This document shows, piece after piece, positions 1 to 64,000 of a DNA stretch of 64,000 nt. The notes beneath the pieces are model-generated. The model saw only the letters and a list, made by a program, of their open reading frames with translations, did no database searches and had not been told where the DNA came from. The stretch covers positions 5,142 through 69,141 of the forward strand of contig JABDKO010000227.1 of NCBI GenBank assembly GCA_013002165.1, in the 5' to 3' direction. Both the position numbers and the translations under genes were made by a program. The DNA comes from Rhodothermales bacterium. GTDB taxonomy: Bacteria; Bacteroidota; Rhodothermia; Rhodothermales; JABDKH01. Positions within the stretch are counted from its first letter, which is position 1. Each line of letters starts with the position of its first letter.

Positions 1-1
1 C

Positions 2-1096
2 TTCCCCCCGTCAATCGACGGGATCGGAGACTATACCTCCCGGATTGCGGAAGCACTTGGCACACAGGCAGAAGTGCACGTCCTGACAGGGCCAAAACCG
101 CATGCAACAATTGCGGGAGTACGAGTAGAGACAACCTTCGATCAAGACCCACGGCTTTCCGGTGAAATGCTGGTTGCGGCAGTTGATCGGATTCAACCCG
201 ACTGGGTGCTGGTTCAATACAATCCGTTCAGCTACGGCAAGTGGGGTTACAATCCACACCTGCCGCGATCAATCAGGCAAATCGCAGAAGCTCCCGGTCG
301 CAAGGTCGCATTGATGATTCACGAGCCATATGTGCCCCCGGAAAATCTTCGTTTTCACGTAATGCGGCTCTGGCAGCTGCGGCAGTTTAATTCGCTGATC
401 AACTCGGCTGCGCTCGTGTTCTTCTCCATATCCGCGTGGACTGAGGAGTTTCGCCTAAAATATCCCGACAAGCGCATTGTTCACCTGCCCATCGGGTCAA
501 ACATTCCGTTAGTACCCGGGAATCGATCGCACGTCAGATCGACATATGGAATTAGTGACGATACAATCCTTCTGGGCCTATTCGGAAGCGGTCATCCCAA
601 TAGACTTTTCAACTATATTCATGCGTCCATCAAACAGCTGCGCGATGACGGGGTAGAGGCGCCCCTGTTATACGTTGGCGGTTCGGCTGAAAAACTCCAG
701 GCTGCCATGGCGGGCGCCACCTTTATAGATGGAGGGAAGCTGCCAGCGGATGATGTCTCGAGGCACCTGAGCGCCATGGACATTTATTTATGCCCGTTCG
801 GAAAGGGAGTCTCGTCCCGACGCGGATCGTTTATGGCGGGAATACAACATGGCCTGCCCTGCGTAACAACGACCGGGTCCCAGACCGACAGCTTTTTCAA
901 GAATTATGATGGAGAAGCATTTATCGCATCTCCGGATTCGAGTATTGAAGATTTCTGCCAAAATGTTCGTAGAGTCATTGAGGATGTAACACTTCGCCAT
1001 CGCCTCGCCGAGGGTGGTCGACGTCTTTATACTGAAAGATTCAAGTGGGAAACAATCGCTACCCGGGCGATGAACGCAATGGCCGGCCAGGAGTAA
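2..1096 (+). CDS. Glycosyltransferase, GT4/GT-B fold, 5' end cut by window edge
   Basis: The frame is open from nt 2 (FPPSIDGIGDYTSRIAEALG..., a typical GT4 N-terminal region), so the track start (GTG 74) is probably internal. The C-terminal half has a GT-B donor-pocket-like pattern (RRGSFMAGIQHGLPCVTT). Confidence 0.8.
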   Translation, partial: FPPSIDGIGDYTSRIAEALGTQAEVHVLTGPKPHATIAGVRVETTFDQDPRLSGEMLVAAVDRIQPDWVLVQYNPFSYGKWGYNPHLPRSIRQIAEAPGRKVALMIHEPYVPPENLRFHVMRLWQLRQFNSLINSAALVFFSISAWTEEFRLKYPDKRIVHLPIGSNIPLVPGNRSHVRSTYGISDDTILLGLFGSGHPNRLFNYIHASIKQLRDDGVEAPLLYVGGSAEKLQAAMAGATFIDGGKLPADDVSRHLSAMDIYLCPFGKGVSSRRGSFMAGIQHGLPCVTTTGSQTDSFFKNYDGEAFIASPDSSIEDFCQNVRRVIEDVTLRHRLAEGGRRLYTERFKWETIATRAMNAMAGQE

Positions 1097-1103
1097 TGCC
1101 AGG

Positions 1104-2543
1104 ATGAGCACAGCAAACGCAACCATATCATCTTACGAGGAAACAAGAGCACTCCTTATAACAGCGGGAGTCGTTCTTCTGTCATTTGCCTTTTTTATCG
1201 GTCTCGCCCTGGCGCGGGAGTTCGTGCTAATCAATTACATGCTTCCCGTTTTTCTCGTCGGGATTGGCGCGTGGTTGTATGCAACGCATCCTCCGTACTT
1301 CATTGGCTTCCTGTTATGGGCGTACCTGATCAGTCCGTTCCTGAGACGAGTCCTCGACTATGCCGTCGGTGAGTTCTCCACCAGAAGTACGATGAGTGTC
1401 GCGCCTGTTATTATTGGAGGTTTGCTTGGACTGACGTTCATCCGTTTTTCGGCACATCTGAGAAAGGATGATGTAAGGCCCTTCTTGTATATCGCTATAG
1501 GCGTACTGTACGGGTTCATGATTGGAATTGTAAAGGTTGGCGCTTTTAGTGCAACATGGGACCTTTTCAACTACCTGTTCCCGCTGTTCATCGGCATTCA
1601 GTTTACCATCTTCTGGCAGGACTACCCCCGGTATGTTCGTGTCTTCCGGTCTGTCTTGATCTGGATGGTTCCAATTCTCGGTACGTACGCTGCTTATCAG
1701 TACTTCTTTGCTCCCCCCTGGGATATGTTCTGGCTCGAGGAATCGGGGATGACGAGTTCCATGGGTAAGGCGGAGGCAACTGAGTTTCGGGTATTCAGCA
1801 CACTCAATGCTACCGGACCATTTGCAATCATCATGATGGCAGGCTTGCTTGCGCTATTTGACGGCAAGGGCCTGATGGCACGTTTGTCGGCATTGCCCGG
1901 CTACGGGTCATTTCTGTTAACACTCGTGCGAGCAGCCTGGGGCGGATGGCTCGTTGCTCTGTGTATTATCATTGTGCGCTTTCGATCTCGCCTCCGACAG
2001 CGGCTTGTAGTGGTCCTTCTGGTCGGAGCTGTGTTCGTCACGCCGGCCATGTTCGTTGGGCCGATCGCCGATTCGGTCAATTCGCGAATGGAATCAATCG
2101 GGAGCCTCGAGGATGATGGGAGTGCTTCCGCACGCATCGGATTATTCCAGACCGCATCCAGGACAGTTCTGACGGACCCCATCGGGCAGGGACTTGGCTC
2201 TCTCGGGACCGCGGCCAAATTGAGCACCGGTAGCACGGTAAACTTCGATTCGGGTATTCTGGCGATCCCTGTTACGCTTGGCTGGCCCGGGACGATACTC
2301 TTCATTATGGGCGTCGTGTCGCTTTTGCGGATTACGGTGCCCCTAACGCTAGATAACACTGATCAATTTGCAATAATACTGAATGCGATCGCATGCGCGT
2401 TCCTCACGATGATGGTCTTTGCAAATCAAATCACAAGTATAAAGGGTGTAATCGTTTGGGGGTGCCTTGGTCTTGCAGTGGCCTCCAAGAGATACTATAG
2501 CCACTATCCGCATCTCAAGCCTGAACAGCATATCTCTTCGTGA
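1104..2543 (+). CDS. Polytopic membrane protein, O-antigen ligase/Wzy-type polymerase-like
   Basis: 479 aa with many hydrophobic spans and one large hydrophilic loop (SRMESIGSLEDDGSASARIGLFQ). It sits between glycosyltransferase and sulfotransferase genes. The start is 7 nt after the upstream stop, and it has a 4-nt ATGA overlap with the next gene. Confidence 0.65.
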   Translation: MSTANATISSYEETRALLITAGVVLLSFAFFIGLALAREFVLINYMLPVFLVGIGAWLYATHPPYFIGFLLWAYLISPFLRRVLDYAVGEFSTRSTMSVAPVIIGGLLGLTFIRFSAHLRKDDVRPFLYIAIGVLYGFMIGIVKVGAFSATWDLFNYLFPLFIGIQFTIFWQDYPRYVRVFRSVLIWMVPILGTYAAYQYFFAPPWDMFWLEESGMTSSMGKAEATEFRVFSTLNATGPFAIIMMAGLLALFDGKGLMARLSALPGYGSFLLTLVRAAWGGWLVALCIIIVRFRSRLRQRLVVVLLVGAVFVTPAMFVGPIADSVNSRMESIGSLEDDGSASARIGLFQTASRTVLTDPIGQGLGSLGTAAKLSTGSTVNFDSGILAIPVTLGWPGTILFIMGVVSLLRITVPLTLDNTDQFAIILNAIACAFLTMMVFANQITSIKGVIVWGCLGLAVASKRYYSHYPHLKPEQHISS

Positions 2544-3499
2544 TGGATCGTTTTAGTGAACCGATCAACTTGATATTTGTCGCAAGCATAGGTCGCAGTG
2601 GCTCAACGCTGCTCGAGTCTATGCTTGGAGCGCACTCCGAGATTGAGACAACCGGAGAAGTGCAGATCTGGCCGCACGAAATAATCCAGGGTGGAGTATT
2701 GCCGGTCGGGTCAGGGTTGATGATAGATGAATGCCCTTTCTGGATTGAGATGAAAAAACGTCTTGATCCGCTGGCACAACCGTTTCCGCAAATTCACCAC
2801 TTTCGTGAAAAACATTACGCGGGACGGACCCTGCGACTCGATCGGATCGGGGACCTCCAGAATCGACCTCTTCCTCCGGAAACGCACGCACTGATGATGC
2901 AGTATGCCCGAAACAACTACGAGTTGTTCGCCGCTTTTGCTAATGTAGTTGCAGATACGTCCGGAAAACGGCCCTCATGGTTGGTTGATGCATCAAAAGA
3001 TGCATACCGGTTGATTTGGCTTCTCCGATCTGGCTTATTCAATATCAAAGTCATACAACTGGTCAAGTCGCCGAGGGGTTTTGTTTATTCGGTGACGAAG
3101 CAGTTTCTTGACAAGTCCGTTCCAAATCATACTGCTAAACGACTCTACTTCGGCGCGAGGCAGTCACTGGCCTGGAGTATCCAGAACGAGTTGTTTCATA
3201 AGGTTGCCGAGAACTATCTCGACGAATCCACTTATTCGCTTATCAAGTACGAAACGCTTGCGGCTGATCCGTACAATACATTTAAACAGGTTTGTAATCT
3301 TGTGGGCGTTGATTACGAAAAGGAGGCTGTCGATTCGTTCCGGGATGGCAGTCCTTATTCTATGGCCGGTAATCCGATGAGACACCGATCCGGGGGCATA
3401 GTACTCGACGAAAAGTGGAAGGCATTGCTACCGAACTCCAGCAAACAGGTGGCACAACTGGTCACGTCTTTTAACAGACGGCGATTCGGTTACGAATAG
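2540..3499 (+). CDS. Sulfotransferase family protein
   Basis: It has an N-terminal PAPS-binding loop (IFVASIGRSGSTLLESML) and a later KSPRGFVYS region typical of the 3'-phosphate-binding segment. Confidence 0.8.
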   Translation: MMDRFSEPINLIFVASIGRSGSTLLESMLGAHSEIETTGEVQIWPHEIIQGGVLPVGSGLMIDECPFWIEMKKRLDPLAQPFPQIHHFREKHYAGRTLRLDRIGDLQNRPLPPETHALMMQYARNNYELFAAFANVVADTSGKRPSWLVDASKDAYRLIWLLRSGLFNIKVIQLVKSPRGFVYSVTKQFLDKSVPNHTAKRLYFGARQSLAWSIQNELFHKVAENYLDESTYSLIKYETLAADPYNTFKQVCNLVGVDYEKEAVDSFRDGSPYSMAGNPMRHRSGGIVLDEKWKALLPNSSKQVAQLVTSFNRRRFGYE

Positions 3500-3546
3500 G
3501 CGAACAGCTCGCCCTGAATGATTTTGATTTTCTCACGACGCGAACT

Positions 3547-5451
3547 ATGTGTGGCATAATCGGACAAGTCGGATACGACGGATTGCCTGATACGGAGGGA
3601 TTCGAGGCAGCTCGCGACCTGATGACTCACCGCGGTCCAGACGACGCTGGGATCGACCGGATAGGACCGGCATGTTTTGCATTCAGACGCCTGTCCATTA
3701 TTGACCTGTCTGCCGACGGGCATCAGCCTATGATGTCAACGGACGGCTCCGTCATGCTGCTCTTCAATGGCGAGATCTACAATTACGTAGAGCTGCGCCA
3801 ACGGTTGGTAGCCAGGCGGCAATTCAGATCTCATACAGATTCCGAAGTGATCCTCAACGGATACCTCGAATGGGGATGGGAGAAAATGCTCAGCCTGATT
3901 AATGGAATGTTTGGGATCGCCATCTGGGACAACAATACGGGCATGTTCTATGCGGCACGGGATCGCGTAGGAAAGAAGCCGTTCTTTTTTCGGCGCACGG
4001 CAGACGGACTCGCGTTTTCGTCAACCCTGAATGCGGTCGTTGCTCTGTCGCCTGATAAGCCCGAAGTCGATGCCTCAGCGCTCGACGCATACCTTGTCTA
4101 TCAGGCTGTCCCGTCGCCGGAAACGATTTTCAAGGGATATGATCAGTTGGCTCCAGCGCATCAGATAACATTCGACTGGAACAACAACTCGTTTGAGACC
4201 TCACGCTACTGGGATGTTGATTATTCGAACAAGATAGTCCGTTCGGAAAAGCAAATTCTCGACGACATGGATACGTTGATACGGACCGCGGTCCGGGAGC
4301 GCCTGATGAGTGACGTTCCGCTGGGTGCGTTTCTTTCCGGTGGAGTTGATTCGAGTCTTGTTGTATCGCTCATGGCGCAGGAGGACACCTCGCCGGTGGA
4401 AGCTGTGATCATGGGATTTGAGGACCCGGCCTTTGACGAGCGGCCCTATGCCAGGCAGGTTGCAGAGAAGTGGGGAGTCAGGCTGCATGAACATGTCCTC
4501 GAACCAAACGCAATCGAGGATCTTCCACAAATAGTCTGGCACTATGGTCAGCCGGTCGCTGATGTTTCAATTGTGCCGACATACTATGTTGCGCAAGCGG
4601 CGCGGGAGCACGTAACAGTCGTCCTGAACGGCGACGGTGGAGATGAAGTGTTTGGAGGGTATGCTCGGCCGGTTGTCGCACGGGCAGCCCAGAATTATAG
4701 AAGAGTTTTTCCGGCTGTAGCCAGGCGGGCAATTGCACAAACCTTTAAAGGCGTTAAGAGCGGTCCACTCAAGAAGCTAGCGATGCTTGCCGCGGCCGGT
4801 GGTGGAAGTGCTGAAGAGTCGTTCGTCTATGATCGTGCATTCAGACCGTTCCGGGACTCGGGATACTCTGATCAGCTCATTGCTCAGCTGAACGGCAACC
4901 CCGATCGTTTCTACCGCGATGTCTGGAGATCCGCCGCAGCAACGGATGATACTGATCGAGCGCTCTATGGCGACCTGACGACGTATTTGCCGGATCAGCT
5001 GCTCGCCAAAATGGATGTCTCGACGATGGCACATTCTCTGGAAGCAAGGGCCCCGTTGCTGGACATGAGATTGATTGAGTATGCTGCTACAATTCCGACG
5101 AAGCAGCGTATCAAGCAGTATCGAACTAAGCACTTGCTCAAGAAGCTTGCTGAACGGTACGTTCCTCGCGAAGTGTTGTATCGTCGCAAGAAAGGATTTG
5201 TGATGCCTGCTGCTGACTGGCTTCGTGGTGAACTTAGTCCATTCTTGAAAGCAACTGTTGGATCAAGCCCGTTTCTCGACCGCGGTTGGATCGATCCGGA
5301 TTTTACCCGAATGATGATCGATGAGCACCTGTCCGCGAAGACAAACTGGGGCGAGCAGCTGTGGACTCTTTTTGTTCTGGAGTTGTGGGCGCGCATGATG
5401 ATCGACGGCACTCTGGGGCCCGCAGACAGTCTGGAGGGATTGCTCCAGTGA
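3547..5451 (+). CDS. asnB: Asparagine synthase (glutamine-hydrolysing)-type amidotransferase
   Basis: It starts MCGIIG (Cys2 Ntn glutaminase nucleophile) and has the SGGVDSS PP-loop. At 634 aa it is embedded in a glycan operon, as are polysaccharide-associated AsnB homologs. Confidence 0.9.
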   Translation: MCGIIGQVGYDGLPDTEGFEAARDLMTHRGPDDAGIDRIGPACFAFRRLSIIDLSADGHQPMMSTDGSVMLLFNGEIYNYVELRQRLVARRQFRSHTDSEVILNGYLEWGWEKMLSLINGMFGIAIWDNNTGMFYAARDRVGKKPFFFRRTADGLAFSSTLNAVVALSPDKPEVDASALDAYLVYQAVPSPETIFKGYDQLAPAHQITFDWNNNSFETSRYWDVDYSNKIVRSEKQILDDMDTLIRTAVRERLMSDVPLGAFLSGGVDSSLVVSLMAQEDTSPVEAVIMGFEDPAFDERPYARQVAEKWGVRLHEHVLEPNAIEDLPQIVWHYGQPVADVSIVPTYYVAQAAREHVTVVLNGDGGDEVFGGYARPVVARAAQNYRRVFPAVARRAIAQTFKGVKSGPLKKLAMLAAAGGGSAEESFVYDRAFRPFRDSGYSDQLIAQLNGNPDRFYRDVWRSAAATDDTDRALYGDLTTYLPDQLLAKMDVSTMAHSLEARAPLLDMRLIEYAATIPTKQRIKQYRTKHLLKKLAERYVPREVLYRRKKGFVMPAADWLRGELSPFLKATVGSSPFLDRGWIDPDFTRMMIDEHLSAKTNWGEQLWTLFVLELWARMMIDGTLGPADSLEGLLQ

Positions 5452-6608
5452 ACGAGCCCGACTTGTTGAACATATACCAGACCGGGATGAGCTGGTTGCC
5501 CGAACAGCCGGGTAATGGCCTTGATCGCGTCTATCATGCACTCTTTGAGAACTTGCCACACGCAAACGTTCAGGCTTACGGCTCGGTAGCCGGGTCCCGG
5601 GCGGTAGCGGAGCAGTCAGGGGGTATGATTGTCGCCTTTGACAGCGATAAAGCCTCGCTTGCAACTCGACTGATGAAGCAGCGATTGCTGGTTCGCGCAG
5701 AACTCAAGAAACGGAACTACGATCTCATCGCTTCGCACTTCGCGCTGTACACTTACCCGATACTCGGGCTAATCAAACCGTTTCCGCTTGTAGTGCATTT
5801 TCACGGGCCATGGGCAGATGAGAGTCGAGTCGAGGGCGAGGGAAACAAGGCATACAATTTCAAGAAGTACATTGAGCGCCGGGTATATCGACAGGCGGAC
5901 ATGTTCATTGTTTTGTCAACAGCATTTCGTGATGTGCTCATAGAACACTTTGGAGTTCCCGCGAAAAAAATACGCATAGTACCCGGCGGTGCAGATCTAG
6001 ACCGTTTTGACGTCGGTGGGGATCAGCTGGCTGCCCGCAATCGTCTTGGCTGGGAGAGTGACAAGACAATAATTGTGTCAGTACGCCGTCTCGCCAGGCG
6101 GATGGGTTTGGAGCACTTGATCGATTCCGTGAGTACGCTGTCCGCGCAGTTCCCGGATCTACGACTTAAGATTGCCGGCAAGGGTCCAATCCAGGACGAA
6201 CTGCAGCAACGAATAATTGACCGTAACGCCGGCGATGTGATCGAACTGCTGGGATACGTTCCGGAGGAATTACTTCCGTCGATCTATTCAGCAGCTGACC
6301 TGTCGGTTGTCCCGACGGTCAGTCTGGAAGGTTTCGGCTTGATTACGGTCGAATCACTGGCATCTGGCACTCCATGTCTCGTGACTCCGGTCGGAGGGTT
6401 ACCCGAAGTGGTCCGAGACCTGTCAGCAGACCTTATCACCAGTGACACAACAACAGAATCATTGACAGATTCCCTGGCACGGATCCTCTCCAGAGAGATC
6501 TCCCTCCCTGACTCTCAAATGTGTATCGCTTTCGCGCGTGAACACTACGACTGGAAAGCCGTTGCCCGCAAAACTCGAAAGGTTTATGATGAGGTCCTGT
6601 CACAATGA
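5448..6608 (+). CDS. Glycosyltransferase family 4
   Basis: In-frame GTG 5448 overlaps the asnB stop (GTGA). The track start at 5361 would overlap asnB by 91 nt. It carries a GT4 C-terminal signature (VPTVSLEGFGLITVESLASGTPCLVTPVGGLPEVV). Confidence 0.85.
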   Translation: MNEPDLLNIYQTGMSWLPEQPGNGLDRVYHALFENLPHANVQAYGSVAGSRAVAEQSGGMIVAFDSDKASLATRLMKQRLLVRAELKKRNYDLIASHFALYTYPILGLIKPFPLVVHFHGPWADESRVEGEGNKAYNFKKYIERRVYRQADMFIVLSTAFRDVLIEHFGVPAKKIRIVPGGADLDRFDVGGDQLAARNRLGWESDKTIIVSVRRLARRMGLEHLIDSVSTLSAQFPDLRLKIAGKGPIQDELQQRIIDRNAGDVIELLGYVPEELLPSIYSAADLSVVPTVSLEGFGLITVESLASGTPCLVTPVGGLPEVVRDLSADLITSDTTTESLTDSLARILSREISLPDSQMCIAFAREHYDWKAVARKTRKVYDEVLSQ

Positions 6609-7750
6609 AGCGGGTCCTTTTCGTTGATCAGTCGCAGGTGCTCGGTGGTGCAGAGTTATCATTGATTGATCTGAGCAAGCAGTTTCCAGGATGTGCTGTG
6701 GCGGTCTTCAGCCGTGGTGAGTTTTCGGACAGACTGGAGGAGCTACAGATCAAAATGGTCGATCTCGATGTTGCAAAGGGCCTGAAGGAAGTGAAACGGT
6801 CCGGCGGCAGAATCACCGAGGTTGCCGCAATACCTGCGCTTTTCAGTGCATCTGTCAAACTGTCCCGGGCCGCTAAAGACTTCGATGTGATATATGCGAA
6901 TACCCAGAAGGCAATGCTGGTCGCCGGGATAGCGGGTAAACTATCAGGCAAGCCAGTGATATGGCATCTTCGTGATCTCTTGACGACGGATCACTTCAGC
7001 AATAAACTCATCCGGATATCCGTGTCTGCTGCCAACCATCTTGTTTTAAAGGTGATCGCAAACTCGCATGCAACGGCCGCGAGCTTCATCGATGCAGGTG
7101 GTGACCCGACCAGAGTGAGTGTCATCCACAATGGTGTTGACTCAAGTGCATTCACGGACTTGAGTACTGACGAGTCGACCAGAATACGGAACGACCTTGG
7201 AATCGGGGATGCGCCTGTGGCTGGCATCTTCAGTAGAATTGCCGCCTGGAAGGGCCAACATGTAATGTTGGAGGCTGCCTCCAAATTGCCCGACTGGCAC
7301 GTACTTGTCGTAGGCGACGCACTTTTTCAGAATGATCAAGAGTACAAGGACAGCCTCTTCAGAATCGTGCAGAAAAACGGTATGGACAATCGAGTGCACT
7401 TTCTCGGATTTCGAAATGATGTGCCCGCTCTCATGGCAGCTTGCGACGTAGTCGTCCACACCTCGACCTCACCTGAGCCATTTGGAAGAGTCATCGTTGA
7501 GGGGATGCTTGCACGGACACCTGTCATCGCAGCGCAGGGTGGTGGAGCGAGCGAGATCGTCAGGCACGGAGAGAACGGTTTTCTCTTTGATCCCGACAAT
7601 CCGATTGAACTACGGCAATTGTTATACCAGGTCGCCAGCGACGATACATCCGGTCTGTTAGAAAGCGCATTCGCTGAAGCTGTCGACTACTACTCCGTCG
7701 ACAGGCTTGTCCGCGATGTCCGGGACGTAATAACCTCACTGAATTCGTAA
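6605..7750 (+). CDS. Glycosyltransferase family 4
   Basis: It has an ATGA overlap with the upstream gene and the signature HTSTSPEPFGRVIVEGMLARTPVIAAQGGGASEIV. Confidence 0.9.
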   Translation: MKRVLFVDQSQVLGGAELSLIDLSKQFPGCAVAVFSRGEFSDRLEELQIKMVDLDVAKGLKEVKRSGGRITEVAAIPALFSASVKLSRAAKDFDVIYANTQKAMLVAGIAGKLSGKPVIWHLRDLLTTDHFSNKLIRISVSAANHLVLKVIANSHATAASFIDAGGDPTRVSVIHNGVDSSAFTDLSTDESTRIRNDLGIGDAPVAGIFSRIAAWKGQHVMLEAASKLPDWHVLVVGDALFQNDQEYKDSLFRIVQKNGMDNRVHFLGFRNDVPALMAACDVVVHTSTSPEPFGRVIVEGMLARTPVIAAQGGGASEIVRHGENGFLFDPDNPIELRQLLYQVASDDTSGLLESAFAEAVDYYSVDRLVRDVRDVITSLNS

Positions 7751-8454
7751 TGGCGATAAAAACATGGCTGCTTCGTAAGAAGTTCGACGTACGTTCTGCG
7801 ATAGCAAGGGAGTCCTGGCTCTTCATTCCTCACAATCTCATTGTATGGTGGACCCAGTACAAGGTGAGGAACCATATCGACACTTCGGAATGTCGCGTCG
7901 ATGGGAAAACGGAGTTTGTGCTTGACGGCTTTCAGGGTTCGGGTAACAGCTTCGCAACAGTCACCTTCAAGAACACCCAGGACCATAAGGTTCGTCTCGC
8001 TCATCATCTTCATTCGCCTGCACAGATCATCAAGGCAGTGCAGGCCGGACTTCCGGTGCTGGTTACCATCCGCGAACCGGGTGGAGGAGTCGTATCGTTG
8101 ACCAGTCGATGGACATACGTTACGCTTGAGCAGGGATTGAAAGGTTACATACAGTTCTACGGCAAGCTGATCCCGTTCAGAGATCAGTTCGTTGTCAGTA
8201 CATTCGAGGACACGATCCACTCCTTTGACGACGTTATTCGCCGCGTCAACGACAGGTTTGAAACCGATTTTCAGATTCTGGATTACAGTTCCGGTCTGAC
8301 GAAACCCAGGGCGACTTCCGAAACGGCTTCCTGGGAGACCGAGCGGAATAAGATCAAGGATCAGAAACAGGAGGAACTGAAAGATCCCCGGTATGCCGAT
8401 CTTCTTGCTGAAGCAAGAGGCATTTATTCGCAACTAACAGGCGAAACGGTATAA
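7750..8454 (+). CDS. Hypothetical protein (possibly sulfotransferase/P-loop-like), last gene of the glycan operon
   Basis: Its start overlaps the upstream stop by 1 nt (TAATG). It has a glycine-rich loop (GFQGSGNSFATV). A 247-aa antisense ORF also exists, but that one is Cys/Arg-rich and has no operon logic. Confidence 0.55.
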   Translation: MAIKTWLLRKKFDVRSAIARESWLFIPHNLIVWWTQYKVRNHIDTSECRVDGKTEFVLDGFQGSGNSFATVTFKNTQDHKVRLAHHLHSPAQIIKAVQAGLPVLVTIREPGGGVVSLTSRWTYVTLEQGLKGYIQFYGKLIPFRDQFVVSTFEDTIHSFDDVIRRVNDRFETDFQILDYSSGLTKPRATSETASWETERNKIKDQKQEELKDPRYADLLAEARGIYSQLTGETV

Positions 8455-8525
8455 CCTTTGCCACTGGTATCGTAAAACACGATGTGCCAATTATGACCAG
8501 CCAGGGCATCATGCCTGAAATTTGA

Positions 8526-10652
8526 GTGTCAACCATAGACTACAGAATAAACATAGGATTGCTGGTTGCCGGAGTCTTGCTCTCGGCGCTTGCTTTTTCA
8601 GGCTGGTTCTCCGCTGGCAGCGGATTTGACCCGGTCGATAAGCCACAAATTATTCTGCCTGTCGAGGTTCTGGGTTCGACCGGTCTAACACGAGTCGTCG
8701 AGGTGGTCGTGGACGAAGCCGCCGACATTGATCGACTATACCTGCAAGTCCATTCCCCCGGCTACAAATATGGAGCGGGGGACAAGGTTAGTGTGCAGGT
8801 CAACAGCTCACCATGGATCGACATATCCAACAAGACTGTGACCTGCTATTATCCAGAGTCACACTACGAATGCGTTGGCGGAGCATTCGCAACTGTCCGA
8901 TTTACAATTCCGGCGAAGGATGTCTCACGGGGACTGAATACGGTGCGATTTCGGTTTAACGGAACCGACGGGATCACCTCGGGATTCCGCGTGCTTGATT
9001 TCAATTTCCTTCGGTCCGATGGCTCACCGGTGCTTCCTCCCGAGATGTTTGCATACGAAGACCCTGCTGGTTGGCAACCACCATCGAACAGAGAGGAAGA
9101 CATTGCTGCCGGTCGACGACTGTGGCATGAAGCCGTTCTTGCCGACAATCCATTGAACGAAAACCATACTATTCGTGCCGCGTGTTCTGATTGTCATGCG
9201 ACGTCTGGAATGGACTTGAAGTATTTCGGCTATTCGAACGAGTCTATCATAGCACGCAGTGTTTTTCATGCCTTGTCCGAGGAAGAGGGAGAGCAGATTG
9301 CGAGCTACATTCGAACGCTTCCCGGTAAATCGTACGGCACGCCGTGGGACCCTCCGTATCAACCGGGACCCGGGATCGATTCACGGCCGGCGAGTGCCTG
9401 GGCTGCCGGGGCTGGACTTGAGGCCGTTCTCGAGCACGATTCTGATGCAATACCGTACATGTTTCCCAACGGCATTCGATGGCAAGAGATAGCAGCCGAC
9501 AGTACGATCAATATCCGTGAGATCCCGATTGCAATTCAATTGCCTGATTGGAATGAGTGGCTTCCGCGGGTTCATCCAGTCGATGCGTGGGGAGATGCCT
9601 TCGCCCGATCTGCGACTGCCACCGGGTACGAGCAGACCGTCCAGCCACTAATTGATGGAAATGCCAGCACACAGCAGGCGCTGCGATCGCTCGAGCGCTG
9701 GAACAGGAGTTTTCGAAGAGATCGGTCAGACGGACTTAACGAGGATGCATTTGGTGGATACGATTCGGATGGGGTGGTTGCTGATTATACTCTCGGCTTG
9801 CATCAGTGGCAGGCCGTTAAAACGTTCGAAGTAATGGTCGGCGGGTCATATCAGGATAAGGCCTACGAAGTCTACGGCGATGATGCGGAGCCGCTATCGT
9901 GGTTCGGCAACTCTCGTTCACTTTTTGACGTCGGCCCCCATATTTCCGGTCCGGTCCAGGTAAGTCCATACCCGCACGGATCGCCGCTCCAGAATATTTT
10001 CATGACCACGGCATGGTACGAACTTCAACTCATAGTTAATTCCGGCAACCGCCATGGATTGTCGATTCGCCCGATGGACTGGAAGTATCATTACGGGCAT
10101 ATCGCGGATATTTCAAAGTGGTCAGGCATCGATGAACCCGTCCGGTATCTCAAATCGTACGTCAAGAACATGCAGGAGGCCACAAACAGTCGATGCGGTC
10201 CCGGCTCCGACTGCGGCTTTTATTTCAGGCACCTTACGCCGGCAAGGCTCGTGGTTTCCCAATCGGAGGTTGCACAGAAAGGTGCGGGCCGATCAGCTCG
10301 TGGACGGCAGCGTGATGCAGGCGGTTCCGACAAGAATCTTTTCGACACCCTTCCGGTCGATGTCAAGACCCAATTGATTGAAGCAGTCCTTCGCGTACAC
10401 GTTAAGGAGCTGTTGAGGTATCCGACCTCGGCCTGGCCCCGAGGTGATGATCGTCAGGCACTGCCTGGTCAGGAAACTATTCCGACTCTCCAATCCGGCA
10501 GAAAACAATTCGACATGACGTCTTATGCAGATCATTACTACCGGTCAATACCAATTTTCAAAAATATTGGGGTCTCTCCAACTTTAATTGACTCGTTATC
10601 TGGCTGGGGTCAGACCATGTGGCCAGAAGCGGACTGGCAGTTCAAAAATTAG
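8526..10652 (+). CDS. Exported or membrane-anchored protein of unknown function with a single CxxCH motif (paralog A)
   Basis: It has a GTG start and an N-terminal hydrophobic anchor (INIGLLVAGVLLSALAF). It aligns by eye along its full length with the N-terminal ~690 aa of the next gene. Confidence 0.75.
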   Translation: MSTIDYRINIGLLVAGVLLSALAFSGWFSAGSGFDPVDKPQIILPVEVLGSTGLTRVVEVVVDEAADIDRLYLQVHSPGYKYGAGDKVSVQVNSSPWIDISNKTVTCYYPESHYECVGGAFATVRFTIPAKDVSRGLNTVRFRFNGTDGITSGFRVLDFNFLRSDGSPVLPPEMFAYEDPAGWQPPSNREEDIAAGRRLWHEAVLADNPLNENHTIRAACSDCHATSGMDLKYFGYSNESIIARSVFHALSEEEGEQIASYIRTLPGKSYGTPWDPPYQPGPGIDSRPASAWAAGAGLEAVLEHDSDAIPYMFPNGIRWQEIAADSTINIREIPIAIQLPDWNEWLPRVHPVDAWGDAFARSATATGYEQTVQPLIDGNASTQQALRSLERWNRSFRRDRSDGLNEDAFGGYDSDGVVADYTLGLHQWQAVKTFEVMVGGSYQDKAYEVYGDDAEPLSWFGNSRSLFDVGPHISGPVQVSPYPHGSPLQNIFMTTAWYELQLIVNSGNRHGLSIRPMDWKYHYGHIADISKWSGIDEPVRYLKSYVKNMQEATNSRCGPGSDCGFYFRHLTPARLVVSQSEVAQKGAGRSARGRQRDAGGSDKNLFDTLPVDVKTQLIEAVLRVHVKELLRYPTSAWPRGDDRQALPGQETIPTLQSGRKQFDMTSYADHYYRSIPIFKNIGVSPTLIDSLSGWGQTMWPEADWQFKN
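9183..9197 (+). other. CSDCH heme-c attachment-type motif in paralog A
   Basis: The codons tgt tct gat tgt cat are in frame with the 8526 CDS. Confidence 0.6.
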
Positions 10653-11034
10653 CATTGCAGTCTCAATTCCAATTCCCTCAAGTTACCCTCGTTGTCGCCT
10701 CACTTCTCCTTCGGGTGTACACCGGAAAATCTTGACAGGATCTACACTGGATGACCGTTGTCCGTTCTTTTACCGACATCCAATTTACCTTAAGTTGTTA
10801 TTTCTAAAAGCCGATAATGCTGTCGAATCGTGTTAACAGTTAGCCCATTGTTAACTCGTCCCACAATAAGATTCGGCAGAAAGATTAACGTCATCTAGCC
10901 ACTGTAAGCGACCCAGAGACTGCCACCACAGTCTGATTGAACACCGGTTAGCATGAAGACTGGTTGATGCGGGAGACCACCCGTTATTGGCCGGGACATC
11001 TGTATGCTGGTTGAAAGCCGCGCTTACATACGAG

Positions 11035-14000
11035 ATGATTATAAAAACTACTGTATCCCACTTGTACAGATTAGCAGTTGCCGCGATCTTCGCCGGCACT
11101 TTCCTTTTGGGGCCATCCGCTCAGGCCCAGATCAAAGTTCCAATCGAGGTCATCGGACCCGACGGCTATACACAGTCGGTGAACGTAAACGTCACTTCGG
11201 CATCCGAAGTCAGCCGGCTCTGGTTGCAGGTTCACTCCCCTGGATACAAGTACGGGGAGGGAAACAAGATGAGCGTCCGGATAAACGGCGGTGCCTGGAC
11301 CGACGTTAACAACCAGATCGCTATATGCGAAGCTCCTGAATCATCGTACGAATGTATCGGTGGAGCTTTTGCTACTGTCCGATTCACAATTCCTGCGACG
11401 GGAGTCATCTCGGGGAATAACACGATCGATTTTCGTTTCAATGGGACCGAAGGGTTGACAATTGGCTACCGTGTTCTGGCGTTCAATTTTGTACGCAGTG
11501 ACAACAGCAAGATTCTGCCCGAGTCTACCTTCTATTATGACGATCCTTCCCTGTGGACCGCTCCACTGACAAGCCAGAGTGACATCGATCGCGGAAAACA
11601 ACTGTGGGAGTCAGAACCGCTTCTCGACTTCGGGAATGTATCGATTACTGCGACATGCGCAGACTGCCATGCAAAAGACGGTCGGGATTTGCAGTACTTC
11701 GCGTACTCGAATCATTCGATCATCGAACGAAGCAAGTTCCATGGAATGTCTCAGACCGAGGGCGAGCAGGTGGCAAGCTATATCCGGAATCTTGCCGTTG
11801 CCAGTCATGGAACACCGTGGGATCCGCCATATCAGCCGGGACCCGGACTTGACGATAAGCCAGCTGAGGAATGGGCCGCAGGTGCCGGGCTCGAATGGGT
11901 TCTTGAAGAAGATGAACAGATGATCCCGCACATGTTTCCCGACGGATTTTCTTCCGATCAGATCTTGACGTCAAACGATTTGAACATGAGGGAGATTCCA
12001 ATCGGTATTCAACTTCCTGATTGGAACGAATGGCTTCCACGTGTCCATCCCAAAGATGCCTGGGGCTCTGTGTTCACAACATCGTCCGTCTACACAATCT
12101 ATGCTACCAGCATCCCGAGCACACTGGCCGGCGGAGTACAGAATGCCATAAACAGTGGAAGCATCCTTTCAGTCATGGATAGTTGGGGCGCCGCAATTCG
12201 TGATGGGCGTGGATCGTCCACGTTTAACCCCGACTTTTTCGGCGGATGGGGCTCCGATGGCACCGTTGCCGACTACCAGCTCGGTTATCAGCAGTGGCAG
12301 GCCGTGAAGACGTGGGAGATCATGAACACCTACGAAGGGCTGCAGGAAGCGGCTCCTACGCTGTATCCGGGAGTCGGAGAAGCCAGATCATGGTTCGGCA
12401 ATACGCGATCCGTTTTCGACGTGGCTCCTCACATTTCCGGTCCGCCGCAAACGGGTTCATACCCACACGGCGATCCTCTGCAGAATTTCTTCATGTCGTC
12501 GGCATGGTACGAGCTCCAGCTCATTCTCAACTCGGGCAACCGCAACGGTGTCTCCATCCGGCCGCATGACTGGAAATACCATTACGGTCATATCGGTGAT
12601 ATCATGAAAGAGTCTGGCCGCCGCGAGCCGATGCGCCATCTTAAAGCATATGCTAAAAATATGCAGATGGCTGACAATCGCTATGGCGTTGGCACCGCGA
12701 ATGGCTTCTATCTCCGACACGTAACTCCGAGTCGAATGGTCGGTACCCCCGGCGCAAAGAATCCATTTGAAGACCTTGATTCGGCAACACGGAGAGCCGT
12801 AACTGAGCCGATACTTCGGGCGTTAGTGGTCAAACTGCTTGAGCACGACATCAGTGAATGGTCGCGTCAGACAGGACTGTACGGAATAGAACCGGCTTCG
12901 ACAGTTCCGACTCCCGGTAACGGATTCGATACGTCTACGTACATCGACCACTTCTACCACGCAATACCCGTATTCAATTCAATTGGTGTCGCTCCGACGC
13001 TGTTGGATTCCCTCGCTACCTGGGCAGAATCGGCATGGCCATTGGGTGACTGGCATTCGTTGTATGATTACAATCAGTCAAACAATCCGCCTTCAATTAC
13101 GCTTACGAGTCCTGCAAATGGAACGACCTATACAGAACCGGCAACCATCGCAATGTCCGCGAGTGCATCCGACATTGACGGTTCAGTAGTAAGCGTCAAG
13201 TTCTTCCAGAACGGAATTCAGATTCATGAAGATAATTCAGCTCCGTATTCCTATACGTGGTCTGGTGTTGTTCCAGGAACGTACACAATCTCGGCCCTCG
13301 CCGAGGACAATTCGAGTGCGACCGCTGTCTCCGGATCTGTTAGCGTGACCGTTAACAGTGACAACCCCGGTCCGCCACCTTCAAACAATGACCCGACAGT
13401 TGCAATTACCAGCCCTCTCGCAGGAGCGAGCTACGATGAAGGAGACAACATTGTTATAGAGGCGAACGCTTCGGATTCTGACGGATCTGTGTCCGTCGTC
13501 CAATTCTATCAGAACAACATTCTGCTCGGTCAGGATACGTCTGCTCCGTACTCGTTTACATGGTCGAATGTGCAGGAAGGCGCGTATGCGCTGTCCGCCG
13601 TAGCAACCGATAATGACGGCGCATCCACGACATCAAACTCGATAGTCGTCACGGCAGGTGATAATCCGGGTCCGCCGCCGACAATCACTGAGACACAGAC
13701 TATTGATCTGGTTGTTGGTTGGAATCAAGTCTCCACCTACGTTGCACCGCAGGTAAGCGAGATTGCTTCGATCTTCCAGCCGATTGTGTCCGATATTTTC
13801 CTTGTCAAGGATGTTGTGGGCAACTCATACCACCCGGCACTCGGAATTAATACGATCGAAAACTGGAATTCACTTGAGTCCTATCAAGTGTATGCGAATG
13901 CTGCTTCGACATTCGATGTAGAGGGAGCCGTTCTCGATCCTTCCACGACTGCAGTCCCGATCGTCGAAGGTTGGAACTACATTCCATACCTGCGCAAGAC

Positions 14001-14841
14001 GAATATGTCGATTGATGAGGCGTTGGTCAATGTTACGTCTGATGTCGTCATGGTAAAAGACTACGCTGGCCGTGTTTATTTCCCTGATTTCCAGATTAAT
14101 GAAATCGGAGATTTGGAGCCGGGCCAGGGTTACAAGCTGTTCGTAAATTCCGGTGGGACACTGACCTATCCAGCGAATGCCGCCGGTGTGGCGAGTCGAT
14201 CCAAGGAAGAGTCTGGTCAGGTTCTCGTCGGCATAGCGAGCTCGTCGCTTGTAGTCGTTGATGCCTCAAAACTTCCGGGTGCCCGCAGAGTTTTCGCGGT
14301 TCTTGAGAACGGAACCCGGATTGGTGAGGCGTGGATCTCATCGGTTACAAATCAGGCCTATGTCAAGGTAAGAGGTGACGATGACGTGACCATCGATCTC
14401 GTCGAGGGAGCACTCAACGGAGATCGAATCATTCTTGAAGCGGAGTTTGGTACGGGCGATGTCAAGCGCGTATCGGCCTCCAATATTCAAGATATCCTTG
14501 GCTCAAATACAAGAAGTGTTCTATCCCTGTCCTACAAGACTGATTCGGCGTACCTGGTTGAACTGGGCGAGATTCCAGGAGACTATGTCCTCGAACAGAA
14601 CTATCCGAATCCCTTCAACCCGTCTACAACGATTCGGTATGAGTTACCGGACGATGAGTTCGTCAAGATTGAAGTGTTCAACATGCTTGGTGAGCGTGTC
14701 GCTACACTCGTGAACGAGGAAGTCAGTGCCGGTTCGCATACTGCTACCTTCGAGGCAGACAATATATCAAGCGGCCTTTATGTCTATCGCTTGATCGCTG
14801 GAAGCTATATCGAAGACAGAGCAATGATGTTCTTGAAATAG
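11035..14841 (+). CDS. Secreted multidomain protein: CxxCH module (paralog B), two Ig-like domains, further beta-rich domains and a T9SS C-terminal sorting domain
   Basis: ATG 11035 gives the signal peptide MIIKTTVSHLYRLAVAAIFAGTFLLGPSAQAQ. The track start is TTG 10987. The C-terminus reads NYPNPFNPSTTIRYELP... Confidence 0.85.
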   Translation: MIIKTTVSHLYRLAVAAIFAGTFLLGPSAQAQIKVPIEVIGPDGYTQSVNVNVTSASEVSRLWLQVHSPGYKYGEGNKMSVRINGGAWTDVNNQIAICEAPESSYECIGGAFATVRFTIPATGVISGNNTIDFRFNGTEGLTIGYRVLAFNFVRSDNSKILPESTFYYDDPSLWTAPLTSQSDIDRGKQLWESEPLLDFGNVSITATCADCHAKDGRDLQYFAYSNHSIIERSKFHGMSQTEGEQVASYIRNLAVASHGTPWDPPYQPGPGLDDKPAEEWAAGAGLEWVLEEDEQMIPHMFPDGFSSDQILTSNDLNMREIPIGIQLPDWNEWLPRVHPKDAWGSVFTTSSVYTIYATSIPSTLAGGVQNAINSGSILSVMDSWGAAIRDGRGSSTFNPDFFGGWGSDGTVADYQLGYQQWQAVKTWEIMNTYEGLQEAAPTLYPGVGEARSWFGNTRSVFDVAPHISGPPQTGSYPHGDPLQNFFMSSAWYELQLILNSGNRNGVSIRPHDWKYHYGHIGDIMKESGRREPMRHLKAYAKNMQMADNRYGVGTANGFYLRHVTPSRMVGTPGAKNPFEDLDSATRRAVTEPILRALVVKLLEHDISEWSRQTGLYGIEPASTVPTPGNGFDTSTYIDHFYHAIPVFNSIGVAPTLLDSLATWAESAWPLGDWHSLYDYNQSNNPPSITLTSPANGTTYTEPATIAMSASASDIDGSVVSVKFFQNGIQIHEDNSAPYSYTWSGVVPGTYTISALAEDNSSATAVSGSVSVTVNSDNPGPPPSNNDPTVAITSPLAGASYDEGDNIVIEANASDSDGSVSVVQFYQNNILLGQDTSAPYSFTWSNVQEGAYALSAVATDNDGASTTSNSIVVTAGDNPGPPPTITETQTIDLVVGWNQVSTYVAPQVSEIASIFQPIVSDIFLVKDVVGNSYHPALGINTIENWNSLESYQVYANAASTFDVEGAVLDPSTTAVPIVEGWNYIPYLRKTNMSIDEALVNVTSDVVMVKDYAGRVYFPDFQINEIGDLEPGQGYKLFVNSGGTLTYPANAAGVASRSKEESGQVLVGIASSSLVVVDASKLPGARRVFAVLENGTRIGEAWISSVTNQAYVKVRGDDDVTIDLVEGALNGDRIILEAEFGTGDVKRVSASNIQDILGSNTRSVLSLSYKTDSAYLVELGEIPGDYVLEQNYPNPFNPSTTIRYELPDDEFVKIEVFNMLGERVATLVNEEVSAGSHTATFEADNISSGLYVYRLIAGSYIEDRAMMFLK
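11656..11670 (+). other. CADCH heme-c attachment-type motif in paralog B
   Basis: The codons tgc gca gac tgc cat are in frame, at the position homologous to CSDCH of paralog A. Confidence 0.6.
13081..13680 (+). repeat. Two tandem Ig-like (bacterial Ig / chitobiase-type) domain repeats, each followed by a DNPGPPP linker
   Basis: Repeat 1 is NNPPSITLTSPANGTTY...SAPYSYTWSGVVPGTYTISALAEDN. Repeat 2 is NNDPTVAITSPLAGASY...SAPYSFTWSNVQEGAYALSAVATDN. Confidence 0.75.
14584..14838 (+). other. T9SS (Por) C-terminal sorting domain
   Basis: YVLEQNYPNPFNPSTTIRYELPDDEFVKIEVFNMLGERVATLV...GLYVYRLIAGSYIEDRAMMFLK. Confidence 0.85.
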
Positions 14842-14855
14842 AGCATCGAGTCTTG

Positions 14856-14896
14856 ACAGTCCGGCGCCGGAAACGGCAAGCGGTGAGCCGGACTGT
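14856..14896 (+). terminator. Possible terminator hairpin after paralog B
   Basis: A 10-bp stem ACAGTCCGGC/GCCGGACTGT has a 21-nt loop and starts 15 nt after the stop. It is followed only by TTTCC, a weak T tract. Confidence 0.3.
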
Positions 14897-14959
14897 TTCC
14901 GCCACGGAAGCATCCCACTACAGGCGGTTTCCAAACTGCCCGTCTAACCCACCCAGAAA

Positions 14960-17900
14960 ATGGAAAGAGTACTCGGCCTAGTGGCACTTCTGTGCCTTGC
15001 TACCGGTGTAACTGGTACGGTGCAAGCCCAAACGCATTTCACCGGATGCGTTTCATCAACCGGTGAAAATGCAACGGTGCTTGTTAACGATACGATCGGG
15101 CCATCGATTGATGGTGTTGCACTGGCTAGCGGAGATGAGATTGCCGTCTTTACGACGGAAGGACTATGTGTCGGTGTTGAGGTCTGGACGGGTATCAACA
15201 TCGCACTTACCGTTTGGGGAGACAATTCCCTGACCACAGAAAAAGACGGGTTGTCTGCCAGTGAGCAGATGAATTTTGTGGTCTGGGATGCGTCCTCTCA
15301 AACGGAATTTGGAAACAGTTACGGATCCGTTGATGTGGCATACAGTTCAGTTTCGCCATATAACGGCACCGGTCTCTATGACTCGGATGCCATATACCAG
15401 TTGACTCTGCTAGCGGCCAGCACACCGCGACATCCGGTGGCCGCAGCTTCGGCAACCCCGACTTCGGGAAGCACACCGCTACTCGTCACGTTCGATGCAA
15501 GCGCGTCTTCTGATGAAGATGGATCGATTATTTCATACGCATGGGACTTCGGCGATGGCGGATCCGGGTCGGGCGTTGGCACAACCAATACCTTCATGTC
15601 TGCCGGCACCTATCCGGTTGTCTTGACCGTGACCGACGATGATGCCTACTCCTCCACAGACACGGTAACGATCGTCGTTTCGCCTGCTCCTACAAACGTG
15701 CCGCCCACAGCTTCCTTTTCCCTGACTCCTGATTCCGGCCAGGCACCTCTTACTGTCACCGTCGATGCATCAGGGAGTTCTGACTCCGATGGATCCATCG
15801 TCTCGTACACATGGACATTTGGTGATGGAAGCTCTGCGACGGGTGTCAGCGCATCCCACGAGTATAGCCAGGCAGGTACATTCAGCGTCGTGCTGACTGT
15901 TACTGACGATGATGGAGCAACGGCGTCAGAAACCCGAACAGTAAGCGTTCTGGAGCCGAACAATCAGCCGCCAGCGGCTGCCTTCTCTGCCTCCACGTCT
16001 ACGGGAGTTATTCCACTTCTCGTTACATTCGATGCCTCATCCAGTACTGATCCCGACGGGTCAATTGCTACGTACACCTGGAATTTTGGAGATGGAAGTG
16101 CGGCTACCGGTGTCTCGACATCAAAGACATATACTGTCGCAGGAAGCTACATTGTCACTCTTACCGTCACCGACGACGATGGCGCATCTTCATTAACGCA
16201 GCAGACTATACTTGCTTCGGCAGGCACCTCGAATTTGCCACCGGTAGCAGCATTCACGCTGACACCTAGTGTAGGTACGGCACCTGTCACCGTCGCAACC
16301 GACGGTAGTGCCTCAACGGATTCAGACGGAACGATTTCTTCGTACGCATGGGACTATGGTGACGGCGCTACTGGAACCGGCGTTACTGATTCGCACACCT
16401 ATTCAACGTCGGGCACGTACACAGTCACACTTACCGTCAGCGACAACAATGGTGCAACTGGAAGTTCGTCACAGACGGTAACAGTCTCGTCTCCACCCAC
16501 CGCCGGACCTCTGGTTATGCACCTGACATTCGATGAGTCGTCGGGACAAAACGCAACTGATGTTTCCACGAACGGCAATGATGGTACGTTGCAGGGCGGG
16601 GCGGAGTTTGCGACAGCTGGCATACTATCAGGAGCAGTTCTGCTGAATGGTGGCGACGCTTATGTCGATGTGGCTGACAATGCAGTGCTTAATCAGCAGA
16701 TTGTGAGTAAACGAACGATTTCCATTTGGTTCAGGGCGGATGACGTCTCTGTATCGTCTCGGAAACAGGTCATCTGGGAAGAGGGAGGTCAGCAGAAAGG
16801 CCTTTCGATCTATCTTTTCAATGGATCCCTGTACGTGGGTGGCTGGAACAAATCCACTTCCGAAAGTGGTTGGGACGGCACGTTCCTTTCGACAAGTGCC
16901 GTTCAGTCAAATACGTGGAATCATGTTGCACTTGTGCTCAATGGTGGGCCCACTGTCAGCCCGGGCGCATTGCTGGGATATCTCAATGGGGCTTCCATCG
17001 GAAACGGTACCGCTTCCCAGGTCTGGTCTCACAATGATGACATTGGCATCGGGCGCGTAGATGGCGATACCTGGTTTCATGACGCTACCAATAAGAGCGG
17101 ACAAACACACGGATTCTCTGGGTATATCGATGATGTTCGCGTCTATAACCAGGTACTGACGCAGCCTGAGATCAACGATCTGGCGAATGGCGGCGGGGCA
17201 TCACAGAATCTGCCTCCGAACGCCGTGATTGATGTCGATCAGCAGAGCGGACCTGCGCCACTCCAGGTAAATTTTTCGGCAACGCGTTCTTCCGATAACG
17301 ATGGCAGCATTCAAAGTTACTCGTGGACTCTGGGTAATGGTGAATTCGGAACGGGCCCGACAGTGGCGGCATCGTATACGACGGCCGGGACGTACTCCGT
17401 GACTCTCACAGTGATTGACAACGATGGTGCAACATCCTCCGCGAATGCGACGATTACAGTCGAGCAAACCGTTGGAAATGCACCCCCTCGAGCAGAGATA
17501 GTCGAAACTCTGGGTCGGCGAAACTCCATGTCGATTTCGCTGAACGGAGAGTCATCTTCCGATCCCGACGGGTCGATTGTTCACTACGACTGGGACTTTG
17601 GTGATGGGGCTACAAGCACGGGGCCGTCCGCAACGCATGAGTACTCATCACCCGGATCGTTTCAGGTAATTCTTACCGTGACGGATGACGTGGGACTACA
17701 GGGATCATCAACTTTCTGGGTTTCCGTCTACGATCTGCTTCCAGAAGGAACCGGAAGCAGCCTCGTGGGAGCCGGACAGGGTCAGGACCCGGGCTTTGCC
17801 AGCTACGACGGAGAGACACTGACGCTGCGATCGTCGGCCGCAGTTCCTTCAGCATCTTCCGATGTGTTTCGATTTGTTCATGAGACGGTATCTGGTGACG

Positions 17901-18574
17901 CAACGATCACAGTAAGAATTGAAGAGATCAGTTCCGGTCAGAGCTCTGCACGCATCGGCGTGATGCTTCGCAGTCAGCTCACGCCGGCTGCAACCATGGC
18001 ACATTTGACCATCGATGGCACGGGGCAGGCACATCTCGAGAGTCGCCCCGTAGCAGGTGCTCCGGCGACCTTCTCATCGGCTGGTAGCTTCGGGATTCCC
18101 GGGTGGATCCGGATTAGCCGTCAGGGCAATACATTCAGAACCTTTGCTTCGGTAGATGGTGCAGTATGGACGCCGACAGGGCAGGTCGAGATAGGAATGC
18201 CGGAAACTGTATTTATGGGTGTGACCGCGTCATCCCAATCGGGGTCATCGTTTGACGCCAGTCTTGACAACGTCGCATTCGAGTCGACCGATGAAGCCCT
18301 GCCGGCTGGATACCTTCTGTCTGAAGCCTACCCGAACCCGTTTAATCCGGCCTCGCAGATAACCCTGGTGGTAGACCAGGCGCAGGAGATAAGCGTTTCC
18401 GTGTACAGTGTTACCGGTGTTTTAGTCCAGCAATTGTTCATCGGTGAAGTCGCCGCAAACCAGCTGTACGAATACAGATTTGCTGCGACGGATGGACTTG
18501 CCAGTGGCACTTATTTCTTGCGGGTTTACGGAGAATCCTTTGCGGCAACGAGAGCCGTGGTTTTACTCAAATAA
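14960..18574 (+). CDS. Secreted 1204-aa adhesin-like protein: six PKD domains, a LamG/ConA-like domain, a second ConA-like domain and a T9SS sorting domain
   Basis: It has the signal peptide MERVLGLVALLCLATGVTGTVQAQ, PKD signatures (FDASxSxDxDGSIxSYxWxFGDG...YxVxLTVTDDDG) and a C-terminal YPNPFNPASQITLVV. Confidence 0.9.
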   Translation: MERVLGLVALLCLATGVTGTVQAQTHFTGCVSSTGENATVLVNDTIGPSIDGVALASGDEIAVFTTEGLCVGVEVWTGINIALTVWGDNSLTTEKDGLSASEQMNFVVWDASSQTEFGNSYGSVDVAYSSVSPYNGTGLYDSDAIYQLTLLAASTPRHPVAAASATPTSGSTPLLVTFDASASSDEDGSIISYAWDFGDGGSGSGVGTTNTFMSAGTYPVVLTVTDDDAYSSTDTVTIVVSPAPTNVPPTASFSLTPDSGQAPLTVTVDASGSSDSDGSIVSYTWTFGDGSSATGVSASHEYSQAGTFSVVLTVTDDDGATASETRTVSVLEPNNQPPAAAFSASTSTGVIPLLVTFDASSSTDPDGSIATYTWNFGDGSAATGVSTSKTYTVAGSYIVTLTVTDDDGASSLTQQTILASAGTSNLPPVAAFTLTPSVGTAPVTVATDGSASTDSDGTISSYAWDYGDGATGTGVTDSHTYSTSGTYTVTLTVSDNNGATGSSSQTVTVSSPPTAGPLVMHLTFDESSGQNATDVSTNGNDGTLQGGAEFATAGILSGAVLLNGGDAYVDVADNAVLNQQIVSKRTISIWFRADDVSVSSRKQVIWEEGGQQKGLSIYLFNGSLYVGGWNKSTSESGWDGTFLSTSAVQSNTWNHVALVLNGGPTVSPGALLGYLNGASIGNGTASQVWSHNDDIGIGRVDGDTWFHDATNKSGQTHGFSGYIDDVRVYNQVLTQPEINDLANGGGASQNLPPNAVIDVDQQSGPAPLQVNFSATRSSDNDGSIQSYSWTLGNGEFGTGPTVAASYTTAGTYSVTLTVIDNDGATSSANATITVEQTVGNAPPRAEIVETLGRRNSMSISLNGESSSDPDGSIVHYDWDFGDGATSTGPSATHEYSSPGSFQVILTVTDDVGLQGSSTFWVSVYDLLPEGTGSSLVGAGQGQDPGFASYDGETLTLRSSAAVPSASSDVFRFVHETVSGDATITVRIEEISSGQSSARIGVMLRSQLTPAATMAHLTIDGTGQAHLESRPVAGAPATFSSAGSFGIPGWIRISRQGNTFRTFASVDGAVWTPTGQVEIGMPETVFMGVTASSQSGSSFDASLDNVAFESTDEALPAGYLLSEAYPNPFNPASQITLVVDQAQEISVSVYSVTGVLVQQLFIGEVAANQLYEYRFAATDGLASGTYFLRVYGESFAATRAVVLLK
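15434..16490 (+). repeat. Four tandem PKD domain repeats (protein-level repeats)
   Basis: Four roughly 88-aa units each contain the D-x-DG-S-I pattern, W-x-FGDG and LTVTDDDG-like motifs. Confidence 0.85.
16505..17195 (+). other. LamG / concanavalin-A-like lectin domain
   Basis: The region runs LVMHLTFDESSGQNATDVSTNGNDGTLQGGAEF...WNHVALVLNG...GYIDDVRVYNQVLTQPEINDL. Confidence 0.7.
17211..17730 (+). repeat. Two further PKD domain repeats
   Basis: Supporting segments are SSDNDGSIQSYSWTLGNGEFG...TLTVIDNDG and SSDPDGSIVHYDWDFGDGAT...ILTVTDDVG. Confidence 0.8.
18313..18571 (+). other. T9SS C-terminal sorting domain
   Basis: LLSEAYPNPFNPASQITLVVDQAQEISVSVYSVTGVLVQQL...GTYFLRVYGESFAATRAVVLLK. Confidence 0.85.
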
Positions 18575-18720
18575 GATTTCGTTTGAGAAAACTGGATGTG
18601 GGTCGATTCTTGTCAATAAGTAGTGAAGGGCTCGTTACATGTCGCAAGTAGACGGAAAATATCGTATAACTTTAAGTCGATATTCTCAACTTTCTGACGG
18701 CTCTTTCCGTCCAACCCCTT

Positions 18721-19035
18721 ATGATTGCTGAAGCTGAAATGATCTCCGAAAAAGCGTATATAATCGTAAGTAAAGATCTTCTATCATCGAGGCTGGGCGA
18801 CGAGATTGTAATCCTTAGTGTCAACGGTGGGAAATACTACGGTCTCAATCCTCTCGCGGCGTTCGTCTGGGGCCTGCTTGCAGATCCAGTCAAATTCAAT
18901 GACTTGAAGATGGCTGTCCTGCAAGAGTATGAAGTCCCTGAAGATAAATGTGTCGCCGATCTGAACAAGCTGATCGTCGATCTACAGAAAGAAGGCCTCG
19001 TCAGCATTGCTGAAGAGAATCCGGTCACGTCCTGA
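18721..19035 (+). CDS. PqqD-like RiPP recognition element (lasso peptide B1 protein)
   Basis: 104 aa with the pattern LGDEIVILSVNGGKYYGLNPLAAFVWGLL...LQEYEVPEDKCVADLNKLIVDLQKEGLV, typical of PqqD/RRE proteins. The start could also be the Met at 18739. Confidence 0.85.
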   Translation: MIAEAEMISEKAYIIVSKDLLSSRLGDEIVILSVNGGKYYGLNPLAAFVWGLLADPVKFNDLKMAVLQEYEVPEDKCVADLNKLIVDLQKEGLVSIAEENPVTS

Positions 19036-19101
19036 GGCTCCGGTTGACCTTCACATTTCGTGACCGCTCGAGACACTTCGAGACCGTCAATCGGGCATAG
19101 C

Positions 19102-20004
19102 ATGAAACACTATTCGGTCTACGGCCTCAACATTTCGTCAGAATTCGAACTCCTCGGCGCACGCACTACAACCCCGTCTCCGGTACCAGATGTCGTGGTG
19201 ACGCGGACCAGTCTTGATTTGCCGTCATCCGAATCTTTTGAAGATGGAAGGTATTCGTCCGCCACAATGTACGAGGCCTTACTTGCCTGGGAAAAGGTTG
19301 GCTGCATACGGATCTTGAGTGGGAAGGAGATACAGGTCGCGCCGATCGCAGGTATTCCCGATGCTGTTGTCAGCCTTTTCATAACGGGTGTAGCGATGGG
19401 TGTTTTGCTTCACCAACGAGGTTTTCTCGTATTGCACGCGAGCGCCGTCCGCATTCAGGACAAAGTCGCTGCATTCATCGGTTTCAAGGGCATGGGTAAA
19501 TCAACGACCGCCGCTGCCATGGTCGGTCAGGGCGCATCGCTGGTCTCTGATGACATCCTTGCAATCGACGGTGATTTCCTTGCGCGTCCAGGCTCCGATC
19601 TTGTCAAATTGTGGCCGCGTGCACTCAGCGCCGCTCTCGAAGATGATCCTGAAGAGAGTCCTGCCTTGTATCCCGGGATTGAAAAGCGTGCAAAGGTATT
19701 TCCAGACTCAGTTGTCGCTGAGCCGTTTCCACTCAGGGCGATCTACGTGCTCGATTCCGGCAACACAGTATCCATTCAAGATGTTGCGCCTGCCGCTGCG
19801 TTCCTTGAGATCATGCGTCATACCTACGCTCCACGTTTTGTGGGTACAGATGGGACGCCGCCGGAATTGTTTGCACAGTGCACACGTTTGGTATCGCAGA
19901 TTCCGGTATTCCGACTGCATCGAAAGCCGGACCTTGCTGAGTTGTCGTCTGTTGCTGTTGCGGTTGAAAGCCACTTCTCGGATCTTCTAGTACAGAATGA
20001 GTGA
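19102..20004 (+). CDS. HPr kinase/phosphorylase-like serine kinase (lasso-peptide tailoring kinase type)
   Basis: MKHYSVYGLNISSEFEL... then LLHQRGFLVLHASAV...AFIGFKGMGKSTTAAAMVGQGASLVSDDI (P-loop). It has an 8-nt overlap with the B2 gene. The track start at 19060 is a probable 5' over-extension. Confidence 0.8.
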   Translation: MKHYSVYGLNISSEFELLGARTTTPSPVPDVVVTRTSLDLPSSESFEDGRYSSATMYEALLAWEKVGCIRILSGKEIQVAPIAGIPDAVVSLFITGVAMGVLLHQRGFLVLHASAVRIQDKVAAFIGFKGMGKSTTAAAMVGQGASLVSDDILAIDGDFLARPGSDLVKLWPRALSAALEDDPEESPALYPGIEKRAKVFPDSVVAEPFPLRAIYVLDSGNTVSIQDVAPAAAFLEIMRHTYAPRFVGTDGTPPELFAQCTRLVSQIPVFRLHRKPDLAELSSVAVAVESHFSDLLVQNE

Positions 20005-20464
20005 TGAGAAAACATCGTACGAAGGTCGCTTCGATCGAAAATTTGCAGGCGATGGGATTCTCTTCGTCCGGGCACTACTCTTACTAGTCGTTGCCAGGCT
20101 GAGTCTCGCCGCAACAGACTATGTCCGGACAGCGAAGCTATTCGGAGAACAGGATTCCTTTGACAGCGACAGGGGGCAAGCTCAAGGCCTTGCCACTTTC
20201 AGATATCGCGCCGCCTGGGCAGTCTCAAAAGCCTCGCGTATCGTTAGATATGACCGTCCATGCCTTGCTCAGGCACTCGTGCTTCGTTTTATCCTTAGAA
20301 GAAAAGGAATATCATCTGACCTGCGCATCGGCGTAAAGAAAAATGACGACCTGTCGATTCGAGCACATGCGTGGGTCGAGAAGGACGGAATTGTTCTGAT
20401 AGGAGGTGCGTCCTCTCCGTTCAGATACACGATGCTCACCCCGGAAGATCAGATAACGCTATGA
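19997..20464 (+). CDS. Lasso peptide leader peptidase B2 (transglutaminase-like Cys protease)
   Basis: 155 aa with the catalytic Cys context RPCLAQALVLRFILRRKGI and His context IRAHAWVEKDGIVLIG. Confidence 0.85.
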   Translation: MSDEKTSYEGRFDRKFAGDGILFVRALLLLVVARLSLAATDYVRTAKLFGEQDSFDSDRGQAQGLATFRYRAAWAVSKASRIVRYDRPCLAQALVLRFILRRKGISSDLRIGVKKNDDLSIRAHAWVEKDGIVLIGGASSPFRYTMLTPEDQITL

Positions 20465-22443
20465 GTGGTCTGGCAGGAATTGTGTTCCGTGATGACCGCC
20501 ACGGGGCTGCCAATTTGATTGACAACATGGTTCAGTCAATGCAATATCGTGGGCCAGACGGGATTGACATCTGGACGAACGCGCATGCAATGCTGGGCCA
20601 GTGCACCCTTCAATCTTCCTCATTCTCTGGATCCGCAATTGCCACGGGCCAGAGCAATGATCGTTTCGTGGTCGTTGGTGATGTGCGCATTGATAACAGA
20701 GATGAACTCCTTAAAATCTGTGGTCATCCGGGAAGTGGACACCCTGCGTCGAAGTCGGACCTTGCACTCGTGAAGTTATTGTTTGAGTCGAGCGGAGATG
20801 CCTTCATTGATTCTATTGAAGGAGATTTTGCATTCGTCCTGTACGATGTTGCCGAGAGAACTATTCGCTGCTACCGCGATCATTTTGGTACGCGCCCGTT
20901 TTACTATTTCCTGAATCGAGACCTGTTTGTTTGTGCATCAGATATCAAGGGAATAATAGCATCGGGTCTGGTTGAGGACACAATCGACACCGACAAACTA
21001 GAGGACTATCTTGTCGGGAATCTTGCGAACCAGGAGAGAACGTTTTATAAAAACATCCGGCGACTGCCACCGGCAAGCGTCATGCTGGTCGACCCGGAAA
21101 ACGTGAAGTTGCATAAGTACTGGAGCGTCGACCAGGTTGAAACGATCGATGCACCGGAGGATCAGATGATCGCCGGTTTTCGCAGCCGATTTCTCACTGC
21201 TGTCAAGAATCGTATCGGATCAGCAGGCGATACTGCATTCATGCTGAGCGGCGGACTTGACTCATCGTCGGTGGTATCCAGTGCAGCCCACATTGCTGCC
21301 GGTAACACGAAAAGATTCAAAACCTATTCCGTCGAATTTCCCTATCTGCCTGACAAGATTAGAAGTCGTACCGATGAAACGGAATATGTAGATGCGGTAG
21401 TTGGTAGCAGCGGTTTGGTCAGTAGTCGGCTCGCAGGTGACACCCAGACGCCACTATCGAGCCTGCAAAGAATGCTGGAGATACACGACGAACCATTTCT
21501 CGTCCCAAATGCTTACCTCGACGCTATCGCTTTGTCTGCAGTACATCACGATGGATGCAAGGTGTTGCTCACCGGACTGGAAGGAGATCTGACTATATCG
21601 CATGGCGATTGGTACTTGAAAGAATTAGGATTCAAAGGTGAGTGGCAGTCGTTCGTCCGCGAGAGCCGTGCCCTGGCAGCCAGAACGGAGAGCGAGCCAG
21701 AGTTGTTTTTTGAACGGTATGCTGTGCCTACTCTCCAGGAACTGGCTCGCTCCGGAGAATGGGGAGCCTTCCGGCGTGGCGCTTCTTCAATGGGACAAGA
21801 ATACGGAGATTCAACCGCGGGCCTGATCTGGCGTCTTGGAATGAGACCCACTTTAGCATCAATATTCAGGAGATTCTCTCAGCGCGAGACACTGGAGGAT
21901 GAGCGGGCATTAAGATTTGTAAGTAGAAAATACCCTGGTCGGAAGGACATCATCGCCCGAATTAACGAAAGTTCACACGAGATGGACCATTCGCGGACCC
22001 AATTTGACCATCATGTTGGTCAGCTGCAGTCCGGGTATCCGGCTTCGCTGCTCGAATTTGCCGAAAAAAACGCCGCAAACTGGCAAATCGACGTTCGTCA
22101 TCCGTTTTTTGACCGCCGACTGGTCGAGTACTCCGTCGGCCTCCCCGGGAGCGCTAAATTATCTGACGGATGGGCCCGATATATACTGCGGGCATCTATG
22201 GAACAGATATTGCCTGATAAAGTACGTTGGAGGGCTCAGAAAGCGGCTCTCGGGCCCAATTTTGCCTATTTGATGGGTAAGGAGTCCGAGGATCGCATAC
22301 GTGCCCTCGCTGAAACGGCAATACAGTATTTTCCGTATATCATTGATAAATCAAGTGTTAGCAACTTGATAAATCGACAGAAATACGCTACTTTGTGGAG
22401 AATACTGGTACTGGGAGGCTGGGTTTTGCAGAAACGATCCTGA
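20461..22443 (+). CDS. Lasso peptide cyclase (asparagine-synthetase-like, C protein)
   Basis: ATG 20461 overlaps the B2 stop (ATGA). It starts MSGLAGIV, so the Cys2 glutaminase nucleophile is absent, but it keeps the PP-loop FMLSGGLDSSSV. The track start at 20371 is an over-extension. Confidence 0.9.
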   Translation: MSGLAGIVFRDDRHGAANLIDNMVQSMQYRGPDGIDIWTNAHAMLGQCTLQSSSFSGSAIATGQSNDRFVVVGDVRIDNRDELLKICGHPGSGHPASKSDLALVKLLFESSGDAFIDSIEGDFAFVLYDVAERTIRCYRDHFGTRPFYYFLNRDLFVCASDIKGIIASGLVEDTIDTDKLEDYLVGNLANQERTFYKNIRRLPPASVMLVDPENVKLHKYWSVDQVETIDAPEDQMIAGFRSRFLTAVKNRIGSAGDTAFMLSGGLDSSSVVSSAAHIAAGNTKRFKTYSVEFPYLPDKIRSRTDETEYVDAVVGSSGLVSSRLAGDTQTPLSSLQRMLEIHDEPFLVPNAYLDAIALSAVHHDGCKVLLTGLEGDLTISHGDWYLKELGFKGEWQSFVRESRALAARTESEPELFFERYAVPTLQELARSGEWGAFRRGASSMGQEYGDSTAGLIWRLGMRPTLASIFRRFSQRETLEDERALRFVSRKYPGRKDIIARINESSHEMDHSRTQFDHHVGQLQSGYPASLLEFAEKNAANWQIDVRHPFFDRRLVEYSVGLPGSAKLSDGWARYILRASMEQILPDKVRWRAQKAALGPNFAYLMGKESEDRIRALAETAIQYFPYIIDKSSVSNLINRQKYATLWRILVLGGWVLQKRS

Positions 22444-22456
22444 ATTTTTACTTTTG
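22425..22456 (+). promoter_or_regulatory. Candidate Bacteroidetes-type promoter (TTTG-N20-TACTTTTG) for the precursor gene
   Basis: TTTG at 22425-22428 and TAnnTTTG at 22449-22456, spaced 20 nt apart, lie 66 nt upstream of the precursor ATG. This is meaningful only if the host uses the Bacteroidetes sigma-A consensus. Confidence 0.3.
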
Positions 22457-22522
22457 GATCGTACTCAAAGCTAGGTGATTCAGTACAGTACATAACATCA
22501 AGCCTTAATTAAGGAATAAGAC

Positions 22523-22681
22523 ATGTCAAACAACGAGAAAAAGGCTTACGAAGCTCCGGCTTTGACCGTCTATGGCAATGTCGAGGAGATCACAAGCTCA
22601 AAGACGTGGCACGCTGCGTCTGACTGGCTTGGCGAAATCGTCGATTACATGTCGCCAAAAGACAACGACTTCTCGTCCTAA
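22523..22681 (+). CDS. Lasso peptide precursor (A), 52 aa; not in the supplied ORF track
   Basis: It translates as MSNNEKKAYEAPALTVYGNVEEITSSKTWHAASDWLGEIVDYMSPKDNDFSS. AAGGA lies 7 nt upstream of the ATG. The leader fits YxxPxLx3Gx5Tx exactly (Y9 P12 L14 G18 T24). The predicted core has Ser1...Asp9. Confidence 0.85.
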   Translation: MSNNEKKAYEAPALTVYGNVEEITSSKTWHAASDWLGEIVDYMSPKDNDFSS

Positions 22682-22694
22682 GTAAAATTGGGCA

Positions 22695-22710
22695 GGGGCA
22701 TCAGTGCCCC
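22695..22710 (+). terminator. Small GC hairpin just after the precursor stop
   Basis: GGGGCA-tcag-TGCCCC starts 14 nt after the stop codon. Confidence 0.4.
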
Positions 22711-22740
22711 TTAACGGATTCGTTCCGGCTTACGTAAGTA

Positions 22741-22780
22741 AAGCCTCGAGAGATCTCTCTCGAGGCTTTTCTATTTTATT
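22741..22780 (+). terminator. Rho-independent terminator
   Basis: A perfect 12-bp stem AAGCCTCGAGAG / CTCTCGAGGCTT with an ATCT loop is followed by TTCTATTTTATT. Confidence 0.85.
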
Positions 22781-22884
22781 AACGTCCGCTGCACATCAAA
22801 ACTTTTGATTCTGAGCCACATTGAACGATACTTTCTTAATGGAGTGTCGTTTTAACATCAAGCAGAATCTGGGCCTGAATAATC

Positions 22885-24732
22885 ATGATTCCCGAATTCG
22901 GTAAAGATCCGATCAAGGAATGGCGTAAGCTTCGCCGAGCGCTGAGGCTGGTATGGGAGTCGTCCCGGTCGTGGACGACGGCCTGGGGGATTCTGCTTGT
23001 CGTCCAGGGCCTCCTGCCGGCGGCCACGGTGTACCTGATTAAACTTCTGGTGGATGCCCTCGTCGCTACAATGCAAGCCGGAGGCTCAGGAGATACTATT
23101 GCGCCGCTCGTGACGTATGCCCTGTTGATGGCCGCGACACTGTTGGCAACGCAGCTGATGCAGCAAATCCAAAGCTGGATCCGCCTTGCACAGGCCGAAC
23201 ATGCATCTGACTACATCAGAGCAGTTATTCATGACAAGGCTGTAGAGGTCGACTACGGGTTCTATGAGACGCCGCGATACTTTGACCGACTTCATCGGGC
23301 GATATCCGATGCAGGGTCCAAGCCACTGGCGTTGCTCGAGTCTCTTGGCCTGCTTGCGCGGAACGCGATCACCTTGCTGGCAATGGCGGCCATAATCCTG
23401 CCTTACGGATGGTGGCTTCCGGCCCTGCTGATTCTCAGTACAATTCCGGCGTTTCTCGTAATCCTCCGTTACAATCGGAAAACGCACGCATGGTGGGAGT
23501 CGAGGACGACTGATCGCCGGTGGGCCCACTACTTTGATACGTTGCTGACGCACAGTTCGATGGCGGCTGAGGTCAGGCTGTTTAATCTTGGGCCCAACTA
23601 CTCATCCTTGTATCAGGATGTCAGAAAGGTTCTGCGCCGTGAACGTATTGACATCGAACGGCGAAATGTAGTTGCTCGAGGCAGCGCAGCACTCCTTGGT
23701 CTTCTTGTTCTGGCATTCGCGATGGGATGGATGGGCCTGCGTGCCATTAGAGGTGAGGTAACGCTAGGTGATATCGCGCTCTTCTACCAGGCATTCAATC
23801 AGGGTCAACAGCTGCTGAAGGGACTTCTGGGCTCCGTCGGGCAGATCTACAACAGCAGCCTGTTTCTCGACAACTTGTACGACTTTCTCGATCAGGAGCC
23901 ATCCATCGCCCATGAAGAAAATGCTCCACCGTTTCCATCCGAAGTTTCAGAGATCGAGTTTCGCGATATAACATTCCACTACCCCGAGTCAGCGCGAGCG
24001 GCACTGACTGGATTCAATCTTCGTATTGATGGTACGTCTTCAACGGCAATTGTCGGTCAGAACGGGGCCGGGAAAAGCACGCTTCTCAAACTTCTCTGCC
24101 GGTTCTACGACCCGCAGCAGGGAAGTGTTATGGTTAACGGTCGAGACATTCGCGAATATAATCTTCGAAGTCTTCGAGATTCGATTGCTGTTCTTTTTCA
24201 GTTCCCCGTCAACTTTCACGCAACGGTTGAAGAATCGATACACCTTGGCAGTATCGCACAGCCGGTAGACACGACGAGGGTTGAAGAAGCGGCGGTTGTA
24301 GCCGGAGCGGATTCGTTCATCAAGTCGCTTCCTGCAGGGTACGGTTCATTGCTCGGTAAATGGTTTGTAGACGGGCAGGAACTGAGTGGTGGAGAATGGC
24401 AGCGACTGGCAATGGCAAGGGCAATTTACCGGGACGCGCCAATAGTACTGCTGGACGAGCCGACCAGCATGATGGATTCGTGGAGTGAGGCAGACTGGTT
24501 CAATCGTCTGCTCTCACATTCGGATGGAAAGGCCTTGTGCGTAATCACGCATAGGCTCACAATCGCGAAGAGGGCAGCTACAATTGTTGTCATGCATCAG
24601 GGCAACATCGTGGAGCGAGGAACCCACGATGAACTGATCGCAAGAAATGGTCGCTACGCAGAGTCCTGGTTCGAACAACATTCGGAGGATGTGGAGGGCA
24701 GTCCTCGCGAAGTCGGGGGTGCTGGCGGATGA
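22885..24732 (+). CDS. ABC transporter, fused permease/ATPase (lasso peptide exporter/immunity type, McjD-like)
   Basis: The N-terminal half has six hydrophobic spans. It has Walker A GQNGAGKST, signature LSGGEWQR and Walker B IVLLDEPTS. Confidence 0.9.
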   Translation: MIPEFGKDPIKEWRKLRRALRLVWESSRSWTTAWGILLVVQGLLPAATVYLIKLLVDALVATMQAGGSGDTIAPLVTYALLMAATLLATQLMQQIQSWIRLAQAEHASDYIRAVIHDKAVEVDYGFYETPRYFDRLHRAISDAGSKPLALLESLGLLARNAITLLAMAAIILPYGWWLPALLILSTIPAFLVILRYNRKTHAWWESRTTDRRWAHYFDTLLTHSSMAAEVRLFNLGPNYSSLYQDVRKVLRRERIDIERRNVVARGSAALLGLLVLAFAMGWMGLRAIRGEVTLGDIALFYQAFNQGQQLLKGLLGSVGQIYNSSLFLDNLYDFLDQEPSIAHEENAPPFPSEVSEIEFRDITFHYPESARAALTGFNLRIDGTSSTAIVGQNGAGKSTLLKLLCRFYDPQQGSVMVNGRDIREYNLRSLRDSIAVLFQFPVNFHATVEESIHLGSIAQPVDTTRVEEAAVVAGADSFIKSLPAGYGSLLGKWFVDGQELSGGEWQRLAMARAIYRDAPIVLLDEPTSMMDSWSEADWFNRLLSHSDGKALCVITHRLTIAKRAATIVVMHQGNIVERGTHDELIARNGRYAESWFEQHSEDVEGSPREVGGAGG

Positions 24733-25970
24733 TCAAGACGCACGCTATTCACGAAAACGGGCACGACTCGACAGTGAAGACTGCACGGGAAGGTCCGATC
24801 GTCTCTGGCGCTTCGAGGGAGATGGAATTTATTCTTACCGTTCTTCACGCGAATTGGCCCGAAGCAGGACCCGCTCGTGCGGGCACGTTGATCGAGATAG
24901 GACTCGATTGGCGTTTAGTGCTGCGTCTGGCCATTCATCACGGAGTGATAGATCTCTTTTTTGATAACCTGCGTGGTACAATTGTCGATTTGCTGCCGCA
25001 GAGTCTCACCGATAGCCTTCAGGCCAACAGCCAACTGTCAGCGCACAAGAACCTCTACTTCTCATCAGAGCTGATTCACATTGTCAGCCTTCTGGAGCGC
25101 GGCGGCATTCCGGTAATCTCACTAAAGGGCCCCCTGCTGGGTTCTTACCTGTACGACAATATCTCGCTTCGTCCATTCGGTGACCTGGATCTCGTAGTGC
25201 GCAAAGAGGATATACTTCGAGCCAAAACGATTCTGGTGGAAGAGGGATTCCGGCCGATTTCGATGTTGAGTGCAGATGACGAGAAGGACTACATTGAAAG
25301 TCAATTCGCTCTGACGCTTACTCGCAAACGCGGAGATTTTCAAACTGTGGCTGAGCTTCACTGGGCACTGACTCACAGGTTTTTCTCTTTCAAGTTCGAT
25401 CCGGAAAATGTCTGGACCATGACCGAGCATTTGAAGTTGTCGGACACGACGATAACCACGCTGGCGCGACCTCTGCTGCTACTGTTCCTGTGCGTTCACG
25501 GCGCGAAGCATGACTGGAATCGTATCATATGGCTTTGCGACGTCGTGCGCCTTGCTCAGCGTATGACCGATGAAGACTGGAAAACATTCGAGCACCTCGC
25601 AAACCAAACCCGGTCGGTCAGGATGGCGACAGTCGGATTGGGTCTGGGGCAGCAACTGATGGGTTACACATATCCAGAAGGGATCCTGACACTCATCAAT
25701 TCGGATGCCAGAGGCCAGAAATGGACGACGCGTCTTGCACAGCATTTCAAGAGTGGCGAGACAAACAAGCTGCCAAAGCTGGTGTCGATGCGATTCCAGA
25801 CAGGCGTGCGCGAAAGCGTCCGGGACCGTTGGGGATCTTACTGGCAGCAGTTCAAGCTGCTAATTAGTCCTACTGAGTCGGACAGGAGTTTTATCAAGCT
25901 GCCGAGACTTCTATATCCTCTGTACTATGTCGTACGACCGTTACGTGTAATTCTACAACGTACGCGGTAA
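24729..25970 (+). CDS. Nucleotidyltransferase-fold protein (NTP_transf_5-like), putative lasso tailoring enzyme
   Basis: It has an ATGA overlap with the exporter gene and the Pol-beta-type NTase motif LRPFGDLDLVVRKED. Confidence 0.75.
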   Translation: MIKTHAIHENGHDSTVKTAREGPIVSGASREMEFILTVLHANWPEAGPARAGTLIEIGLDWRLVLRLAIHHGVIDLFFDNLRGTIVDLLPQSLTDSLQANSQLSAHKNLYFSSELIHIVSLLERGGIPVISLKGPLLGSYLYDNISLRPFGDLDLVVRKEDILRAKTILVEEGFRPISMLSADDEKDYIESQFALTLTRKRGDFQTVAELHWALTHRFFSFKFDPENVWTMTEHLKLSDTTITTLARPLLLLFLCVHGAKHDWNRIIWLCDVVRLAQRMTDEDWKTFEHLANQTRSVRMATVGLGLGQQLMGYTYPEGILTLINSDARGQKWTTRLAQHFKSGETNKLPKLVSMRFQTGVRESVRDRWGSYWQQFKLLISPTESDRSFIKLPRLLYPLYYVVRPLRVILQRTR

Positions 25971-25999
25971 GCTTGATAGGGTTGGTGCCGGAGAATAGA

Positions 26000-26434
26000 T
26001 CAGGCGGCCGGCTTTTCTGACTGGACAACCGTTGGTTGAAAACCAGTTGGAACCGAAATTGGACTCTCTTTCGCCGACGAATCTTCCACGAGCAGTGTAG
26101 GGTAGGCGCCGAGGTCAAAGTCGCGTACAAATCGACGAAGTACCTCGGGCAATGAAACGACTATGTTGTCATTTACCTCGCGTATCTCGGATTGCCAGGC
26201 GCGGGCAACAGATGCCGCTTTCGACGGGTCTTTGAAGCAAACACCATCCACGCCCACCATTCGCGAAAGACTACGCGAAACAGGGCACGAATATAGCTTA
26301 CCTCTGATGCCGGAAGGAATAGAGTCGAGGCTATTCATATCCAACGCTGAGCGCGCATCATTCAGGGCGCAGAGTACCTTTCTACGGCTGGGCCGAAAGG
26401 GGAATACCATCATAGCAGTAAGTATCCTATGCAT
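26000..26434 (-). CDS. Hypothetical protein (weak call)
   Basis: It is the only long ORF in the 0.9-kb gap after the lasso cluster. I recognised no motif, and it may be non-coding. Confidence 0.3.
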   Translation of the reverse strand: MHRILTAMMVFPFRPSRRKVLCALNDARSALDMNSLDSIPSGIRGKLYSCPVSRSLSRMVGVDGVCFKDPSKAASVARAWQSEIREVNDNIVVSLPEVLRRFVRDFDLGAYPTLLVEDSSAKESPISVPTGFQPTVVQSEKPAA

Positions 26435-26849
26435 TACGATAAGCAGTTCAGAAACACTCCTTTGAAGCCCGGTCTAGGCACCTTATTAGAGTATTCTATC
26501 GTCCAAAAAGCTTAAAATGTTAAACAACAAGTCAATTGGTTCACATCCACGCGACGGATGGAAGCGCACTGATTCATCGTTAGTCGTAACGATCGTTCCT
26601 TTTATATTGCCTGTACTAACCACGGACAGCGGCGAAACTGACACGGGGCGGGGGAAACTGGAGCCGAAATCCTCATTTATGGTGGACTACAGGAAACCGG
26701 CACATACCAATAAAAAGAATTTCGGATGACTTTGTTTCATGGAGATTGATTATTTCTTGCCAAATAATCGGAATTAGCTATGTAAACCCACTATAAACAC
26801 AAAATTATCAACACATTAGCATTTACGATATAACCAACCACTTTCACAG

Positions 26850-27410
26850 ATGGCCTGGATACGAACCATACCACATGAAGAAGCCACAGATGACCTTCTG
26901 GAAATCTATGATGAGATCATTCGCAAGAGGGGCAAGCTGTCGAACATTATGCGCATTCAGAGCCTGAACCCGAAGGTCATGCGTTCACATATGGCGTTGT
27001 ACCTCGACATATTGTTCGGGAAATCTGACATTCGACGCGCTGATCGCGAATTGATCGCCACGGTTGTCTCCATGCAAAATGACTGCTCGTATTGCACGCG
27101 ACACCACGCTGAAGCATTACAACACTACTGGAAGGATGAATGGCGGATAGAGAAATTGCTTGCACGAGATTTTGATGGTGCTGATCTGACGGATGTACAG
27201 AGGTCAATGGTGACGTATGCCGAGAGCCTGACTATACGTCCAACGAATGTTGATGCGGGTGCTATTGATGAGCTTCGGGACGCGGGACTGAATGACAAGG
27301 CCATACTGGATCTGAATCTTATCGTAGCTTATTTCAACTTTGTCAATCGTATCGCTGAAGGATTAGGCGTCACCTTCGATGAGAACGAGGTCGGAGGTTA
27401 CAACTACTAA
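26850..27410 (+). CDS. Carboxymuconolactone decarboxylase/AhpD-like peroxidase-related protein
   Basis: It has the CxxC motif context MQNDCSYCTRHHAEAL and a C-terminal LIVAYFNFVNRIAEGLGV. Confidence 0.8.
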   Translation: MAWIRTIPHEEATDDLLEIYDEIIRKRGKLSNIMRIQSLNPKVMRSHMALYLDILFGKSDIRRADRELIATVVSMQNDCSYCTRHHAEALQHYWKDEWRIEKLLARDFDGADLTDVQRSMVTYAESLTIRPTNVDAGAIDELRDAGLNDKAILDLNLIVAYFNFVNRIAEGLGVTFDENEVGGYNY

Positions 27411-27499
27411 GACCCGGTGCGGTAACACATCTGAAGGCATACATACTAATCCAATAAGTACAATTCTCTTACAACAACAGAACTTGCCAGTCCCCGAAG

Positions 27500-28591
27500 A
27501 TGAGGTTTTTATCATTAGTAGTAGCCATAACTTTCGTCCCGATTCTGGTGTCCGCGCAACCAGTCCAGGGATGGAAGACAGATTGGAATAATCGATCTAT
27601 CGACTTATCTGAGATTATTTCGGGGGGAGTGCCCAAAGACGGTATTCCACCTGTCGATTCGCCTGAATATGTCCCGGTTGAGGATGCACGCAATTGGATT
27701 GACGATCGTGAGCCGGTAGTTCTTGTTACGGTTGGCGGGGAATCGCGTGCTTATCCACTTCAGATTCTCACATTCCACGAGATAGTCAACACCGAAGTTG
27801 GCGGCAAGCCTGTCGCGGTTACTTTTTGTCCTCTCTGTTACAGCACGCTTGTATTTGACAGAGAGCTGGAGGGTGTCATATATGATTTTGGCGTTTCGGG
27901 TATGCTTCGGTTCTCAGATCTTCTCATGTACGACAGGCAGACTGAATCATTGTGGCAGCAAATTCTGGGGACGGCTGTCGTCGGAGAGTTGAACGGCAAA
28001 CAGCTGCACACTTTTCCATCTCAAATCATCTCGTTCAAGCAATTCTACGAAAGACATCCGGATGCCCTCGTGTTGTCGCGCAACACCGGTCACACGAGAG
28101 ACTACGGTACGAATCCGTATCCCGGATACGATGATATTGATGATCGTCCATTCCTCTTCCGTGGCGAAATCGATGATCGCCTCCCGCCGATGGAGCGTGT
28201 AGTCACGGTTAGCATTGCGGATGCAGCGAAAGCATATCCGTATCGTGTTACCCGAAAAAGGAACGTTATCAATGACGAAGTCGGGACAATCAAGCTTGTC
28301 GTATTTCATACCAAAGGCGCGACGTCTGCGCTGGATAAGAGCAACATCAAAAAATCCGAAGAAATCGGCTCGACGGGTGTCTTTGAACGAATGCTGGATG
28401 GACAATTGTTGACTTTCTCATATCAAAAGAAGCGCATCGTCGATACTGAGACGAACAGTGTATGGGATATCACGGGCCGTTCGGTTGAGGGACCTCTTGC
28501 CGGGCGCCAACTAACCCCGGTCACTCACGGCAACTACTTCTCGTTTGCGTGGTTCGCTTTCAAGCCGGGTACCGGGGTATATCGCGAATAG
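27500..28591 (+). CDS. DUF3179 family secreted protein
   Basis: It has the signal peptide MRFLSLVVAITFVPILVSAQ and the conserved VTFCPLCYS motif context. Confidence 0.7.
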   Translation: MRFLSLVVAITFVPILVSAQPVQGWKTDWNNRSIDLSEIISGGVPKDGIPPVDSPEYVPVEDARNWIDDREPVVLVTVGGESRAYPLQILTFHEIVNTEVGGKPVAVTFCPLCYSTLVFDRELEGVIYDFGVSGMLRFSDLLMYDRQTESLWQQILGTAVVGELNGKQLHTFPSQIISFKQFYERHPDALVLSRNTGHTRDYGTNPYPGYDDIDDRPFLFRGEIDDRLPPMERVVTVSIADAAKAYPYRVTRKRNVINDEVGTIKLVVFHTKGATSALDKSNIKKSEEIGSTGVFERMLDGQLLTFSYQKKRIVDTETNSVWDITGRSVEGPLAGRQLTPVTHGNYFSFAWFAFKPGTGVYRE

Positions 28592-28603
28592 TAGCTGGTA
28601 TTT

Positions 28604-28619
28604 TGTAATATTGGACCGA
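28604..28619 (+). repeat. Intergenic 16-mer TGTAATATTGGACCGA (copy 1)
   Basis: It is identical to 38423..38438. It lies 58 nt upstream of the SCP2 gene start. Confidence 0.5.
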
Positions 28620-28677
28620 ACGGTGAAATTCAGCGTTCAGAGTTCCGGAGCTATCAGTTACTACGGTTTATTTGCCA

Positions 28678-29004
28678 ATGGCGCGTGTTAATAACATCAG
28701 TGATCTCCTCGAAGTGTACGAGGAGCGATTCAAACCTGAGAAGACAAAAGGGCTGGACGCTATTATTCAGCTGCTGATTTCTGGTGAGGCGGGCGGAAAC
28801 TATATTCTCAAGATTGTCGACGGTACGTTTGCGTACGAACCCGGAATCGCGGAAGAACCCGACATTACGGTCGAGAGTTCTTTCGATGACTGGCTGAAAG
28901 TCAATAAGGGCGAAGCCAACGCCTTGACAATGATGATGAAGGGGAAGGTGAAGATAAAGGGGTCAGTGCCGCTTGCGATGAAATTCCAATCGATCTTTTT
29001 CTAG
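28678..29004 (+). CDS. SCP2 sterol/lipid-binding domain protein
   Basis: Supporting sequence is DWLKVNKGEANALTMMMKGKVKIKGSVPLAMKFQSIF. ATG 28678 is preferred over TTG 28672. Confidence 0.8.
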   Translation: MARVNNISDLLEVYEERFKPEKTKGLDAIIQLLISGEAGGNYILKIVDGTFAYEPGIAEEPDITVESSFDDWLKVNKGEANALTMMMKGKVKIKGSVPLAMKFQSIFF

Positions 29005-29005
29005 C

Positions 29006-29833
29006 ATGATTACAAATTGGTTACCACCAGACCTTCTCGCGGAAAAGGTTGTATTCGTAACCGGCGGCGGTAGCGGAATCAATCTGGGTATCGCAAAATC
29101 GTTTGCTCGAGTGGGTGCAAACGTTGCAATCTGTGGTCGAACACCCGAACGTCTTGAAAGCGCAAAGCTCGAGATCGAAGAAAACGGCGCGCAGGTCGTG
29201 ACTGCTGTTGCAGATGTACGCGACTTCGACGCGTTGTCGGTCGCTTTCGAAAAGACACGCAAGGAACTCGGCGACATTGACTGTCTCGTGTGTGGTGCCG
29301 CCGGCAACTTCCTATCACCGGCAGAGGCGCTGAGTCCAAATGGCTTCAAGTCTGTAGTAGACATCGACCTCGTTGGCTCCTTCAATGCTTGCCGTGGCTC
29401 GTTCGAACAGCTGAAGAAGCAAGCGGGCAACATCATCTTTATTTCAGCCGGACAATCATTTACCCCTTACATCGGACAGGCGCATGCCGGAGCGGCGAAA
29501 GCAGGTGTCGACAATCTTATGAAGAACCTGGCACTGGAGTGGGGCCACTACGGTATTCGCTCCAACAGTATTGCACCCGGACCCATAGAAGGTACGGAAG
29601 GCATGAAGCGCCTTGCACCCGGTGCTGTTGGCGAACGACTTAAGGCTACGATTCCCCTCGGTCGATTCGGTCAGCCCGAAGAAATCGGATATGCAGCGGT
29701 ATTTCTTGCGTCTCCACTGGCAGCGTACATTACAGGTACACGTCTCGTCGTGGATGGAGGGCAGAACCTCGGTGGTTCAGCCATTTTCAGTCAGGCGATC
29801 CTGCGAAGCAGCAGTGGTAGCGACAGCCGATAG
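29006..29833 (+). CDS. SDR oxidoreductase, 2,4-dienoyl-CoA reductase-like
   Basis: It has the Rossmann motif VFVTGGGSGINLGIAKSFARVGANVAICGR and an HAGAAKAG active-site region. The start is 1 nt after the SCP2 stop. Confidence 0.8.
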   Translation: MITNWLPPDLLAEKVVFVTGGGSGINLGIAKSFARVGANVAICGRTPERLESAKLEIEENGAQVVTAVADVRDFDALSVAFEKTRKELGDIDCLVCGAAGNFLSPAEALSPNGFKSVVDIDLVGSFNACRGSFEQLKKQAGNIIFISAGQSFTPYIGQAHAGAAKAGVDNLMKNLALEWGHYGIRSNSIAPGPIEGTEGMKRLAPGAVGERLKATIPLGRFGQPEEIGYAAVFLASPLAAYITGTRLVVDGGQNLGGSAIFSQAILRSSSGSDSR

Positions 29834-29864
29834 TTCCCCACACTTACCAAAAACCCGGCGAGTT

Positions 29865-30287
29865 ATGTCAATCTGGTTTCAGCGCCCGCCTGTCGAACAA
29901 CTAAATACGATGTGTCAGGGCAACATGCTGGGACATGTAGGCATAGCTATCGTTTCGATCGATGACTCCGGATTGACGGGAACCATGCCTGTGGACGAAC
30001 GAACAAGACAGCCCTTCGGCATTCTGCATGGAGGGGCATCGGTTGTGTTGGCAGAAACTCTCGCAAGCATGGCGGCCACATTTACGATTGATATTGCGAA
30101 ATACTCGGCGGTAGGACTCGAAGTGAATGCCAACCATATTCGGGCGATCAAGTCCGGGTTTGTCACCGGCCGCGCTGAGCCGATTCATATTGGCAAATCT
30201 ACGCAGGTATGGGAGGTTAGAGTAACGGCAGAAGAGAAACTGGCGTCAATACATCGAATCACAATGGCAGTGCTGGAACGGAACTAG
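29865..30287 (+). CDS. Hotdog-fold thioesterase (PaaI/YbdB family)
   Basis: MSIWFQRPP...PFGILHGGASVVLAETLAS...STQVWEVRV. The track ORF start at 29613 overlaps the SDR gene and is rejected. Confidence 0.8.
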   Translation: MSIWFQRPPVEQLNTMCQGNMLGHVGIAIVSIDDSGLTGTMPVDERTRQPFGILHGGASVVLAETLASMAATFTIDIAKYSAVGLEVNANHIRAIKSGFVTGRAEPIHIGKSTQVWEVRVTAEEKLASIHRITMAVLERN

Positions 30288-31705
30288 AATCTCCTCAGCA
30301 GGCGCTCCAGAAGTGTGCCCACTTTGTCAGAGTATGGAGCGTACACCGATTCCAGCGGGCTCCGGAACAGTTTCCGGTTTTTCAGAATCGTTCGCTCATT
30401 GGAGAAGGTCTGAAAACCTGCGTAGCCATGTGCACGACCAAATCCACTGGCACCGCATCCTCCAAACGGCAACTCTGGATGCACGAAGTGGGATAGTACA
30501 TCATTCGTGACGATCGCCCCTGAACGAACAGCAGCGCGAATCCGGCGATCGTCATCCTTCGCATCCGAAAAAACATAGACCGCTAACGGTGTCGGAATAT
30601 CACGAGCAATTTTAATCGAACCCTCAATTGATTTTGTTCGGATGACCGGTAGTATCGGGCCAAATATTTCATCCGACATCAGTGCGCTGTCAGATTTAAC
30701 ATTGGTGACAACAGTGGGTGCAACGAATCTGAGCGCAACGTCTGAATGTCCTCCGAAGACCACTGTACCTCCTTCCGAAATTGAGTCTTCAATCAGATTA
30801 CGCAATCGGGAAACATGGTCCCCGGAGACTATTCTACTTAGCGATGGGCTTGACAGCCACTCATCTTTAGAGGAACCGTATATCATCTTCAGGCGGTCCT
30901 GAAGTTTTTCTATAAAGTGATCAAAAACGGAGTCGTCTACCAGGGCATAGTCAACTCCTATGCACGTTTGTCCGGCATTCAGAAATTTGCCGGCAGCAAT
31001 TTTGCGAACGGCAAGGTCAATGTCAGCTTTTGCACAAACCACAGCTGGAGATTTTCCTCCGAGTTCGAGTGTGACTGGTGTTGCAAATTTCGCCGCGTCA
31101 GACATCACGATTCTGCCGACCCGATTACTTCCTGAAAAGAAGATGTGATCAAATGGAAGCTCCAACAGGCTACGGGCCGTCTCTTTGTCTCCAAGAGCTA
31201 CAGCAGCAACAGAATCCGGAAGCGCGCGACTAACGATGTCAGAGACCACCTGAGATGTAGCCGGAGTCAACTCGGAAGGTTTTATTACCGCGCGATTGCC
31301 GGCAGCCAGCGCTGACACTAGAGGTCCCACTGACAAATTGAATGGATAATTAAAGGGGGACAGGATCAGCGCCAGGCCTTTAGGCTCAAACGCCACAGCT
31401 GCAGATGATCCGGGCATAAAGAACGGGTTCTTACGACGTTGAACGCGTGACCATCGGGCGACGTGTTTCAGTGCATGCCGAATCTCAAGGATGATCGGAG
31501 CAACTTCAGACGAGTCTGTCTCAAGGCTATGCTTGCCAAGATCCTCGCGCAGAGCTGTTCGCAGGGCAGGTAATGATTCAGAAATTCCGGACTTGAGCGA
31601 CCTCAGATGCGCAATACGCTCCGGGATCTCGATCAGCGGTTCATTCGAGACTGCGGCCCGAAGTCTTTCGTAGTCTGCGATGTGCCCGTCACGCCTCTGG
31701 ACCAT
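30284..31705 (-). CDS. Aldehyde dehydrogenase (class 3 / fatty aldehyde type)
   Basis: It has ELGGKSP and a catalytic Cys context NAGQTCIGVDY. It is 473 aa. Confidence 0.9.
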   Translation of the reverse strand: MVQRRDGHIADYERLRAAVSNEPLIEIPERIAHLRSLKSGISESLPALRTALREDLGKHSLETDSSEVAPIILEIRHALKHVARWSRVQRRKNPFFMPGSSAAVAFEPKGLALILSPFNYPFNLSVGPLVSALAAGNRAVIKPSELTPATSQVVSDIVSRALPDSVAAVALGDKETARSLLELPFDHIFFSGSNRVGRIVMSDAAKFATPVTLELGGKSPAVVCAKADIDLAVRKIAAGKFLNAGQTCIGVDYALVDDSVFDHFIEKLQDRLKMIYGSSKDEWLSSPSLSRIVSGDHVSRLRNLIEDSISEGGTVVFGGHSDVALRFVAPTVVTNVKSDSALMSDEIFGPILPVIRTKSIEGSIKIARDIPTPLAVYVFSDAKDDDRRIRAAVRSGAIVTNDVLSHFVHPELPFGGCGASGFGRAHGYAGFQTFSNERTILKNRKLFRSPLESVYAPYSDKVGTLLERLLRRF

Positions 31706-31720
31706 GTGTCTTTTCTCGAA

Positions 31721-32494
31721 TTATTTCGGACCCATCCTGATGGCTCCGTCCAGCCGGATGACCTCCGCGTTGATGTACTGGTTTTCGACAATGTGAGCTG
31801 CCAGGCTGCCGTACTCTTCAGGTCGGCCGAGTCGAGACGGAAATGGGACCTGGGATTCCAGAGATGACCGAACCTCGTCTGTCATTCCAGCCATCATGGG
31901 CGTCTCCATAATACCCGGAGCGATCGTGACGACGCGAATTCCGGTGCGAGAAAGATCTCGCGCAATTGGAAGCGTCATTCCGACAACTCCGCCTTTGGAG
32001 GCAGAGTATGCCGCCTGCCCGATCTGGCCATCGTATGCTGCGATGGAGGCAGTACTGATAATTACTCCCCGTTCTCCTGAGGTGCCGGGCTCGTTCTCTG
32101 CGATTGCAGCGGCCGCCAGTCTCGTTACGTTAAACGTTCCGACTAAATTGATATTGATAACCTTCTTGAAGCTTTCGAGGTCATGCGTACCACGACTTCC
32201 AAATGTTTTCCGTCCCAGTACGATTCCTGCACAGTTTACTGCACCGTTAATCGTTCCAAACCTGTCCATCCCTTTATTTATTGCAGCCTGAACATCCTCC
32301 TCACTTGTGACATCCGTCTTTGCGAACACGGCCTGATCGCCGAGTTCGTCCGATCGGGCCTGCCCGTCAACTTCATTGATATCTGCGAGTATCACATTAG
32401 CGCCCAGTTCGACGAAAACACGAGCTGTGCCAAGCCCAAGTCCCGAACTACCGCCGGTAATAAAGAAAGTCGATGAAGATAGCTTCATAGTCAC
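31721..32494 (-). CDS. SDR, 3-hydroxyacyl-CoA dehydrogenase type II-like
   Basis: Motifs are [34 protein letters not shown] and a C-terminal [13 protein letters not shown]-like tail. Confidence 0.85.
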
Positions 32495-32568
32495 TCGAAG
32501 TTTTTATTCTACGTGCCTCGAAGATAGCACAACGCGGCTATGTCCTTCGTTAGTTTTACGCAAACCTG

Positions 32569-33198
32569 ATGTACTCGATCAAGGAAACATATTACACAAT
32601 TCAAGGCGAAGGTCACCACACCGGTCGGCCTGCTGTCTTTCTTAGGTTTGCCGGTTGCAATCTGTGGACGGGGAGAGAGGAGGATCGGGCAAACGCAACC
32701 TGCCGATTCTGTGACACAGAGTTCTTCGGAGTAGATGGGCCGGGCGGAGGGAAGTTCACGTCAGCCTCGGATCTGGCATCTCACGTATCTACATACTGGC
32801 CTGATTCCGAAGATGACAAATTTGTCGTCTGTACAGGGGGTGAACCTGCTCTTCAGATGGATACCGAACTTGTCCGATGTCTTCAAGGTTCAGGTTTTAC
32901 CGTCGCCATTGAAACGAACGGGACACTCCAGATACCTGGCTCAATCGACTGGGTCTGCGTCAGTCCGAAAGCAAATACGGATGTTGTACTCCGGAGCGGG
33001 AACGAGCTGAAGGTTGTCGTACCACAGGATGGAATTGTCCCGGACATGTTCGCGGACTGGGATTTCGATCACTTCTATATCCAGCCGATGGACAGTCCCG
33101 AGCGGGATCAGAATACAGCCTCAGCGCTTGAGTACTGCATGACGCATCCGAAATGGAAGCTCAGTCTTCAGATGCACAAATTTCTTGGAATACCGTAG
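32569..33198 (+). CDS. queE: 7-carboxy-7-deazaguanine synthase (radical SAM)
   Basis: It starts MYSIKETYYTIQGEGHHTGRPAVFLRFAGCNLW and has a Cx14Cx2C cluster motif (C-NLWTGREEDRANAT-C-RF-C). Confidence 0.85.
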   Translation: MYSIKETYYTIQGEGHHTGRPAVFLRFAGCNLWTGREEDRANATCRFCDTEFFGVDGPGGGKFTSASDLASHVSTYWPDSEDDKFVVCTGGEPALQMDTELVRCLQGSGFTVAIETNGTLQIPGSIDWVCVSPKANTDVVLRSGNELKVVVPQDGIVPDMFADWDFDHFYIQPMDSPERDQNTASALEYCMTHPKWKLSLQMHKFLGIP

Positions 33199-33200
33199 GT

Positions 33201-33244
33201 GTTGATAAGGCGTGCCCCAGACGAGGCACGCCCGATTTATCAAC
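33201..33244 (+). other. Long imperfect hairpin directly after the queE stop (possible terminator or structured RNA)
   Basis: GTTGATAA+GGCGTGCC pairs with GGCACGCC+(bulge)+TTATCAAC. No T tract follows. Two further short hairpins follow up to about 33305. Confidence 0.4.
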
Positions 33245-33536
33245 CCCGTACCGGTACCGGCTAATACCGGTTCGGGAAAATGCACGGCCCGGAGGCCGTG
33301 GCACGTATGGCTCGCATCACAACTAAGGCGGTGCGGCGCTGCCTGTGATGCAATGATGAGCCACACAATTGGACAGTGGAACTCCTTACACCGTCCGATA
33401 CTTCTAAGCTCTATATTCTCTTCTTCCAAACCTTGTGCCAAACCTGTAAACAGGTCCAAAAACGTTCACCAGACATGGTTGCTGTTGCAAAACGAATCAG
33501 CCTGTTTCATTATCAATCAGCCACCTCGCTGCGCAT

Positions 33537-34757
33537 ATGAGATTATTCCGATATGTCATTCTTGCCTGTTTCATTGCCGTGCTAGCCTCCTGTCAGGGGC
33601 CGGGAGAGCGAATTATCTTCAGTGACGTTGTGCGGGTGGTGACCTACAACATTGAAGACATTCGCACCGACGATCTAACAGGTAATATTAGACCGAGGCT
33701 CGTCGAGGCGGCCACAACAATCCAGACGTTGTCTCCGGATATTCTTTTGATCAACGAGATGACCTACGATATGCTTGATCCTGAGGGAGTGCGCCCGGGT
33801 CAGAACGCTGCTCGCTTCGCCGAAAAGTATCTATCCAGAGAATGGATACCCGGCGTTCCCGGCATTCAATATTCCACCTGGATGCCGTCGACGAACACAG
33901 GTATCACGAGCGGTTACGACCTTGACAACGATGGCACAGTTGTTACCAGGTATCCACAGATTGCGCAATCCGATGAGGCAGGGAATCCGCCTCGACAAAC
34001 AGCAGCTGAGCGGGCGTTTGGAAACGATTCATGGGGCTTTGGTACCTTCCCGGGTCAATACGGAATGGCGTTGTTCGTCAGGGAAGGGCTTCGAATTGAC
34101 TCGAGTCGGATTCTGACATTTCAGTCCTATCGATGGTCCGATTTGCCAGACGCATTTCAACCGGTGGACGACTTCGGAAACCCGTGGTATTCGGAAGATG
34201 AATGGAAGGCAATGCGCCTTAGCTCAAAAAACCACATTATCGTGCCCGTTGAATTTCCCGATGGAAGGCAGCTGAAGGTCGTTGCAGCGCACCCTACTCC
34301 ACCCGCGTTTGACGGTTCGGAAATGCGGAACAAGAAGAGAAACCACGACGAAATTCGACTTCTTAAGGAAATTCTTCAGCCGGATAGCAGAATCATCAGC
34401 GATCAGGGAGTGACCGGTGCGATCAAGCGGGGCGACCTATACGTTGTCATGGGTGATTTGAACTCTGATCCCGATGAAGGAAGCTCGTTTGGAAACCCGA
34501 TTCTCAATCAACTTCTGGAATCTGGACTCGTCGATTCAGCACTAACACCAGTAGCGCACGACAGCACACTTTCATACTATCCGAACCTTGATCCTGATGA
34601 TACAGCGCAGTGGGGACTCCGTGTCGATTACGTGCTGCCGTCGCCAAATCTGGAAGTTGCCGCGTCTGGTATTATGCGAACCCGCGCCACGGACGGGATT
34701 GAGGTGAGTGATCACTTTCCTGTCTGGGTCGACTTGCGTATCCCCAAAACTCAATGA
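33537..34757 (+). CDS. Endonuclease/exonuclease/phosphatase (EEP) family lipoprotein
   Basis: It has the lipobox FIAVLASC. EEP-like motifs are VVTYNIED, LLINEM, MGDLNSDP and SDHFPVWVDL. Confidence 0.8.
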   Translation: MRLFRYVILACFIAVLASCQGPGERIIFSDVVRVVTYNIEDIRTDDLTGNIRPRLVEAATTIQTLSPDILLINEMTYDMLDPEGVRPGQNAARFAEKYLSREWIPGVPGIQYSTWMPSTNTGITSGYDLDNDGTVVTRYPQIAQSDEAGNPPRQTAAERAFGNDSWGFGTFPGQYGMALFVREGLRIDSSRILTFQSYRWSDLPDAFQPVDDFGNPWYSEDEWKAMRLSSKNHIIVPVEFPDGRQLKVVAAHPTPPAFDGSEMRNKKRNHDEIRLLKEILQPDSRIISDQGVTGAIKRGDLYVVMGDLNSDPDEGSSFGNPILNQLLESGLVDSALTPVAHDSTLSYYPNLDPDDTAQWGLRVDYVLPSPNLEVAASGIMRTRATDGIEVSDHFPVWVDLRIPKTQ

Positions 34758-35194
34758 TGAAAGTTGTTCAACATACCGTGCAGTTGTCCGCAGTACCTCG
34801 CGGCATCCATTTGATAAGCTCGGAAGTGATACGCAGCATTCCCGAACTTGAACATTGTTCTGCAGGATTGCTGTCGGTGTTTATCTGTCACACGTCTGCT
34901 TCGCTATCGATCAATGAGAATGCAAGCCCGGAGGTGCGTACTGATCTCGATTACTTTCTCGACCGGCTTGTTCCTGATGGATTCGACGGATTCAAACATA
35001 CCCTTGAAGGCTCCGATGACATGCCGGCTCACGTAAAAGCAGCGCTGCTTGGTACTAACCTCACGATTCCGGTCTCGGACGGTCGCCTGAGCCTCGGGAC
35101 ATGGCAGGGAATCTATCTTTGTGAGCATCGGAATAGCGGGGGGAGGCGAACGTTGAAGCTCACTTTGACCGGCGACTTTTCGCGAAGCATCTAG
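34754..35194 (+). CDS. yjbQ: YjbQ/UPF0047 family protein (secondary thiamine-phosphate synthase-like)
   Basis: Supporting motifs are HTSASLSINENASPEVRTDL, PAHVKAALLG and LGTWQGIYLCEHR. Confidence 0.85.
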   Translation: MMKVVQHTVQLSAVPRGIHLISSEVIRSIPELEHCSAGLLSVFICHTSASLSINENASPEVRTDLDYFLDRLVPDGFDGFKHTLEGSDDMPAHVKAALLGTNLTIPVSDGRLSLGTWQGIYLCEHRNSGGRRTLKLTLTGDFSRSI

Positions 35195-36621
35195 TCCTCA
35201 ATACCGTACTTCCGCATCAAACGGTAGACTGTCGACCGGGTAACTCCAAGTTTCTCTGCCGTCTTGTTGATGTTGCCGTTGCATGCCTTGTAGGCCTGCT
35301 CAATGGCGAGTTTCTTGACATCTTCCAGAGAAATAATACTGTCCGGATCAATCGCTGCTGATAAGTTGTGGACCAACTGATTGTCAGTATCACTCGTACC
35401 AGCTGCTTCGGGCGCAGGTCCTGTCGATGTTGTGCGCTTCTTGTTGTGACGCGCGGGTAGCATCAAGTCTTCAACAATGATCTCCGGTGTGTCTGAGATG
35501 AGCAGCGCCCGCTCGATGGTGCTCTTCAGTTCCCGGACGTTTCCCGGCCAGGAGTACGACTCAAGCGCAATGGAGGCAGAGCGAGACAATTTCTTATTCT
35601 CGATGTCCGGATGTGCCTCCAGAAATCGTTTGCGGAAATGCTCCGCAAGTGATTCGACGTCGTTACCACGCTTTCTGAGTGGCGGCAACTCTACAGGAAA
35701 TTGGAAAAGCCTGTAGTACAAATCCTCCCGGAACAGCCCCTCGTCCAGCATCTTGTCAATGTCCCTGTTCGTTGCACAAATTACGCGGACGTCTATCCGG
35801 ATAGTGTCAGCACCGCCAACGCGTTGCAGCTCCTGATTTTGAAGTACCCGGAGCAGTTTTGCCTGGAGGCTGAGGTCGAGTTCGCCGATCTCATCCAGAA
35901 AAATCGTCCCGGTATCAGCTTGCTCAAACTTGCCAATCTTCCTTGCATGTGCACCGGTAAACGAGCCCTTCTCGTGACCAAAGAATTCAGATTCAATCAG
36001 TTCAGAAGGAATTGCTGCGCAGTTGACCAGAACGTAGGGTTGGTGACGTCGGGACGAATTGTAGTGAATCGCTTGTGCGACTAATTCCTTTCCTGTTCCG
36101 CTTTCTCCCATAATTGCAACTGTAAGGTCGCCCCGGAGAGTTTTCTTGATCAGCGTAAATACGCGGGCCATTTCGGCACTATGTCCGACCATCCCCTGAA
36201 ATGTGCGGGGTGAGGGAAGCTGATCCTGTAACGACTGAACATGCCGTTTGAGTCGGATTGTCTCGCCTACGTTGCCAGCAATCGTTCTCAGTTTGACGAT
36301 GTCATCATGCCCTTTTGTCACATAGTCAAAAGCGCCTAGCTTGATTGCTTCCAGAGCGACGTTGACAACAGATTGAGCTGAGATCATCACGACGGGAATC
36401 TCCGGGCGGGACTCTTTGATTTTGCGCAGGGTTTCGAGACCTCCCTGACCGGGCATCACAACGTCCAGAAATATCAGATCGGGCTGTTCTTCGAGAGCCG
36501 CGATCGCTTTTTCGCCCGTTTCATAATGGTCGATTCTGTGCTTGCCGCTTTTCCGAAGTTGATAGCGGACAAGCTCAGCGTAGTCTGGGTCGTCGTCGAC
36601 GATAAAAAAGTGGAGCTGCAT
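35191..36621 (-). CDS. Sigma-54-dependent response regulator (REC + AAA+ + Fis HTH, NtrC family)
   Basis: The REC domain has [10 protein letters not shown]. The AAA+ domain has GESGTGKE and a GSFTGA loop (GAFTGA variant). The C-terminal HTH reads [24 protein letters not shown]. Confidence 0.9.
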
Positions 36622-36639
36622 TGAAATTCAGTTAGTGCA

Positions 36640-37791
36640 TCAGGCCATGGCAACGGAGGGTTTGGGTAGTTCGAACCAGAACAAAGAACCGCCTTCCTTT
36701 TGCGGCTCGTATCCTATGTTACCACCCCATCCTTCGACTGTAATCCGGCAAAAGTAGAGGCCGAGGCCTTGCTTGCCGGAATGTTGGTTTCCACGGCCAA
36801 ACTTCTGAAAAAGTCTCGGCATCACGTCTGCCTCGACACCGGGACCCTGGTCCGCGATTCCCGTCCATACGGAGCCGCCTCGATCTTCCACTTTGAGTCG
36901 AATTTCAGACTGCTCTGGAGAATGCCGAATTGCGTTCTCAACGAGATTGAAAATTACTCGCTCCAGGCGCGGCGAATCTGCTACCACACGCGTTTCTGTC
37001 GAGTCGACGTCATCGGTTTCCACAAGCATCGAGACTCGCTCGATATCAGCGACCGGCTTCATCACATTCGCGACTTCCGAGACACATGTAAGAAGACTTG
37101 GCGCCTCGGACGCTGGAACAACATGTGGCAAAAGGGGCTCGACATCACGAGCGAAGGTCGATAGAATTTCTCTGATCAGCTCCTGCATTTTTCCGACCTG
37201 GTTCAATCCAATTTGCAGGAGTTCGGTGCCGTCCGGGGCAACGTGATTATCCTCATCAAGAAGCGTCAGACTACCTTTTATCGAAGCAAGCGGAGTTGAC
37301 AGGTCGTGGACGATGCAATGAAGCAACACTTCTCTCTTGTTAACTTCCTTCAGCAATCGGCTGTACTCGAGACCCTGGTTGCGCCCTTCCTGAAGAAGGC
37401 CCCGGACCGTCGAGTGATCGGTAGTCGGGAATTTGATAAGAAGTAACTGCGTCTTGTTAACTGTCAGTGCGACAGCCTCGAGGACCCAATCCGTGCCATC
37501 AGCATCAACTTCAGTCCATGGTCCCGAAGAAAGCCATTTTGATTCCGCGTGATTCCAATGTTCGAGAGCATCGTCAATGAAATGCTCCAGATATAAAAAG
37601 TCTTTTGCGGGGTACAGGCGTCCAGTGTGCTTCACGGCTGGCCAGATTCTTGGAAGCCATTCCGGAGTTTCACCAACCAATTCAAACGCCATGTCTCCAC
37701 GATGCTTGAGTACCGCGACATCGAGGCTTGACAGAACGCTCGCAGGGACAGACTGTGACAATAGTAACTCTGAGGGTTCTATTCTATTCAT
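36640..37791 (-). CDS. Soluble sensor histidine kinase (HisKA + HATPase_c) with an N-terminal domain of unknown function
   Basis: It has the H-box HCIVHDLSTPLASIKGSL, N-box LVENAIRHSP, DQGPGV and GKQGLGLYF, with no hydrophobic span. ATG 37791 overlaps the GTPase stop by 8 nt. The track GTG 37854 would overlap it by 71 nt. Confidence 0.85.
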   Translation of the reverse strand: MNRIEPSELLLSQSVPASVLSSLDVAVLKHRGDMAFELVGETPEWLPRIWPAVKHTGRLYPAKDFLYLEHFIDDALEHWNHAESKWLSSGPWTEVDADGTDWVLEAVALTVNKTQLLLIKFPTTDHSTVRGLLQEGRNQGLEYSRLLKEVNKREVLLHCIVHDLSTPLASIKGSLTLLDEDNHVAPDGTELLQIGLNQVGKMQELIREILSTFARDVEPLLPHVVPASEAPSLLTCVSEVANVMKPVADIERVSMLVETDDVDSTETRVVADSPRLERVIFNLVENAIRHSPEQSEIRLKVEDRGGSVWTGIADQGPGVEADVMPRLFQKFGRGNQHSGKQGLGLYFCRITVEGWGGNIGYEPQKEGGSLFWFELPKPSVAMA

Positions 37792-38284
37792 TGGGCACGA
37801 GCATTGAGGCAAGGGTTTCGAATGCCTCCTCAACTCCCGTTCCGGTTTTTGCACTTGTCAGGAAAATTTTCCAACCTTCTGACTTTAAGTTGGCCAGATC
37901 GTCGTCCGAAATCTCCCAGTCCTCCTGAAGATCCGCTTTATTTAGCAGTAGGCAAACCGCTAATTTACCTACATCTCCGGAAACCCGCCGGTAGATTAAT
38001 TTTGCCGATTCGAGCGTATCGGCTCGCGAGCCGTCTGCAACCATAAAAATGCCCGACGCACCCCGCAGGTAACTGGTGGACAACTTCTGGAAGCGATCTT
38101 CACCGTTCAGATCCCAAATAAGCATTTCGACTCTGTTAGAGTCAATTTGGATTGTTTTCTTGGAGATCCTGACGCCAACGGTAGTCAGATATTTTTCCGA
38201 AAAGGCATTGTTCACAAAGCGATTGACAAGACTGGTTTTGCCTACTGCGGATGTACCGAGCAGGCAAATCTTCTTTCGGACCAT
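37784..38284 (-). CDS. Ras-superfamily small GTPase (166 aa, G domain only)
   Basis: G1 is GTSAVGKTS, G2 is YLTTVGV, G3 is WDLNGED, G4 is NKAD and G5 is TSAK. ATG 38284 places the P-loop at residues 10-17 as in Ras. The track GTG 38389 extension is rejected. Confidence 0.85.
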   Translation of the reverse strand: MVRKKICLLGTSAVGKTSLVNRFVNNAFSEKYLTTVGVRISKKTIQIDSNRVEMLIWDLNGEDRFQKLSTSYLRGASGIFMVADGSRADTLESAKLIYRRVSGDVGKLAVCLLLNKADLQEDWEISDDDLANLKSEGWKIFLTSAKTGTGVEEAFETLASMLVPNE

Positions 38285-38422
38285 GGAGCGAAATAACGTA
38301 AGAGCCGGGGTAAACGGGATGAGATGGTTAATAAATGCCGATTTGGCTGCGTTTGTGTAGCAAATAACACAATTTGAATGGTTAATCACATATAGTGGAA
38401 TATATCAATATTATACACCCTG

Positions 38423-38438
38423 TGTAATATTGGACCGA
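38423..38438 (+). repeat. Intergenic 16-mer TGTAATATTGGACCGA (copy 2)
   Basis: It is identical to 28604..28619. It lies in the divergent promoter region between the GTPase operon and the coiled-coil gene. Confidence 0.5.
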
Positions 38439-38539
38439 GTTTCATCATCTCGACTCCGTTTCGCAATCAAAGTTGTATTTTGACTTTTTGCAGTGGGATG
38501 CATGTCCCTTCGGGGCAGATCATTAAAACAGTTTTTCCA

Positions 38540-39112
38540 ATGGAAACAAAGAAATATCCGGGCAGCGTGGATGCTGGCTCAAGCCCTGACAATAATGGCA
38601 CTTCAATCCACGACCTGACCGCTCCGGAGGCCCTGCAGCGCATTCGCGCCATCCTTTTCGGCGAAGAGAGTCAGAAAAATGACGCCCGATTTCAACAGAT
38701 TGCACAGCTGATTGACAAGCGACTCGGTGATCTCAAAAGCGACATGGACTCCCGATTGGCGGATGTTGCGACAAGCATCGGGGAAGCTCAGGCCCGCAAT
38801 GCCGAGAGGATCAGCGAAGAGGCAAAGCAGCGGTCGGAGATACTGAACAGACTCGAGCATCTGATTGCTGACGTTGACGCCCGTACAAGTAGTCGTATCG
38901 ATGCTGCTGAAACACGCGTGAACGAAGTCGCTGAAATCAGTCGTCGTGATCTTGCTGAAACCCGCGACCACATGACTGCCGGCGTATCATATCAAATCGA
39001 GCAGCTAAAAGGTTTTGTGGATGATGCCGTTGCCGGCCTCGCCCATGGAAAGGCTGACAAGCAGGCTCTTGCGGATTGGTTCGAGCAGCTATCGTCGCGT
39101 CTTCGAGACTAG
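38540..39112 (+). CDS. Coiled-coil protein of unknown function
   Basis: 190 aa from METKKYPG and rich in heptad-like E/R/L/A stretches. The track start at 38480 is less likely. Confidence 0.6.
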   Translation: METKKYPGSVDAGSSPDNNGTSIHDLTAPEALQRIRAILFGEESQKNDARFQQIAQLIDKRLGDLKSDMDSRLADVATSIGEAQARNAERISEEAKQRSEILNRLEHLIADVDARTSSRIDAAETRVNEVAEISRRDLAETRDHMTAGVSYQIEQLKGFVDDAVAGLAHGKADKQALADWFEQLSSRLRD

Positions 39113-39131
39113 TTCGCCCAAAGATGCAGCT

Positions 39132-40886
39132 ATGAACGACGAGAGTCATATCGAAGAATCATCCACCAATGGCAACAGCGTATTTTCCGAATTCTCGGAG
39201 CTACGCGATCTGTTGCTCGAACCGGAACACAACAAGCTGGAGAGGGCCGACGAGCGCCTCAAGAGACTTGAGGACCGAAAAGTCGATGTCACGGTAGATC
39301 AAGTCAGTCATTTGCTGCCGGAAGCGATTGTACACCGCTCGAAGCAGGATCAAAAGCTTGCCAGCGCGCTCGCGCCGACGGTAGAAAAGACTATCCAGGT
39401 ATCCGTTCGTAGAGATCCTCGTCCAATTGTTGATGCAATCTTTCCGATCATCGGTCCAGCTATTCGAAAGTCCATAGCGGAGGCCCTGTCATCGACCCTT
39501 GAGTCAATAAATCAGTCGATGGAGCATCGTTTCTCATTGACGGCAATTAAGTGGCGCTTGGAGGCTAGGCGGTCGGGGCGGACATTCTCTGAGGTTGCGT
39601 TGAGCCATACGCTGCTGTACCGCATCGAAGAGATCTTTGTGATTGACCGGCAGACCGGCGTATCGCTGGTTCACGTAAGTACAGAGGCCGCAGAATTGCA
39701 CGACGGTTCAGTTGTTTCAAGTATGCTGACGGCCATCCAGGATTTCGTTAAAGACTCGTTTGGGTCAGAAGAAGACGAAGTCCTTGAAACTCTTGAAGTC
39801 GGTGATGTCAACGTCTGGTTTGAGCCGGGTCCACACGCAACAGTAGCTGCCGTCATCCGCGGGATACCGCCACGTTCTTTAAGGGATCACCTCAAGGAGC
39901 TTGTCGAAGTTTTTCATCTCAACTATGCTGATGAACTTGCCACGTTCGAAGGCGATGTGGATCCCTTTCAGGGATCAGTTGCGTTCCTTACATCCGGGCT
40001 GCTTGAACAAAAGCAGGAACGAGAAAAGAAGACAAGCCCATTACTGTGGCTGTTTCTGATCGCTGCTATTTGTGTACTCGGCTGGCTAATCTACCGCGGC
40101 ATAGACGCGCGAAGTGATAAGAACAACCTTCTTGATGCGCTTGACAGTCAGCCTGGCATTGTAGTAACAGACTCGTACACGAAAAGTGGCTACCTGTATG
40201 TCAACGGGTTGAAGGATCCTCTTTCCCGGAGTGTAGAGGAAATCGTTTCTCTGAGTGATGTTAATCCGGAACGAATTGTATTCGACTGGGAGCCGTACCA
40301 CACCCTGTCCCCGGATGTAGTTCGCCAGCGCGCTATTGCGTTGCTTGAGCCACCGGCAACGGTAGAGTTAATGGTTGACGACGGTGTGGTTTTCGCATCC
40401 GGATTTGCTTCCACGAGCTGGATCGAACTTGCATCGGAGCAAGCAAAGTATCTTGCTCCCACGGTACTTTACAATGATGTTGCAGTCGTACATCTCGAGG
40501 ACATTGCAATAGCAGATGCAAGAGATGCTATTGAGTCACTGTGGGTCGGGTTTGCGTTTGGATCATCTGACATTGCCGAAACGGAGCTCGCAAGAATTGA
40601 CAGGTTGACAGGACATATTGCTTCGCTTTCCGCAGCAGCAGAAATCCGCGACATCCCTTTCGCGATACTTGTTTTGGGAGGTGCCAGCGGCAACGCGGAC
40701 GCTGCGACCAACAGGCTGCTAATGGATGAAAGATCTGATAGTGTCAGCCGTGCTCTCGTGGCTCGAGGCATTGACCCAGCCTTGCTCGTGTCACAACAGA
40801 AGAGTGAGGAGTCGAACCTTGAGTATGAGGATGTCGGGCGTGCAAGAAGTGTTGAGCTTCGCGTTCAGCTTGGTGCCCGGCCCTAG
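39132..40886 (+). CDS. Single-pass membrane protein with a cytoplasmic Roadblock/LC7-like region and a periplasmic OmpA/MotB-like C-terminal domain
   Basis: ATG 39132 (MNDESHIEE) is preferred. The TM span is [18 protein letters not shown]. The mid region is [22 protein letters not shown]...[15 protein letters not shown]...[17 protein letters not shown]. The C-terminus reads FAFGSSDI...[34 protein letters not shown]. Confidence 0.7.
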
Positions 40887-42757
40887 GAGGCGTTTCGTTC
40901 GTAAATCACCATTCCGAGTGGCGGAAGGTCAAAGACACCGGCGAAGCGCTCATCGTCATTTTGCTCTTCGCATACTACAGTTTGCGGCACAGAAGTACCG
41001 GATCCCCCGTATGTGCTGTTGTCTGAGCTCAACAGAAGCGACCATTCTCCGGCAGGACAGTTTAGCTCATATCCAGGACGCGGCACCGGTGTGAAGTTGA
41101 AAACGAACAGCAGTTGCTCGTCACCGCTGCGTCGAACGTAGGAAGCAATGCTTTCGCCATGATCCTCGAAAAGGACCCACTCAAAAGATTCACCGGTATC
41201 CTTCTGGAGTGACGGGCGGGTTGTGTACAGGGAATTCAGTTCCGAGACGAGTGCCGCGATCCCGGCATGCAAGACGTCGTCGTAGAGATGCCAGTCAAGT
41301 TCTCCATCCGCGTTCCATTCGCGGATCTGTCCGAATTCGCCTCCCATAAAGAGTAATTTCTTGCCAGGGTGTCCAAACTGATGGGCGAGGAGAAGTCTCA
41401 GGTTTGCAGATTTCTGCCAGGCGTCGCCGGGCATCTTGTTCCACAGACTTCCTTTGCCGTGGACGACCTCGTCATGAGATAGCGGAAGAATGAAATGTTC
41501 GCTGAAAGCGTACCAGAGAGGGAAGGTGAGGTCGTTGTTATGATGTTTACGATTGACAGGATCCTGACTCATGTACCGCAGAGTATCGTGCATCCAACCC
41601 ATATTCCACTTGTGCAGGAAGCCCAGTCCTCCTTCGTAAGTTGGCCTCGTAACCTTGGGCCACGCGGTTGATTCCTCCGCAATCATGTGGACAGACTCGA
41701 AGCGGGAGTACACTATGTCGTTGACTTTTTTCAGGGTCTCAATCGCTTCAAGATTGTCCCTTCCACCATATTGATTCGGTCTCCATTCGTCCCGCGAATA
41801 ATCTCGATACAACATCGAAGCGACCGCATCCACGCGGAGACCGTCAATATGAAACTTGTCTAACCAGAACACTGCGTTTGAGACAAGAAAACTTTGAACA
41901 CCTCCTTTTCCGTAGTCAAAAACATATGTGCCCCAGTCGGGATGTGTTCGCATAAGCGGGTCGGTGTATTCGTACAATGTTGATCCATCGAAGAATACCA
42001 GACCCTGGGAATCCGTTGCAAAGTGGGCTGGAACCCAGTCCAGCAGTACTCCGATTCCTTCCCTGTGCAGATAGTTGATGAGATACTGAAGATCAGCGGG
42101 TGTTCCGTATCGGTATGTCGTCGCGAAATACCCGACAACCTGGTAACCCCACGAACCATAGTACGGGTGTTCCATGACCGGCAGCAGCTCAACATGAGTG
42201 AATCCCAGCTTCTTGACGTGCTTGGCGAGTGGCTCCGCGATTTCACGGAACGTCATAGAGTAGCCGTCATCCCTTTTTCGCCACGAACCGAGGTGGACTT
42301 CGTAGATCGACATTGGCTGATCGAGCTCCTCAGGCCCGGTCCGTGTCGCCATCCAATCGTCGTCGGTCCATTGGTAGTCCAATTCGGAGATGATCGCGGA
42401 CATACCGACCACCGGATTTCCTCCGTGGGCAGGTGCCTCCATTGCAAATGCAAAAGGGTCAGTTTTATCGACGAGATATTTACCGCGCCTGATGCGATAC
42501 TTGTAGTGTTGTCCCGGTTTCGCCGACCTGATATAGGCCTCCCAGAAACCTCCCTCACCACGGTTAGCATGTTTTAGCATGCCCGATTTCTCATTCCAGT
42601 CGTTGAAATCTCCTACCACAGATACGCTGGTAGCGTGAGGAGCCCAGACGCAAAACCAGGTACCCCGTTTATTGGGATGAGCCCCAAGGCGGTCGTATGC
42701 ACCATCATGCGATCCGGCATACCACTTTTCTACATCTGACTTTTTCAGGAATGGCAT
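40883..42757 (-). CDS. glgB: 1,4-alpha-glucan branching enzyme
   Basis: GH13 motifs are [18 protein letters not shown] and AEESTAWP, with an N-terminal CBM48-like region. It is 624 aa. Confidence 0.95.
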
Positions 42758-42863
42758 ATTGTTTTCAAGGACTGCATAATGATCAGATTTCTGGTATATA
42801 TATTGAGCGTTCGGCCGAAATGATGACTATCATCTTACGAATAAGATAATTGCCTTTCGCGGC

Positions 42864-45014
42864 ATGACAAAACCCACCGTTCCTCCGGGAAAGACAAGAC
42901 TACTGCCAGGCAAACCTTACCCGTTAGGTGCTACCTGGGATGGATTAGGAGTTAACTTCGCTATTTACTCTGCGTTTGCCGAGCGAGTCGAACTTGTTCT
43001 GTTTGCCTCTGCTGACTCCGAATTGAACGAATCCGTGATTCTGATCGACAAGACTGGTCCGATCTGGCACGGATATCTTCCCAAACTTCAGCCGGGCCAG
43101 CTATATGGATATCGTGTTCATGGTCCGTACCGGCCCGATCAAGGGCACCGATTCAACCCATACAAGTTGCTGCTCGATCCGTATGCTCACGCAATAGGTC
43201 GATCGCTGAGGCATTCTGACACGTTATACGGGTATGACCTCAACCATCCTGACGCAGACAAGTCAATATCTCGAACGGATAGCGGAGCAGATGCCCCACT
43301 CGGTGCTGTTATTGATGGTACATTCAAGTGGGAGGGCGACGTGCGTCCAAATACTCCGTGGGAAAACACGGTAATTTACGAGACGCACGTGCGCGGGATT
43401 AGCATGCAGCATCCGGGGGTCAGACCGGACCTTCGAGGAACATACCTCGGATTGATATCCGATCCGATTCTGGATCATATAAAAGATCTCGGGATAACTA
43501 CTGTCCAGCTTCTGCCGGTTCATGCAAAAGTTTCAGAACGCCATCTCGTCGAGAAAGGACTTTCGAACTACTGGGGCTATAATACGCTGTCTTACTTCGC
43601 TCCAGAGCCCTCGTACGCAAGCGGCGGTGGTATCAGCGCTGTGCGCGAATTCAAGATGATGGTTCGCGGACTGCACGCCGCAGGCCTTGAGGTCATAATT
43701 GACGTGGTCTATAACCACACCGGAGAGGGAAACAGGCTTGGTCCTACACTTTCCTTCAGAGGAATCGACAGTATGTCGTATTACAAAGAGGATCCGAGTG
43801 ATCTGAGTCGGTTGATTGATTACACCGGGACCGGCAATACGCTCGACGTTGGCAATCCGCAAGTCCTGCAACTGATGATGGACAGTATGCGATACTGGGT
43901 TCAGGAGATGCACGTCGATGGTTTTCGATTTGATCTTGCCGCTGCACTCGCACGGGACCTGTTTGACATCAACATGCTCTCATCTTTCTTCCAGGTTATT
44001 CAACAGGACCCCGTACTCAGTCAGGTAAAACTTATCGCAGAACCCTGGGATGTCGGGCCGGGTGGCTATCAGGTTGGCTCATTTCCGTGGCAGTGGGCCG
44101 AGTGGAATGGTAAATACCGTGATGCTGTTCGGCGTTACTGGATTGCGGACCAGGATGTTGTCGGTGAGTTTGCCTCACGAATCTCCGGTTCGAGCGATTT
44201 GTATGAGCTTTCCGGTAGAAAACCGTTCGCATCTATCAACTTTGTAACCGCGCATGACGGTATGACGCTTGATGATCTTGTCAGCTACGAGCGAAAACAC
44301 AACGAGGCCAATCTGGAGGGCAACCGGGATGGTCATGAGCCATCATACAGTCAGAACTTTGGAGTTGAAGGTCCATCTCGCAAGAAAAAAGTCATCACGG
44401 AGAGAGAGGCCCTGAAGCGCGCCTTGATAGGTACATTGTTTCTATCACAGGGCGTCCCGATGCTCCTTGGAGGAGATGAAATCGGCCGCACGCAAGAGGG
44501 TAACAATAACGCATACTGCCACGACAGCCCGCTGACCTGGTACGATTGGGATCTAGACGAAAGGGATAAACAATTTCTTTCGTTTGTCCGAGATGCCATT
44601 AAATTCAGGAAGCATCACCCTAACTTCAGAAGGCACCGCTTCCTGACGGGGCAAGCAGACGAAAGTGGGGCCAAGGATGTAATGTGGTGGCATCATAGCG
44701 GCCGTGAGATGACGGGCGATGACTGGAGTTCTGGCGGGGTGCTTTCGTTTGGAATGATTCTCCGTGGAGACATGATCCTGGACAGGGATGACAAGGGTGT
44801 CGCGATCGGCGACAGCACATTTCTGGTATTGTTCAACTCGAGAGATCAGTCAGCAATTTTTGACCTGCCGGATCCGGCTCGTTTCGGCGGAACACAGTGG
44901 ACGGTTGTTGACGCAGCTGCGGGTTCGATCATTCGAAAACGTCGCATAAAAGAGTATAGGGTCGAACTCCGGCGCCATGCCATGACTGCCCTGGAATTGA
45001 TAATCGAAGGCTAG
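42864..45014 (+). CDS. glgX: Glycogen debranching enzyme
   Basis: Supporting motifs are [36 protein letters not shown] and LIAEPWD. Confidence 0.95.
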
Positions 45015-46555
45015 GCGTCGACGTCGGTATTCGTTCGGGCGCGACCGAAAGTCACAGTCAGGTGCCGCAGTTTTTCGATTGCATCTTCATTGAGTTGTTC
45101 GTCTTTCAGGCGCCAGACCCAGTTACCATCTGTCTTCCCGGGTGTATTCATTCTGGATGAACTGTCCAGGCCAAGCATGTCTTGTACCGGAACGATCGCG
45201 AGGTCCGCAACTGATGCCATTAACGCACGCACAAAACTTTCGCTGATAGAAGTCGCCTTCAAGGATGTGAATCCGAGATAATCCCGGCAGTAATTGCGCG
45301 CGGTCTCCGCAATTTCGGCGGCCTGTGTACCATTCGCTGCATGATACCAGCCGACGACAGAATCGTTGTCATGTGTACCGGTGTACGCAACAAGGTTTCG
45401 TTCAAAATTGTGCGGCAGAAAATTGCCCGATGGGCCTTCATCAAAACCGAATTGAAGAATGGCCATCCCCGGAAATCGATACCGTTCCATTAAACTTACA
45501 ACCTCCTTCGTAATCACCCCCAGGTCTTCGGCTACGATTGGCGGTACTCCGTTGAATACAGTCGCGAAGTGATCGAAGAGTGCTGCACCAGGTCCTTTTA
45601 TCCACTGGCCGTTGACTGCAGTGGTTTCTGTTGCCGGGACAGCCCAGAACGCCTCGAATCCTCGAAAGTGATCGAGCCGTACGATATCGACCATACGTAA
45701 GATGGCGCGAAGGCGCAGCGTCCACCACTGAAATCCACGACGTTGCATAAGGGCCCAGTCATAGATCGGGTTTCCCCATCGCTGGCCGGTTTCACTGAAG
45801 TAGTCAGGCGGGACTCCTGCAACGGAAGTAGGATTACCCGAATCGTCTAACAAGAAGAGTTCGGGATTCGCCCATACGTCCGCACTGTCATGAGCAACAT
45901 AGATTGGCAGGTCTCCAAAAATTTGGATGCCGTTCTGCCCGGCATAGCTTTTCAAACGATGCCACTGGCGATGGAACAGGAACTGCCAGAACTTGCTCAT
46001 CCGAATCCGTTTGTCATTATTAGTGGCAAACTGTTGGAGCGCTTCCTTGTCACGGCTGGCATACTTGTCCGGCCATGACGTCCACGCCTTGTCCTCAAAC
46101 GTTTCTTTGAGCGTCACGAAATGGCAGAAGTCATCGAGCCAGAATGTGTTCTCAAGGCAGAAATCATCAAACTCTTGCTCATCAATATCCGAACTACCAC
46201 GATCAAAGTTTTTGAAAGCGAGCTCAAGCATTTTGCGCTTGGAGTGGGTGACCTTCTCAAAGTCCACGTTGCCCGAATTCTCAAAAGAGACTTCGGTAAG
46301 GTAGGACGCTGGAAGCAACCTGTCTTCGACGAGCAGTTCGGGCGAAATCAACAGGCTGCTACCGGCAAACGTTGAGGGACTGGCATATGGAGAATTACCG
46401 TAACCTACAGGTACCAGAGGCAATACCTGCCAGATCGACTGCTCAGCATCGACGAGCTTATCGACAAAAGCATACGCTTCCGGCCCGAGGTCACCGATTC
46501 CGTGAGATCCTGGAAGCGAGGTGATGTGCAGAAGTACTCCACTACTCCTTGTCAT
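45011..46555 (-). CDS. malQ: 4-alpha-glucanotransferase (amylomaltase)
   Basis: It starts [24 protein letters not shown] and has YTGTHDND. The start at Met15 of the track ORF is preferred. Confidence 0.9.
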
Positions 46556-46631
46556 AAACCCAACCCCACAGTCGATCGTAACAACAATAAATGACAAAGC
46601 GTAGATGCTACCATAAATTTCCCGAGGGTGT

Positions 46632-47396
46632 ATGCAAGAACTGTTCGAAGGCTTTCAAGCGGAGGATTTTGCCTTTATTGCCGGTTTACTTGAAAGTCGG
46701 GTCAATTTCTCTGATGATCGTGAACTGAAACGTCTTCTCGACGCATCTTCGGAAGATACCACGAATGCAGATAAAAGAGACGATCTGATCGCAAAGATGC
46801 GCGATGAGATACGATATGCCGGAAGTTCCGACCTGGCATATTTCTACCGCTGGATGAGAGGTGGTACACCCGGAGTACCAGTCAAGCAGGTTTTCAAGGA
46901 CGTCAGTTCGCAACTGGATATTCCGGTCGATTCTGTTTTGACCGAACGGGAAATGGTTGCCCACATTGCCAGGGAATACGCTGAGCGTGAATTTGCCAGT
47001 TTGCCCGACGATGACAAGATTCAAATGCTTGAACAGCTCGGGGTCGCATCAGAAAAAGCAACGGAATTTGTTAAACGATCCGCCGGTGTATATACGATCC
47101 CGGTCTTGATCAAAACGTTTAGTGTCGTCGTCGTTGACGGCTTGATCAAGCGCGTTTTGTTCGGCACGATCGCTCGTATCATCGGAAAGGCGGTTGCCGA
47201 CCGGCTGTTTGCACTTCTACTGACCAGAATACCCTGGTGGGTAGGCTGGATAGGGCCGGCAGCATGGACCGCATCCTTATCGTGGACGGCAGTGGACGTT
47301 GCCGGACCCGCCTACAGGAAAACGATACCGATAACGCTCTACCTTGGACTCAACTCGATCAGTCTGGATTCTGATTCGGTTGAATCGCCGAAGTAG
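46632..47396 (+). CDS. YaaW-like (UPF0174) protein
   Basis: The C-terminal GPAYRKTIPITLYL resembles the E. coli YaaW tail (SAYRVTIPAVL). This is by-eye similarity only. Confidence 0.55.
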   Translation: MQELFEGFQAEDFAFIAGLLESRVNFSDDRELKRLLDASSEDTTNADKRDDLIAKMRDEIRYAGSSDLAYFYRWMRGGTPGVPVKQVFKDVSSQLDIPVDSVLTEREMVAHIAREYAEREFASLPDDDKIQMLEQLGVASEKATEFVKRSAGVYTIPVLIKTFSVVVVDGLIKRVLFGTIARIIGKAVADRLFALLLTRIPWWVGWIGPAAWTASLSWTAVDVAGPAYRKTIPITLYLGLNSISLDSDSVESPK

Positions 47397-48886
47397 CCCT
47401 GGAATGATCCATAGAGTGTTTCCATCAGTTCATCCGCAGCATCAGCAGGCATGTCCACGATCGACGGCGACGAGACAGGTGACGCCCCCGCCGTATCCAC
47501 ATACAACGTCTTGATGCCGTATCGTCTTTGAAAGATAGATTGTCGGAGATAGAAGACGTGCGATTTGTCTATCGATGTGCTCCATTCTACGTGCTTGATT
47601 ACACCCTTGCGAATTCCCAGTACCTTACCGTCAAACGAATAACCGAGGTTTCGGTATCGGAGTATTGCATACCAAACGATCAGCGGCAACAAACACAACG
47701 CCCACAATGCGGGCCTCCAGAAGTATGCGGTTGGGGAAACGACAATTGTAAGGGCGACCGTCAGCCGTACAATCATCCTCCTGATCGTGTATCTGGAGAC
47801 GTTCAAATACCTCGACGGTAGGTCTATAGGAAACAACTTGTGTGCAATGCTAACAGTTTCTTCCGCCGTGCCAAACGGAACAGCTAGCTTGTGACGCTGC
47901 TCATTAACATCGTGTCCCATTGTCTGAACGCCAAGCGACCACCAACCATACCTGCGCATGACCGGGTTCGTTCTTCGAATCAGAGCCTGAATTTTGGCCA
48001 GCGGAATTGTCCCTTCGGAAATAGTAAGCAGTCCGGATCTTTTATGTATTCGCCCATCATCCATATCAAGTTGGAAATTAAAGAACCGATTGATGTTGAC
48101 CAGGATGCCGCTAATCCAGGAAATCAGGGCTGCGACGATAACCAGGAGTGTCGCTGCAAAAAACGGCGATTCGAGGATCGCACTCACGAATGGTTCAAGC
48201 GACCCGCCTTCGATCCAGTCTATGACTCCCTCGGGATCCGGTTCGAACAGCTGTAACGTCGAAAAGATGATGGCTATGTAGAACAGGGAGAATCTGAAGA
48301 CGCCGGATAGGATGACACGCCCGGCTGACATTCGATATAGAATACTTGAGCCCGATTTGGACTCTACGTTTCCTTCTACTTCTATTGTTTGCTCCGTGCC
48401 CGTCGAATCGATCGGCTTCTGTATGCCCTGGTACGAGCGAACCACCTGCCTGATTCTATGCGCTTCCTTCAGCGAGACAAATTCAAGGACACCCTCCGTT
48501 GTTGTACTTCCTGCTGTGACCACATTGACTTTCGCTGTCCCGAACATGCGGGGTAGGAGCCTCTGGATAATCTCAACGTTTTGAATACGTTCGATTGGAA
48601 TATTGCGGTGCTTCCGCGTGAAGACACCGCTGTGGATAATGATCTCTTTCGGAGTGATCCAGTATCGAAACCGGCGGTACTGAAGGACGATAATCGGGAG
48701 TCCAAGTAAACCTACTGCCATCGCGATATACAGAGTAACCAGACTTCCCGTGTCACCTGAACGAAGCGCCGGGATGATTATCAGGAAGAACCCGGGAATG
48801 CCGAGGATCATCCGGTGAGCCATAGTCAACGGATGTAATCGATGTGAATCCGCGTCGGGCAGGTTGTTCTTCTTCTCTACATCCAC
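47339..48886 (-). CDS. Membrane protein with three bacterial PH (bPH_2) domains, YdbT-like
   Basis: TM hairpin pairs alternate with repeated bPH_2-like segments (for example RNIPIERIQNVEI). It has a 58-nt convergent overlap with the previous gene. Confidence 0.75.
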   Translation of the reverse strand: MDVEKKNNLPDADSHRLHPLTMAHRMILGIPGFFLIIIPALRSGDTGSLVTLYIAMAVGLLGLPIIVLQYRRFRYWITPKEIIIHSGVFTRKHRNIPIERIQNVEIIQRLLPRMFGTAKVNVVTAGSTTTEGVLEFVSLKEAHRIRQVVRSYQGIQKPIDSTGTEQTIEVEGNVESKSGSSILYRMSAGRVILSGVFRFSLFYIAIIFSTLQLFEPDPEGVIDWIEGGSLEPFVSAILESPFFAATLLVIVAALISWISGILVNINRFFNFQLDMDDGRIHKRSGLLTISEGTIPLAKIQALIRRTNPVMRRYGWWSLGVQTMGHDVNEQRHKLAVPFGTAEETVSIAHKLFPIDLPSRYLNVSRYTIRRMIVRLTVALTIVVSPTAYFWRPALWALCLLPLIVWYAILRYRNLGYSFDGKVLGIRKGVIKHVEWSTSIDKSHVFYLRQSIFQRRYGIKTLYVDTAGASPVSSPSIVDMPADAADELMETLYGSFQGYFGDSTESESRLIELSPR

Positions 48887-48892
48887 CGTTCC

Positions 48893-49405
48893 TTACAAGG
48901 TATCTTCGAGGATATAGTCCTTTACTGTATCGCGAAGCGTTTCCGCTACGTCGATAGCCAGCCCCGGTACAATGACGTCACTGCTACGCGTGCCAGCCGT
49001 ATGGACGATCAGCTTACCCAGCGCAAACTCTTTTTCGATGATGTCTTGAGATACGTCGAGGTGCTGAATTCTCCGCAAAGGGACGATCGTGCTGACTCTG
49101 TTAATGATGCCTCTGCGCAAAAACAGCTCCTGATCGCGAAGTTCATACCTCCAGAAACGGTATCGTAATCTGGGGATGAAAATCGCCATGACGACTGAGA
49201 GTAACAAAACCGACCCCGAAATTACAAAGGGTATCCGTGCTGTCCCCTTTACGAACCATATGAGCTCGACGATCAGAGCCGCTATGCACAGGAGCGCCAT
49301 TCCAAGTCCGATTTTTATCCCCCAGACTCGTACCACCGCCGGGTCGAGCGGCTTCAGATCGTCTTTGGGCGCGAGAACTGCAGGCGCCTCAGTCGGGTCT
49401 TCCAT
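48893..49405 (-). CDS. Membrane bPH_2 domain protein, YdbS-like
   Basis: It has two TM spans followed by RVSTIVPLRRIQHLDVSQDIIEKEFALGKLIVHTAG. It lies 6 nt upstream of the YdbT-like gene. Confidence 0.75.
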   Translation of the reverse strand: MEDPTEAPAVLAPKDDLKPLDPAVVRVWGIKIGLGMALLCIAALIVELIWFVKGTARIPFVISGSVLLLSVVMAIFIPRLRYRFWRYELRDQELFLRRGIINRVSTIVPLRRIQHLDVSQDIIEKEFALGKLIVHTAGTRSSDVIVPGLAIDVAETLRDTVKDYILEDTL

Positions 49406-49581
49406 GCTGTGAATTAGGGCTTTGCGCGATTAAAGTGCAGGTTGTGAAAAGACGGGCGGTTTGCTACCAATGAATCGATTCACAAAAAAATGCAAAAATT
49501 GGGCAGTATAGTTCCAAACATTCAGCTTGCTGACCAGTAACTCCAAACTCTCGATACTGTTCATAGCCTGAAATATACTTC

Positions 49582-50874
49582 ATGTTGGTTGAGTCGCTAA
49601 CTGAATCGCAGCAACCCTTGCCGAAACGTTCTCCATCTGCAATCCTGGAACGATACCTGGCAGTCAGACACCAGACCGACACACTCTGCGATCCCCTGGA
49701 GGTCGAAGATTACGTTGTTCAGAGTATGGAAGATGCGAGCCCGGTACGGTGGCACATCGCCCACACGACGTGGTTCTTCGAAACGTTTGTGCTAAGGCCG
49801 TATCTCTCCGGCTATACAGAATACAACACCCGGTTCCAGTACTTATTCAACTCATACTATGTGCAGGCGGGAGAACGGTTCAGCAGACCTGACCGGGGAA
49901 TGCTCTCCCGACCGACGGTCAGGGAAATCGGGGCCTACCGGTCGCACGTGGATCACCACATGACAGAGCTTCTATCGTCTGTCAGTGACGATGAGGTGTT
50001 GAGGGTAGTAGAGATTGGTCTAAATCATGAGCAACAGCATCAGGAGTTAATACTTACCGATCTCAAACACATGTTGTCCAGAAATCCGCTGTATCCGGCG
50101 TATCGAAATATAGAGTCGTCTTCAGACCAGGACCCCGGCGCCATCGAGTGGACCCGGTTTGACGGGGGGCTTGTAGAGGTTGGGACTAACGGCCCCGGAT
50201 TCTTTTTTGATAACGAGGGACCGCGGCACAAGGTATATCTGGAGCCTTTCAAATTGGCTAACCGACTTGTTACGAATGGCGAGTTTGTGGAATTTGTTGA
50301 AGCAGGCGGTTACGATCATGCACCGTACTGGTTGTCGGAAGGATTTGCGACTAGAGAACGTGAGGGGTGGACTTGTCCACCGTACTGGTCGAAAAGAGAT
50401 GACGAATGGCACAGGTTCACCTTGGGCGGTCTCCAGCCGGTGAATCCTAACGAACCGGTCAGTCAGATAAGCTATTTTGAAGCCGATGCATTTGCCAGAT
50501 GGGCCGGTGCTCGCCTGGCAACGGAGTTTGAGTGGGAACATGCCTCAATGACGGTATCGCATGACGGTAACTTTGTCGATAATGGCAAATATTCTGTCGA
50601 GACAGCGGACCCGGGAAGATCTTCTGAGCTTCAGGGCATGTTTGGAAATTTGTGGGAATGGACTAGAAGTCAGTACAGTCCGTATCCCGGCTATGAGGCC
50701 GAGCCTGGTGCGCTTGGAGAGTACAACGGCAAGTTCATGAGCAACCAGTTCGTTCTTCGGGGCGGATCATTTGCTACGGCCCGATCTCATATTCGAGCTA
50801 CTTATCGCAACTTTTTTCCGGCGTATGCTCGATGGCAATTTACCGGTATAAGGCTCGCACGAGACGTTCGTTAA
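49582..50874 (+). CDS. egtB: Ergothioneine biosynthesis sulfoxide synthase EgtB (DinB_2 + FGE-sulfatase domains)
   Basis: Supporting motifs are SPVRWHIAHTTWFFETF, LNHEQQHQELILTD, GNLWEWT and RGGSFAT. Confidence 0.85.
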   Translation: MLVESLTESQQPLPKRSPSAILERYLAVRHQTDTLCDPLEVEDYVVQSMEDASPVRWHIAHTTWFFETFVLRPYLSGYTEYNTRFQYLFNSYYVQAGERFSRPDRGMLSRPTVREIGAYRSHVDHHMTELLSSVSDDEVLRVVEIGLNHEQQHQELILTDLKHMLSRNPLYPAYRNIESSSDQDPGAIEWTRFDGGLVEVGTNGPGFFFDNEGPRHKVYLEPFKLANRLVTNGEFVEFVEAGGYDHAPYWLSEGFATREREGWTCPPYWSKRDDEWHRFTLGGLQPVNPNEPVSQISYFEADAFARWAGARLATEFEWEHASMTVSHDGNFVDNGKYSVETADPGRSSELQGMFGNLWEWTRSQYSPYPGYEAEPGALGEYNGKFMSNQFVLRGGSFATARSHIRATYRNFFPAYARWQFTGIRLARDVR

Positions 50875-50903
50875 GTTTTCCCACCTGACATTAGTATTTA
50901 ACA

Positions 50904-51869
50904 TTGAGTTCAGCAACAGATTGTCTCGAAGTCGGGACGGCACAGGCATCACTTCACTCTGACGTTATTAGCGGACTATCGCAGCCGCAGAAGACCATTC
51001 CTTCGAAGTATTTCTACGACGAGCGCGGCTCGCAACTCTTCGACGAGATAACAACGCTTCCGGAGTATTATCCGACCCGAACCGAGGAAGCAATAATGCG
51101 CAAGTTTGCACCGGATATTATCAACCTGATCGGTCCGGATGCGCTCTTAATCGAGCTTGGCAGCGGCAGCAGCACCAAGACCAGAATCCTTCTTGACCGG
51201 CTCACCACGCTGAAAGCGTATGTACCGATCGACATATCCTCAGAATTCCTGGAAGCGACGGCAGAACGCCTGCGCGACCGCTACCCGCACCTGACAATCC
51301 GGCCGCTTGCCGAAGACTACACCAAGGAACTGTGGCTCCCTACGGAAGGGTTATCGTATGACAGAAAGGTAGCTTTTTATCCCGGCTCAACAATTGGCAA
51401 CTTTGATCCAGATGATGCACGCGATTTCATGCGTCGCGTCCGGGTAATGGTAGGCGACAAGGGTGGGTTTCTCATCGGGGTCGACCTGGTAAAGGATCCC
51501 CGGATACTAGAAGCCGCATACAACGATTCAAAGGGAGTGACAGCCGAGTTCAACCTCAATCTGCTGAATCGGATCAATCGTGAGCTGGATGCAAACTTTG
51601 ATCTGACAGCATTTGAACATCGTGCGGTCTACAACGAGCAGGAAAGCAGGATCGAGATGCACCTCGTCAGTACAATCGAACAGCTTGTATCAGTGGGAAA
51701 TAGCGAATTTGAATTCGCCGAGGGAGAGTATATTTATACTGAAAGTTCTTATAAGTATACTGTTGATGATTTCGCATCGATGGCTGAAGCCGCCGGTTTT
51801 CGACTCACGCATACCTGGACGGACGACGCACGCTTGTTCAGCACCCATTTCCTCGATTCTAACCTTTGA
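50904..51869 (+). CDS. egtD: L-histidine N-alpha-methyltransferase EgtD
   Basis: Supporting motifs are KTIPSKYFYDERGSQLFDEITTLPEYYPTRTE, ELGSGSSTKTRILL and FYPGSTIGNF. The TTG start is uncertain. Confidence 0.85.
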   Translation: MSSATDCLEVGTAQASLHSDVISGLSQPQKTIPSKYFYDERGSQLFDEITTLPEYYPTRTEEAIMRKFAPDIINLIGPDALLIELGSGSSTKTRILLDRLTTLKAYVPIDISSEFLEATAERLRDRYPHLTIRPLAEDYTKELWLPTEGLSYDRKVAFYPGSTIGNFDPDDARDFMRRVRVMVGDKGGFLIGVDLVKDPRILEAAYNDSKGVTAEFNLNLLNRINRELDANFDLTAFEHRAVYNEQESRIEMHLVSTIEQLVSVGNSEFEFAEGEYIYTESSYKYTVDDFASMAEAAGFRLTHTWTDDARLFSTHFLDSNL

Positions 51870-51873
51870 TACT

Positions 51874-53265
51874 ATGCTACGACTTGCCACTCTCGCCGTA
51901 ACCGGAGCACTTGTGTTCATCACTACTGGAATCCTCAGTGGTGGTGAGATATTCCCTGATTCAGACGATTCAATTGCAGCGATGTACCGGGCAGACGCGG
52001 ATAAGCTGATTGATGCTGCTCTCGCAGACAGTTCGACCTATGATCGCCTGGCATATCTGGGTGATACCTTCGGTGCGCGTTTCTCCGGATCTCAGAATCT
52101 GGAAGATGCAATCGACTGGATTCTAGATGAAATGAGGAAAGACGGCCTTGAGAATGTTCGTGGTGAGGAGGTGATGGTGCCTCACTGGGTCAGGGGTGAG
52201 GAGTCACTTTCACTGGTATCGCCACGTGGTGGCAAGATGGCTATACTTGGTCTCGGAGGCAGCATTGGTACGGAACCCGAAGGGATTACCGCCGAGGTTC
52301 TTGTCGTCAGCTCGTTTGATGATCTCGCTGACAGAGGATCCGAGGCTGAAGGCAAGATTGTCCTTTTCAATGTGCCGTTTACAACATACGGTAGAACCGT
52401 GCAGTACCGCGTTACCGGTGCCAACCGTGCGTCCGAAGCGGGTGCCGTTGCCAGCCTTGTTCGGTCGGTGGGTCCGGCCTCAATGTATACGCCCCACACT
52501 GGCGTCATGCGTTACGAAGAAGGTGTTCGCCAGATCCCGCATGCTGCTGTGACCCTCGAGGATGCAATGATGATGCAGCGAATGCAGGATCGGGGACAGA
52601 AGATTGTCGTGACGCTCAAGATGGGCGCTGAAACATTTCCGGATGTCGTCTCGCGCAATGTAGTAGCCGAAATTGTCGGTTCGGAGTTCCCCGAAGAAGT
52701 CGTCGTATTTGGCGGGCACATAGACTCGTGGGATGTCGGTCAGGGCGTCATGGACGACGCCGGCGGTTGCGTGGCTGCCTGGCAAGCGCTCGTGCTGATG
52801 AAGCGCCTCGGTCTGCGTCCCAAGCGTACGATTCGGGTCGTCATGTGGACCAATGAAGAAAATGGCCTTCGTGGAGGAACCGGCTACGCAGAACGTCATG
52901 CGGATCAAGTCGCAAACCATGTGCTGGCAATGGAGTCCGACGCCGGTGTCTTCAAGCCTCAGGGTTTCGGGTTTACGGGTTCAGATAGTGCTTTCGAAAT
53001 CGTAACGGAGATCGGAACGTTGCTTGATCGAATTGAATCAGGAACGATCACGCGCGGAGATGGAGGTGCCGACATCGGGCCTCTCATGCAGCAGGGAGTG
53101 CCCGGAATGGGACTTAGAGTTGACGGAACAGAATATTTCTGGTACCATCATACCGAAGCCGATACCATGGACAAGTTGGATCCGCATGAGATAAATCTGT
53201 GTGTTGCCACGATGGCAGTCATGGCCTATGTCGCGGCAGACCTTGACGAACGAATCCCCCGGTAG
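51874..53265 (+). CDS. M28 family metallopeptidase with PA domain, exported
   Basis: ATG 51874 gives MLRLATLAVTGALVFITTGIL. Zn-ligand regions are FGGHIDSWDVGQGVMDDAGG and WTNEENGLRG. The track start at 51613 overlaps egtD. Confidence 0.8.
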   Translation: MLRLATLAVTGALVFITTGILSGGEIFPDSDDSIAAMYRADADKLIDAALADSSTYDRLAYLGDTFGARFSGSQNLEDAIDWILDEMRKDGLENVRGEEVMVPHWVRGEESLSLVSPRGGKMAILGLGGSIGTEPEGITAEVLVVSSFDDLADRGSEAEGKIVLFNVPFTTYGRTVQYRVTGANRASEAGAVASLVRSVGPASMYTPHTGVMRYEEGVRQIPHAAVTLEDAMMMQRMQDRGQKIVVTLKMGAETFPDVVSRNVVAEIVGSEFPEEVVVFGGHIDSWDVGQGVMDDAGGCVAAWQALVLMKRLGLRPKRTIRVVMWTNEENGLRGGTGYAERHADQVANHVLAMESDAGVFKPQGFGFTGSDSAFEIVTEIGTLLDRIESGTITRGDGGADIGPLMQQGVPGMGLRVDGTEYFWYHHTEADTMDKLDPHEINLCVATMAVMAYVAADLDERIPR

Positions 53266-53369
53266 AGCTATTGTCATTTCTTATAGCAGGCACTCCAGAC
53301 GTATCGTACATTTAGTGTCGTTGCCGGGTCAATAAGAAACGTCAAAGAAGTGTACAGGACTTCTGCACT

Positions 53370-54092
53370 ATGAAACGAATATGTTTGTGGTCCGGTCCGC
53401 GTAACGTTTCTACCGCTCTCATGTACGCCTTTGCTCAGCGCTCCGACACGACCGTCGTTGACGAGCCCTTGTACGGTGCATATCTAAGTTTAACCGGGTT
53501 ACCTCATCCGGGAGCGCAGGTTGTTGTCGACAACATGCAAAATGATGCCTCGAAGGTAATCAAAGAAGTGTTTCTTGGTGACTACGAGACCGAGGCGGTG
53601 TTTATCAAAAGTATGGCTCACCACCTGTTCGGTTTGCCTTCCGATTTCCTGGATCACATGGAGAACGTAATCCTGACAAGGGATCCAGAAGAAATGCTTC
53701 CGTCGCTGATAAATCAGATTCCAGAACCGGAGTTGCGTGATACCGCACTGCCGGCTCAGATTGAGCTATTGCAGCGCGACCTTGACGCAGGGAAGAAGCC
53801 GATCGTTCTGGACGCGCGAGAATTGTTACTCGATCCGGGAGGAGTACTCACTCAGTTGTGTAACATACTTGACGTGGACTTCCTGGATCACATGCTGCAT
53901 TGGGAAGCCGGTCCAAAATCTTACGACGGAGTTTGGGCGCCATTCTGGTATCATAACGTACACCGGTCGACCGGATTTGCCGAGTATAAACGAAAGGAGG
54001 ATCCGTTTCCGGACCGGCTTCGACCGCTGCTCGAACAAACAGCGCCGATGTACGACCAGCTGTATGCATACGCGCTTCGTGCAAGTAACTGA
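53370..54092 (+). CDS. Sulfotransferase-like P-loop-fold protein (family of the N-terminal domain of plant BCAT-like proteins)
   Basis: It starts MKRICLWSGPRNVSTALMYAFAQRSDTTVVDEPLYGAYL. Confidence 0.6.
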   Translation: MKRICLWSGPRNVSTALMYAFAQRSDTTVVDEPLYGAYLSLTGLPHPGAQVVVDNMQNDASKVIKEVFLGDYETEAVFIKSMAHHLFGLPSDFLDHMENVILTRDPEEMLPSLINQIPEPELRDTALPAQIELLQRDLDAGKKPIVLDARELLLDPGGVLTQLCNILDVDFLDHMLHWEAGPKSYDGVWAPFWYHNVHRSTGFAEYKRKEDPFPDRLRPLLEQTAPMYDQLYAYALRASN

Positions 54093-54105
54093 TGGGAGAG
54101 TAGAT

Positions 54106-54555
54106 ATGAAAATTCGACCGGTGCGTTCCCACGACAGTGAGCGGATTAACAGGCTGCTTGAAAATGCAAAGCTGCCACCGCAAGATCTTTCTGTCGATCA
54201 CGTGCAGGCCGTCGTCGCCACAATCGGCGAACACATTGTCGGTCATGCGGCGGTGGAGGTGCATGGTCAGCACGGACTTCTGCGATCAGTCGTTACCGAC
54301 CCGGAGGTCCAGCGGCAGGGTATTGCGTCTGCGCTGGTAACTCATTTGGAAAAGAGTGCATCGGATGCAGGGCTTGATAGCTTGTTTCTTCTGACAGAAA
54401 CAGCGTTCGACTATTTTAGCAGGTTGGGCTACGAAGCCAGGGAAAGGGATACGGCGCCAGATTCCATTCGGGAGTCCAGTGAGTATTCGATCGTCTGTCC
54501 GAGTTCAGCGGCTTTGATGATTAAGCAATTAAAAAAGAAAGATGGACACGGGTAG
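54106..54555 (+). CDS. GNAT family N-acetyltransferase
   Basis: It begins MKIRPVRSHD and has the acetyl-CoA loop LLRSVVTDPEVQRQGIASALVTHLE. The track start at 53737 overlaps the previous gene. Confidence 0.8.
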   Translation: MKIRPVRSHDSERINRLLENAKLPPQDLSVDHVQAVVATIGEHIVGHAAVEVHGQHGLLRSVVTDPEVQRQGIASALVTHLEKSASDAGLDSLFLLTETAFDYFSRLGYEARERDTAPDSIRESSEYSIVCPSSAALMIKQLKKKDGHG

Positions 54556-55078
54556 GGCTGTAATCATTGAATTCAAGGCAGCATGTTCTGACCTCGATGC
54601 TGCCCGAAAGATCGTCAATGCCCATGAACCACGGTATGTTGGCAAAGACCAACAGGTAGACGCATACTACATCGTGCCGGCTGGACGCCTGAAATTGAGG
54701 ACAGGGCCAATAGAGAATACGCTGATATTCTATAACCGTCCCGACGGAAACGCACCCAAGCAATCCGACGTCCACTTGTACAAACCGGCTGAGGTTGGAC
54801 ACCTGAAGAACCTGCTAGATGCAGCACTTGAGTCGGATGTCGTTGTGCGCAAAACCCGGGAAATATATTTCGTCGGTAATGTGAAGATTCATCTAGATGA
54901 CGTGGAGGAACTGGGCACTTTCATTGAAGTGGAGGCGATTGACGAGGACGGATCTGTTTCAGTGGATCGACTCAAGTCGCAATGTCGACATTTTTTCGAC
55001 GCATTTGGTATTACTGAAGATGACCTGATTGCGGTATCCTATTCTGACCTGATACGAGCCTGGCACGCTAATTCGTAA
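54542..55078 (+). CDS. CYTH domain protein (class IV adenylate cyclase/triphosphatase family)
   Basis: The ExExK-like start is VIIEFKA, followed by RLKLRTG, VRKTREIYFVGNVKIHLDDVEELGTFIEVEA. It has a 14-nt overlap with the GNAT gene. Confidence 0.75.
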   Translation: MDTGRAVIIEFKAACSDLDAARKIVNAHEPRYVGKDQQVDAYYIVPAGRLKLRTGPIENTLIFYNRPDGNAPKQSDVHLYKPAEVGHLKNLLDAALESDVVVRKTREIYFVGNVKIHLDDVEELGTFIEVEAIDEDGSVSVDRLKSQCRHFFDAFGITEDDLIAVSYSDLIRAWHANS

Positions 55079-55148
55079 AGTAACCCGGATTTGCGTCCGA
55101 TACTCATGAGGCTGAAGGTTCTCCATCTTACAGTCCTCAACAGGTCAA

Positions 55149-57290
55149 ATGAGTCTCAAATACAAAAGTGCGTTCGGGAATCAGTTCCTTCGCAAGCCTC
55201 CCTCGCAGGAAGAGGAAGGGCGAGCAGCCGTTGCTGGCCTGCTGGACCTTGGAAGCGACGGGACCGTCATCAGTGTAAACGCGGCCTTTGCCTCGCTCTT
55301 CGGCTTGAGCAGCCATCCTGACGCCTGTCTCAGCCAGCATTATCAGAAGCTGAGTGCGTCTCTATCTACGGCAGCATCCGCAATCGTTGAGAGCCTGATC
55401 GAAATACGACTGCGCCAATCCAGTTCTTGTGATTCACAAGACGTCATGCTGCAAGACGGCAGACTGCTTTCGATCGACTATATACCCATAGAAAACGGCA
55501 GCAATGCTGGCGGTCACAGGTGGATATTTACCGACGTTTCAGAGCAACGAAAGCACGAACAGAATCTCAAATTCAACGCCAACCTGCTTTCACAGGTAAC
55601 TGATGCAGTCGTGACAATCGACAAGAACTTGTCGATCACATTCTGGAACAAGGGAGCGGAAGATCTGACCGGCTATTCTGCAGCGGCTGCGATAGGAAAA
55701 AGTCCGGCTGATATTTTGACGTTCCGATTCAATACGCAGCAGGATGAAGTCGGCGCATGGAAGATGTTAACGGAAACAGGATCATGGTCGGGTGATTTAG
55801 TAATATCAACACCGTATACCGCAAGCGAGAAACATATCTCGGCCTCTGCTACAGTCCTGAAAGATGATGATGGAAGCTATGGTGGCATTCTTGCAATTGT
55901 GCGTGACGAGACAGACCGTCGCGAAATGCAAGACCAGCTAATCCATCATGCCTACCATGATTTACTGACTGGACTTCCAAACCGGATGATGCTGCTCCGA
56001 ACGCTCGACGGTCTTACTTCGGGTGAAGAGTCGGGGCGCAAATTTTCGCTGCTGTTTCTCGATCTGGATCGGTTCAAAATGGTAAATGACTCGATGGGGC
56101 ATCACGCCGGAGACGCCTTGCTCAAGAAAATGGCAGACCGACTCCTCGATTGTGTTCGCGATGACGACATCGTGGCCCGGCTAGGGGGAGATGAATTTGC
56201 AATCCTGCTGCATGACCACGACACAGCCGAGATTACGTGTGAGGTAGCCGACCGGATAATGGCCAAATTAAAGCAGCCCTTTATTGTAGAGGCCCTCGAA
56301 ATATTCAGCGAAGGCAGCATCGGTATCGTTGTCGGCGGTGAACACTACGACCTTGCCGAGGATATTCTACGGGATGCCGATGCCGCCATGTATCAGGCAA
56401 AAAGAGCCGGCAGGGCTCGCTATGAGATCTTCGACCGTAGCCAGCAGATGAAAGCGACAGAACGATTCCAACTTGAATCTGAACTGCGTCGGGCGATCGA
56501 ACGAGATGAGTTAAGAGCCTACTTCCAGCCGATCGTAGACATCTCGGCTGGTGAGCTTGTCGGGTTTGAGGCTCTCCTCCGTTGGGCTCACCCCTCCAAA
56601 GGTATTATGACTCCTCACCAGTTCATCTCGATCGCTGAGGAATCGGATTTGATAATCGATTTGGACAAGTGGTTATGGAAAACTGCAGTTGACAAACTCG
56701 CGATCTGGACGCAACAGTTTGACGCAGCGCGTGAGCTTACGATAAGTCTTAACTGCAGCAACAGGACCTTCAATGCACCGGATCTTGCCGAATACGTGGG
56801 TGAGATATTGTCAGATTCAGGCATCGACGGGTCAAGGCTATTTATCGAGGTGACGGAGGGGGTGATTATAAACGATCCCGAAGCCGCTGTGGCTGAAATG
56901 ATAAAGATCAAGAACTGCGGTGTTCGCATCAGCATCGACGACTTCGGCACCGGCTACGCGTCCCTCAGCGTTTTGCATCAACTTCCCATCGATATTTTGA
57001 AGATAGACAGGTCGTTTATCAAGCGGATGGATCGGCGCGATTCAGGCGGTACCATGCTGAAAACAATTGTCGATCTCGGCAACTCTCTCAAACTCGACTG
57101 TGTGGCCGAAGGTATTGAGACTCAGCGACAACTGGCTGTGCTTCGGGAAATGAAGTGTCGGTATGGGCAAGGCTATCTGTTCTCAAAACCACTCGACGGT
57201 GAACTGTCAGCTTCACTTATAGAGAAGAGCGAGCAATGGATCTCGGAAATATTCATTGAAGCTCGCAGAACACGAGAGTTCAAACTTTAA
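55149..57290 (+). CDS. PAS-GGDEF-EAL signalling protein
   Basis: Supporting motifs are RLGGDEFAILL, GFEALLRW, DDFGTGYASL and EGIETQ. The N-terminal half is PAS-like. Confidence 0.9.
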   Translation: MSLKYKSAFGNQFLRKPPSQEEEGRAAVAGLLDLGSDGTVISVNAAFASLFGLSSHPDACLSQHYQKLSASLSTAASAIVESLIEIRLRQSSSCDSQDVMLQDGRLLSIDYIPIENGSNAGGHRWIFTDVSEQRKHEQNLKFNANLLSQVTDAVVTIDKNLSITFWNKGAEDLTGYSAAAAIGKSPADILTFRFNTQQDEVGAWKMLTETGSWSGDLVISTPYTASEKHISASATVLKDDDGSYGGILAIVRDETDRREMQDQLIHHAYHDLLTGLPNRMMLLRTLDGLTSGEESGRKFSLLFLDLDRFKMVNDSMGHHAGDALLKKMADRLLDCVRDDDIVARLGGDEFAILLHDHDTAEITCEVADRIMAKLKQPFIVEALEIFSEGSIGIVVGGEHYDLAEDILRDADAAMYQAKRAGRARYEIFDRSQQMKATERFQLESELRRAIERDELRAYFQPIVDISAGELVGFEALLRWAHPSKGIMTPHQFISIAEESDLIIDLDKWLWKTAVDKLAIWTQQFDAARELTISLNCSNRTFNAPDLAEYVGEILSDSGIDGSRLFIEVTEGVIINDPEAAVAEMIKIKNCGVRISIDDFGTGYASLSVLHQLPIDILKIDRSFIKRMDRRDSGGTMLKTIVDLGNSLKLDCVAEGIETQRQLAVLREMKCRYGQGYLFSKPLDGELSASLIEKSEQWISEIFIEARRTREFKL

Positions 57291-59617
57291 GCTTCTTTGC
57301 TTTCTTGTTCGGCAACCGGTCCCGACCGTATTATTATCGAGGATGCGTTAAAGCCGAAAAGGTCCTCTTCAGAAAACACCTGACGGAAATGATGCTCCTC
57401 AAAGAAGGGCTCAAATTTCGACGCGAACTCGTCCAGGCGTTTAAGATAGTAGGACGTGTCCTCATCAGGGTCCAGAGTAGTCCAATCTTCAGCCGGAGCG
57501 GCAGTTTCAAATGCCGGTGACGAGGTCGATCCACTTCGTCGTATGTAGTACTTGATCTGATCGCCGCTGACGGCTTGACGATCTCGACGTCTGGCGAGCT
57601 GGAGTGCAACTTCATAGGCTGCAGCTCTGCTCCGTTTCCCGTCACGTACATCCTTCTCATACTGCTCCAGTGAGTCGTGGAGTGTCTCAGATCTCGAGAA
57701 TTCGTCCACAGAATCCCACGAATGTGACGTGATTTTTGAACGTTCTTCGAGAAACCGATCGTGCAGTGCCTGGACATCCCGGCGCAGTAGAGCACGTACT
57801 GAATCATAGACAAAGTCCCGGCCAAATCGTTCTGTCGCGCGGGAAATCAGCGACGACCCTTTGTACTTGATTGAGCCGTCGTCAGACAAAAGTGCGTAGT
57901 TCTTGATCTTGTACGACAGCATTCTGTCAAAAAAACCATCCACAACGAGATTGATCTGCTCGGGCAGGTGCGTATTCAAGCTGCCGACAAATGCCGATGC
58001 ATCCGCCATCGAGACAATATCATCTGGCGGTTTGAAAAAGACGCCGTCAGTATCGACCTCGGCGACTATTCCGCCACGTCGTTCAATCTCGGCGACGATG
58101 ATCTTCATGATCGATCTGCCGGTACGAGTTACCCGGTCTGCTTCGTCAAAGTCATTGAACAGTGCCAGCGAAAACCCAAGGTAGCCGTAAAATGCATTGA
58201 TTAGAATCTTATAAGACGTCTGTCGGGCATCCAGCTCAGTTCGAATGATGTCGTCCTGCTCATCGCGCATTCTCTTCTTCGTCGACAGACGCAGATCCGT
58301 CAGCTCGCGGAGGAGCTTCTGGAACACTCCGAGGATATCATTGGCCGGCTCGATATTATACGAGAGCATTATCGACGGATACAGACTCTCCACATCGGCA
58401 TACACAATGGGTCCCAGTATTCCCTGGAAATTGAGCGAAGTATAACCTCCGGAGATGGGTCTGCCCGAAGATGGTCGGGCAACAGACGTACGAGATTTGA
58501 GGTACTCAGACAACATCAGGGACTCGATCTTGATGCCGGGTCCTGTACGCGCCAACCTGCCATATTGAATCGGGACTTGCCTCGCCATATAAAAGTGTGC
58601 TCCAGACAGCCGTTCCGAAATCTGCTGTGTTTCGATCACATCATCAAGAGCGTACGACAAGACTCTGTCCGGATCCGTTTGCCAGGTCTCAGCAATTTTA
58701 TCTCCGTCAATGTAGGTTCGATTACTTGCAGCAACACCAAAATGCCGAGCGATGTCCTTCAAGCCATAGCCCGGAAGATCGCGTTTGGACACGTCGTGTT
58801 GGAGTGCAAGAAAAAACGTATCAATCACATGGCGTCCCGGAATGTGGATGGCGGGAAAAGACATCATGCGTTCGGCGAATCGAATCGACGAGTCGAAATA
58901 GCGGTGGGGCAATCCTGTCCGGCCGATCTGGAAATCGATTTTGTACCGATCACAACGTTTTCGGATATAATCGAAATCAAACTTGAAGATGTTGTGTCCC
59001 TCAATGACATCGGGGTCTCGATCGATGATGTTCCTCATCATCTCCTGCAGCAGCTCGGGCTCTTCATGATCCAACGCTGACAGAACCAATTCCCAGCCAC
59101 GGTTGTCGATCATCGAAACGATAATGATTCGGTCCGTTGGGTTAGCTGCGTTGGGGAATCCGTTTGGCGCATAAACCTCTATATCAAGCTGCAGGCGATG
59201 CAAATCGTCGAATGTCATTCCACCGAATGACATAATTTCATTCGACATCTGAAATTGAGAGACGCGGTCGTTCAAGAGATAGGAAGACAGGTTTGCCTGC
59301 CCGGCACGCGTTGGGCGTTCGTCAAGATAATCGAGCCCCCGCCAGAGCGACTCCCACGAATTGAAATGCGCCAGCCCGCGATAGTAATTCTCTCCTTCAA
59401 GCTTCTCAACGACGGGCGCTGTCCCACGAAAATCTTCGAACGCCTCAATCGATCGTACGAATAGAAACGGGTCGAACGAAATGTCCTCGTAAGACACCTT
59501 TTGATCGGAGCCGCGATAGAATACACGGTAGACCGCTCCCGAGTCAGATCGATCGCCAAGGGAGTGTATCGCTACAACGTGATTTGCCTGAACGACTGCG
59601 TCTGATTTGGATTCCAA
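57287..59617 (-). CDS. polB: Family B DNA polymerase (Pol II-like)
   Basis: Exo I is LDIEVY, Exo II is HNIFKFDFDYI, motif A is DVESLYPSIM and motif C is VDTDGVFF. It is 776 aa. Confidence 0.9.
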   Translation of the reverse strand: MESKSDAVVQANHVVAIHSLGDRSDSGAVYRVFYRGSDQKVSYEDISFDPFLFVRSIEAFEDFRGTAPVVEKLEGENYYRGLAHFNSWESLWRGLDYLDERPTRAGQANLSSYLLNDRVSQFQMSNEIMSFGGMTFDDLHRLQLDIEVYAPNGFPNAANPTDRIIIVSMIDNRGWELVLSALDHEEPELLQEMMRNIIDRDPDVIEGHNIFKFDFDYIRKRCDRYKIDFQIGRTGLPHRYFDSSIRFAERMMSFPAIHIPGRHVIDTFFLALQHDVSKRDLPGYGLKDIARHFGVAASNRTYIDGDKIAETWQTDPDRVLSYALDDVIETQQISERLSGAHFYMARQVPIQYGRLARTGPGIKIESLMLSEYLKSRTSVARPSSGRPISGGYTSLNFQGILGPIVYADVESLYPSIMLSYNIEPANDILGVFQKLLRELTDLRLSTKKRMRDEQDDIIRTELDARQTSYKILINAFYGYLGFSLALFNDFDEADRVTRTGRSIMKIIVAEIERRGGIVAEVDTDGVFFKPPDDIVSMADASAFVGSLNTHLPEQINLVVDGFFDRMLSYKIKNYALLSDDGSIKYKGSSLISRATERFGRDFVYDSVRALLRRDVQALHDRFLEERSKITSHSWDSVDEFSRSETLHDSLEQYEKDVRDGKRSRAAAYEVALQLARRRDRQAVSGDQIKYYIRRSGSTSSPAFETAAPAEDWTTLDPDEDTSYYLKRLDEFASKFEPFFEEHHFRQVFSEEDLFGFNASSIIIRSGPVAEQESKEA

Positions 59618-59622
59618 TCTTT

Positions 59623-62187
59623 CTACCGGACTCGGAGAACAGAGCCCTCGGCAACAACGAGTTCCGAATTCCCGCTCTCCGTTATCCGGATAAGATAAAC
59701 GCCCGATGCTGATAATCCAGATTCGCGGGTTGTTACATCAATCGTTACGATCGGTCCTCGCACATCGTCGCTGAACCAAACACGCCGACCCATCAGATCG
59801 TAGATCGTCACGTCCATTGGCTGTGCGTGCGTCGGTATCTCAATGTTGACTGAAGAACTGAATGGATTCGGATACACCGAGACTTCGCCAGCTAACGGGA
59901 CGGGATTATTGTCGATCGCGGTACTCAACTGCGTGACGTCCAGTCGATACATCGACCTGCCATGAGTACCCGCAAGAATATCCATAGTGGACTTGACATA
60001 CTTCAGGTCATAAACGGGGACTGCCGGGAGACCATCGCCAAGGACGGACCATGAGAGGCCACCGTCTTCGGTGACAAACGCGCCGATGTCTGTGCCGACA
60101 TATATGATGTCCTCCATAAAGGCATCGAGTGCAAGGGCGTTGATTGGCAGATCTGGCAGGTCAGAACTGATGTCCTCCCACGTGGCGCCGGCGTTGCGAG
60201 TCCTGAAAATATGTGGCTGCGGATCCCGCCACTTCAATCCTGAGAATGTTACGTAGGCTGTCTGCGGATCCGTTTCAGATACTGCTACCCGTGTTACCCA
60301 GCGCCGGGGGAGTCCTGCTGTGACATCAGTCCAGATATCGCCATAGTCCTGTGTGGTCCAAACCTTGCCATCATCAGTTCCCGCATAGATTGTATTTGCG
60401 TCGGACGGCGCAACTGCGATGGTTGTTACGCTTCCGAGGCGTGAACCCTGAGGGGAGGCAACAATGACCGGACTGACAGGTGACCAGGAGCCGGCTCGAT
60501 TTGTCGACCGGTAAATCTTGTCTGTACCGAAGTAAAGCACGGTTGGGTCATGTGGATCCAAAATTGCCGGCGTCGACCAGTTCCGTTTCTCCGTCGACGA
60601 AATTCCGTTCGTTGCTCCTATGAAGGATGCGCCTCCGTTCGTCGATCGGGCGAAGTTTCCGTTCTGACTTTCAGCGTAGATATAATTGGGGTCCGTTGGA
60701 TCGAGGATGGAATAGAAGCCATCGCCTCCGAAAATGAAGTCCCAGGTGCCATCCTCTTTGAGCCATGTGCCGTTGTCCTGGGTACCGCCAACGAGTCGAT
60801 CAGGATTACTGGCGTCAAAGTTTATTTCGTAAAACTGCGTAATCGGGAGACCGTTTACCGGAATCCATGAGCTGCCCCCGGAGGTTGAAATGGCGATGCC
60901 TCCGTCATTGCCGGCAAGTATCCGATCGGGGTCAGAAGGATCGAACGCTAGTGCGTGGTAATCCACATGTGTTCCCGATGTTGAAGACCAGGTGTTTGAT
61001 CCATTCGTTGACCTTCCGATCAGACCGTCGAGCACAAACACATGGTTCGGATCGGCCGGATCAACTCTTACCTGTCCAAAATACCAGCTGAACCCGAAAC
61101 CGGCGCTGATGCCAGTAACCTGTGAGCCGGAGTCCACCCTGGACCACGCAAGTCCGGCATCAAACGATCTGTATAATCCAATGATTGTAAAGCCGTCCGT
61201 ATAAAGTGCATATACCAGATCGGGCGAGCTTTCGCTGAACGACAGCCCGATTCGCCCGATCTGGGTCCGACCGGTTCCATCCTGCAGCGTAGCGGGATCG
61301 GGTAAACCGTTGTCAAATCCCAGTTCCTGCCAGCTTTCGCCCCCGTCAGCACTGCGATAGATGCCGCTGCTGTTACCGTAAAGAAATACTGAACCTTCGG
61401 GTCGTCGAACACGCTCCCAGGTTGCTGCCAGGAGCACATCTGCATCGTCAGGTTTCTGTGCGATATCAATGACTCCTGTAGAGTCGTTGACGAAGAGAAC
61501 CTTTTCCCACGAGGCTCCAGCATTGTCGCTGCGGTAGACACCACGGTCGGGGTCTGGGGAGAAATACGAGCCAACGGCCGCGACAAAAATCCGGTCATGA
61601 TTTTCTCTGTCAACAATGACACGACCGATGCTGGTGGTTTCTACGAGGCCCGACAGCTGCCACGAAGTACCGGCGTCGACTGACTTGAACAGGCCACCGC
61701 CAGCAAAATTATTGTGGCCGCCATTCGCTTCTCCCGTGCCGACGTAGACGATGTCGGAGTTTACCGGATCGACGGCGATGTCACCGACTGTCAGGATGTT
61801 CTGATCATCGAAAACAGGCAGCCACGAAATACCTCCGTCAACAGATTTCAGGACGCCACCTGTGGCCGCTCCCGCGTATACTGTGTCCGGCCGAAGAGGA
61901 TCGAATTCGATGTCAACGATACGACCTCCGACATTTGACGGGCCTTCGAAATCCCAGCTGCCCGGAGCCTGCTTGGCACTTCTTTTTTTGCGCTCTATTG
62001 TATCCAGGGCATCACGATATACGAATTTGTCTGCCTGATAAAACGGAAATGTTCGCTGAATGAAATGCCAGTCTGACGGAAACGATTTGTCGACGGATGA
62101 AACGGGTGCGTCGTCGCTGTCACCAGTATTACAGCCTGCAACGGAGAAGAACAACAGCGCGAAGAGTGTAGGGCGTAGTAATTTCAT
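59623..62187 (-). CDS. BNR/Asp-box (sortilin-VPS10 / GH74-like) tandem beta-propeller lipoprotein with T9SS sorting domain
   Basis: It has the lipobox LLFFSVAGC. About 12 Asp-box repeats are present (SVDGGISW, SVDAGTSW, SDNAGASW, SADGGESW, TEDGGLSW...). The C-terminus reads VSVYPNPFSSSVNIEIP. Confidence 0.85.
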   Translation of the reverse strand: MKLLRPTLFALLFFSVAGCNTGDSDDAPVSSVDKSFPSDWHFIQRTFPFYQADKFVYRDALDTIERKKRSAKQAPGSWDFEGPSNVGGRIVDIEFDPLRPDTVYAGAATGGVLKSVDGGISWLPVFDDQNILTVGDIAVDPVNSDIVYVGTGEANGGHNNFAGGGLFKSVDAGTSWQLSGLVETTSIGRVIVDRENHDRIFVAAVGSYFSPDPDRGVYRSDNAGASWEKVLFVNDSTGVIDIAQKPDDADVLLAATWERVRRPEGSVFLYGNSSGIYRSADGGESWQELGFDNGLPDPATLQDGTGRTQIGRIGLSFSESSPDLVYALYTDGFTIIGLYRSFDAGLAWSRVDSGSQVTGISAGFGFSWYFGQVRVDPADPNHVFVLDGLIGRSTNGSNTWSSTSGTHVDYHALAFDPSDPDRILAGNDGGIAISTSGGSSWIPVNGLPITQFYEINFDASNPDRLVGGTQDNGTWLKEDGTWDFIFGGDGFYSILDPTDPNYIYAESQNGNFARSTNGGASFIGATNGISSTEKRNWSTPAILDPHDPTVLYFGTDKIYRSTNRAGSWSPVSPVIVASPQGSRLGSVTTIAVAPSDANTIYAGTDDGKVWTTQDYGDIWTDVTAGLPRRWVTRVAVSETDPQTAYVTFSGLKWRDPQPHIFRTRNAGATWEDISSDLPDLPINALALDAFMEDIIYVGTDIGAFVTEDGGLSWSVLGDGLPAVPVYDLKYVKSTMDILAGTHGRSMYRLDVTQLSTAIDNNPVPLAGEVSVYPNPFSSSVNIEIPTHAQPMDVTIYDLMGRRVWFSDDVRGPIVTIDVTTRESGLSASGVYLIRITESGNSELVVAEGSVLRVR
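59626..59886 (-). other. T9SS C-terminal sorting domain
   Basis: GEVSVYPNPFSSSVNIEIPTHAQPMDVTIYDLMGRRV...GVYLIRITESG. Confidence 0.8.
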
Positions 62188-62294
62188 GACCGTAAGTATC
62201 TGAAATCTCAGCTAATGTTTCCTGCTGTGCACGTCGAAGTACCCGCGTCCTAAGGTTTGTCCGTAATAAGCGATACATACCGTATCTTAGTCCC

Positions 62295-62951
62295 ATGATC
62301 GACTCACAAGTTAACATAGTTCTTGATGCAATCGGCAAACGATTTAGAAATCGCGTGCTGTTCGAAGATGTCAACCTGAACATTGTATCGGGTGAGCGTG
62401 TGGCGATTACCGGGTCCAACGGTTCCGGAAAATCGACGTTGCTGAAAATAATCGGCGGTTTATTGCGGCCGACGGCAGGTGCTGTATCTATCCATGTCGA
62501 CGGTACAATTGTTGATCCCGAACAGCACAGCCTTGCGTTCGGGTATGTGGCCCCGGCATCGAATGTGTACTCCGGTTTGTCGGGCCGCGAAAACATCGAG
62601 TTCATTCAGTCCTTCTATTCGCGATCCAATGCGACCGCAGACGAGATCCTGGAACGTGTTGGTCTTGGTGATGCAGGTGATCGTGCCGTCGGTGAGTATT
62701 CTTCCGGGATGATTCAACGCGTCAAACTTGCCTGTGCCATGGTTGGAAATCCTGATGCCCTGCTGCTCGATGAACCATTTTCGAACCTTGACTCGCAGGG
62801 TGTCGACGTCGTTGAAGGTATCATCGAAGAGTTTGTGGCGAGCGGCAAACCGGTCATGATCGCCACTAATGTTGGTGATGAGGCAGCCCGCTGCGACCGG
62901 CGAGTAGACATTGAAGATTACAAACGTGTCCCGGTCAGCAAGGGCGGGTAA
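62295..62951 (+). CDS. ABC transporter ATP-binding protein
   Basis: It has Walker A GSNGSGKST, signature YSSGMIQR and Walker B LLLDEPFSNLD. Confidence 0.85.
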   Translation: MIDSQVNIVLDAIGKRFRNRVLFEDVNLNIVSGERVAITGSNGSGKSTLLKIIGGLLRPTAGAVSIHVDGTIVDPEQHSLAFGYVAPASNVYSGLSGRENIEFIQSFYSRSNATADEILERVGLGDAGDRAVGEYSSGMIQRVKLACAMVGNPDALLLDEPFSNLDSQGVDVVEGIIEEFVASGKPVMIATNVGDEAARCDRRVDIEDYKRVPVSKGG

Positions 62952-63663
62952 ATCCTACCGCCGCAAGTCGAACGGTCCGTGCACCCGCTTCCAGCAGCGG
63001 AACAGCCAAGTGCGATGCAGTGGCACCCGTAGTAACAATATCGTCTACAATAATTACGTCTTTGCCACGTATTGTGTCGACCTTGTCCACCGAAAATGCA
63101 TCTGTCAGATTTCGCTGGCGTTCCTCATGCGAAAGGCCTATCTGAGTTCTTGCATAGGCAACTCGACTGACTGCATCAACTACGCACGCGATGCACAGCT
63201 TCGATGCGAACCCCTCCGCGATGTATGCGCTCTGGTTATACCCTCTCTCCAACAGTCTCAACCGGTGGACCGGTACCGGAATTACAAGTGGATCGAGGTA
63301 GTCAGTCCAGGTCTCTGGGAGGGATGCGGCAAGATCGTCGCCCAACAGCGTGCCTATGTACGGTCGGTTTTCATACTTCAGGTACTGATGCAGTTTGCGA
63401 AGGGGCCCAAACTTGTCAAAGAAGAATTTGACGAAAATGTCTGAGAAAAGACCTTCTGAAATGATATGATCAAGGTCTTCAAGAAGCTCGTAGCGGTCGA
63501 CTTGCTCAATATCTCCAAAGCATTTCCGGCACAACACCGCGTCAGGATGGACCGGTTTACGACAGTAGTAGCACAAAGACGGGTAGACAAGGCTTTTGAA
63601 GGCAGTGAGGTCGAATGCGGGCGGTCTGTCACCTTCTGAAGTCAGCCTTAGTCGGTTTTCCAT
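62935..63663 (-). CDS. comF: ComF family phosphoribosyltransferase-like protein
   Basis: It has N-terminal Cys pairs (CYYCRKP...CRKC) and a PRTase loop VIIVDDIVTTGATA. Confidence 0.85.
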   Translation of the reverse strand: MENRLRLTSEGDRPPAFDLTAFKSLVYPSLCYYCRKPVHPDAVLCRKCFGDIEQVDRYELLEDLDHIISEGLFSDIFVKFFFDKFGPLRKLHQYLKYENRPYIGTLLGDDLAASLPETWTDYLDPLVIPVPVHRLRLLERGYNQSAYIAEGFASKLCIACVVDAVSRVAYARTQIGLSHEERQRNLTDAFSVDKVDTIRGKDVIIVDDIVTTGATASHLAVPLLEAGARTVRLAAVGFTRPC

Positions 63664-63823
63664 GTCGTTATGACATTAATTATGTCACTTCGTACCCTGA
63701 CAGCGTCCGGATTCAGGTAATCTTGATTTAGTGTCACACTATATTGAGACAGATAGGGGAGTCTACGTACTGGCACGGCGATTGCTGTTCCTTTGACCGT
63801 CCAGAGAATCAATAAGGAGTTTT

Positions 63824-64000
63824 ATGGCAACCAGAGAGCGACGGGGAATGGTAATCAAGAATACGGATACCCGACCTGTGACTATCGCGATGACTACCAG
63901 AACGATCGAACTTCCGCCCGGCGGCGAAAAACCTGTCACGGCAGATGAAGTGAAAGATGGCACACTGCGTGACCTGCTGCAGGTCCGGGCGATCTCAATT
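63824..64000 (+). CDS. Hypothetical protein, 3' end cut by window edge (not in ORF track)
   Basis: The ATG is preceded by AAGGAG with a 4-nt spacer. The frame stays open for 59 codons to the window end (MATRERRGMVIKNTDTRPVTIAM...). Confidence 0.5.
   Translation, partial: MATRERRGMVIKNTDTRPVTIAMTTRTIELPPGGEKPVTADEVKDGTLRDLLQVRAISI

Follow-up and report, generated by a model that had tools for sequence, protein, structure and literature searches.

Two adjacent genes in a 64,000-nucleotide stretch of Rhodothermales DNA (the window) encode paralogs of an exported module that is widespread in bacteria yet unnamed. We tentatively propose that the module is an exported mono-heme c, carbohydrate-directed redox protein, with paralog 1 in the periplasm and paralog 2 displayed on the cell surface through the T9SS. 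Because it is exported, almost certainly carries a single covalent heme and probably acts on polysaccharides, the module is a candidate new class of carbohydrate-directed redox protein. An interpretation along these lines had been made earlier from the DNA letters (the preliminary description) and is largely supported, since each of its testable parts held up.

Results

Two tandem paralogs of an unnamed family

The two genes and the second module copy are located as follows:

8526..10652, + strand: paralog 1 gene, 708 aa, GTG start (ORF list and translation); signal peptide or anchor, then the bare module
11035..14841, + strand: paralog 2 gene, 1268 aa counted from the ATG at 11035 (ORF list, translation and BLASTP)
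11128..13062, + strand: module copy of paralog 2, aa 32-676 (BLASTP alignment)

Paralog 1 matches an NCBI hypothetical protein (P0001) from a Rhodothermales MAG at 100% identity, and the paralog 2 ORF, which ends at 14841, has an alternative start at 10987 ahead of the ATG at 11035. BLASTP aligned aa 18-705 of paralog 1 with aa 13-674 of paralog 2 at 355 identical positions out of 694 (51%, 699 bits, E = 0). This confirms the paralogy noticed previously, but the overall extent is about half rather than the "well over half" first estimated; likewise, the range given then, 8526-13080, stops where the shared module ends, and the gene continues to 14841. The paralog 2 module retains nearly all residues conserved in the family. 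Moreover, a second genome (locus L006) holds an orthologous pair for both copies (63% and 75% identity, the latter for paralog 2 over its full length), demonstrating that both copies are maintained. The genes at 8526 and 11035 are thus true paralogs kept as a pair.

The module core of about 650 aa is without a match in Pfam, NCBIfam or PDB sequences, in agreement with the earlier failure to recognise a named family. At 50% identity the family falls into about 1,470 clusters, spread over at least 8 phyla, mainly Rhodothermota, Bacteroidota, Acidobacteriota, Myxococcota, Chloroflexota and Deinococcota, and a stand-alone form of about 700 aa is the commonest among its members.

Predicted architecture of the module

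Confident AF2 models (pLDDT 89.8, pTM 0.89) predict a beta-sandwich that resembles CBM6/35, a helical domain like that of cytochrome c, a Pro/Trp-rich segment and an all-alpha domain. In paralog 1 these are laid out as follows:

8526..8603, + strand: N-terminal hydrophobic segment (aa 1-26), Sec signal peptide (ALA|FS) or signal anchor (sequence reading)
8649..9056, + strand: beta-sandwich domain (aa 42-177), CBM6/35-like, PL4 domain III-like (AF2, Foldseek)
9078..9335, + strand: cytochrome-c-like helical domain (aa 185-270) (AF2)
9336..9605, + strand: invariant Pro/Trp-rich segment (aa 271-360: PWDPPYQPGPG ... WAAGAG ... LPDWNEWLPRVHPVDAW)
9606..10649, + strand: all-alpha domain (aa 361-708) (AF2, alignment)

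The beta-sandwich strands over aa 42-177 have pLDDT above 95, and Foldseek matched them to CBM6, CBM35 and GH115/GH98 accessory domains (probability 0.93-0.99). The fold also resembles PL4 domain III (target TM 0.43-0.50 across these sandwiches), although identity is only 10-18% and Foldseek E values are 0.03-0.3; any sugar binding by the domain is putative. PF14683 matched weakly in 16 of the 63 members searched and stayed under its gathering score for both window proteins. The Pro/Trp-rich segment is largely coil, yet it is modeled at pLDDT 93-98. In the all-alpha domain W428, K432, W459, W497, Y498, Q501, D518, Y521 and Q550 are invariant; a Foldseek search of the PDB gave no analogue for this domain (best probability 0.21, TM at most 0.19 by query and 0.27 by target), nor for any other part beyond the beta-sandwich. 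The CBM-like beta-sandwich, the heme domain and the all-alpha domain always travel as one unit.

A conserved CxxCH site with a second histidine

Each paralog contains exactly one CxxCH, as the preliminary description had reported, and a second His 24 residues past the CxxCH His (28 past the first Cys), at aa 248 (FHA) in paralog 1 and aa 236 (FHG) in paralog 2:

9183..9197, + strand: CSDCH heme-c attachment motif of paralog 1 (C220, C223, proximal H224; aa 220-224), 100% conserved
9255..9269, + strand: R244-S-V-F247-H248 of paralog 1 (R-x-x-F-H), candidate sixth ligand or distal pocket
11656..11670, + strand: CADCH heme-c motif of paralog 2 (C208, C211, H212; aa 208-212)
11728..11742, + strand: R232-S-K-F-H236 of paralog 2, matching R244..H248 of paralog 1

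Both features are essentially invariant across some 250 homologues. CxxCH is present in 245 of 246 fetched family sequences, the sole exception being a fragment; in a profile alignment of 247 sequences, C220, C223 and H224 are each 100% conserved and H248 is retained in 244 of the 246 sequences that cover the site, R244 being conserved at 98%. The pattern R..[F/Y/H]H was found in 241 of 247 scanned sequences. The suspected lack of a conserved Met nearby also proved correct: 194 of 245 members have none within 55 residues downstream, and no Met is conserved. Cys residues beyond the CxxCH all come in pairs, such as the co-occurring, clade-specific C107/C116. Of the 59 positions with at least 95% conservation, 40 fall in the heme domain and its surroundings (aa 183-353).

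AF2 places an N-terminal helix (190-202) before the CxxCH (220-224), followed by helices 229-233 and 238-247 and a C-terminal helix (252-264) reading 'LSxxEGEQIASYIR'. The order of the predicted helices and the 'LSxxE..Y' helix are reminiscent of class I cytochromes and support a heme; the match by hhalign is limited to the CxxCH and the C-terminal helix. Each module almost certainly carries one covalently bound heme. That the CxxCH carries no heme, being instead a metal site or disulfide whose cytochrome likeness is a coincidence of motif, is highly improbable. Such a coincidence would fit the faint Cytochrom_C and CBB3 Pfam matches, which lie below thresholds (best E = 0.069 among 63 members), and the lack of a cytochrome among the top Foldseek matches. 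However, the C-x-x-C-H is strictly invariant together with the second His, the protein is extracytoplasmic, and the motif sits between N-terminal 'GxxLW' and C-terminal 'LSxxExxIAxYI' helices, an arrangement shared with class I cytochromes.

Because a His is conserved at a sixth-ligand-like position and Met is not, a low-spin His/His heme is suggested. Such a heme would suit a pure electron-transfer cytochrome, which would bind glycan or a partner protein without glycan chemistry of its own and exchange electrons with another redox enzyme outside the cell, be it an LPMO or a different oxidase, or with an extracellular acceptor. We consider this unlikely: the cytochrome part is never a separate mobile domain but is locked, as the most conserved part, in the unit of about 650 aa; we found no recurrent redox partner gene in the neighborhoods; and mono-heme proteins flanking the outer membrane cannot form a wire alone.

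Export and fused domains

For paralog 1, with hydrophobic residues at aa 10-23 followed by ALA|FS, a cleavable Sec signal peptide is, on sequence reading, as plausible as the membrane anchor first described; AF2 models aa 7-23 as an isolated helix of low pLDDT. Paralog 2 has the following features besides the module:

11035..11127, + strand: signal peptide (aa 1-31, ...SAQA|QIK) (sequence reading)
13081..13659, + strand: two Big_7 Ig-like domains (aa about 683-875) (PF17957, E = 6e-34, two stretches)
13660..14601, + strand: region of 314 aa without a family (no Pfam match at E up to 0.1)
14602..14838, + strand: T9SS type A C-terminal sorting domain (PF18962, TIGR04183)

The Ig-like domains and T9SS signal described before are thus verified, both T9SS models scoring above cut-off (PF18962, 33.9 bits against 27; TIGR04183, 35.6 against 23), and by domain score paralog 2 qualifies as bona fide T9SS cargo. 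Across the family, N-termini are signal-peptide-like or lipobox-like in 178 of 235 Met-starting members, and the pairing of the Cys residues beyond the CxxCH likewise supports export. The module is fused solely to glycan-binding, Ig-like or sorting modules (T9SS tails, Big_7, PKD, PA14, Ricin, CBM6, CBM4_9, malectin, CBM96, LamG, CBM60 and dockerin), and no known catalytic domain is fused to it among the members examined.

The Ig, PKD, CBM and T9SS fusions and the CBM-type beta-sandwich would also befit a glycan-binding or scaffold protein of the surface or periplasm, either an adhesin or a factor that anchors exopolysaccharide, with no enzymatic role and an incidental heme. This is improbable, as about 60 near-invariant residues across 650 aa, charged residues and His included, exceed the norm for binding proteins, and the commonest form stands alone.

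Polysaccharide-related gene neighborhoods

Module genes lie in polysaccharide-related loci, and the link to a glycan locus noted at the outset emerges much strengthened. In the window, the flanking features are:

74..7750, + strand: exopolysaccharide or O-antigen-type biosynthesis genes (GT4, Wzy-like, sulfotransferase, AsnB-like, GT4, GT4) (Pfam)
7750..8454, + strand: conserved 234-aa ORF immediately 5' of paralog 1 (no Pfam match)
14960..18574, + strand: downstream syntenic T9SS protein, 1204 aa (Pfam)

In about 10 Rhodothermota loci the module gene closes a GT4/Wzy exopolysaccharide locus at its 3' end, as it also does in L088, an exopolysaccharide locus with a dockerin-bearing homologue; an equivalent biosynthesis gene set precedes it in further Rhodothermota loci and L088. 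The 1204-aa protein consists of an N-terminal domain of about 150 aa without a family, 6 PKD domains, LamG and a T9SS tail, and in 9 loci, 8 of which belong to Rhodothermota, the heme-module gene is followed by a homologue of that N-terminal domain. The 234-aa ORF occurs in 4 Rhodothermota loci and is 75% identical to its equally placed counterpart in L006; its 'GFQGSGNSF' resembles a sulfotransferase P-loop by eye.

Elsewhere, the module lies within arrays of secreted enzymes that share CBM60 or Ricin modules (among them PL, GH9, GH11, GH43 and beta-helix proteins). Beta-helix neighbors occur in 7 loci, one in Deinococcota, and in one context a divergent SusC/SusD pair adjoins the module gene. 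Conserved or carbohydrate-related neighbors are absent in Acidobacteriota, Myxococcota and many other genomes.

AlgL and BcsZ are polymer-trimming glycanases encoded in exopolysaccharide operons. The operon-end position of the module resembles theirs, the alpha domain conserves Tyr, Asp, Lys, Gln, Asn and Trp, the N-terminal domain is weakly like PL4 domain III, and beta-helix lyase-like proteins repeatedly adjoin the module gene. These observations favor a functional equivalent of AlgL/BcsZ, a non-redox polysaccharide lyase or hydrolase with its active site in the all-alpha domain and a structural or regulatory heme. We nevertheless think this rather improbable: neither sequence nor Foldseek reveals similarity to a GH or PL family, conservation peaks around the heme and not in the alpha domain, and a purely structural heme should vanish in some of about 1,500 lineages, where no loss was seen.

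Discussion

Under our proposal of a carbohydrate-directed redox protein, periplasmic cytochrome-c maturation would, after Sec export, attach one heme to C220/C223 (C208/C211 in paralog 2), with H224 (H212 in paralog 2) as proximal ligand. Helix 238-247 with R244-x-x-F247-H248 would form the opposite heme face, where H248 may be the sixth ligand of a low-spin His/His heme or else a peroxidase-like distal base. The invariant Pro/Trp-rich segment and conserved Trp, Tyr, Asp, Lys and Gln residues of the alpha domain might build a putative glycan-binding site beside the heme, and the module would perform a redox step on polysaccharide, our preferred guess being that it oxidises or oxidatively cleaves the polymer with H2O2 or O2. 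In the periplasm, paralog 1 would have as its substrate the sulfated exopolysaccharide from the upstream GT4/Wzy/sulfotransferase genes, and paralog 2 would work at the cell surface following T9SS export; in other bacteria, appended CBMs may target the module to plant or algal glycans. We infer heme attachment, glycan binding and catalysis alike, and several points weigh against the proposal: His/His-type sites are more typical of electron-transfer than of catalytic hemes; neither a second cofactor site nor a conserved redox partner came to light; many genomes lack the polysaccharide-related gene setting; adhesins and proteases, too, can carry CBM, Ig and T9SS modules; and cytochrome-c Pfam models fall short of their thresholds.

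Class I c-type cytochromes (c551, c553, c6, and PsbV as a His/His example) share with the module a CxxCH preceded by an N-terminal helix and, immediately behind the candidate sixth ligand, an amphipathic C-terminal 'LSxxE...Y' helix, whereas the module has only 24 residues from the CxxCH His to the second ligand, which is His instead of Met, and only sub-threshold Pfam matches.

Among known proteins, the PSCyt/PSD proteins of the PVC superphylum and Cellvibrio Cbp2D come closest to the module. Because these uncharacterised analogues have been published (PSCyt/PSD in Planctomycetes and Verrucomicrobia, X183/X132 in Cbp2D), the carbohydrate-heme idea is not wholly unprecedented. In PSCyt, an 'MPP' motif supplies Met at the sixth-ligand position, where this module has His. 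PSCyt1-3/PSD1-5 are large exported proteins of unknown function with one minimal CxxCH cytochrome-like domain and big helical domains, sometimes fused to CBM6, PA14 or Laminin_G_3, and their hosts are aerobic polysaccharide degraders (10.1101/150078). The module is similarly exported, with a single CxxCH domain, a helical domain and CBM6/PA14 fusions. However, its N-terminal beta-sandwich is obligatory, PSCyt/PSD are distributed in the PVC superphylum whereas the module family is mainly in Rhodothermota, Bacteroidota and others, and with the E limit relaxed to 5, none of the 63 members searched was hit by a PSCyt, PSD or DUF158x model (PF07635, PF07583, PF07587 and related DUF1587/1592 families).

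Cbp2D of Cellvibrio japonicus (CBM2-X158-FN3-X183-DUF1587-X132) is likewise secreted and CBM-linked with single-CxxCH cytochrome domains, and its host degrades polysaccharides; it is a precedent for carbohydrate-targeted c-type hemes (PMC8981238). Its X183 is a classical His/Met class I cytochrome of about 90 aa with an exposed heme, whereas the heme domain here is fixed in a 650-aa unit and has His, not Met; the family profile did not match the X183 PDB sequence. X132, which occurs in Planctomycetes and Gammaproteobacteria, is set beside the module by description only. That X183 can reduce LPMOs (PMC8981238) favors electron transfer, but a related Teredinibacter CBM-cytochrome protein, as cited in PMC12055684, reportedly failed to do so.

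RoxA/RoxB rubber oxygenases and di-heme cytochrome c peroxidase/MauG are secreted c-type heme enzymes that oxidise polymer or protein (PMC6311187), and they offer a conceptual model for heme-c polymer cleavage. These enzymes bind two hemes through CxxCH motifs and adopt the CCP fold, whereas the module has one heme, and no CCP, MauG or RoxA entry appeared in PDB sequence searches or Foldseek, similarity to solved structures being limited to the beta-sandwich.

Finally, the R-x-x-F-H spacing on the helix face by the heme resembles the distal Arg-x-x-Phe/Trp-His of non-animal heme peroxidases, a candidate likeness of three residues, in sequence only and spotted post hoc; those enzymes have non-covalent heme b, another fold and no homology to the module. 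A peroxidase-CBM precedent comes from Hybrid B peroxidases of fungi, which include fusions with carbohydrate-binding domains (PMC5571214).

Two tandem paralogs share an exported module

The module under study is encoded by two adjacent genes:

8526-10652, + strand, paralog 1 (p1), 708 aa, GTG start
11035-14841, + strand, paralog 2 (p2), 1268 aa, ATG start

BLASTP aligned residues 18-705 of p1 with residues 13-674 of p2 at 51% identity (355/694, 699 bits), confirming that the two are tandem paralogs with a shared module. The sequence blocks and the tandem arrangement reported in the preliminary description hold; its estimate of well over half identical positions has to be lowered to about one half overall, and p2 runs to 14841 instead of ending at 13080. 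p1 matches a 'hypothetical protein' from a Rhodothermales metagenome-assembled genome (MAG) at 100% identity.

Both proteins appear to be exported. The N-terminus of p1 has a short hydrophobic stretch followed by ALA|FS, which fits a cleavable signal peptide no less well than an anchor. The Cys residues of p1 and p2 outside the CxxCH motif occur in pairs, as expected for exported proteins. Beyond the module, p2 continues with a pair of Big_7 Ig-like domains and a 314-aa stretch. It also has a T9SS type A C-terminal domain whose scores exceed the curated cut-offs (PF18962, 33.9 bits, cut-off 27; TIGR04183, 35.6 bits, cut-off 23), which bears out the surface-sorting signal noted earlier. With this domain above threshold and an N-terminal signal peptide read from its sequence, p2 is a predicted T9SS type A cargo. 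No T9SS machinery genes were seen within the window. The 314-aa stretch (13660-14601, + strand), which separates the Ig-like domains from the T9SS tail, matched no family at E ≤ 0.1.

Neither copy looks degenerate, since almost all family-conserved residues are kept in both. At positions at least 85% conserved in the family, p1 departs from the consensus where p2 keeps it at only four (G249A, W434F, L442Y and R457L), and we therefore rejected p1 as a degenerate copy. These departures could mark sub-functionalisation of the short copy. W434F is common to the closest relatives of p1, of ~710 aa, whereas R457L is absent there and turns up again in just a few scattered members. A promoter and terminator scan of window positions 7600-19100 gave counts equal to the shuffled expectation and was thus uninformative.

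The module defines a large family without a named relative

The core had no Pfam or NCBIfam match in the window proteins and in 63 members of the family, and the 63-member family profile retrieved nothing from the PDB sequence set at E ≤ 10, so the impression that this is not a named family was correct. The lone single-sequence PDB match, 8k9e_B (E = 0.04, over a short stretch), was judged spurious. Weak matches of the N-terminal part to PF14683 (PL4 domain III, 'CBM-like') occurred in 16/63 members; they stayed below the gathering score in the window proteins (E = 0.021) and reached 3.6e-5 in other members. Faint cytochrome c matches were found in 7/63.

Searching 1.84 billion cluster representatives with the profile recovered 1,472 clusters at E ≤ 1e-3, 938 of them at E ≤ 1e-30, and 557 encoding loci came to light when one genome per GTDB species was scanned. 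Carriers among the loci listed belong to Rhodothermota, Bacteroidota (Hymenobacter, Aquimarina, Maribacter, Tunicatimonas and Lewinella), Acidobacteriota, Myxococcota, Chloroflexota, Deinococcota, Verrucomicrobiota, Armatimonadota and a few Proteobacteria. Database names of members (PGAP/UniRef) follow only the accessory domains (RICIN, PKD, T9SS, Ig-like) or, occasionally, read 'cytochrome c553'. In the literature on c-type cytochromes that are CBM-linked, T9SS-exported or PUL-associated, our searches brought up no characterisation of the module family, and full-text searches gave no account of a c-type cytochrome exported by T9SS.

Conservation peaks at a predicted heme c site

Each window protein has exactly one CxxCH motif (CSDCH at 9183-9197 in p1, CADCH at 11656-11670 in p2) and a second His 28 residues past the first Cys (residue 248 in p1, 236 in p2). 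The preliminary description had pointed to both features, and homologs retain them. CxxCH is present in 245/246 retrieved sequences, the single exception being a fragment, and one of the 245 has two motifs. In a profile alignment of 247 sequences, C220, C223 and H224 (p1 numbering) are 100% conserved in the 246 that cover the site; H248, 24 residues after the CxxCH His, is kept in 244 of these, with Phe or Tyr in the other two. There is no conserved downstream Met, again as described: 194/245 members lack a Met within 55 residues. Moreover, residues 183-353, comprising the cytochrome-like domain and a Pro/Trp-rich segment (PWNPPYQPGPG, WAAGAG, LPDWNxWLPxVHPxD), hold 40 of the 59 positions conserved at a level of at least 95%.

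An R-x-x-[F/Y/H]-H motif lies directly at H248 in 241 of the 247 sequences scanned. The distal Arg/Phe(Trp)/His residues in peroxidases of plants and fungi have the same i, i+3, i+4 spacing. As R-x-x-F-H would be equally compatible with an Arg on a heme propionate and a His ligating the iron, we take this likeness as a lead only.

The predicted structure combines a putative CBM-like domain with a fold lacking a close PDB match

An AlphaFold2 run with the family alignment (mean pLDDT 89.8, pTM 0.89) predicted the following parts of p1:

aa 42-177, beta-sandwich
aa 185-270, small helical domain with the element order of class I cytochromes
aa 271-360, well-ordered, mostly coil segment
aa 361-708, all-alpha domain

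In Foldseek searches of the PDB, the beta-sandwich alone was matched, by CBM6, CBM35 and GH115/GH98 accessory domains (probability 0.93-0.99, E = 0.03-0.3). The CBM6/35 matches had a probability of 0.98-0.99, but E values of 0.06-0.3 and 15-18% identity. For residues 185-708, the best probability was only 0.21, and GH76 reached only 0.13.

The module matches no known cytochrome or catalytic carbohydrate-active family above threshold

We compared the module with the families that it might belong to. It shares with class I cytochromes c (PF00034/PF13442) a CxxCH motif, one per module and 100% conserved. However, class I cytochromes c have an axial Met 35-60 residues after CxxCH, whereas the module instead has an invariant His 24 residues after the CxxCH His. 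The window proteins did not match either Pfam model at the gathering score; below threshold, PF00034 was hit by 5 of the 63 members (best E = 0.23) and PF13442 by 2 (E = 0.069). The predicted helix order of residues 185-270 fits a three-helix core, with N- and C-terminal helices around the heme. hhalign against approximate sequences of five classical cytochromes c aligned nothing beyond the CxxCH motif or the C-terminal helix, which is not proof of cytochrome homology, and no cytochrome was among the Foldseek top 50.

Di-heme CCP, MauG and RoxA have two CxxCH motifs and the CCP_MauG fold, whereas the module has a single CxxCH; they gave no Pfam or PDB-sequence match and were absent among the listed Foldseek matches. 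These two-heme enzymes, with their different fold, and the heme-b peroxidases are mechanistic analogies only. The core likewise had no Pfam, NCBIfam or Foldseek match to CAZy catalytic families (GH, PL, CE, AA).

The nearest kind is the Planctomycete-specific PSCyt/PSD proteins, large exported proteins of no known function that combine one minimal CxxCH domain with helical domains and occasionally carry a fused CBM6, PA14 or LamG (10.1101/150078). An electron-carrier role also has a precedent, in that the CBM-linked X183 cytochrome of Cellvibrio Cbp2D can reduce LPMOs (PMC8981238). The PSCyt1-3, PSD1-5 and DUF158x/159x models were absent from the families matched by the 63 members at E ≤ 5, and the family profile found no similarity to CjX183, which has a solved structure, in the PDB sequence set at E ≤ 10. 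Membership in PSCyt/PSD or Cbp2D is unsupported because there is no HMM or PDB sequence match, His stands in place of Met and the taxonomic range is different.

Fusion partners point to carbohydrates

About half of the members exceed the bare module in length. The partners in 40 long members are non-catalytic only: T9SS tails (13/40), Big_7, PKD, Big_2, He_PIG, PA14, Ricin, Laminin_G_3, DUF4082, CBM6, malectin, CBM4_9 and CBM96; CBM60, CBM35, GLEYA and dockerin occur in further members. The core always aligns as one block (profile positions ~25-683). Varied CBMs around a fixed core are what catalytic CAZyme modules usually show, which suggests, but does not prove, catalysis.

Genomic neighbourhoods of the module gene

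In Rhodothermota, the module gene closes an exopolysaccharide-type locus (Wzy-like protein, several GT4, sulfotransferase, conserved 234-aa ORF), and next comes a T9SS protein whose N-terminal domain is conserved and unassigned. The window has exactly the same arrangement:

7750-8454, + strand, 234-aa ORF immediately 5' of p1, no Pfam match
14960-15469, + strand, N-terminal ~150-aa domain (HFTxC...GDEIAVF...G.C.G..W) of the 1204-aa T9SS protein 3' of p2 (p3), no Pfam match

The same four-gene run of 234-aa ORF, p1, p2 and p3 is found at the closest MAG locus (L006), where the orthologues of p1 and p2 are 63% and 75% identical. As the paralogs are only 51-53% identical to each other, the duplication predates the divergence of these genomes, each of which has kept both copies. 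L088 has a dockerin-bearing homologue (40% identical) in the same locus design.

The 234-aa ORF is 75% identical in L006 and present in 4 Rhodothermota loci, with a 241-aa ORF at the same place in L088; by eye, its 'GFQGSGNSF' resembles the PAPS-binding loop of sulfotransferases. The ~150-aa domain heads the T9SS protein after the heme-module gene at 9 loci, 8 of them in Rhodothermota (for example L072:13825-14892, L016:11369-12445 and L007:12605-13633), and may work together with the module.

In Bacteroidota, members lie within arrays of T9SS-secreted enzymes bearing the matching CBM: CBM60 arrays with GH9, GH11, PL and beta-helix proteins, and Ricin arrays with PL, GH43 and GH-like proteins. 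One member is divergent from an adjoining SusC/SusD pair. Right-handed beta-helix proteins stand directly 3' of members at 7 loci, one of them in Deinococcota. Such proteins (NosD-like/PL1-like, mostly T9SS-tailed) adjoin family members in several Bacteroidota loci and one Deinococcota locus, at these coordinates:

L001:14713-16833
L087:13596-15653
L086:12923-16357
L002:12978-15119
L029:10681-12498
L019:4321-7332

No other same-strand neighbour recurs outside Rhodothermota. The adjacency is a lead, not a statistic, as the count rests on 7 loci, some added after it was noticed. Clustering over 85 loci gave no universally conserved neighbour, and no conserved neighbourhood surrounds the module gene in Acidobacteriota, Myxococcota and others. 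An S9/tricorn-like peptidase cluster in 15 mostly Acidobacteriota loci was rejected as a partner; its strand and distance vary, and it was therefore treated as lineage background.

Possible function of the module

Taken together, it is well supported that the module is an exported three-domain unit predicted to bind one heme c, with a strong carbohydrate association. The earlier picture of a surface mono-heme module near a glycan locus was thus largely right, and the finding is real. Because conservation peaks at the heme site and the site is never lost, we infer that the heme would be functional and not decorative. Its target would be polysaccharide, which p1 would meet in the periplasm and p2 at the cell surface. 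As chemistry, we would speculatively prefer H2O2- or O2-dependent oxidation, since conservation centres on the heme, signatures of other cofactors are not visible and all listed carriers belong to lineages that are presumably aerobic heterotrophs. Rival explanations are that the module is purely an electron carrier, a glycanase without redox chemistry whose heme is structural, a protein for binding or scaffolding, or one whose CxxCH holds no heme.

A bolder and rather improbable proposal is that the module is the catalytic unit of an unrecognised class of carbohydrate-active redox enzymes, in which one c-type heme with a peroxidase-like distal Arg/Phe/His pocket would carry out H2O2/O2 oxidation or oxidative cleavage of polysaccharides. 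Current explanations of oxidative polysaccharide attack by bacteria rest nearly exclusively on copper LPMOs, plus a small number of flavo- or quino-enzymes. Such enzymes seem to be scarce in many aerobic degraders, among them Bacteroidota, Acidobacteriota and Rhodothermota. If the proposal were true, the module would be a heme counterpart of copper LPMOs that at least eight phyla use in the periplasm, at the cell surface after T9SS export, within PULs and as part of exopolysaccharide operons, and the enigmatic PSCyt-type proteins might also be explained. With ~1,500 clusters, an invariant heme-c motif, a fold without a solved analogue and a systematic association with CBMs, T9SS tails, PULs and exopolysaccharide operons, it is a clonable candidate for a missing redox activity. 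Even if the module were just an electron carrier or binding protein, defining it would name many 'hypothetical' or 'RICIN/PKD domain-containing' annotations. Its value is that of a well-defined candidate family for experiments, not of a solved mechanism.

Other loci in the window

Window positions 18721-25970 (+ strand) hold what looks like a complete lasso-peptide gene cluster:

18721-19035, +, PqqD-like B1
19060-20004, +, HPr-kinase-like protein
19997-20464, +, transglutaminase-like B2 protease
20371-22443, +, Asn-synthase-like cyclase
22523-22681, +, candidate precursor, 52 aa, MSNNEKKAYEAPALTVYGNVEEITSSKTWHAASDWLGEIVDYMSPKDNDFSS
22885-24732, +, ABC exporter
24729-25970, +, PF14907 nucleotidyltransferase

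In the candidate precursor, Thr at -2 would lead to a Ser1-Asp9 ring, and the C-terminal Ser would fit tailoring by the kinase.

An EgtB-like (FGE-sulfatase + DinB_2) and EgtD-like (Methyltransf_33) pair at 49582-51869 (+ strand) suggests ergothioneine biosynthesis. At 35191-38389 (- strand), a Ras/Roc-family small GTPase (37784-38389) adjoins a histidine kinase and a sigma-54-dependent response regulator. A 623-aa ORF without a Pfam match (39015-40886, + strand) lies beside glycogen genes:

40883-42757, GlgB-like
42864-45014, GlgX-like
45011-46597, MalQ

Finally, 57287-62187 (- strand) encodes a family B DNA polymerase (57287-59617) and then a BNR/sortilin-repeat protein with a T9SS tail (59623-62187).

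Follow-up and report, generated by a model that had tools for sequence, protein, structure and literature searches.

A seven-gene lasso-peptide cluster, real and intact, occupies positions 18721-25970 of the forward strand in the 64,000-nucleotide stretch of DNA analysed here ("the window"), which comes from an uncultured Rhodothermales bacterium. The genes are arranged B1-K-B2-C-A-D-N, all co-directional and with intact reading frames (Table 1). An earlier reading of the letters of this DNA (the sequence-only reading) had proposed that a complete split-B lasso cluster, including kinase and nucleotidyltransferase genes, lies here in seven co-directional open reading frames. All seven are present, as are the three overlaps that it described: 8 nucleotides between K and B2, and ATGA at both B2/C and D/N. 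Family matches, catalytic residues, predicted folds and related loci agree with the proposal. Every cluster gene matches some family model in profile searches, with all matches of K falling below cut-off.

The locus is likely to be a functional class II (cysteine-free) lasso-peptide operon that uses the pathway proposed below. By analogy with characterised systems, its peptide probably receives phosphate at the tail, followed by further decoration. The cluster is a fresh example of a known system type, not a new kind of system.

A profile search of the neighbouring genes found no lasso-related family match and neither an isopeptidase nor a regulator. Candidate members on the upstream side (T9SS-tailed PKD/Big_7 proteins) and on the downstream side (a 144-aa ORF, a CMD protein and a DUF3179 protein) were rejected. 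The flanks are conserved in the related locus L085 because the whole region is syntenic, and they are hence excluded from the cluster.

Table 1. Genes and non-coding features of the Rhodothermales lasso-peptide cluster
Feature	Position	Strand	Basis or remarks
Conserved blocks GTCGATTCTTGTCAATAAG ... GTCGCAAGT ... TCGTATAA, 5' of B1	18602-18670	+	Invariant in 4 related loci, surroundings diverged
B1, PqqD-type leader-recognition element (RRE), 104 aa	18721-19035	+	PF05402
K, HPr-kinase/PEPCK-fold peptide kinase, 300 aa	19102-20004	+	Weak HprK matches, motif, fold
B2, transglutaminase-like Cys/His leader peptidase, 155 aa	19997-20464	+	8-nt overlap with K
C, Asn-synthetase-like lasso cyclase, 660 aa	20461-22443	+	ATGA overlap with B2
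C-A intergenic region with TACTTTTG, CTAGGTGATTCAG and CCTT-loop-AAGG right before ATG	22444-22522	+	
A, 52-aa precursor	22523-22681	+	NF033528 and NF033521 cut-offs passed
A leader MSNNEKKAYEAPALTVYGNVEEITS	22523-22597	+	YxxPxL motif, Thr at -2
A core SKTWHAASDWLGEIVDYMSPKDNDFSS	22598-22678	+	Predicted Ser1-Asp9 isopeptide ring, C-terminal Ser-Ser
Small hairpin, 13 nt past the A stop codon	22695-22710	+	Alignment fold; pairs changed on both sides in related loci
Terminator-like hairpin (13-bp stem, 7 G-C pairs) and T-run after A	22740-22777	+	Terminator scan
Conserved block TTTGATTCTGAG..TTGAACGATACT, between terminator and D	22804-22832	+	Near-invariant in 5 loci
D, half-size ABC exporter (transmembrane and nucleotide-binding), 615 aa	22885-24732	+	ABC_membrane and ABC_tran
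N, PF14907 nucleotidyltransferase-fold tailoring enzyme, 413 aa	24729-25970	+	NTP_transf_5, E = 1e-52; ATGA overlap with D

Core enzymes and exporter

B1, B2 and C carry the features of the leader-recognition element, leader peptidase and cyclase of split-B class II systems, and all three score significantly in profile searches, as the sequence-only reading had expected. B1 matches PqqD (PF05402; E = 1e-15, 58.2 bits, cut-off 23.4) and also lasso_PqqD_Bac (NF033536; E = 3e-16), but its score of 59.4 is under the cut-off of 80 for this narrower model. Residues Y39, W50 and P56 are conserved among 42 homologues. B2 scores 81.6 bits against lasso_biosyn_B2 (NF033537; cut-off 33), and its C89 and H124 are invariant in 42 of 42 homologues. 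C matches the lasso isopeptide cyclase model NF033535 over its full length (E = 3e-143), with 478.7 bits against a cut-off of 525, and Asn_synthase with E = 5e-41. The named motifs were all located: RPCLAQ at aa 87 and RAHAWVE at aa 122 of B2, the N-terminal MSGLAG of C, which lacks Cys2, the C PP-loop SGGLDSS at aa 263, and GDLDL at aa 151 of N. In D, the Walker A, signature and Walker B motifs lie at aa 391, 500 and 522, respectively, and closely similar D genes adjoin K in other phyla (E down to 4e-201).

Precursor peptide and its conservation

The precursor A scores 33.5 bits against lasso_cyano (NF033528; cut-off 33) and 22.1 against lasso_leader_L3 (NF033521; cut-off 19). Among 958 small ORFs in the window it is the sole match to the lasso-leader profile (E = 2e-10; the runner-up has 2.4), and chance is therefore excluded. 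Like other lasso precursors, A has a leader ending in AYEAPAL...EEIT-S, a small first core residue (S1) and an acidic residue at D9. The core is 27 aa long and without Cys, which places it in class II, and its ...DFSS terminus agrees with the paeninodin-type pattern of precursors ending in Ser.

The sequence-only reading did not recognise the core as that of a named lasso peptide and took the product to be probably new. When the precursor was searched against 5.8 billion proteins, one cluster only was returned, 98% identical. A metagenome scan with the precursor added one further close variant, together with unrelated cores that share the leader only. Across related metagenome loci, identity is 94-100% for the precursor (100% in L001 and L002, 94% in L085) but only 43-75% for the enzymes. 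All of the 14-17 base differences in A between the closest loci are synonymous. A is intact in these homologous loci, an outcome that leaves the proposal of the sequence-only reading unrefuted, and the pattern of substitution indicates strong purifying selection on it. T(-2), T3, D9 and the C-terminal SS are constant across the five precursor variants found. Core residue 1 is Thr in L085; we know of no characterised lasso peptide with Thr as first core residue, and this variant counts against our main reading.

Kinase

The sequence-only reading correctly recognised the kinase gene, but its GTG start at 19060 is less well placed than the ATG at 19102, which is most likely the true start because both an alignment of homologues and the gene call at NCBI favour it. 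K matches HprK_rel_B (E = 2e-9) and Hpr_kinase_C (E = 4e-4), both under curated cut-offs, and these low scores also count against the main reading. The HMM matches alone are thus sub-threshold, and K nevertheless has the His, GxGKS and Asp-Asp of paeninodin-type kinases: H112, G127, G132-K133-S134 and D150-D151 are invariant in an 18-sequence alignment, and G130 is nearly so. The spacing of H112, G127, G130, GKS and D150-D151 is that of the BsfK catalytic motif (PMC10368454). An AF2 model of K (pLDDT 93) matches PEPCK and HprK/P 1kkl; a sequence search of solved structures with K gave FtsY P-loop noise only.

Kinase-bearing lasso loci occur in at least 247 GTDB species, and the surroundings of K homologues were counted in 58 GTDB loci where the context reaches 15 kb or more. 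A lasso cyclase is nearby in 54 of these, N has a homologue close by in 35, and 19 hold the full set of B1, B2, C, D and N. Kinase-bearing lasso loci had been described as small in number and sparsely characterised; few have indeed been studied experimentally, but they are widespread in genomes.

The kinases PadeK, ThcoK, SyanK and PsmK place phosphate on the C-terminal Ser while the precursor is still linear (PMC9266682, PMC6993621, PMC8498205). Many precursors beside K homologues resemble A in having a 9-residue ring to Asp9 and an ...FS end. However, only 30 of 74 precursor candidates adjoining K homologues end in Ser, and a C-terminal Ser is therefore no general rule for the kinase family. 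Site assignment from kinase similarity was also tried and dropped: among the nearest kinase homologues outside the clade, the last precursor residue is C, S, A, G or P, so there is no clade-level rule.

Nucleotidyltransferase

N has a metal site G-D152-L-D154, and K133, G134, R148, D152 and D154 are invariant in 43 homologues. Its AF2 model (pLDDT 90) best matches ANT(2'')-Ia (5cfs and 4xje), LnuA and TM1012, and a sequence search of solved structures with N gave zero matches. The PsmN paper cites the same two structures, 5cfs and 4xje (PMC6993621). N is PsmN-like in being a PF14907 protein with a DxD site, a likeness of family and predicted fold. PsmN is required for the hexose on the C-terminal Ser phosphate of pseudomycoidin (PMC6993621), a connection that the sequence-only reading missed although it identified the nucleotidyltransferase. 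The cyclised core is expected at the core mass minus 18 Da, with a monoisotopic M of 3067.37. The +80 Da steps expected in that reading stand, and +162 Da steps should be added in view of PsmN function (PMC6993621). The activity of PsmN has not been demonstrated in vitro and its donor substrate is not known (PMC11912497), which counts against the main reading.

Non-coding elements

Conserved DNA between the genes suggests how the operon may be expressed. The blocks upstream of B1 are probably the operon promoter/operator region, as judged from their conservation. The C-A intergenic region has a mean column identity of 82% in 5 loci, higher than neighbouring coding DNA, and may provide A with a promoter and 5' UTR of its own. 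Its alignment fold has no covariation, and we therefore make no claim of RNA structure there. The stem of the terminator-like hairpin after A is preserved by compensatory changes in L085, L001 and L002, and in this hairpin and the smaller one preceding it, 9 of 24 predicted pairs are changed on both sides in at least one locus. The terminator-like hairpin is probably an attenuator that keeps A transcript in large excess over D/N transcript, and the conserved block downstream is possibly an internal promoter for D-N. The position of the terminator directly after A, followed by this block, suggests a short, abundant A transcript and lower expression of D-N.

An Rfam scan of 18-27 kb detected no known RNA family; the sub-threshold matches to His_leader are due to the terminator hairpin. 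A scan for sigma-70-type promoters found 8 sites, no excess over shuffled controls (6.1 +/- 2.2).

Relationship to known systems

The nearest known systems are paeninodin, with its C-terminal Ser phosphorylation, and especially pseudomycoidin, in which a kinase and a PsmN-type enzyme lead to a phospho-hexose. The paeninodin ring joins Ala1 to Asp9. The pseudomycoidin cluster of Bacillus pseudomycoides, psmCAKB1B2ND, encodes the same seven functions as the Rhodothermales cluster (PMC6993621). Both clusters have the split B1/B2, an HPr-kinase-like K and a PF14907-type N that carries a DxD site and matches the same ANT(2'') structures in its fold, and both precursors have a 9-residue ring and end in Ser. 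However, the gene order of the Firmicutes cluster is different, with N before D, whereas here N follows D and is translationally coupled to it. The cores are unrelated, with a Ser1-Asp9 ring in 27 aa here and Ala1-Glu9 in a shorter core there.

Paeninodin (Paenibacillus dendritiformis) and the ThcoK and SyanK systems share the His-Lys-Asp-Asp kinase, split B and ABC exporter, and their kinases target the C-terminal Ser of a precursor that is still linear (PMC9266682, PMC8498205). Unlike the present cluster, the pade cluster has no N gene, and the cores are unrelated (PMC9266682, PMC8498205). The bsf cluster of Bradymonas sediminis is also from a Gram-negative bacterium and contains A, B1, B2, C, D, K and N; its kinase motif, H...G..G.GKS...DD, is identically spaced, and B1 is expected to assist the kinase (PMC10368454). 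BsfA differs in its Ile at -2, Asp end and phosphorylated core Ser3 (PMC10368454), where A has Thr at -2, a Ser-Ser end and Thr3.

SynChlorMet-type cassettes (ScmC, PF27840; TIGR04352/TIGR04355) likewise pair an HprK-related kinase with a PqqD-like protein. K weakly matches HprK_rel_A as well as HprK_rel_B, and K homologues match ScmC, but the matches are far under cut-offs, the radical-SAM/SPASM enzyme is absent, and the context here is clearly that of a lasso cluster.

Proposed pathway and alternatives

Gene content, motifs, predicted folds, purifying selection on A and the conserved terminator are shown by the analysis. From the characterised relatives we infer an order of steps, a phosphorylation site, an added group and a threaded topology, as follows. 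B1 would bind the precursor through the YxxPxL leader, and K would phosphorylate a serine at the C-terminal end (...DFSS) of the still-linear peptide, one or more times. B2, using Cys89 and His124, would then cleave after the leader, with Thr at -2, and free Ser1. C would adenylate Asp9 and join it to the Ser1 amine, which would produce a 9-residue ring with the 18-residue tail threaded through. N, with its Pol-beta fold and DxD metal site, would add a group onto the phosphate, which in pseudomycoidin is one or two hexoses (PMC6993621), and D would export the finished product.

The chemistry of the last modification could differ. N may natively be a true nucleotidyl- or phospho-alcohol transferase that moves NMP, or X-phosphate from NDP-X, onto the (phospho)serine, and yields a phosphodiester or nucleotide conjugate instead of a phospho-hexose. 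This is unlikely, though the Pol-beta nucleotidyltransferase fold and DxD site of N, its structural matches to the adenylyltransferases ANT(2'') and LnuA, and a further match to FKRP, which transfers ribitol phosphate from CDP-ribitol, all point that way. The family lacks a known in vitro activity (PMC11912497), and the PsmN authors left open an indirect route via E. coli enzymes (PMC6993621, PMC9266682). However, the sole experimental result for the family is +162 or +324 Da on phosphate (PMC6993621), and a nucleotidylated species is nowhere reported. The phosphorylation site is also uncertain, because core residue 3 is where BsfK-type kinases act (PMC10368454) and the core of A has Thr3. With the same cluster and lasso scaffold, K could be such a kinase and phosphorylate Thr3 in the future ring in place of the C-terminal serine. 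BsfK accepts Thr at this position, N is encoded in the bsf cluster too (PMC10368454), Thr3 is constant in all variants, and more than half of the precursors adjoining K homologues are without a terminal Ser. We nonetheless consider this site rather improbable: reported Bsf-type precursors have Ile/Val at -2 and a non-Ser C-terminus (PMC10368454), whereas every variant of A has Thr at -2 and an invariant aromatic-Ser-Ser end, like many ...FS precursors at K loci.

Two further possibilities concern whether a threaded product is made at all. When K and N were left out, the pseudomycoidin obtained lacked the threaded lasso fold (PMC6993621), and the mature product here might by comparison be a branched-cyclic peptide whose ring is formed but whose tail is unthreaded. 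The complete, conserved set of B1, B2 and C makes this improbable, as do the bulky residues W10, Y17, M18 and F25, which could serve as plugs in the 18-residue tail; the bulky modification at the C-terminus has itself been put forward as a lock (PMC6993621). That the cluster is decaying or silent, a remnant without a product, is extremely improbable. Many lasso clusters are silent in the laboratory, that of bsf among them (PMC10368454), but the seven reading frames are intact, the 8-nucleotide K/B2 overlap is retained in L001 and L085, and, in addition to the synonymous changes in the closest precursors, the terminator changes are compensatory.

Possible biological role and significance

The precursor, its synonymous sites, the 5' region and the terminator are far more conserved than the enzymes. 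On these grounds we suggest, very tentatively, that the peptide may act as a physiological effector or signal on a single conserved target in the lineage, not as a fast-evolving antibiotic, and that its tail may bear a non-hexose phosphodiester group. A phosphodiester group added by K and N in such a peptide might be, for example, a nucleotide or a phospho-alcohol, unlike the hexose found in E. coli.

Predictions of similar lasso clusters number in the thousands, and antiSMASH or RODEO would presumably flag this one routinely. A full-text literature search returned no paper containing both "lasso peptide" and a Rhodothermales name. The cluster adds a well-supported, apparently unnamed lasso peptide from a lineage for which we found no recorded example. 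As a Gram-negative cluster with both K and N, it could help to show what PsmN-type enzymes really do. The combination of a near-invariant precursor with fast-diverging enzymes hints at a conserved target, and may be useful in choosing clusters to express.

Precursor conservation and predicted product

One of the most notable features of this lasso cluster (see table) is that the 52-amino acid precursor, A, is extremely conserved relative to its enzymes. Other metagenome contigs carry identical or near-identical precursors in the same gene order. In the related loci L001, L002 and L085, A is intact and is 100%, 100% and 94% identical to that of the window, whereas the protein identities of the other genes are 65-75% in L001 and L002 (B1 74%, K 71%, B2 69%, C 65%, D 75.5%) and 43-74% in L085. 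Within A, L001 differs from the window at 14 bases and L002 at 17, and every one of these changes is synonymous. The share of identical residues that are encoded by identical codons is 53-73% in A versus 30-41% in every neighbouring gene, when the window is compared with these three loci. Such nucleotide-level constraint on A might stem from strong expression, from regulatory sequence, or from a recent exchange of this segment.

Five precursor variants differ in the leader (A8T and L14M) and in the core (S1T, K21N, D24G and F25Y, numbered from core Ser1), but Thr at leader position -2, ring residues K2-D9, the W10-P20 segment, and the terminal Ser-Ser are constant. Placing Thr at -2 divides A into the leader MSNNEKKAYEAPALTVYGNVEEITS and the core SKTWHAASDWLGEIVDYMSPKDNDFSS, which has 27 amino acids, is Cys-free, and carries a net charge of approximately -3. 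A nine-residue Ser1-Asp9 ring is predicted because Asp9 is the sole acidic residue among core positions 7-9. Cleavage one residue earlier would demand a ten-residue ring, and lasso rings outside 7-9 residues are not known. The calculated monoisotopic masses are 3067.366 for the lasso core, 3147.332 with one phosphate, 3227.298 with two phosphates, 3309.385 with one phosphate and one hexose, and 3471.438 with one phosphate and two hexoses; nucleotidylation with AMP would add about 329 Da to the lasso or phospho-lasso. A layout with G/S1 and D9 recurs in many precursors adjacent to K homologues, such as one from Mesorhizobium (ITQ followed by GGAGTTALD...TFS). Many kinase-bearing lasso loci encode two or three precursors whose cores are related (L009, L035, L054, L023, L031 and L093), whereas the window has one.

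Protein and metagenome searches recovered the core sequence from this Rhodothermales clade alone, in agreement with the earlier proposal that the product is probably new, and a full-text search returned no paper linking lasso peptides with Rhodothermales.

Gene content and flanking genes

All seven co-directional ORFs of the sequence-only reading were recovered with exactly its coordinates, as were the motifs that it quoted and the three overlaps that it reported (8 nt, ATGA and ATGA). Pfam and NCBIfam profile searches of window ORFs returned the expected families. The HPr-kinase-like assignment of K likewise drew the expected families, but every K match is below curated cut-offs. Of the 958 small ORFs that the window contains, A alone matches a profile made from the lasso leaders of related loci (E 2e-10; the runner-up has 2.4). 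The cluster thus described stands as first observed, and its interpretation is supported with corrections to the start of K and to the size of its subclass. It belongs with the pseudomycoidin- and paeninodin-like tailored class II lasso peptides.

Judging from alignment, K most likely starts at the ATG at 19102; an equivalent start, M..Y.(A/V)YGL, is common to all K homologues, and the NCBI call for K is 300 amino acids long. NCBI proteins 100% identical to K and N are labelled hypothetical or "nucleotidyltransferase family". In L085, the cyclase is called 32 amino acids shorter, and the absent N-terminus (LSGFAGYY...) is encoded in frame within positions 9363-9514 of that locus; a non-ATG start is probable there, and a gap of ~100 nucleotides after B2 replaces the ATGA overlap.

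Features of the lasso cluster and its flanks (window positions)
Feature	Position	Strand	Matches or context
Two very large secreted proteins	10987-18574		PKD/Big_7 repeats and T9SS Por_Secre_tail; directly upstream of cluster
B1	18721-19035	+	PqqD E 1e-15; lasso PqqD chaperone E 3e-16
K	19060/19102-20004	+	HprK-related kinase B E 2e-9; Hpr_kinase_C E 4e-4; all sub-threshold
B2	19997-20464	+	Lasso B2, 81.6 bits (cut-off 33)
C	20461-22443	+	Lasso isopeptide cyclase NF033535 E 3e-143, full length; Asn_synthase E 5e-41
A	22523-22681	+	lasso_cyano 33.5 (cut-off 33); lasso leader L3 22.1 (cut-off 19)
Small hairpin	22695-22710	+	13 bases past A stop codon
13-bp G+C-rich hairpin and T-run	22740-22777	+	Downstream of small hairpin
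Near-invariant block	22804-22832	+	Upstream of D
D	22885-24732	+	ABC_membrane and ABC_tran
N	24729-25970	+	NTP_transf_5 E 1e-52
144-aa ORF	26000-26434	-	Convergent with N; no Pfam match; 67% identical in L085

No lasso-related genes were found in the flanks. The T9SS sorting domains upstream fit the Rhodothermales lineage; these PKD/Big_7 genes are syntenic in related contigs (upstream regions of L085 and L088), with no evidence of a functional link. The 144-amino acid ORF is probably outside the cluster.

Conserved non-coding sequence

Three non-coding blocks (18602-18670, 22444-22522 and 22804-22832) are better conserved than adjoining coding DNA, and may be promoters or operators. The second of these, which separates C from A, has 82% identity between loci and includes a TAnnTTTG-like element, TACTTTTG, at 22449-22456. 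An invariant CTAGGTGATTCAG also lies ahead of A. No Rfam family matches the region, and no covariation supporting an RNA fold was found in the alignment of the C-A spacer. In L085, L001 and L002, the hairpin stems beyond A are altered in sequence yet paired, with both sides changed in 9 of 24 predicted pairs. We infer that the hairpin and T-run form a terminator or attenuator that would give excess A transcript, with D-N expressed by read-through or re-initiation.

Abundance and distribution of the kinase

The sequence-only reading regarded kinase-bearing lasso clusters as a small, sparsely characterised subclass. They are sparsely characterised, but counts of the kinase family argue that they are not small: 1,473 database proteins match at E <= 1e-3, and scanning genomes gave 247 or more confirmed matches. 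Among rumen bacterial genomes analysed for lasso clusters, HPr-kinase-like genes were reported in ~58% and uncharacterised nucleotidyltransferases in ~30% (PMC7533575). The 80 loci that we fetched come from Acidobacteriota, Chloroflexota, Cyanobacteria, Alphaproteobacteria, Verrucomicrobiota, Bacteroidota and several archaea. Where the fetched context reached 15 kb or more (58 loci), K homologues neighbour a lasso cyclase in 54, an N homologue in 35, and the complete set B1, B2, C, D and N in 19. The commonest gene order is B1-B2-C-(A)-K-D-N; that of the window, B1-K-B2-C-A-D-N, occurs elsewhere only among its clade relatives and in L050, a Roseivirgaceae MAG.

Archaeal homologues of the lasso-associated kinase are present in Methanothrix (L024 and L048), Methanobacteriaceae (L026, L039, L057 and L061), Halosimplex salinum (L046), and L020. 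Several of these loci also have a cyclase, and some have B1/B2 genes. Lasso-like precursors occur in L024, L026, L039 (for example, MEKKKSEYFKPELKEHGKLEKITKGGGGLPSEGGEGS), L046, L048, L057 and L061.

Catalytic residues and the probable site of phosphorylation

Residues H112, G132-K133-S134 and D150-D151 of K are invariant among 18 aligned kinase homologues, and their spacing equals that of H148...G163..G166.G168-K169-S170...D186-D187 in BsfK, the kinase of the Bradymonas sediminis cluster, in which mutagenesis showed that most motif residues matter, all but G166 and G168 (PMC10368454). An AlphaFold model of K (pLDDT 93) resembles ATP-dependent PEP carboxykinases and the HprK/P catalytic domain (1kkl). 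In B2, Cys89 and His124 are kept in 42 of 42 homologues.

Homologues of N (43 sequences) keep K133, G134, R148, D152 and D154. The best matches of its model (pLDDT 90) are ANT(2'')-Ia (5cfs and 4xje; TM ~0.67 on target), LnuA and TM1012, and FKRP is also among the structural matches. The metal site of PsmN, the corresponding pseudomycoidin enzyme, was chosen by its authors from 5cfs and 4xje (D134/D136), and its mutation kills PsmN (PMC6993621). Some PF14907 relatives of N carry a fused SAM-dependent methyltransferase domain (P0153, P0154, P0158, P0174, P0178, P0179, P0197, P0204, P0209 and P0214), which suggests that more tailoring chemistry is tied to this enzyme family.

The target of PadeK, ThcoK, SyanK and PsmK is the Ser at the C-terminus of the linear precursor, to which they add one phosphate or, in some cases, several; the addition of one or two hexoses to that phosphate needs PsmN, for which in vitro activity was never obtained and whose donor and true acceptor are unknown in the literature (PMC9266682, PMC8498205, PMC6993621, PMC11912497). 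BsfK instead phosphorylates core Ser3 in a reaction that BsfB1 speeds, and the bsf cluster also has an N gene (PMC10368454). By analogy with these systems, K could act either at the precursor C-terminus or at core Thr3, which is conserved in the precursor. However, the BsfK substrate has Ile at -2 and a C-terminal Asp, unlike the Thr(-2) and invariant aromatic-Ser-Ser end of the window precursor, and because of these two features we favour phosphorylation at the C-terminus, which would be followed by N-dependent decoration, and consider modification of Thr3 unlikely.

Among 74 precursor candidates beside kinase homologues (loci L005-L084), 30 have a C-terminal Ser, and therefore the phosphorylation site is not readable from family membership alone. 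Others finish with D, C, P, G or A, and in many cases a Ser or Thr lies a few positions before the terminus. Because most K-associated precursors lack a C-terminal Ser, the kinase family must rely on more than one acceptor position. Also notable is that the cluster offers a PsmN-type enzyme for study in a Gram-negative setting.

Follow-up and report, generated by a model that had tools for sequence, protein, structure and literature searches.

Introduction

To our knowledge, phosphorylated or phosphoglycosylated lasso peptides are known from just a handful of Bacillota and Proteobacteria, and a sugar-adding enzyme of the PsmN type (PF14907) has never been reconstituted in vitro. In the paeninodin-type systems, as summarized in two sources, the HprK-like kinases PadeK, ThcoK and SyanK act on the C-terminal Ser of the linear precursor, and ThcoK and SyanK add several phosphates (PMC9266682; PMC8498205). 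Mutagenesis has shown a His-Lys-Asp-Asp motif to be essential in lasso kinases (PMC9266682; PMC10368454). In the pseudomycoidin system, the C-terminal Ser is (poly)phosphorylated by PsmK, and the uncharacterized nucleotidyltransferase PsmN, which matches an ANT(2'')-like fold and has the catalytic DxD pair D134/D136, is needed for hexose additions of +162 and +324 Da on the phosphate (PMC6993621). BsfK, the kinase encoded by the bsf locus in Bradymonas sediminis, modifies a residue in the ring and is strongly stimulated by B1 (PMC10368454).

Here, a lasso peptide operon from a marine-type Rhodothermales bacterium is compared with these systems. The operon lies in a stretch of 64,000 nucleotides, referred to as the window, which was analyzed as a whole and to which all positions refer. 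An earlier, sequence-only reading had predicted a lasso peptide with a C-terminal phosphoserine and possible further decoration, and every element of it that could be tested in silico was upheld. It had also stated that an NTP_transf_5-type gene is reported to further modify the phosphate in pseudomycoidin, which is accurate according to PMC6993621.

Gene content of the operon

The locus is one compact operon of seven genes in the order B1-K-B2-C-A-D-N, all on the + strand between positions 18721 and 25970 (Table 1), and the genes overlap or stand close together. A terminator-like site at 18540-18560, upstream of B1, marks the start of the operon. The span 19102-25970 given previously contains the genes quoted for it at their correct places but misses the beginning of the cluster, since B1, which encodes the RiPP recognition element (RRE), lies upstream. 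K begins with an ATG (MKHYSVYGL...) that agrees with the starts of its homologues, and its end overlaps the start of B2 by 8 nt. C likewise begins with an ATG, in an ATGA overlap with B2. N had been described as coupled to the exporter gene, and this arrangement was found as described: the ATG of N overlaps the TGA of D by 4 nt (ATGA).

Table 1. Positions of the operon genes and of a hairpin within the window
Feature	Position	Strand	Evidence
B1, PqqD-like RiPP recognition element (leader-binding chaperone), 104 aa	18721-19035	+	Pfam PqqD 58.2 bits (GA 23.4)
K, HprK-like lasso-precursor kinase, 300 aa	19102-20004	+	P-loop GFKGMGKST and H112/K133/D150/D151
B2, transglutaminase-like leader peptidase, 155 aa	19997-20464	+	NF033537 lasso_biosyn_B2 81.6 bits (cut-off 33)
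C, asparagine-synthetase-like lasso macrolactam cyclase, 660 aa	20461-22443	+	Asn_synthase 142 bits, GATase_7 59 bits
A, lasso precursor, 52 aa	22523-22681	+	NF033528 and NF033521 above cut-offs
Terminator-like hairpin, 13-bp stem followed by a T-run	22740-22769	+	Directly 3' of the precursor gene
D, ABC exporter, fused TMD-NBD, 615 aa	22885-24732	+	Pfam ABC_tran 102 bits, ABC_membrane 39.9 bits
N, NTP_transf_5 (PsmN-type) nucleotidyltransferase-fold tailoring enzyme, 413 aa	24729-25970	+	PF14907 179.5 bits

A PqqD-like RRE, a transglutaminase-like protease and an Asn-synthetase-like cyclase are encoded together, as in class II lasso clusters with a split B protein. In addition to the matches in Table 1, B1 scores 59.4 bits against NCBIfam lasso_PqqD_Bac, which is under the cut-off of 80, and B2 scores 78.1 bits against Pfam Transglut_core3. 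C scores 478.7 bits against the lasso cyclase model NF033535, a strict ‘exception’ model with a cut-off of 525, and both of its Pfam matches are above their cut-offs. Close homologues of D (E<1e-100) are found downstream of the kinase cluster in many related loci. The identity of the cluster is not a matter of chance, because the precursor scores above the cut-offs of two curated lasso models from NCBIfam and the B2, PqqD and NTP_transf_5 matches are strong; sequence and comparison together establish the identities of all seven genes. The hairpin that follows the precursor gene probably acts as a partial terminator or as an attenuator and so tunes the ratio of precursor to downstream enzymes.

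The A reading frame translates as MSNNEKKAYEAPALTVYGNVEEITSSKTWHAASDWLGEIVDYMSPKDNDFSS, with a 25-aa leader (22523-22597) that carries Y-17, P-14, L-12, G-8 and T-2 and a 27-aa core (22598-22678), SKTWHAASDWLGEIVDYMSPKDNDFSS. A lasso precursor was recognized by a leader with Y(-17)xxP(-14)xL(-12) and Thr(-2), a small residue at core position 1 and an Asp or Glu acceptor at positions 7-9. YEAPALTVYGNVEEITS shows the canonical Y(-17)xxP(-14)xL(-12) and Thr(-2) spacing with core Ser1 and Asp9, between which the macrolactam ring is predicted to form. A leader/core junction after ‘SK’ or ‘TK’, which would give a core with Thr1 and Asp7, was rejected because the spacing Y(-17)/P(-14)/L(-12)/G(-8)/T(-2) fits a start at Ser26 only. 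The precursor scores 33.5 bits against NF033528 (cut-off 33) and 22.1 bits against NF033521 (cut-off 19).

The core opens with S1-K2-T3. The precursor ends in DFSS, as had been read from the sequence, with Ser51 encoded at 22673-22675 and Ser52 at 22676-22678, and all five near-identical variants from close relatives share the FSS terminus. Used as the query of a protein collection, the 52-aa precursor matched one cluster, at 98% identity, and a metagenome scan added one further close variant together with unrelated lasso precursors that have the leader in common.

The kinase and its relatives

The P-loop GFKGMGKST, on which the prediction of an HPr-kinase-like protein had been based, was found at residues 127-135 of K (nt 19480-19506). 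In alignments of 17 and 45 homologues, H112, K133 and D150-D151 are invariant, and across the 45 the P-loop residues G132-K133-S134-T135 join them as invariant or nearly so. All of these residues line up with the H...GKST...DD blocks in the published lasso kinases. BLASTP comparison of K with the published kinases gave 77 bits for BaceK, 75 for PsmK, 72 for PapoK, 60 for PadeK, 59 for ThcoK and 52 for SyanK, the references being partial segments of about 95 aa taken by OCR from Suppl. Fig. S10 of PMC10368454, in which minor errors are possible and SyanK is short by one residue. Identity between the core of K and BaceK, PsmK, PapoK, PadeK and ThcoK is 40-49% over 82-85 aa. These comparisons support K as a lasso-precursor kinase whose nearest published segments belong to the group acting on a C-terminal Ser. 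The AlphaFold2 (AF2) model of K (pLDDT 95.4) has a PEPCK/HprK-type fold.

Relatives of K were surveyed at 80 genome loci from many bacterial phyla and some archaea. Lasso clusters account for 41 of the 44 kinase loci with full flanks. A precursor was identified at 72 kinase loci and ends in Ser at 44 of them; the contigs of loci P0006 and P0007 stop before the precursor C-terminus. The frequency of Ser in the survey cores is 0.55 at the last position (-1) as against 0.10 overall, which supports the earlier claim that the C-terminal Ser is the type of residue targeted by the kinase. Six of 45 published lasso precursors have a terminal Ser, and these are the partners of PadeK, ThcoK, BaceK, PapoK, SyanK and PsmK; it is absent from the other 39. 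The Mesorhizobium loci of the survey encode precursors close to the characterized SyanA (...ELTFS). Kinase family, lasso clusters and Ser-ending precursors are thus shown by these sequence comparisons to be linked across the family, and a terminal Ser is supported as a family-wide, though not universal, signature of kinase-linked precursors. Precursors without a terminal Ser occur at 28 of the 72 loci (39%), 21 of which still carry N, and therefore the kinase family does not always act on the last residue. In a neighbor-joining tree of the kinases, the nearest relatives of K are mixed, some having Ser-terminal precursors and some not; there is no clean split between the two, so phylogeny alone cannot fix the site.

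As a side observation, homologues of K carry a weak or faint precomputed match to PF27840 (ScmC). The HprK-related kinase A/B, SynChlorMet models TIGR04352 and TIGR04355 gave 31.1 and 37.2 bits with K, under their cut-off of 200.

The nucleotidyltransferase-fold enzyme

The motif FGDLDLVV, by which the gene had been identified as NTP_transf_5-like, spans residues 150-157 of N (nt 25176-25199) and includes D152 and D154. The match to PF14907 far exceeds the cut-off of 31.2 bits and covers profile positions 3-249 of 249. K133, G134, R148, D152 and D154 are invariant among 41 homologues. A sequence search of N against the PDB returned nothing at E<=10, and a comparison of folds was therefore needed. 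The best PDB matches of the AF2 model (pLDDT 89.6) are the ANT(2'')-Ia structures 5cfu, 5cfs and 4xje, with TM scores of 0.67-0.69 on the target, and this list includes entries reported for PsmN (PMC6993621). From the family description, the common structural match and the DxD motif, rather than from direct alignment, we infer that N is homologous to PsmN and that D152/D154 would be the counterparts of PsmN D134/D136.

Of the 80 kinase loci, 48 have an N gene, which immediately follows K in 14 cases and, as in this operon, D in 22. Fusions to methyltransferase domains occur in some N homologues and suggest a more varied chemistry among the family.

Proposed biosynthesis

The best explanation of these findings, and one that we consider likely, is a lasso pathway in six steps. 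B1 would bind the YxxPxL...T(-2) leader of the 52-aa precursor, after which K, with NTP and Mg2+, would phosphorylate the side-chain hydroxyl of Ser52 (core Ser27) while the peptide is still linear. K may act repeatedly and so build a di- or triphosphate chain on Ser52. B2 would then cut off the 25-aa leader, and C would close the Ser1-Asp9 isopeptide ring around the 18-residue tail. N would place a further group on the phosphate, most likely one or two hexoses, and the product would leave the cell through the ABC transporter D, the gene for which and N are translationally coupled. By analogy with the described systems, the product is most likely a 27-residue lasso peptide with a Ser1-Asp9 ring and a (poly)phosphorylated Ser52 whose phosphate is then modified by N; the last serine is probably phosphorylated and probably decorated with sugar. 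The predicted monoisotopic masses are 3067.366 for the lasso peptide itself, 3147.332 with a phosphate, 3309.385 with a phosphate and one hexose and 3471.438 with a phosphate and two hexoses. The site, the order of the steps, the degree of phosphorylation and the adduct made by N are all modeled on PadeK, ThcoK, SyanK, PsmK and PsmN.

One alternative concerns the last modification: K would phosphorylate Ser52 as proposed, but N would add no hexose and would instead make an AMP or UMP adduct, carry out an FKRP/LicD-type phospho-alcohol or phospho-sugar transfer, or act on another substrate. Such an outcome is consistent with the Pol-beta/ANT-type nucleotidyltransferase fold of N and its DxD metal site, with adenylyltransferases (ANT(2'')-Ia, LnuA) as the best structural matches and the CDP-ribitol phosphotransferase FKRP also listed, and with the methyltransferase-fused homologues. 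The authors of the pseudomycoidin study and a later review also consider that PsmN may just make an intermediate for a host glycosyltransferase (PMC6993621; PMC9266682). Against this stands the sole experimental datum for enzymes of this type, the PsmN-dependent +162/+324 Da on the phosphate that is lost when the DxD motif is mutated (PMC6993621), and no other adduct has been reported for them. A role of N other than hexose addition is judged unlikely.

Another alternative, which we regard as improbable, is that K phosphorylates another residue, either core Thr3 (Thr28) in the ring or the penultimate Ser51, the latter giving one non-terminal site or two sites. BsfK, whose own lasso cluster likewise encodes K and N, targets Ser3 of the core and will also take Thr (PMC10368454), and this core has Thr at that position. 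The share of kinase-linked loci whose precursors do not end in Ser points in the same direction, as does the terminus itself: F-S is the end of 19 of the 48 unique Ser-ending cores, and in the F-S-S terminus the Ser after Phe is therefore Ser51 and not Ser52. Yet the resemblance of K to the kinases acting on a C-terminal Ser extends over 82-85 aa and includes LxxGxxMGxLLxQRGxLxLHA, whereas its alignment with the ring-Ser3 kinase BsfK (43.5 bits) is confined to 48 aa around the P-loop. The BsfK type is characterized by a leader with Ile or Val at -2, a precursor end other than Ser and close similarity to BsfK; this operon combines Thr(-2) and a terminal Ser with that 48-aa alignment. In the survey, Ser or Thr at core position 3 is seen in only 13 of 88 cores, and Ser at -2 is at the background frequency of 0.10, which leaves the earlier suggestion of doubly-sited modification through the second Ser without comparative support. 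Given a Ser-ending precursor, a terminal-type kinase is about 20 times likelier than a coincidental Ser (0.6 x 1 versus 0.4 x 0.08, a rough estimate). Phosphorylation at Ser52 is retained as the preferred reading. There is a slim chance that Ser-Ser serves as two separate acceptor sites or that, in a Rhodothermota host, N makes a non-hexose adduct such as a nucleotide or an NDP-derived phospho-sugar; if true, either would be a C-terminal decoration that no RiPP is yet known to carry. Separately, the precedent of BsfK, with phosphorylation at core residue 3 (PMC10368454), was not considered in the sequence-only reading, and that residue is Thr in this core.

The reading of K as a true HPr kinase/phosphorylase that serves carbon-catabolite regulation and is adjacent to the lasso cluster by chance is hardly credible and effectively refuted: K shows weak similarity to Pfam Hpr_kinase_C (20.6 bits, under the gathering score of 33.3) and, over the nucleotide-binding core, to HprK/P and PEP carboxykinase structures (Foldseek E 1e-5 to 5e-8; family profile versus HprK/P 1jb1, E=1.7e-7, 60-aa core only), but it scores 16.9 bits against TIGR00679 (HprK/P; cut-off 240), has no match to the Hpr_kinase_N domain in the Pfam/NCBIfam profile search, is encoded between B1 and B2 with an overlap into the latter, and has homologues that are almost always in lasso clusters, while a tblastn search of the 64-kb window with the HPr proteins of B. 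subtilis and E. coli gave no HPr homologue (best E=1.3). The closer kinship to true HprK that the earlier reading had held open was thus not found.

Comparison with known systems

K has the P-loop nucleotide-binding core, the His and the Asp-Asp metal site in common with ATP-dependent PEP carboxykinase and with the HprK/P of Firmicutes (e.g. L. casei 1JB1/1KKL). It differs in having no Hpr_kinase_N domain, in scores well under the family cut-offs, in its N-terminal beta domain and in its proposed substrate, a RiPP precursor instead of HPr. The bsf locus is a Gram-negative lasso cluster that, like this operon, contains K as well as N, and both cores have Ser or Thr at position 3. The two differ in that BsfK acts on ring Ser3 of a precursor that ends in Asp and has Ile(-2) in its leader, whereas this precursor has Thr(-2) and a terminal Ser (PMC10368454).

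The PadeK, ThcoK and SyanK systems share with this operon the motif His-Lys-Asp-Asp, a B protein divided into B1 and B2, and an ABC exporter; their clusters, unlike this operon, lack N and have the gene orders C-A-K-B1-B2-D (Firmicutes) and A-B1-B2-C-K-D (Proteobacteria). Identity of K with the three kinases is low, about 33-49%, in the catalytic core only, and relatives of SyanA/SyanK (the Mesorhizobium loci) fall within the same set of homologues as K.

The pseudomycoidin cluster psmCAKB1B2ND of Bacillus pseudomycoides DSM 12442 (PMC6993621) matches this operon in all seven functions (A, B1, B2, C, D, K and N). Both precursors end in Ser and have a predicted 9-residue ring, Ala1-Glu9 in pseudomycoidin and Ser1-Asp9 in this operon; both N proteins combine an ANT(2'')-like fold with a DxD motif, and both kinases have the H/K/DD residues, with about 45% identity over an 85-aa core segment. 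The gene orders differ, being C-A-K-B1-B2-N-D in pseudomycoidin and B1-K-B2-C-A-D-N here, so that N precedes the exporter gene in the former and in this operon follows it and is translationally coupled to it. The hosts belong to Bacillota and Rhodothermota, respectively, and the leader is of the YxxPxLxxxGxxxxxT type in this operon as against the Firmicute WQxPxLEVLD...T type. The core is unrelated to that of pseudomycoidin and longer (27 aa), with a Ser-Ser end.

The modification has already been shown in Bacillus and Paenibacillus, and this operon would be a further example of it with no new kind of chemistry. It could be one more candidate for heterologous expression and by itself leaves the known chemistry unchanged; as a tractable cluster with a different gene order, it would offer a route to the chemistry of the PF14907 ‘uncharacterised nucleotidyltransferase’ family. 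The survey extends the association of these kinases with lasso peptides across many bacterial phyla and some archaea, and with this operon the tailoring pair of K and N reaches Rhodothermota, where the gene order is new and the 27-residue core unrelated.

Operon organization

The open reading frame listing and family scans of the window place a precursor gene and six further genes in a single plus-strand operon with the order B1-K-B2-C-A-D-N. Neighbouring genes overlap by 8 nt (K/B2) or 4 nt (B2/C and D/N), and a terminator-like site lies immediately 5' of B1. The three strings quoted in the sequence-only reading (...DFSS, GFKGMGKST and FGDLDLVV) are each found where it had placed them. The two hairpins that follow the precursor stop codon look like a partial terminator, which would shift mRNA levels in favour of the precursor over the D and N genes.

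Features of the operon and its surroundings (window positions)
Feature	Position	Strand	Description
PKD-repeat pair	10987-18574	+	Two proteins, 1284 and 1204 aa; T9SS C-terminal sorting domains; directly upstream of operon
B1	18721-19035	+	PqqD-type RRE; PqqD 58.2 bits
K	19102-20004	+	HprK-like P-loop protein (kinase); HprK-type matches weak only
B2	19997-20464	+	Lasso B2 protease; NF033537 81.6 bits (cut-off 33)
C	20461-22443	+	Lasso cyclase; NF033535 478.7 bits (cut-off 525); Asn_synthase 142 bits
A	22523-22681	+	52-aa precursor; NF033528 33.5 (cut-off 33); NF033521 22.1 (cut-off 19)
Small GC hairpin	within 22690-22769		GGGGCA-TCAG-TGCCCC, directly 3' of precursor stop codon
Strong hairpin	22740-22769		13-bp perfect stem and T-run, between A and D
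D	22885-24732	+	ABC exporter; ABC_tran 102 bits
N	24729-25970	+	NTP_transf_5; PF14907 179.5 bits, full length
144-aa ORF	26000-26434	-	Directly downstream of N; no Pfam or NCBIfam match

Large PKD-repeat/T9SS proteins are syntenic in the related loci L081, L084 and L085, and the upstream pair is probably a mere conserved neighbourhood. The position of the 144-aa ORF is kept in L081 (14952-15389, minus strand); if it is part of the cluster, it might act in immunity or regulation, for instance.

Kinase and nucleotidyltransferase

A hypothetical protein from a Rhodothermales MAG in the phylum Rhodothermota shares 100% identity with K. H112, K133 (in GKST) and D150-D151 are invariant in alignments of 17 and of 45 homologues and form the His-Lys-Asp-Asp motif of lasso kinases established by mutagenesis in ThcoK, PsmK and BsfK (PMC6993621, PMC9266682, PMC10368454). 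Classification of K as a true HprK/P is rejected: its TIGR00679 score is 16.9 bits, and the cut-off of that model is 240. The Hpr_kinase_C score falls under the gathering threshold, the family scan detects no Hpr_kinase_N domain in K, and a profile of the K family matches HprK/P structures over the 60-residue nucleotide-binding core only (E=1.7e-7). A search of the 64-kb window for an HPr homologue returned none.

We know of no lasso kinase structure. The AF2 model of K (pLDDT 95.4) matches ATP-PEPCK and HprK/P folds. At full length, both domains match ATP-dependent PEP carboxykinases with TM values up to 0.58 on the query, versus 0.33 for HprK/P; because the former match is better, the N-terminal beta domain of the model may be PEPCK-like and not HprK-N-like.

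An alignment of 41 homologues of N shows K133, G134, R148, D152 and D154 to be invariant. A PDB sequence search with N gave no match, and its AF2 model (pLDDT 89.6) best matches ANT(2'')-Ia (5cfu, 5cfs, 4xje), LnuA and TM1012, with the CDP-ribitol transferase FKRP lower in the list. The same ANT(2'') entries were reported by Zyubko et al. for PsmN, the pseudomycoidin NTase (PMC6993621). N is provisionally classed with PsmN by family, motif, modelled fold and context, not by alignment with the PsmN sequence. The +162 and +324 Da additions are attached to the phosphate, which they shield from phosphatase, and are lost in a DxD double mutant of PsmN (PMC6993621). Whether PsmN is a direct sugar transferase or the maker of an intermediate was explicitly left open (PMC6993621, PMC9266682), and the literature search found no later mechanistic study of the enzyme. 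Separately, several NTP_transf_5 homologues of 535-592 aa (P0153, P0154, P0158, P0174, P0178, P0179 and P0197) are fused to SAM-dependent methyltransferase domains, a hint of additional tailoring reactions linked to this family.

Precursor peptide

The leader, YEAPALTVYGNVEEITS, carries Tyr(-17), Pro(-14), Leu(-12), Gly(-8) and Thr(-2). Since these residues sit at canonical spacing, by the rule as applied in PMC10368454, the core start is assigned to give a predicted 27-aa core, SKTWHAASDWLGEIVDYMSPKDNDFSS. The ring-forming pair is likely Ser1 and Asp9, and the predicted ring therefore has nine residues, as in paeninodin and pseudomycoidin (PMC6993621).

Close relatives have precursors matching at 50-52 of 52 residues with kinases only 59-71% identical to K. 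The precursor copies, including a metagenomic variant (L088), number five with three distinct sequences, each with FSS at its end. The predicted first residue of the core is Ser in the window (22598-22600), L084 and L088, and Thr in the precursors of L001 (12485-12643) and L081 (11485-11643); Thr would be unusual as the N-terminal ring-forming residue of a lasso peptide. A search of 5.8 billion protein clusters yielded no exact match to the precursor, the one hit being a 98%-identical relative (P0241). That collection does contain the flanking kinase and NTase, from the NCBI record, and the source MAG probably lacks an annotation of the precursor gene.

Distribution of related kinase loci

A scan using one genome per species yielded 270 relatives of K, and the best 80 of the 270 loci were analysed. 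These span Rhodothermota, Acidobacteriota, Cyanobacteriota, Chloroflexota, Planctomycetota, Verrucomicrobiota, Pseudomonadota (Mesorhizobium), Bacillota and several archaea. Among the 44 with full 9-kb flanks, lasso C or B2 genes occur in 41, B1 in 42 and N in 26. Across all 80, N is present in 48; it directly follows K in 14 and the ABC gene in 22, as in the window.

The Mesorhizobium precursors (GGAGTTALDASFPAHTPVGELTFS) show a clear relationship to SyanA, which has been characterised, and so link the locus set to a system with experimental work behind it. Archaeal kinase homologues from a Methanobacterium MAG (L057), a Methanomicrobia MAG (L062), Natronoglomus mannanivorans (L065) and Halobellus (L070, L080) have genes for lasso B1, B2 and C, for N and for precursors with the leader motif as neighbours, so that lasso clusters with a tailoring kinase reach methanogens and haloarchaea.

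Predicted phosphorylation site

Of 81 loci (the best 80 and the window), 72 yielded a precursor with the strict leader motif, and at 44 of the 72 the precursor ends in Ser. In 88 unique cores, Ser occupies the last position at a frequency of 0.55 and the penultimate one at 0.10, with 0.099 overall. Six of 45 published lasso precursors end in Ser, namely those belonging to PadeK, ThcoK, BaceK, PapoK, SyanK and PsmK, the kinases aligned in PMC10368454, and none of the other 39 do so. Terminal Ser is the dominant but not universal state of the kinase family.

The less favoured alternative is that K acts on core residue 3, as does BsfK of Bradymonas sediminis, which also accepts Thr there (PMC10368454); the window core has Thr3. 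At 28 of the 72 loci (~39%) the precursor has another terminal residue, N is still present at 21 of the 28, and the kinase tree does not cleanly split Ser-ending from other precursors. Against this, K resembles the terminal-Ser kinases over a much longer stretch than it does BsfK. In comparisons with the partial kinase sequences given in Suppl. Fig. S10 of PMC10368454, K scores 59-77 bits with BaceK, PsmK, PapoK, PadeK and ThcoK (40-49% identity over 82-85 aa) and 52 bits with SyanK, but only 43.5 bits over 48 aa with BsfK. The leader has Thr(-2), not Ile/Val(-2), and a coincidental terminal Ser is expected in only about 8-10% of cases. On account of the kinase likeness, the Thr(-2) leader and this low chance of coincidence, Ser52 is very probably the residue modified, given an active kinase. 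The earlier proposal of a C-terminal phospho-Ser made by K and possibly tailored by N is supported as a prediction. Calculated monoisotopic masses are 3067.366 for the lasso, 3147.332 for +P, 3227.298 for +2P, 3309.385 for +P+Hex and 3471.438 for +P+2Hex.

The further suggestion that the second terminal serine allows double-site modification finds no comparative support, the Ser at position -2 being at background frequency. Modification of both Ser51 and Ser52 is the less likely case; where several +80 Da steps have been documented, they arise by polyphosphorylation of a single Ser (PMC6993621, PMC9266682).

Loci with non-Ser ends include L002, L005, L011, L013, L020, L026, L043, L046, L054, L068 and others. 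Of 40 non-Ser-ending cores, 26 have their last Ser 1-4 residues before the C-terminus (e.g. ...LSDCR, ...ISSIP), and a GSG[IL]P motif is common to several multi-precursor loci. The phosphorylation site in such systems may be near-terminal, not terminal.

Comparison with known systems

The window cluster has the same functions (A, B1, B2, C, D, K and N) as the pseudomycoidin type. It comes from Rhodothermota, whereas the pseudomycoidin cluster is from Bacillus, and its gene order differs from C-A-K-B1-B2-N-D in Bacillus (PMC6993621) and A-B1-B2-C-K-D in Proteobacteria. Unlike in the pseudomycoidin cluster, N is coupled to the exporter gene, and the core is unrelated to pseudomycoidin, longer, and ends in Ser-Ser. 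These differences in phylum, gene order, N-exporter coupling and core are variations on an already known cluster type, and the cluster would be flagged by standard RiPP-mining tools.

Follow-up and report, generated by a model that had tools for sequence, protein, structure and literature searches.

Is the short open reading frame (ORF) that lies just behind a lasso cyclase gene in a Rhodothermales genome the precursor gene of a lasso peptide, and how would its product be tailored? The window, i.e., the whole stretch of 64,000 nucleotides analyzed here, derives from a MAG of the Rhodothermales, an order placed in the phylum Rhodothermota. A sequence-only reading of this window had singled out a 52-codon ORF as a class II lasso precursor with a Ser1-Asp9 ring. 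We consider this ORF almost certainly a genuine lasso precursor, and it is quite likely that it represents gene A of a split-B lasso cluster arranged as B1-K-B2-C-A and D-N, the product of which would be tailored as proposed below.

The precursor gene

The features of the precursor gene are as follows.

22523-22681 (+): precursor gene A, 52 aa and stop, translated as MSNNEKKAYEAPALTVYGNVEEITSSKTWHAASDWLGEIVDYMSPKDNDFSS
22523..22597 (+): leader part of A, 25 aa, MSNNEKKAYEAPALTVYGNVEEITS; matched by NF033528 at residues 6-24 and by NF033521 at residues 9-24
22598..22681 (+): core part of A, 27 aa and stop, SKTWHAASDWLGEIVDYMSPKDNDFSS; an isopeptide ring S1-D9 and a loop/tail of 18 aa are predicted
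22511..22515 (+): Shine-Dalgarno-like AAGGA, 7 nt 5' of the ATG

The ORF exists as it had been described, with an identical translation, and both its AAGGA motif 7 nt upstream and its distance of 79 nt from the cyclase stop, which ends at 22443, are borne out by the sequence; the AAGG upstream of the ATG is kept in four of five loci. It had been called unlisted, which holds for the track of ORFs of at least 60 aa but not for NCBI, where exactly this protein is recorded as NND72408.1, 'lasso RiPP family leader peptide-containing protein [Rhodothermales bacterium]'. Two NCBIfam models recognize it above their cut-offs, namely NF033528 (33.5 bits, cut-off 33) and NF033521 (22.1 bits, cut-off 19).

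The leader displays every fixed position of the consensus YxxPxLx3Gx5Tx that had been ascribed to it (Y9, P12, L14, G18, and T24). This strict pattern matches once in the six frames of the 64-kb window, with about 0.1 match expected per shuffled window. By itself it is only mildly improbable, and its significance comes from its position, the sole match being located directly 3' of the lasso cyclase on the same strand.

Comparison with the orthologues described below revealed 13-22 synonymous and 0-8 non-synonymous substitutions, the precursor of locus L001 differing by 13 synonymous and no non-synonymous changes. The resulting dN/dS ranges from 0 to 0.07 (maximum 0.07 in any pair) at a near-saturated dS of 0.6-2.2, a substitution pattern which shows that the ORF is expressed as protein and that its core is under constraint as strong as that on its leader. 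A chance ORF or a non-coding spacer could be invoked given that the frame is short and that the leader pattern alone has a chance of about 10% to turn up somewhere in 64 kb, but this reading is refuted by the substitution pattern, with which the position, the ribosome binding site and the above-cut-off HMM matches all concur, and its probability is practically nil. This establishes A as a true gene that evolves under purifying selection.

A complete split-B lasso cluster

Seven genes on the forward strand, from 18721 to 25970, follow each other in the order B1-K-B2-C-A-terminator-D-N according to Pfam and NCBIfam. Besides A, they are the following.

18721..19035 (+): B1, PqqD-like RiPP recognition element (leader-binding chaperone); PF05402, 58.2 bits (cut-off 23.4)
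19102..20004 (+): K, HPr-kinase-like lasso precursor kinase; TIGR04355 2e-9, PF07475 3.7e-4
19997..20464 (+): B2, transglutaminase-like leader peptidase; NF033537, 81.6 bits (cut-off 33), PF13471, 78 bits
20461..22443 (+): C, lasso macrolactam synthetase (cyclase); NF033535, PF00733, GATase_7
22885..24732 (+): D, ABC exporter; PF00664 and PF00005
24729..25970 (+): N, PF14907 'uncharacterised nucleotidyltransferase'; E 1.1e-52

The interpretation of the ORF as a lasso precursor thus gains from its company, since B1, B2, the cyclase and the ABC exporter adjoin it. Judged by its gene content the locus is a complete split-B lasso cluster, and on every sequence-level count it fits the lasso clusters and their kinase-tailored subfamily. 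Start and stop codons overlap at K/B2, B2/C and D/N. The catalytic motifs of kinase, peptidase and nucleotidyltransferase are intact; in B2, the invariant residues Cys89 and His124 line up with those of the validated BsfB2.

Two components depart from this picture in score, as B1 (59.4 bits with NF033536 lasso_PqqD_Bac, cut-off 80) and the cyclase (478.5 bits with NF033535 'lasso peptide isopeptide bond-forming cyclase', cut-off 525) remain under the curated cut-offs, though these are their best NCBIfam matches. For A and C, the best-scoring NCBIfam models are of cyanobacterial type (NF033528 lasso_cyano and NF033535 lass_lactam_cya), but the host is not a cyanobacterium and NF033528 matches the leader only, not the core. 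Cyanobacteria account for many of the cyclase homologues with identities of about 32%.

Two start codons differ from those of the ORF list. The true start of K is the ATG at 19102 rather than the GTG at 19060, and that of the cyclase is the ATG at 20461, overlapping the B2 stop (ATGA), rather than 20371; the latter is supported by the NF033535 match, which begins at residue 31 of the 690-aa ORF, and by the identical NCBI protein of 660 aa. This protein, the Rhodothermales MAG protein HKN43_12605 (100% identity), is labeled 'hypothetical protein' in GenBank, even though the adjoining precursor carries a lasso leader annotation.

Orthologous loci and conservation of the core

The contigs of the closest cyclase homologues, with cyclase identities of 65, 49, 47, and 45%, were compared with the window. 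All are syntenic with it, including CMD and DUF3179 genes downstream and T9SS PKD-repeat genes upstream. Within the cluster, synteny was recorded for B1 in L001 and L002, for D in L002 and L004 (72-74% identity), and for N in L002, L004, and L006. The sequence-only reading had made its claim depend on a conserved small ORF at this position in homologous clusters, and a 52-codon ORF indeed occupies it in L001, L002/L008, L004, and L005, which are four independent loci in synteny with the window; the ORF of L005 runs off the contig end. L008, which also encodes the precursor, is a GTDB Rhodothermales species representative. The identities to the window are as follows.

L001: precursor 100%; biosynthetic and flanking genes 65-74%
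L002: precursor 94%; biosynthetic and flanking genes 43-74%
L004: precursor 87%; biosynthetic and flanking genes 41-72%

A search with the precursor sequence returned only its own 90% cluster, and a scan of the genome collection added one further species (L008) and two leader-only matches. In these searches, the core had no detectable relatives beyond a small Rhodothermales clade.

Six protein variants of the precursor are on record. Their cores vary at positions 1 (S/T), 3 (T/S), 18 (M/L), 19 (S/T), 21 (K/N), 24 (D/G), and 25 (F/Y), and are invariant at K2, W4 through Y17 (including D9), P20, D22, N23, and S26-S27. The C-terminal Ser-Ser (...FSS) is constant in all full-length variants.

The precursor, including its core, is far better conserved (87-100%) than its own biosynthetic enzymes (41-74%). 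RiPP cores usually diverge faster than leaders and enzymes, and the situation observed here is the reverse of that of the usual fast-evolving core. In a tentative reading that, taken as a whole, we regard as rather unlikely, the product is a phosphorylated or phosphoglycosylated lasso peptide of Rhodothermota, kept near-constant over its whole core while its enzymes diverged to 41-65% identity. If true, the near-constant core would speak for a conserved role in physiology, or for a target molecule that is itself conserved, and less for an antibiotic evolving in an arms race, and the macrolactam would start from Thr1 in several orthologues.

Leader, predicted cleavage site and predicted ring

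The translation confirms a 27-aa core with S1, D9 and no Cys, provided that cleavage occurs after S25. In that case Y9, P12, L14, and T24 of the leader become Y-17, P-14, L-12, and T-2, which is the canonical lasso spacing; the first three occupy the leader register that was experimentally defined for another kinase-containing cluster (PMC10368454). Among core positions 7-9, only Asp9 is acidic; this residue, which had been put forward as ring acceptor, does not vary between the six variants. Given the cut after S25 and this single acceptor, the core would form an S1-D9 ring with an 18-residue tail and, being Cys-free, a class II lasso peptide. Y17/M18 or F25, which the sequence-only reading had named, are putative plug residues. 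A ring between S/T1 and D9 is thus very probable by comparison with known lasso peptides, and by the same analogy the tail would thread through it.

Ser at core position 1 is correct for the precursor of the window but not for the family, as residue 1 is Thr (TKTW.../TKSW...) in three orthologous variants (L002 7972-8130, L004 3615-3773, and L008 10001-10159). This Thr1 is unusual for a lasso N-terminus and weighs somewhat against our preferred explanation. We know of no characterized lasso peptide with a macrolactam starting at Thr1, and literature searches for such an N-terminus gave no relevant result. The unusual occurrence of both Ser and Thr as predicted first residue could be taken as a sign that the precursor is cleaved elsewhere, for instance after S26, so that K1 and D8 would close the ring, or after T24, which would make a ring of 10 residues. 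To our knowledge, neither a 10-residue lasso ring nor a characterized lasso peptide with Lys at position 1 has been reported, which argues against both cuts. Leaders with Ile(-2) do occur in kinase-type clusters and the present leader reads E-E-I-T-S, but only cleavage after S25 places Y, P, L, and T together at -17, -14, -12, and -2 (PMC10368454). We therefore hold another cleavage site or ring to be very improbable.

Proposed biosynthesis

With cleavage after S25 and a ring closed at Asp9, the following pathway can be proposed, in which ring position, threading, phosphosite, hexosylation and export are modeled on characterized systems. B1 would bind the leader through Y-17/P-14/L-12, and K, probably aided by B1, would phosphorylate the linear precursor, most likely on its C-terminal Ser. 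B2 would then cut after Thr(-2)-Ser(-1), whereupon C would adenylate Asp9 and couple it to the amine thus freed on Ser1 (Thr1 in orthologues), yielding a 9-residue macrolactam threaded by an 18-residue tail. The phosphate may then receive hexose from N, in a PsmN-like manner. Finally, D would export the product, for which an McjD-like role in export and immunity can be inferred by analogy.

Kinase and nucleotidyltransferase

The class II assignment made from the sequence alone remains adequate for the Cys-free core, but it missed the K and N genes, owing to which the product is probably phosphorylated and possibly hexosylated. K carries the H...GxxGxGKS...DD catalytic motif of validated lasso-precursor kinases. 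In the K alignment, H126, G141, G144, G146, K147, S148, D164, and D165 (numbering of the 314-aa ORF) are invariant, with the same spacing as H148-G163-G166-G168-K169-S170-D186-D187 of BsfK, most of which were shown to matter by mutagenesis (PMC10368454). A BLASTP comparison of K with BsfK, as translated from the published bsfK gene (PMC10368454), gave 27% identity (E 7e-13). The HPr-kinase family matches of K itself are weak but are strengthened by a profile of six K orthologues, which has the catalytic core of HPrK/P (1jb1, E 1.3e-5) as its best PDB match; PDB searches with K and N as single sequences yielded nothing useful.

The start of N overlaps the stop of D, and its G134 and D152-x-D154 are invariant. 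The latter is analogous to the D134/D136 pair of PsmN, mutation of which inactivates the enzyme (PMC6993621), a likeness drawn from the motif and from the description of PsmN. PsmN itself is described just as an 'uncharacterized NTP transferase' (PMC6993621), and it is required to add one to two hexoses onto the phosphate of its lasso peptide (PMC6993621, PMC9266682). By analogy, N may hexosylate the product encoded here.

K-dependent phosphorylation of the precursor is, in our view, probable. The macrolactam might nonetheless be made while K and/or N are silent or act elsewhere, resulting in a plain class II lasso peptide; indeed, unphosphorylated paeninodin and pseudomycoidin were also seen in heterologous hosts (PMC9266682, PMC6993621), and whether N itself transfers the glycosyl is unsettled in the literature. 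Such an outcome is distinctly unlikely given that K and N are inside the operon, tied to their neighbors by the overlapping codons noted above, and that both are syntenic in all orthologous loci with their catalytic residues kept.

Candidate sites of phosphorylation

If K phosphorylates the precursor, the core offers it two candidate sites, the invariant C-terminal Ser-Ser and the conserved hydroxyl at position 3, and since hardly any part of the core varies, conservation by itself does not tell them apart. Precedents exist for both. PadeK, ThcoK, SyanK, and PsmK act on the linear precursor, in which they (poly)phosphorylate the C-terminal Ser (PMC6993621, PMC9266682), whereas BsfK, the activity of which is stimulated by B1, phosphorylates the ring residue Ser3 and accepts Thr3 (PMC10368454).

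From metagenomes, 80 loci with relatives of K were collected and the precursors linked to them were extracted. A C-terminal Ser is present in 13 of 40 such precursors against a Ser background of 10.5% (p ~1e-4, the sequences not being independent), and S/T at position 3 in just 3 of 40. The enrichment of Ser ends and the rarity of S/T3 both favor the C-terminal Ser. A neighbor-joining tree of the kinases labeled with their linked precursors did not separate the two sites, the clade of the window standing alone with BsfK as outgroup, and the kinases nearest to K (at most 39% identity) are often beside precursors without a Ser end.

Phosphorylation of ring residue 3 in the manner of BsfK (Thr3 here, Ser3 in L004) has several arguments in its favor. 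The hydroxyl is conserved (T in four variants, S in L004 and L005), K aligns with BsfK, and BsfK, which takes either residue and comes from a cluster likewise containing K, N, and D (PMC10368454), is the sole validated kinase that was compared directly with K. On the other hand, the kinase tree places BsfK as outgroup, and BsfA ends in Asp while an invariant Ser-Ser forms the C-terminus here, like those of PadeA, PsmA, ThcoA, and SyanA; the counts among the 40 kinase-linked precursors point in the same direction. We thus consider residue 3 an unlikely phosphosite, with the C-terminal Ser clearly favored over it, and we lean slightly toward a phosphate on the C-terminal Ser by comparison with the paeninodin-type systems. 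Together with the motifs of K and N, the invariant Ser-Ser makes it probable that the peptide belongs to the paeninodin/pseudomycoidin subfamily, whose members are phospho- or phosphoglycosyl-lasso peptides.

Among the kinase-linked precursors, some have a leader very similar to that of the window (PPALTVYGNVEELTH), as in a Pyrinomonadaceae MAG (L009 9971-10144) and in L028, followed by cores such as GAPNPTLKQLGNGDD... without Asp/Glu at positions 7-9. Such an acceptor is absent from 13 of the 40 candidate cores, which have either differing cleavage sites or unusual rings.

Comparison with known lasso systems

The system would work like the pseudomycoidin and bsf clusters. The pseudomycoidin (psm) cluster of Bacillus pseudomycoides has in common with the present locus a split B1/B2, C, A, an HprK-like kinase, a putative counterpart of N, and the ABC exporter D, as well as a Ser-ending precursor with a predicted 9-residue X1-Asp9 ring, the DD of the kinase metal site and the DxD motif of the nucleotidyltransferase (PMC6993621). 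It differs by its phylum (Firmicutes as opposed to Rhodothermota) and by its gene order, the present one being B1-K-B2-C-A-D-N, in which A follows C and N closes the cluster. Moreover, the present core is unrelated and longer (27 aa) and would begin with Ser/Thr instead of Ala.

Paeninodin (pade) from Paenibacillus dendritiformis, ThcoA, and SyanA are similarly tailored by kinases, which phosphorylate the C-terminal Ser on the linear precursor (PMC9266682). These kinases display a His-Lys-Asp-Asp motif as does K, a likeness established from their description. The paeninodin ring is Ala1-Asp9, and a 9-residue Asp9 ring is predicted here too, but the pade cluster has no N gene and these cores share no sequence similarity with the present one. 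In the bsf cluster of Bradymonas sediminis, the gene content is identical to that of the present locus (A, B1, B2, C, D, K, and N), and Y-17, P-14, and L-12 are in the same register (PMC10368454). However, BsfA has Ile(-2), an Asp end and a phosphorylated Ser3, whereas the present precursor has Thr(-2) and a Ser-Ser end.

Novelty and meaning

The peptide is an uncharacterized member of a known lasso family. In terms of annotation it is ordinary, as the precursor is already annotated in GenBank and recognized by the NCBI pipeline. A literature search found the core sequence in no paper, nor any published lasso peptide from Rhodothermales. The locus adds a complete and intact kinase and nucleotidyltransferase lasso cluster from this order. 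Paeninodin and pseudomycoidin showed no antibacterial activity (PMC6993621), and a family with a core far more conserved than its enzymes is useful for asking what role phosphorylated and phosphoglycosylated lasso peptides may have. In addition, the natural S1/T1, T3/S3, and F25/Y25 variants represent ready-made data on substrate tolerance.

Regulatory elements and neighborhood

Several short conserved elements surround the precursor gene.

22471-22483: near-invariant 13-mer CTAGGTGATTCAG upstream of the precursor, in diverging surroundings
22695..22710 (+): small conserved hairpin just 3' of the precursor stop, with pairs kept through orthologue changes
22740..22779 (+): intrinsic-terminator-like hairpin (13 bp) and T-tract between A and D, from a terminator scan
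22804..22832 (+): block of 29 nt located 5' of the ABC gene D, near-invariant across five loci with diverging flanks

The terminator hairpin has an RNA fold z of -6.1 relative to shuffled sequences and is kept in all orthologous loci, with compensatory double changes at five stem pairs (four loci). Its probable effect is that transcripts with A outnumber those of D-N. The 29-nt block is unique in the window; as a speculation, this block and the 13-mer might be promoter or operator elements, the former for D-N. No conserved RNA structure was found in the spacer between C and A, where conservation is at the sequence level only.

Bacteroidetes-type promoters follow the consensus TTTG / TAnnTTTG. 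Inside the 3' end of the cyclase gene, positions 22425-22456 read TTTG, 20 nt, then TACTTTTG, which resembles such a -33/-7 promoter. The putative -7 element is only partly conserved in orthologous loci; this promoter could provide the precursor with transcription of its own.

Base composition around the cluster gave no island signature, and Rfam and tRNA scans of the whole window were empty. Immediately upstream of the cluster, at 10987-18574 (+), are the genes of two very large proteins that combine PKD/Big_7 repeats with C-terminal sorting domains of the T9SS type. These genes are syntenic with the lasso cluster in L001 and L002, suggesting that the cluster is in a stable chromosomal neighborhood. 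Directly downstream of N, an ORF of 144-145 aa without Pfam match is encoded on the opposite strand (26000-26434 in the window, 11439-11876 in L002, and 7210-7647 in L004, all on the reverse strand); it is present, at 67-70% identity, in all loci that extend that far.
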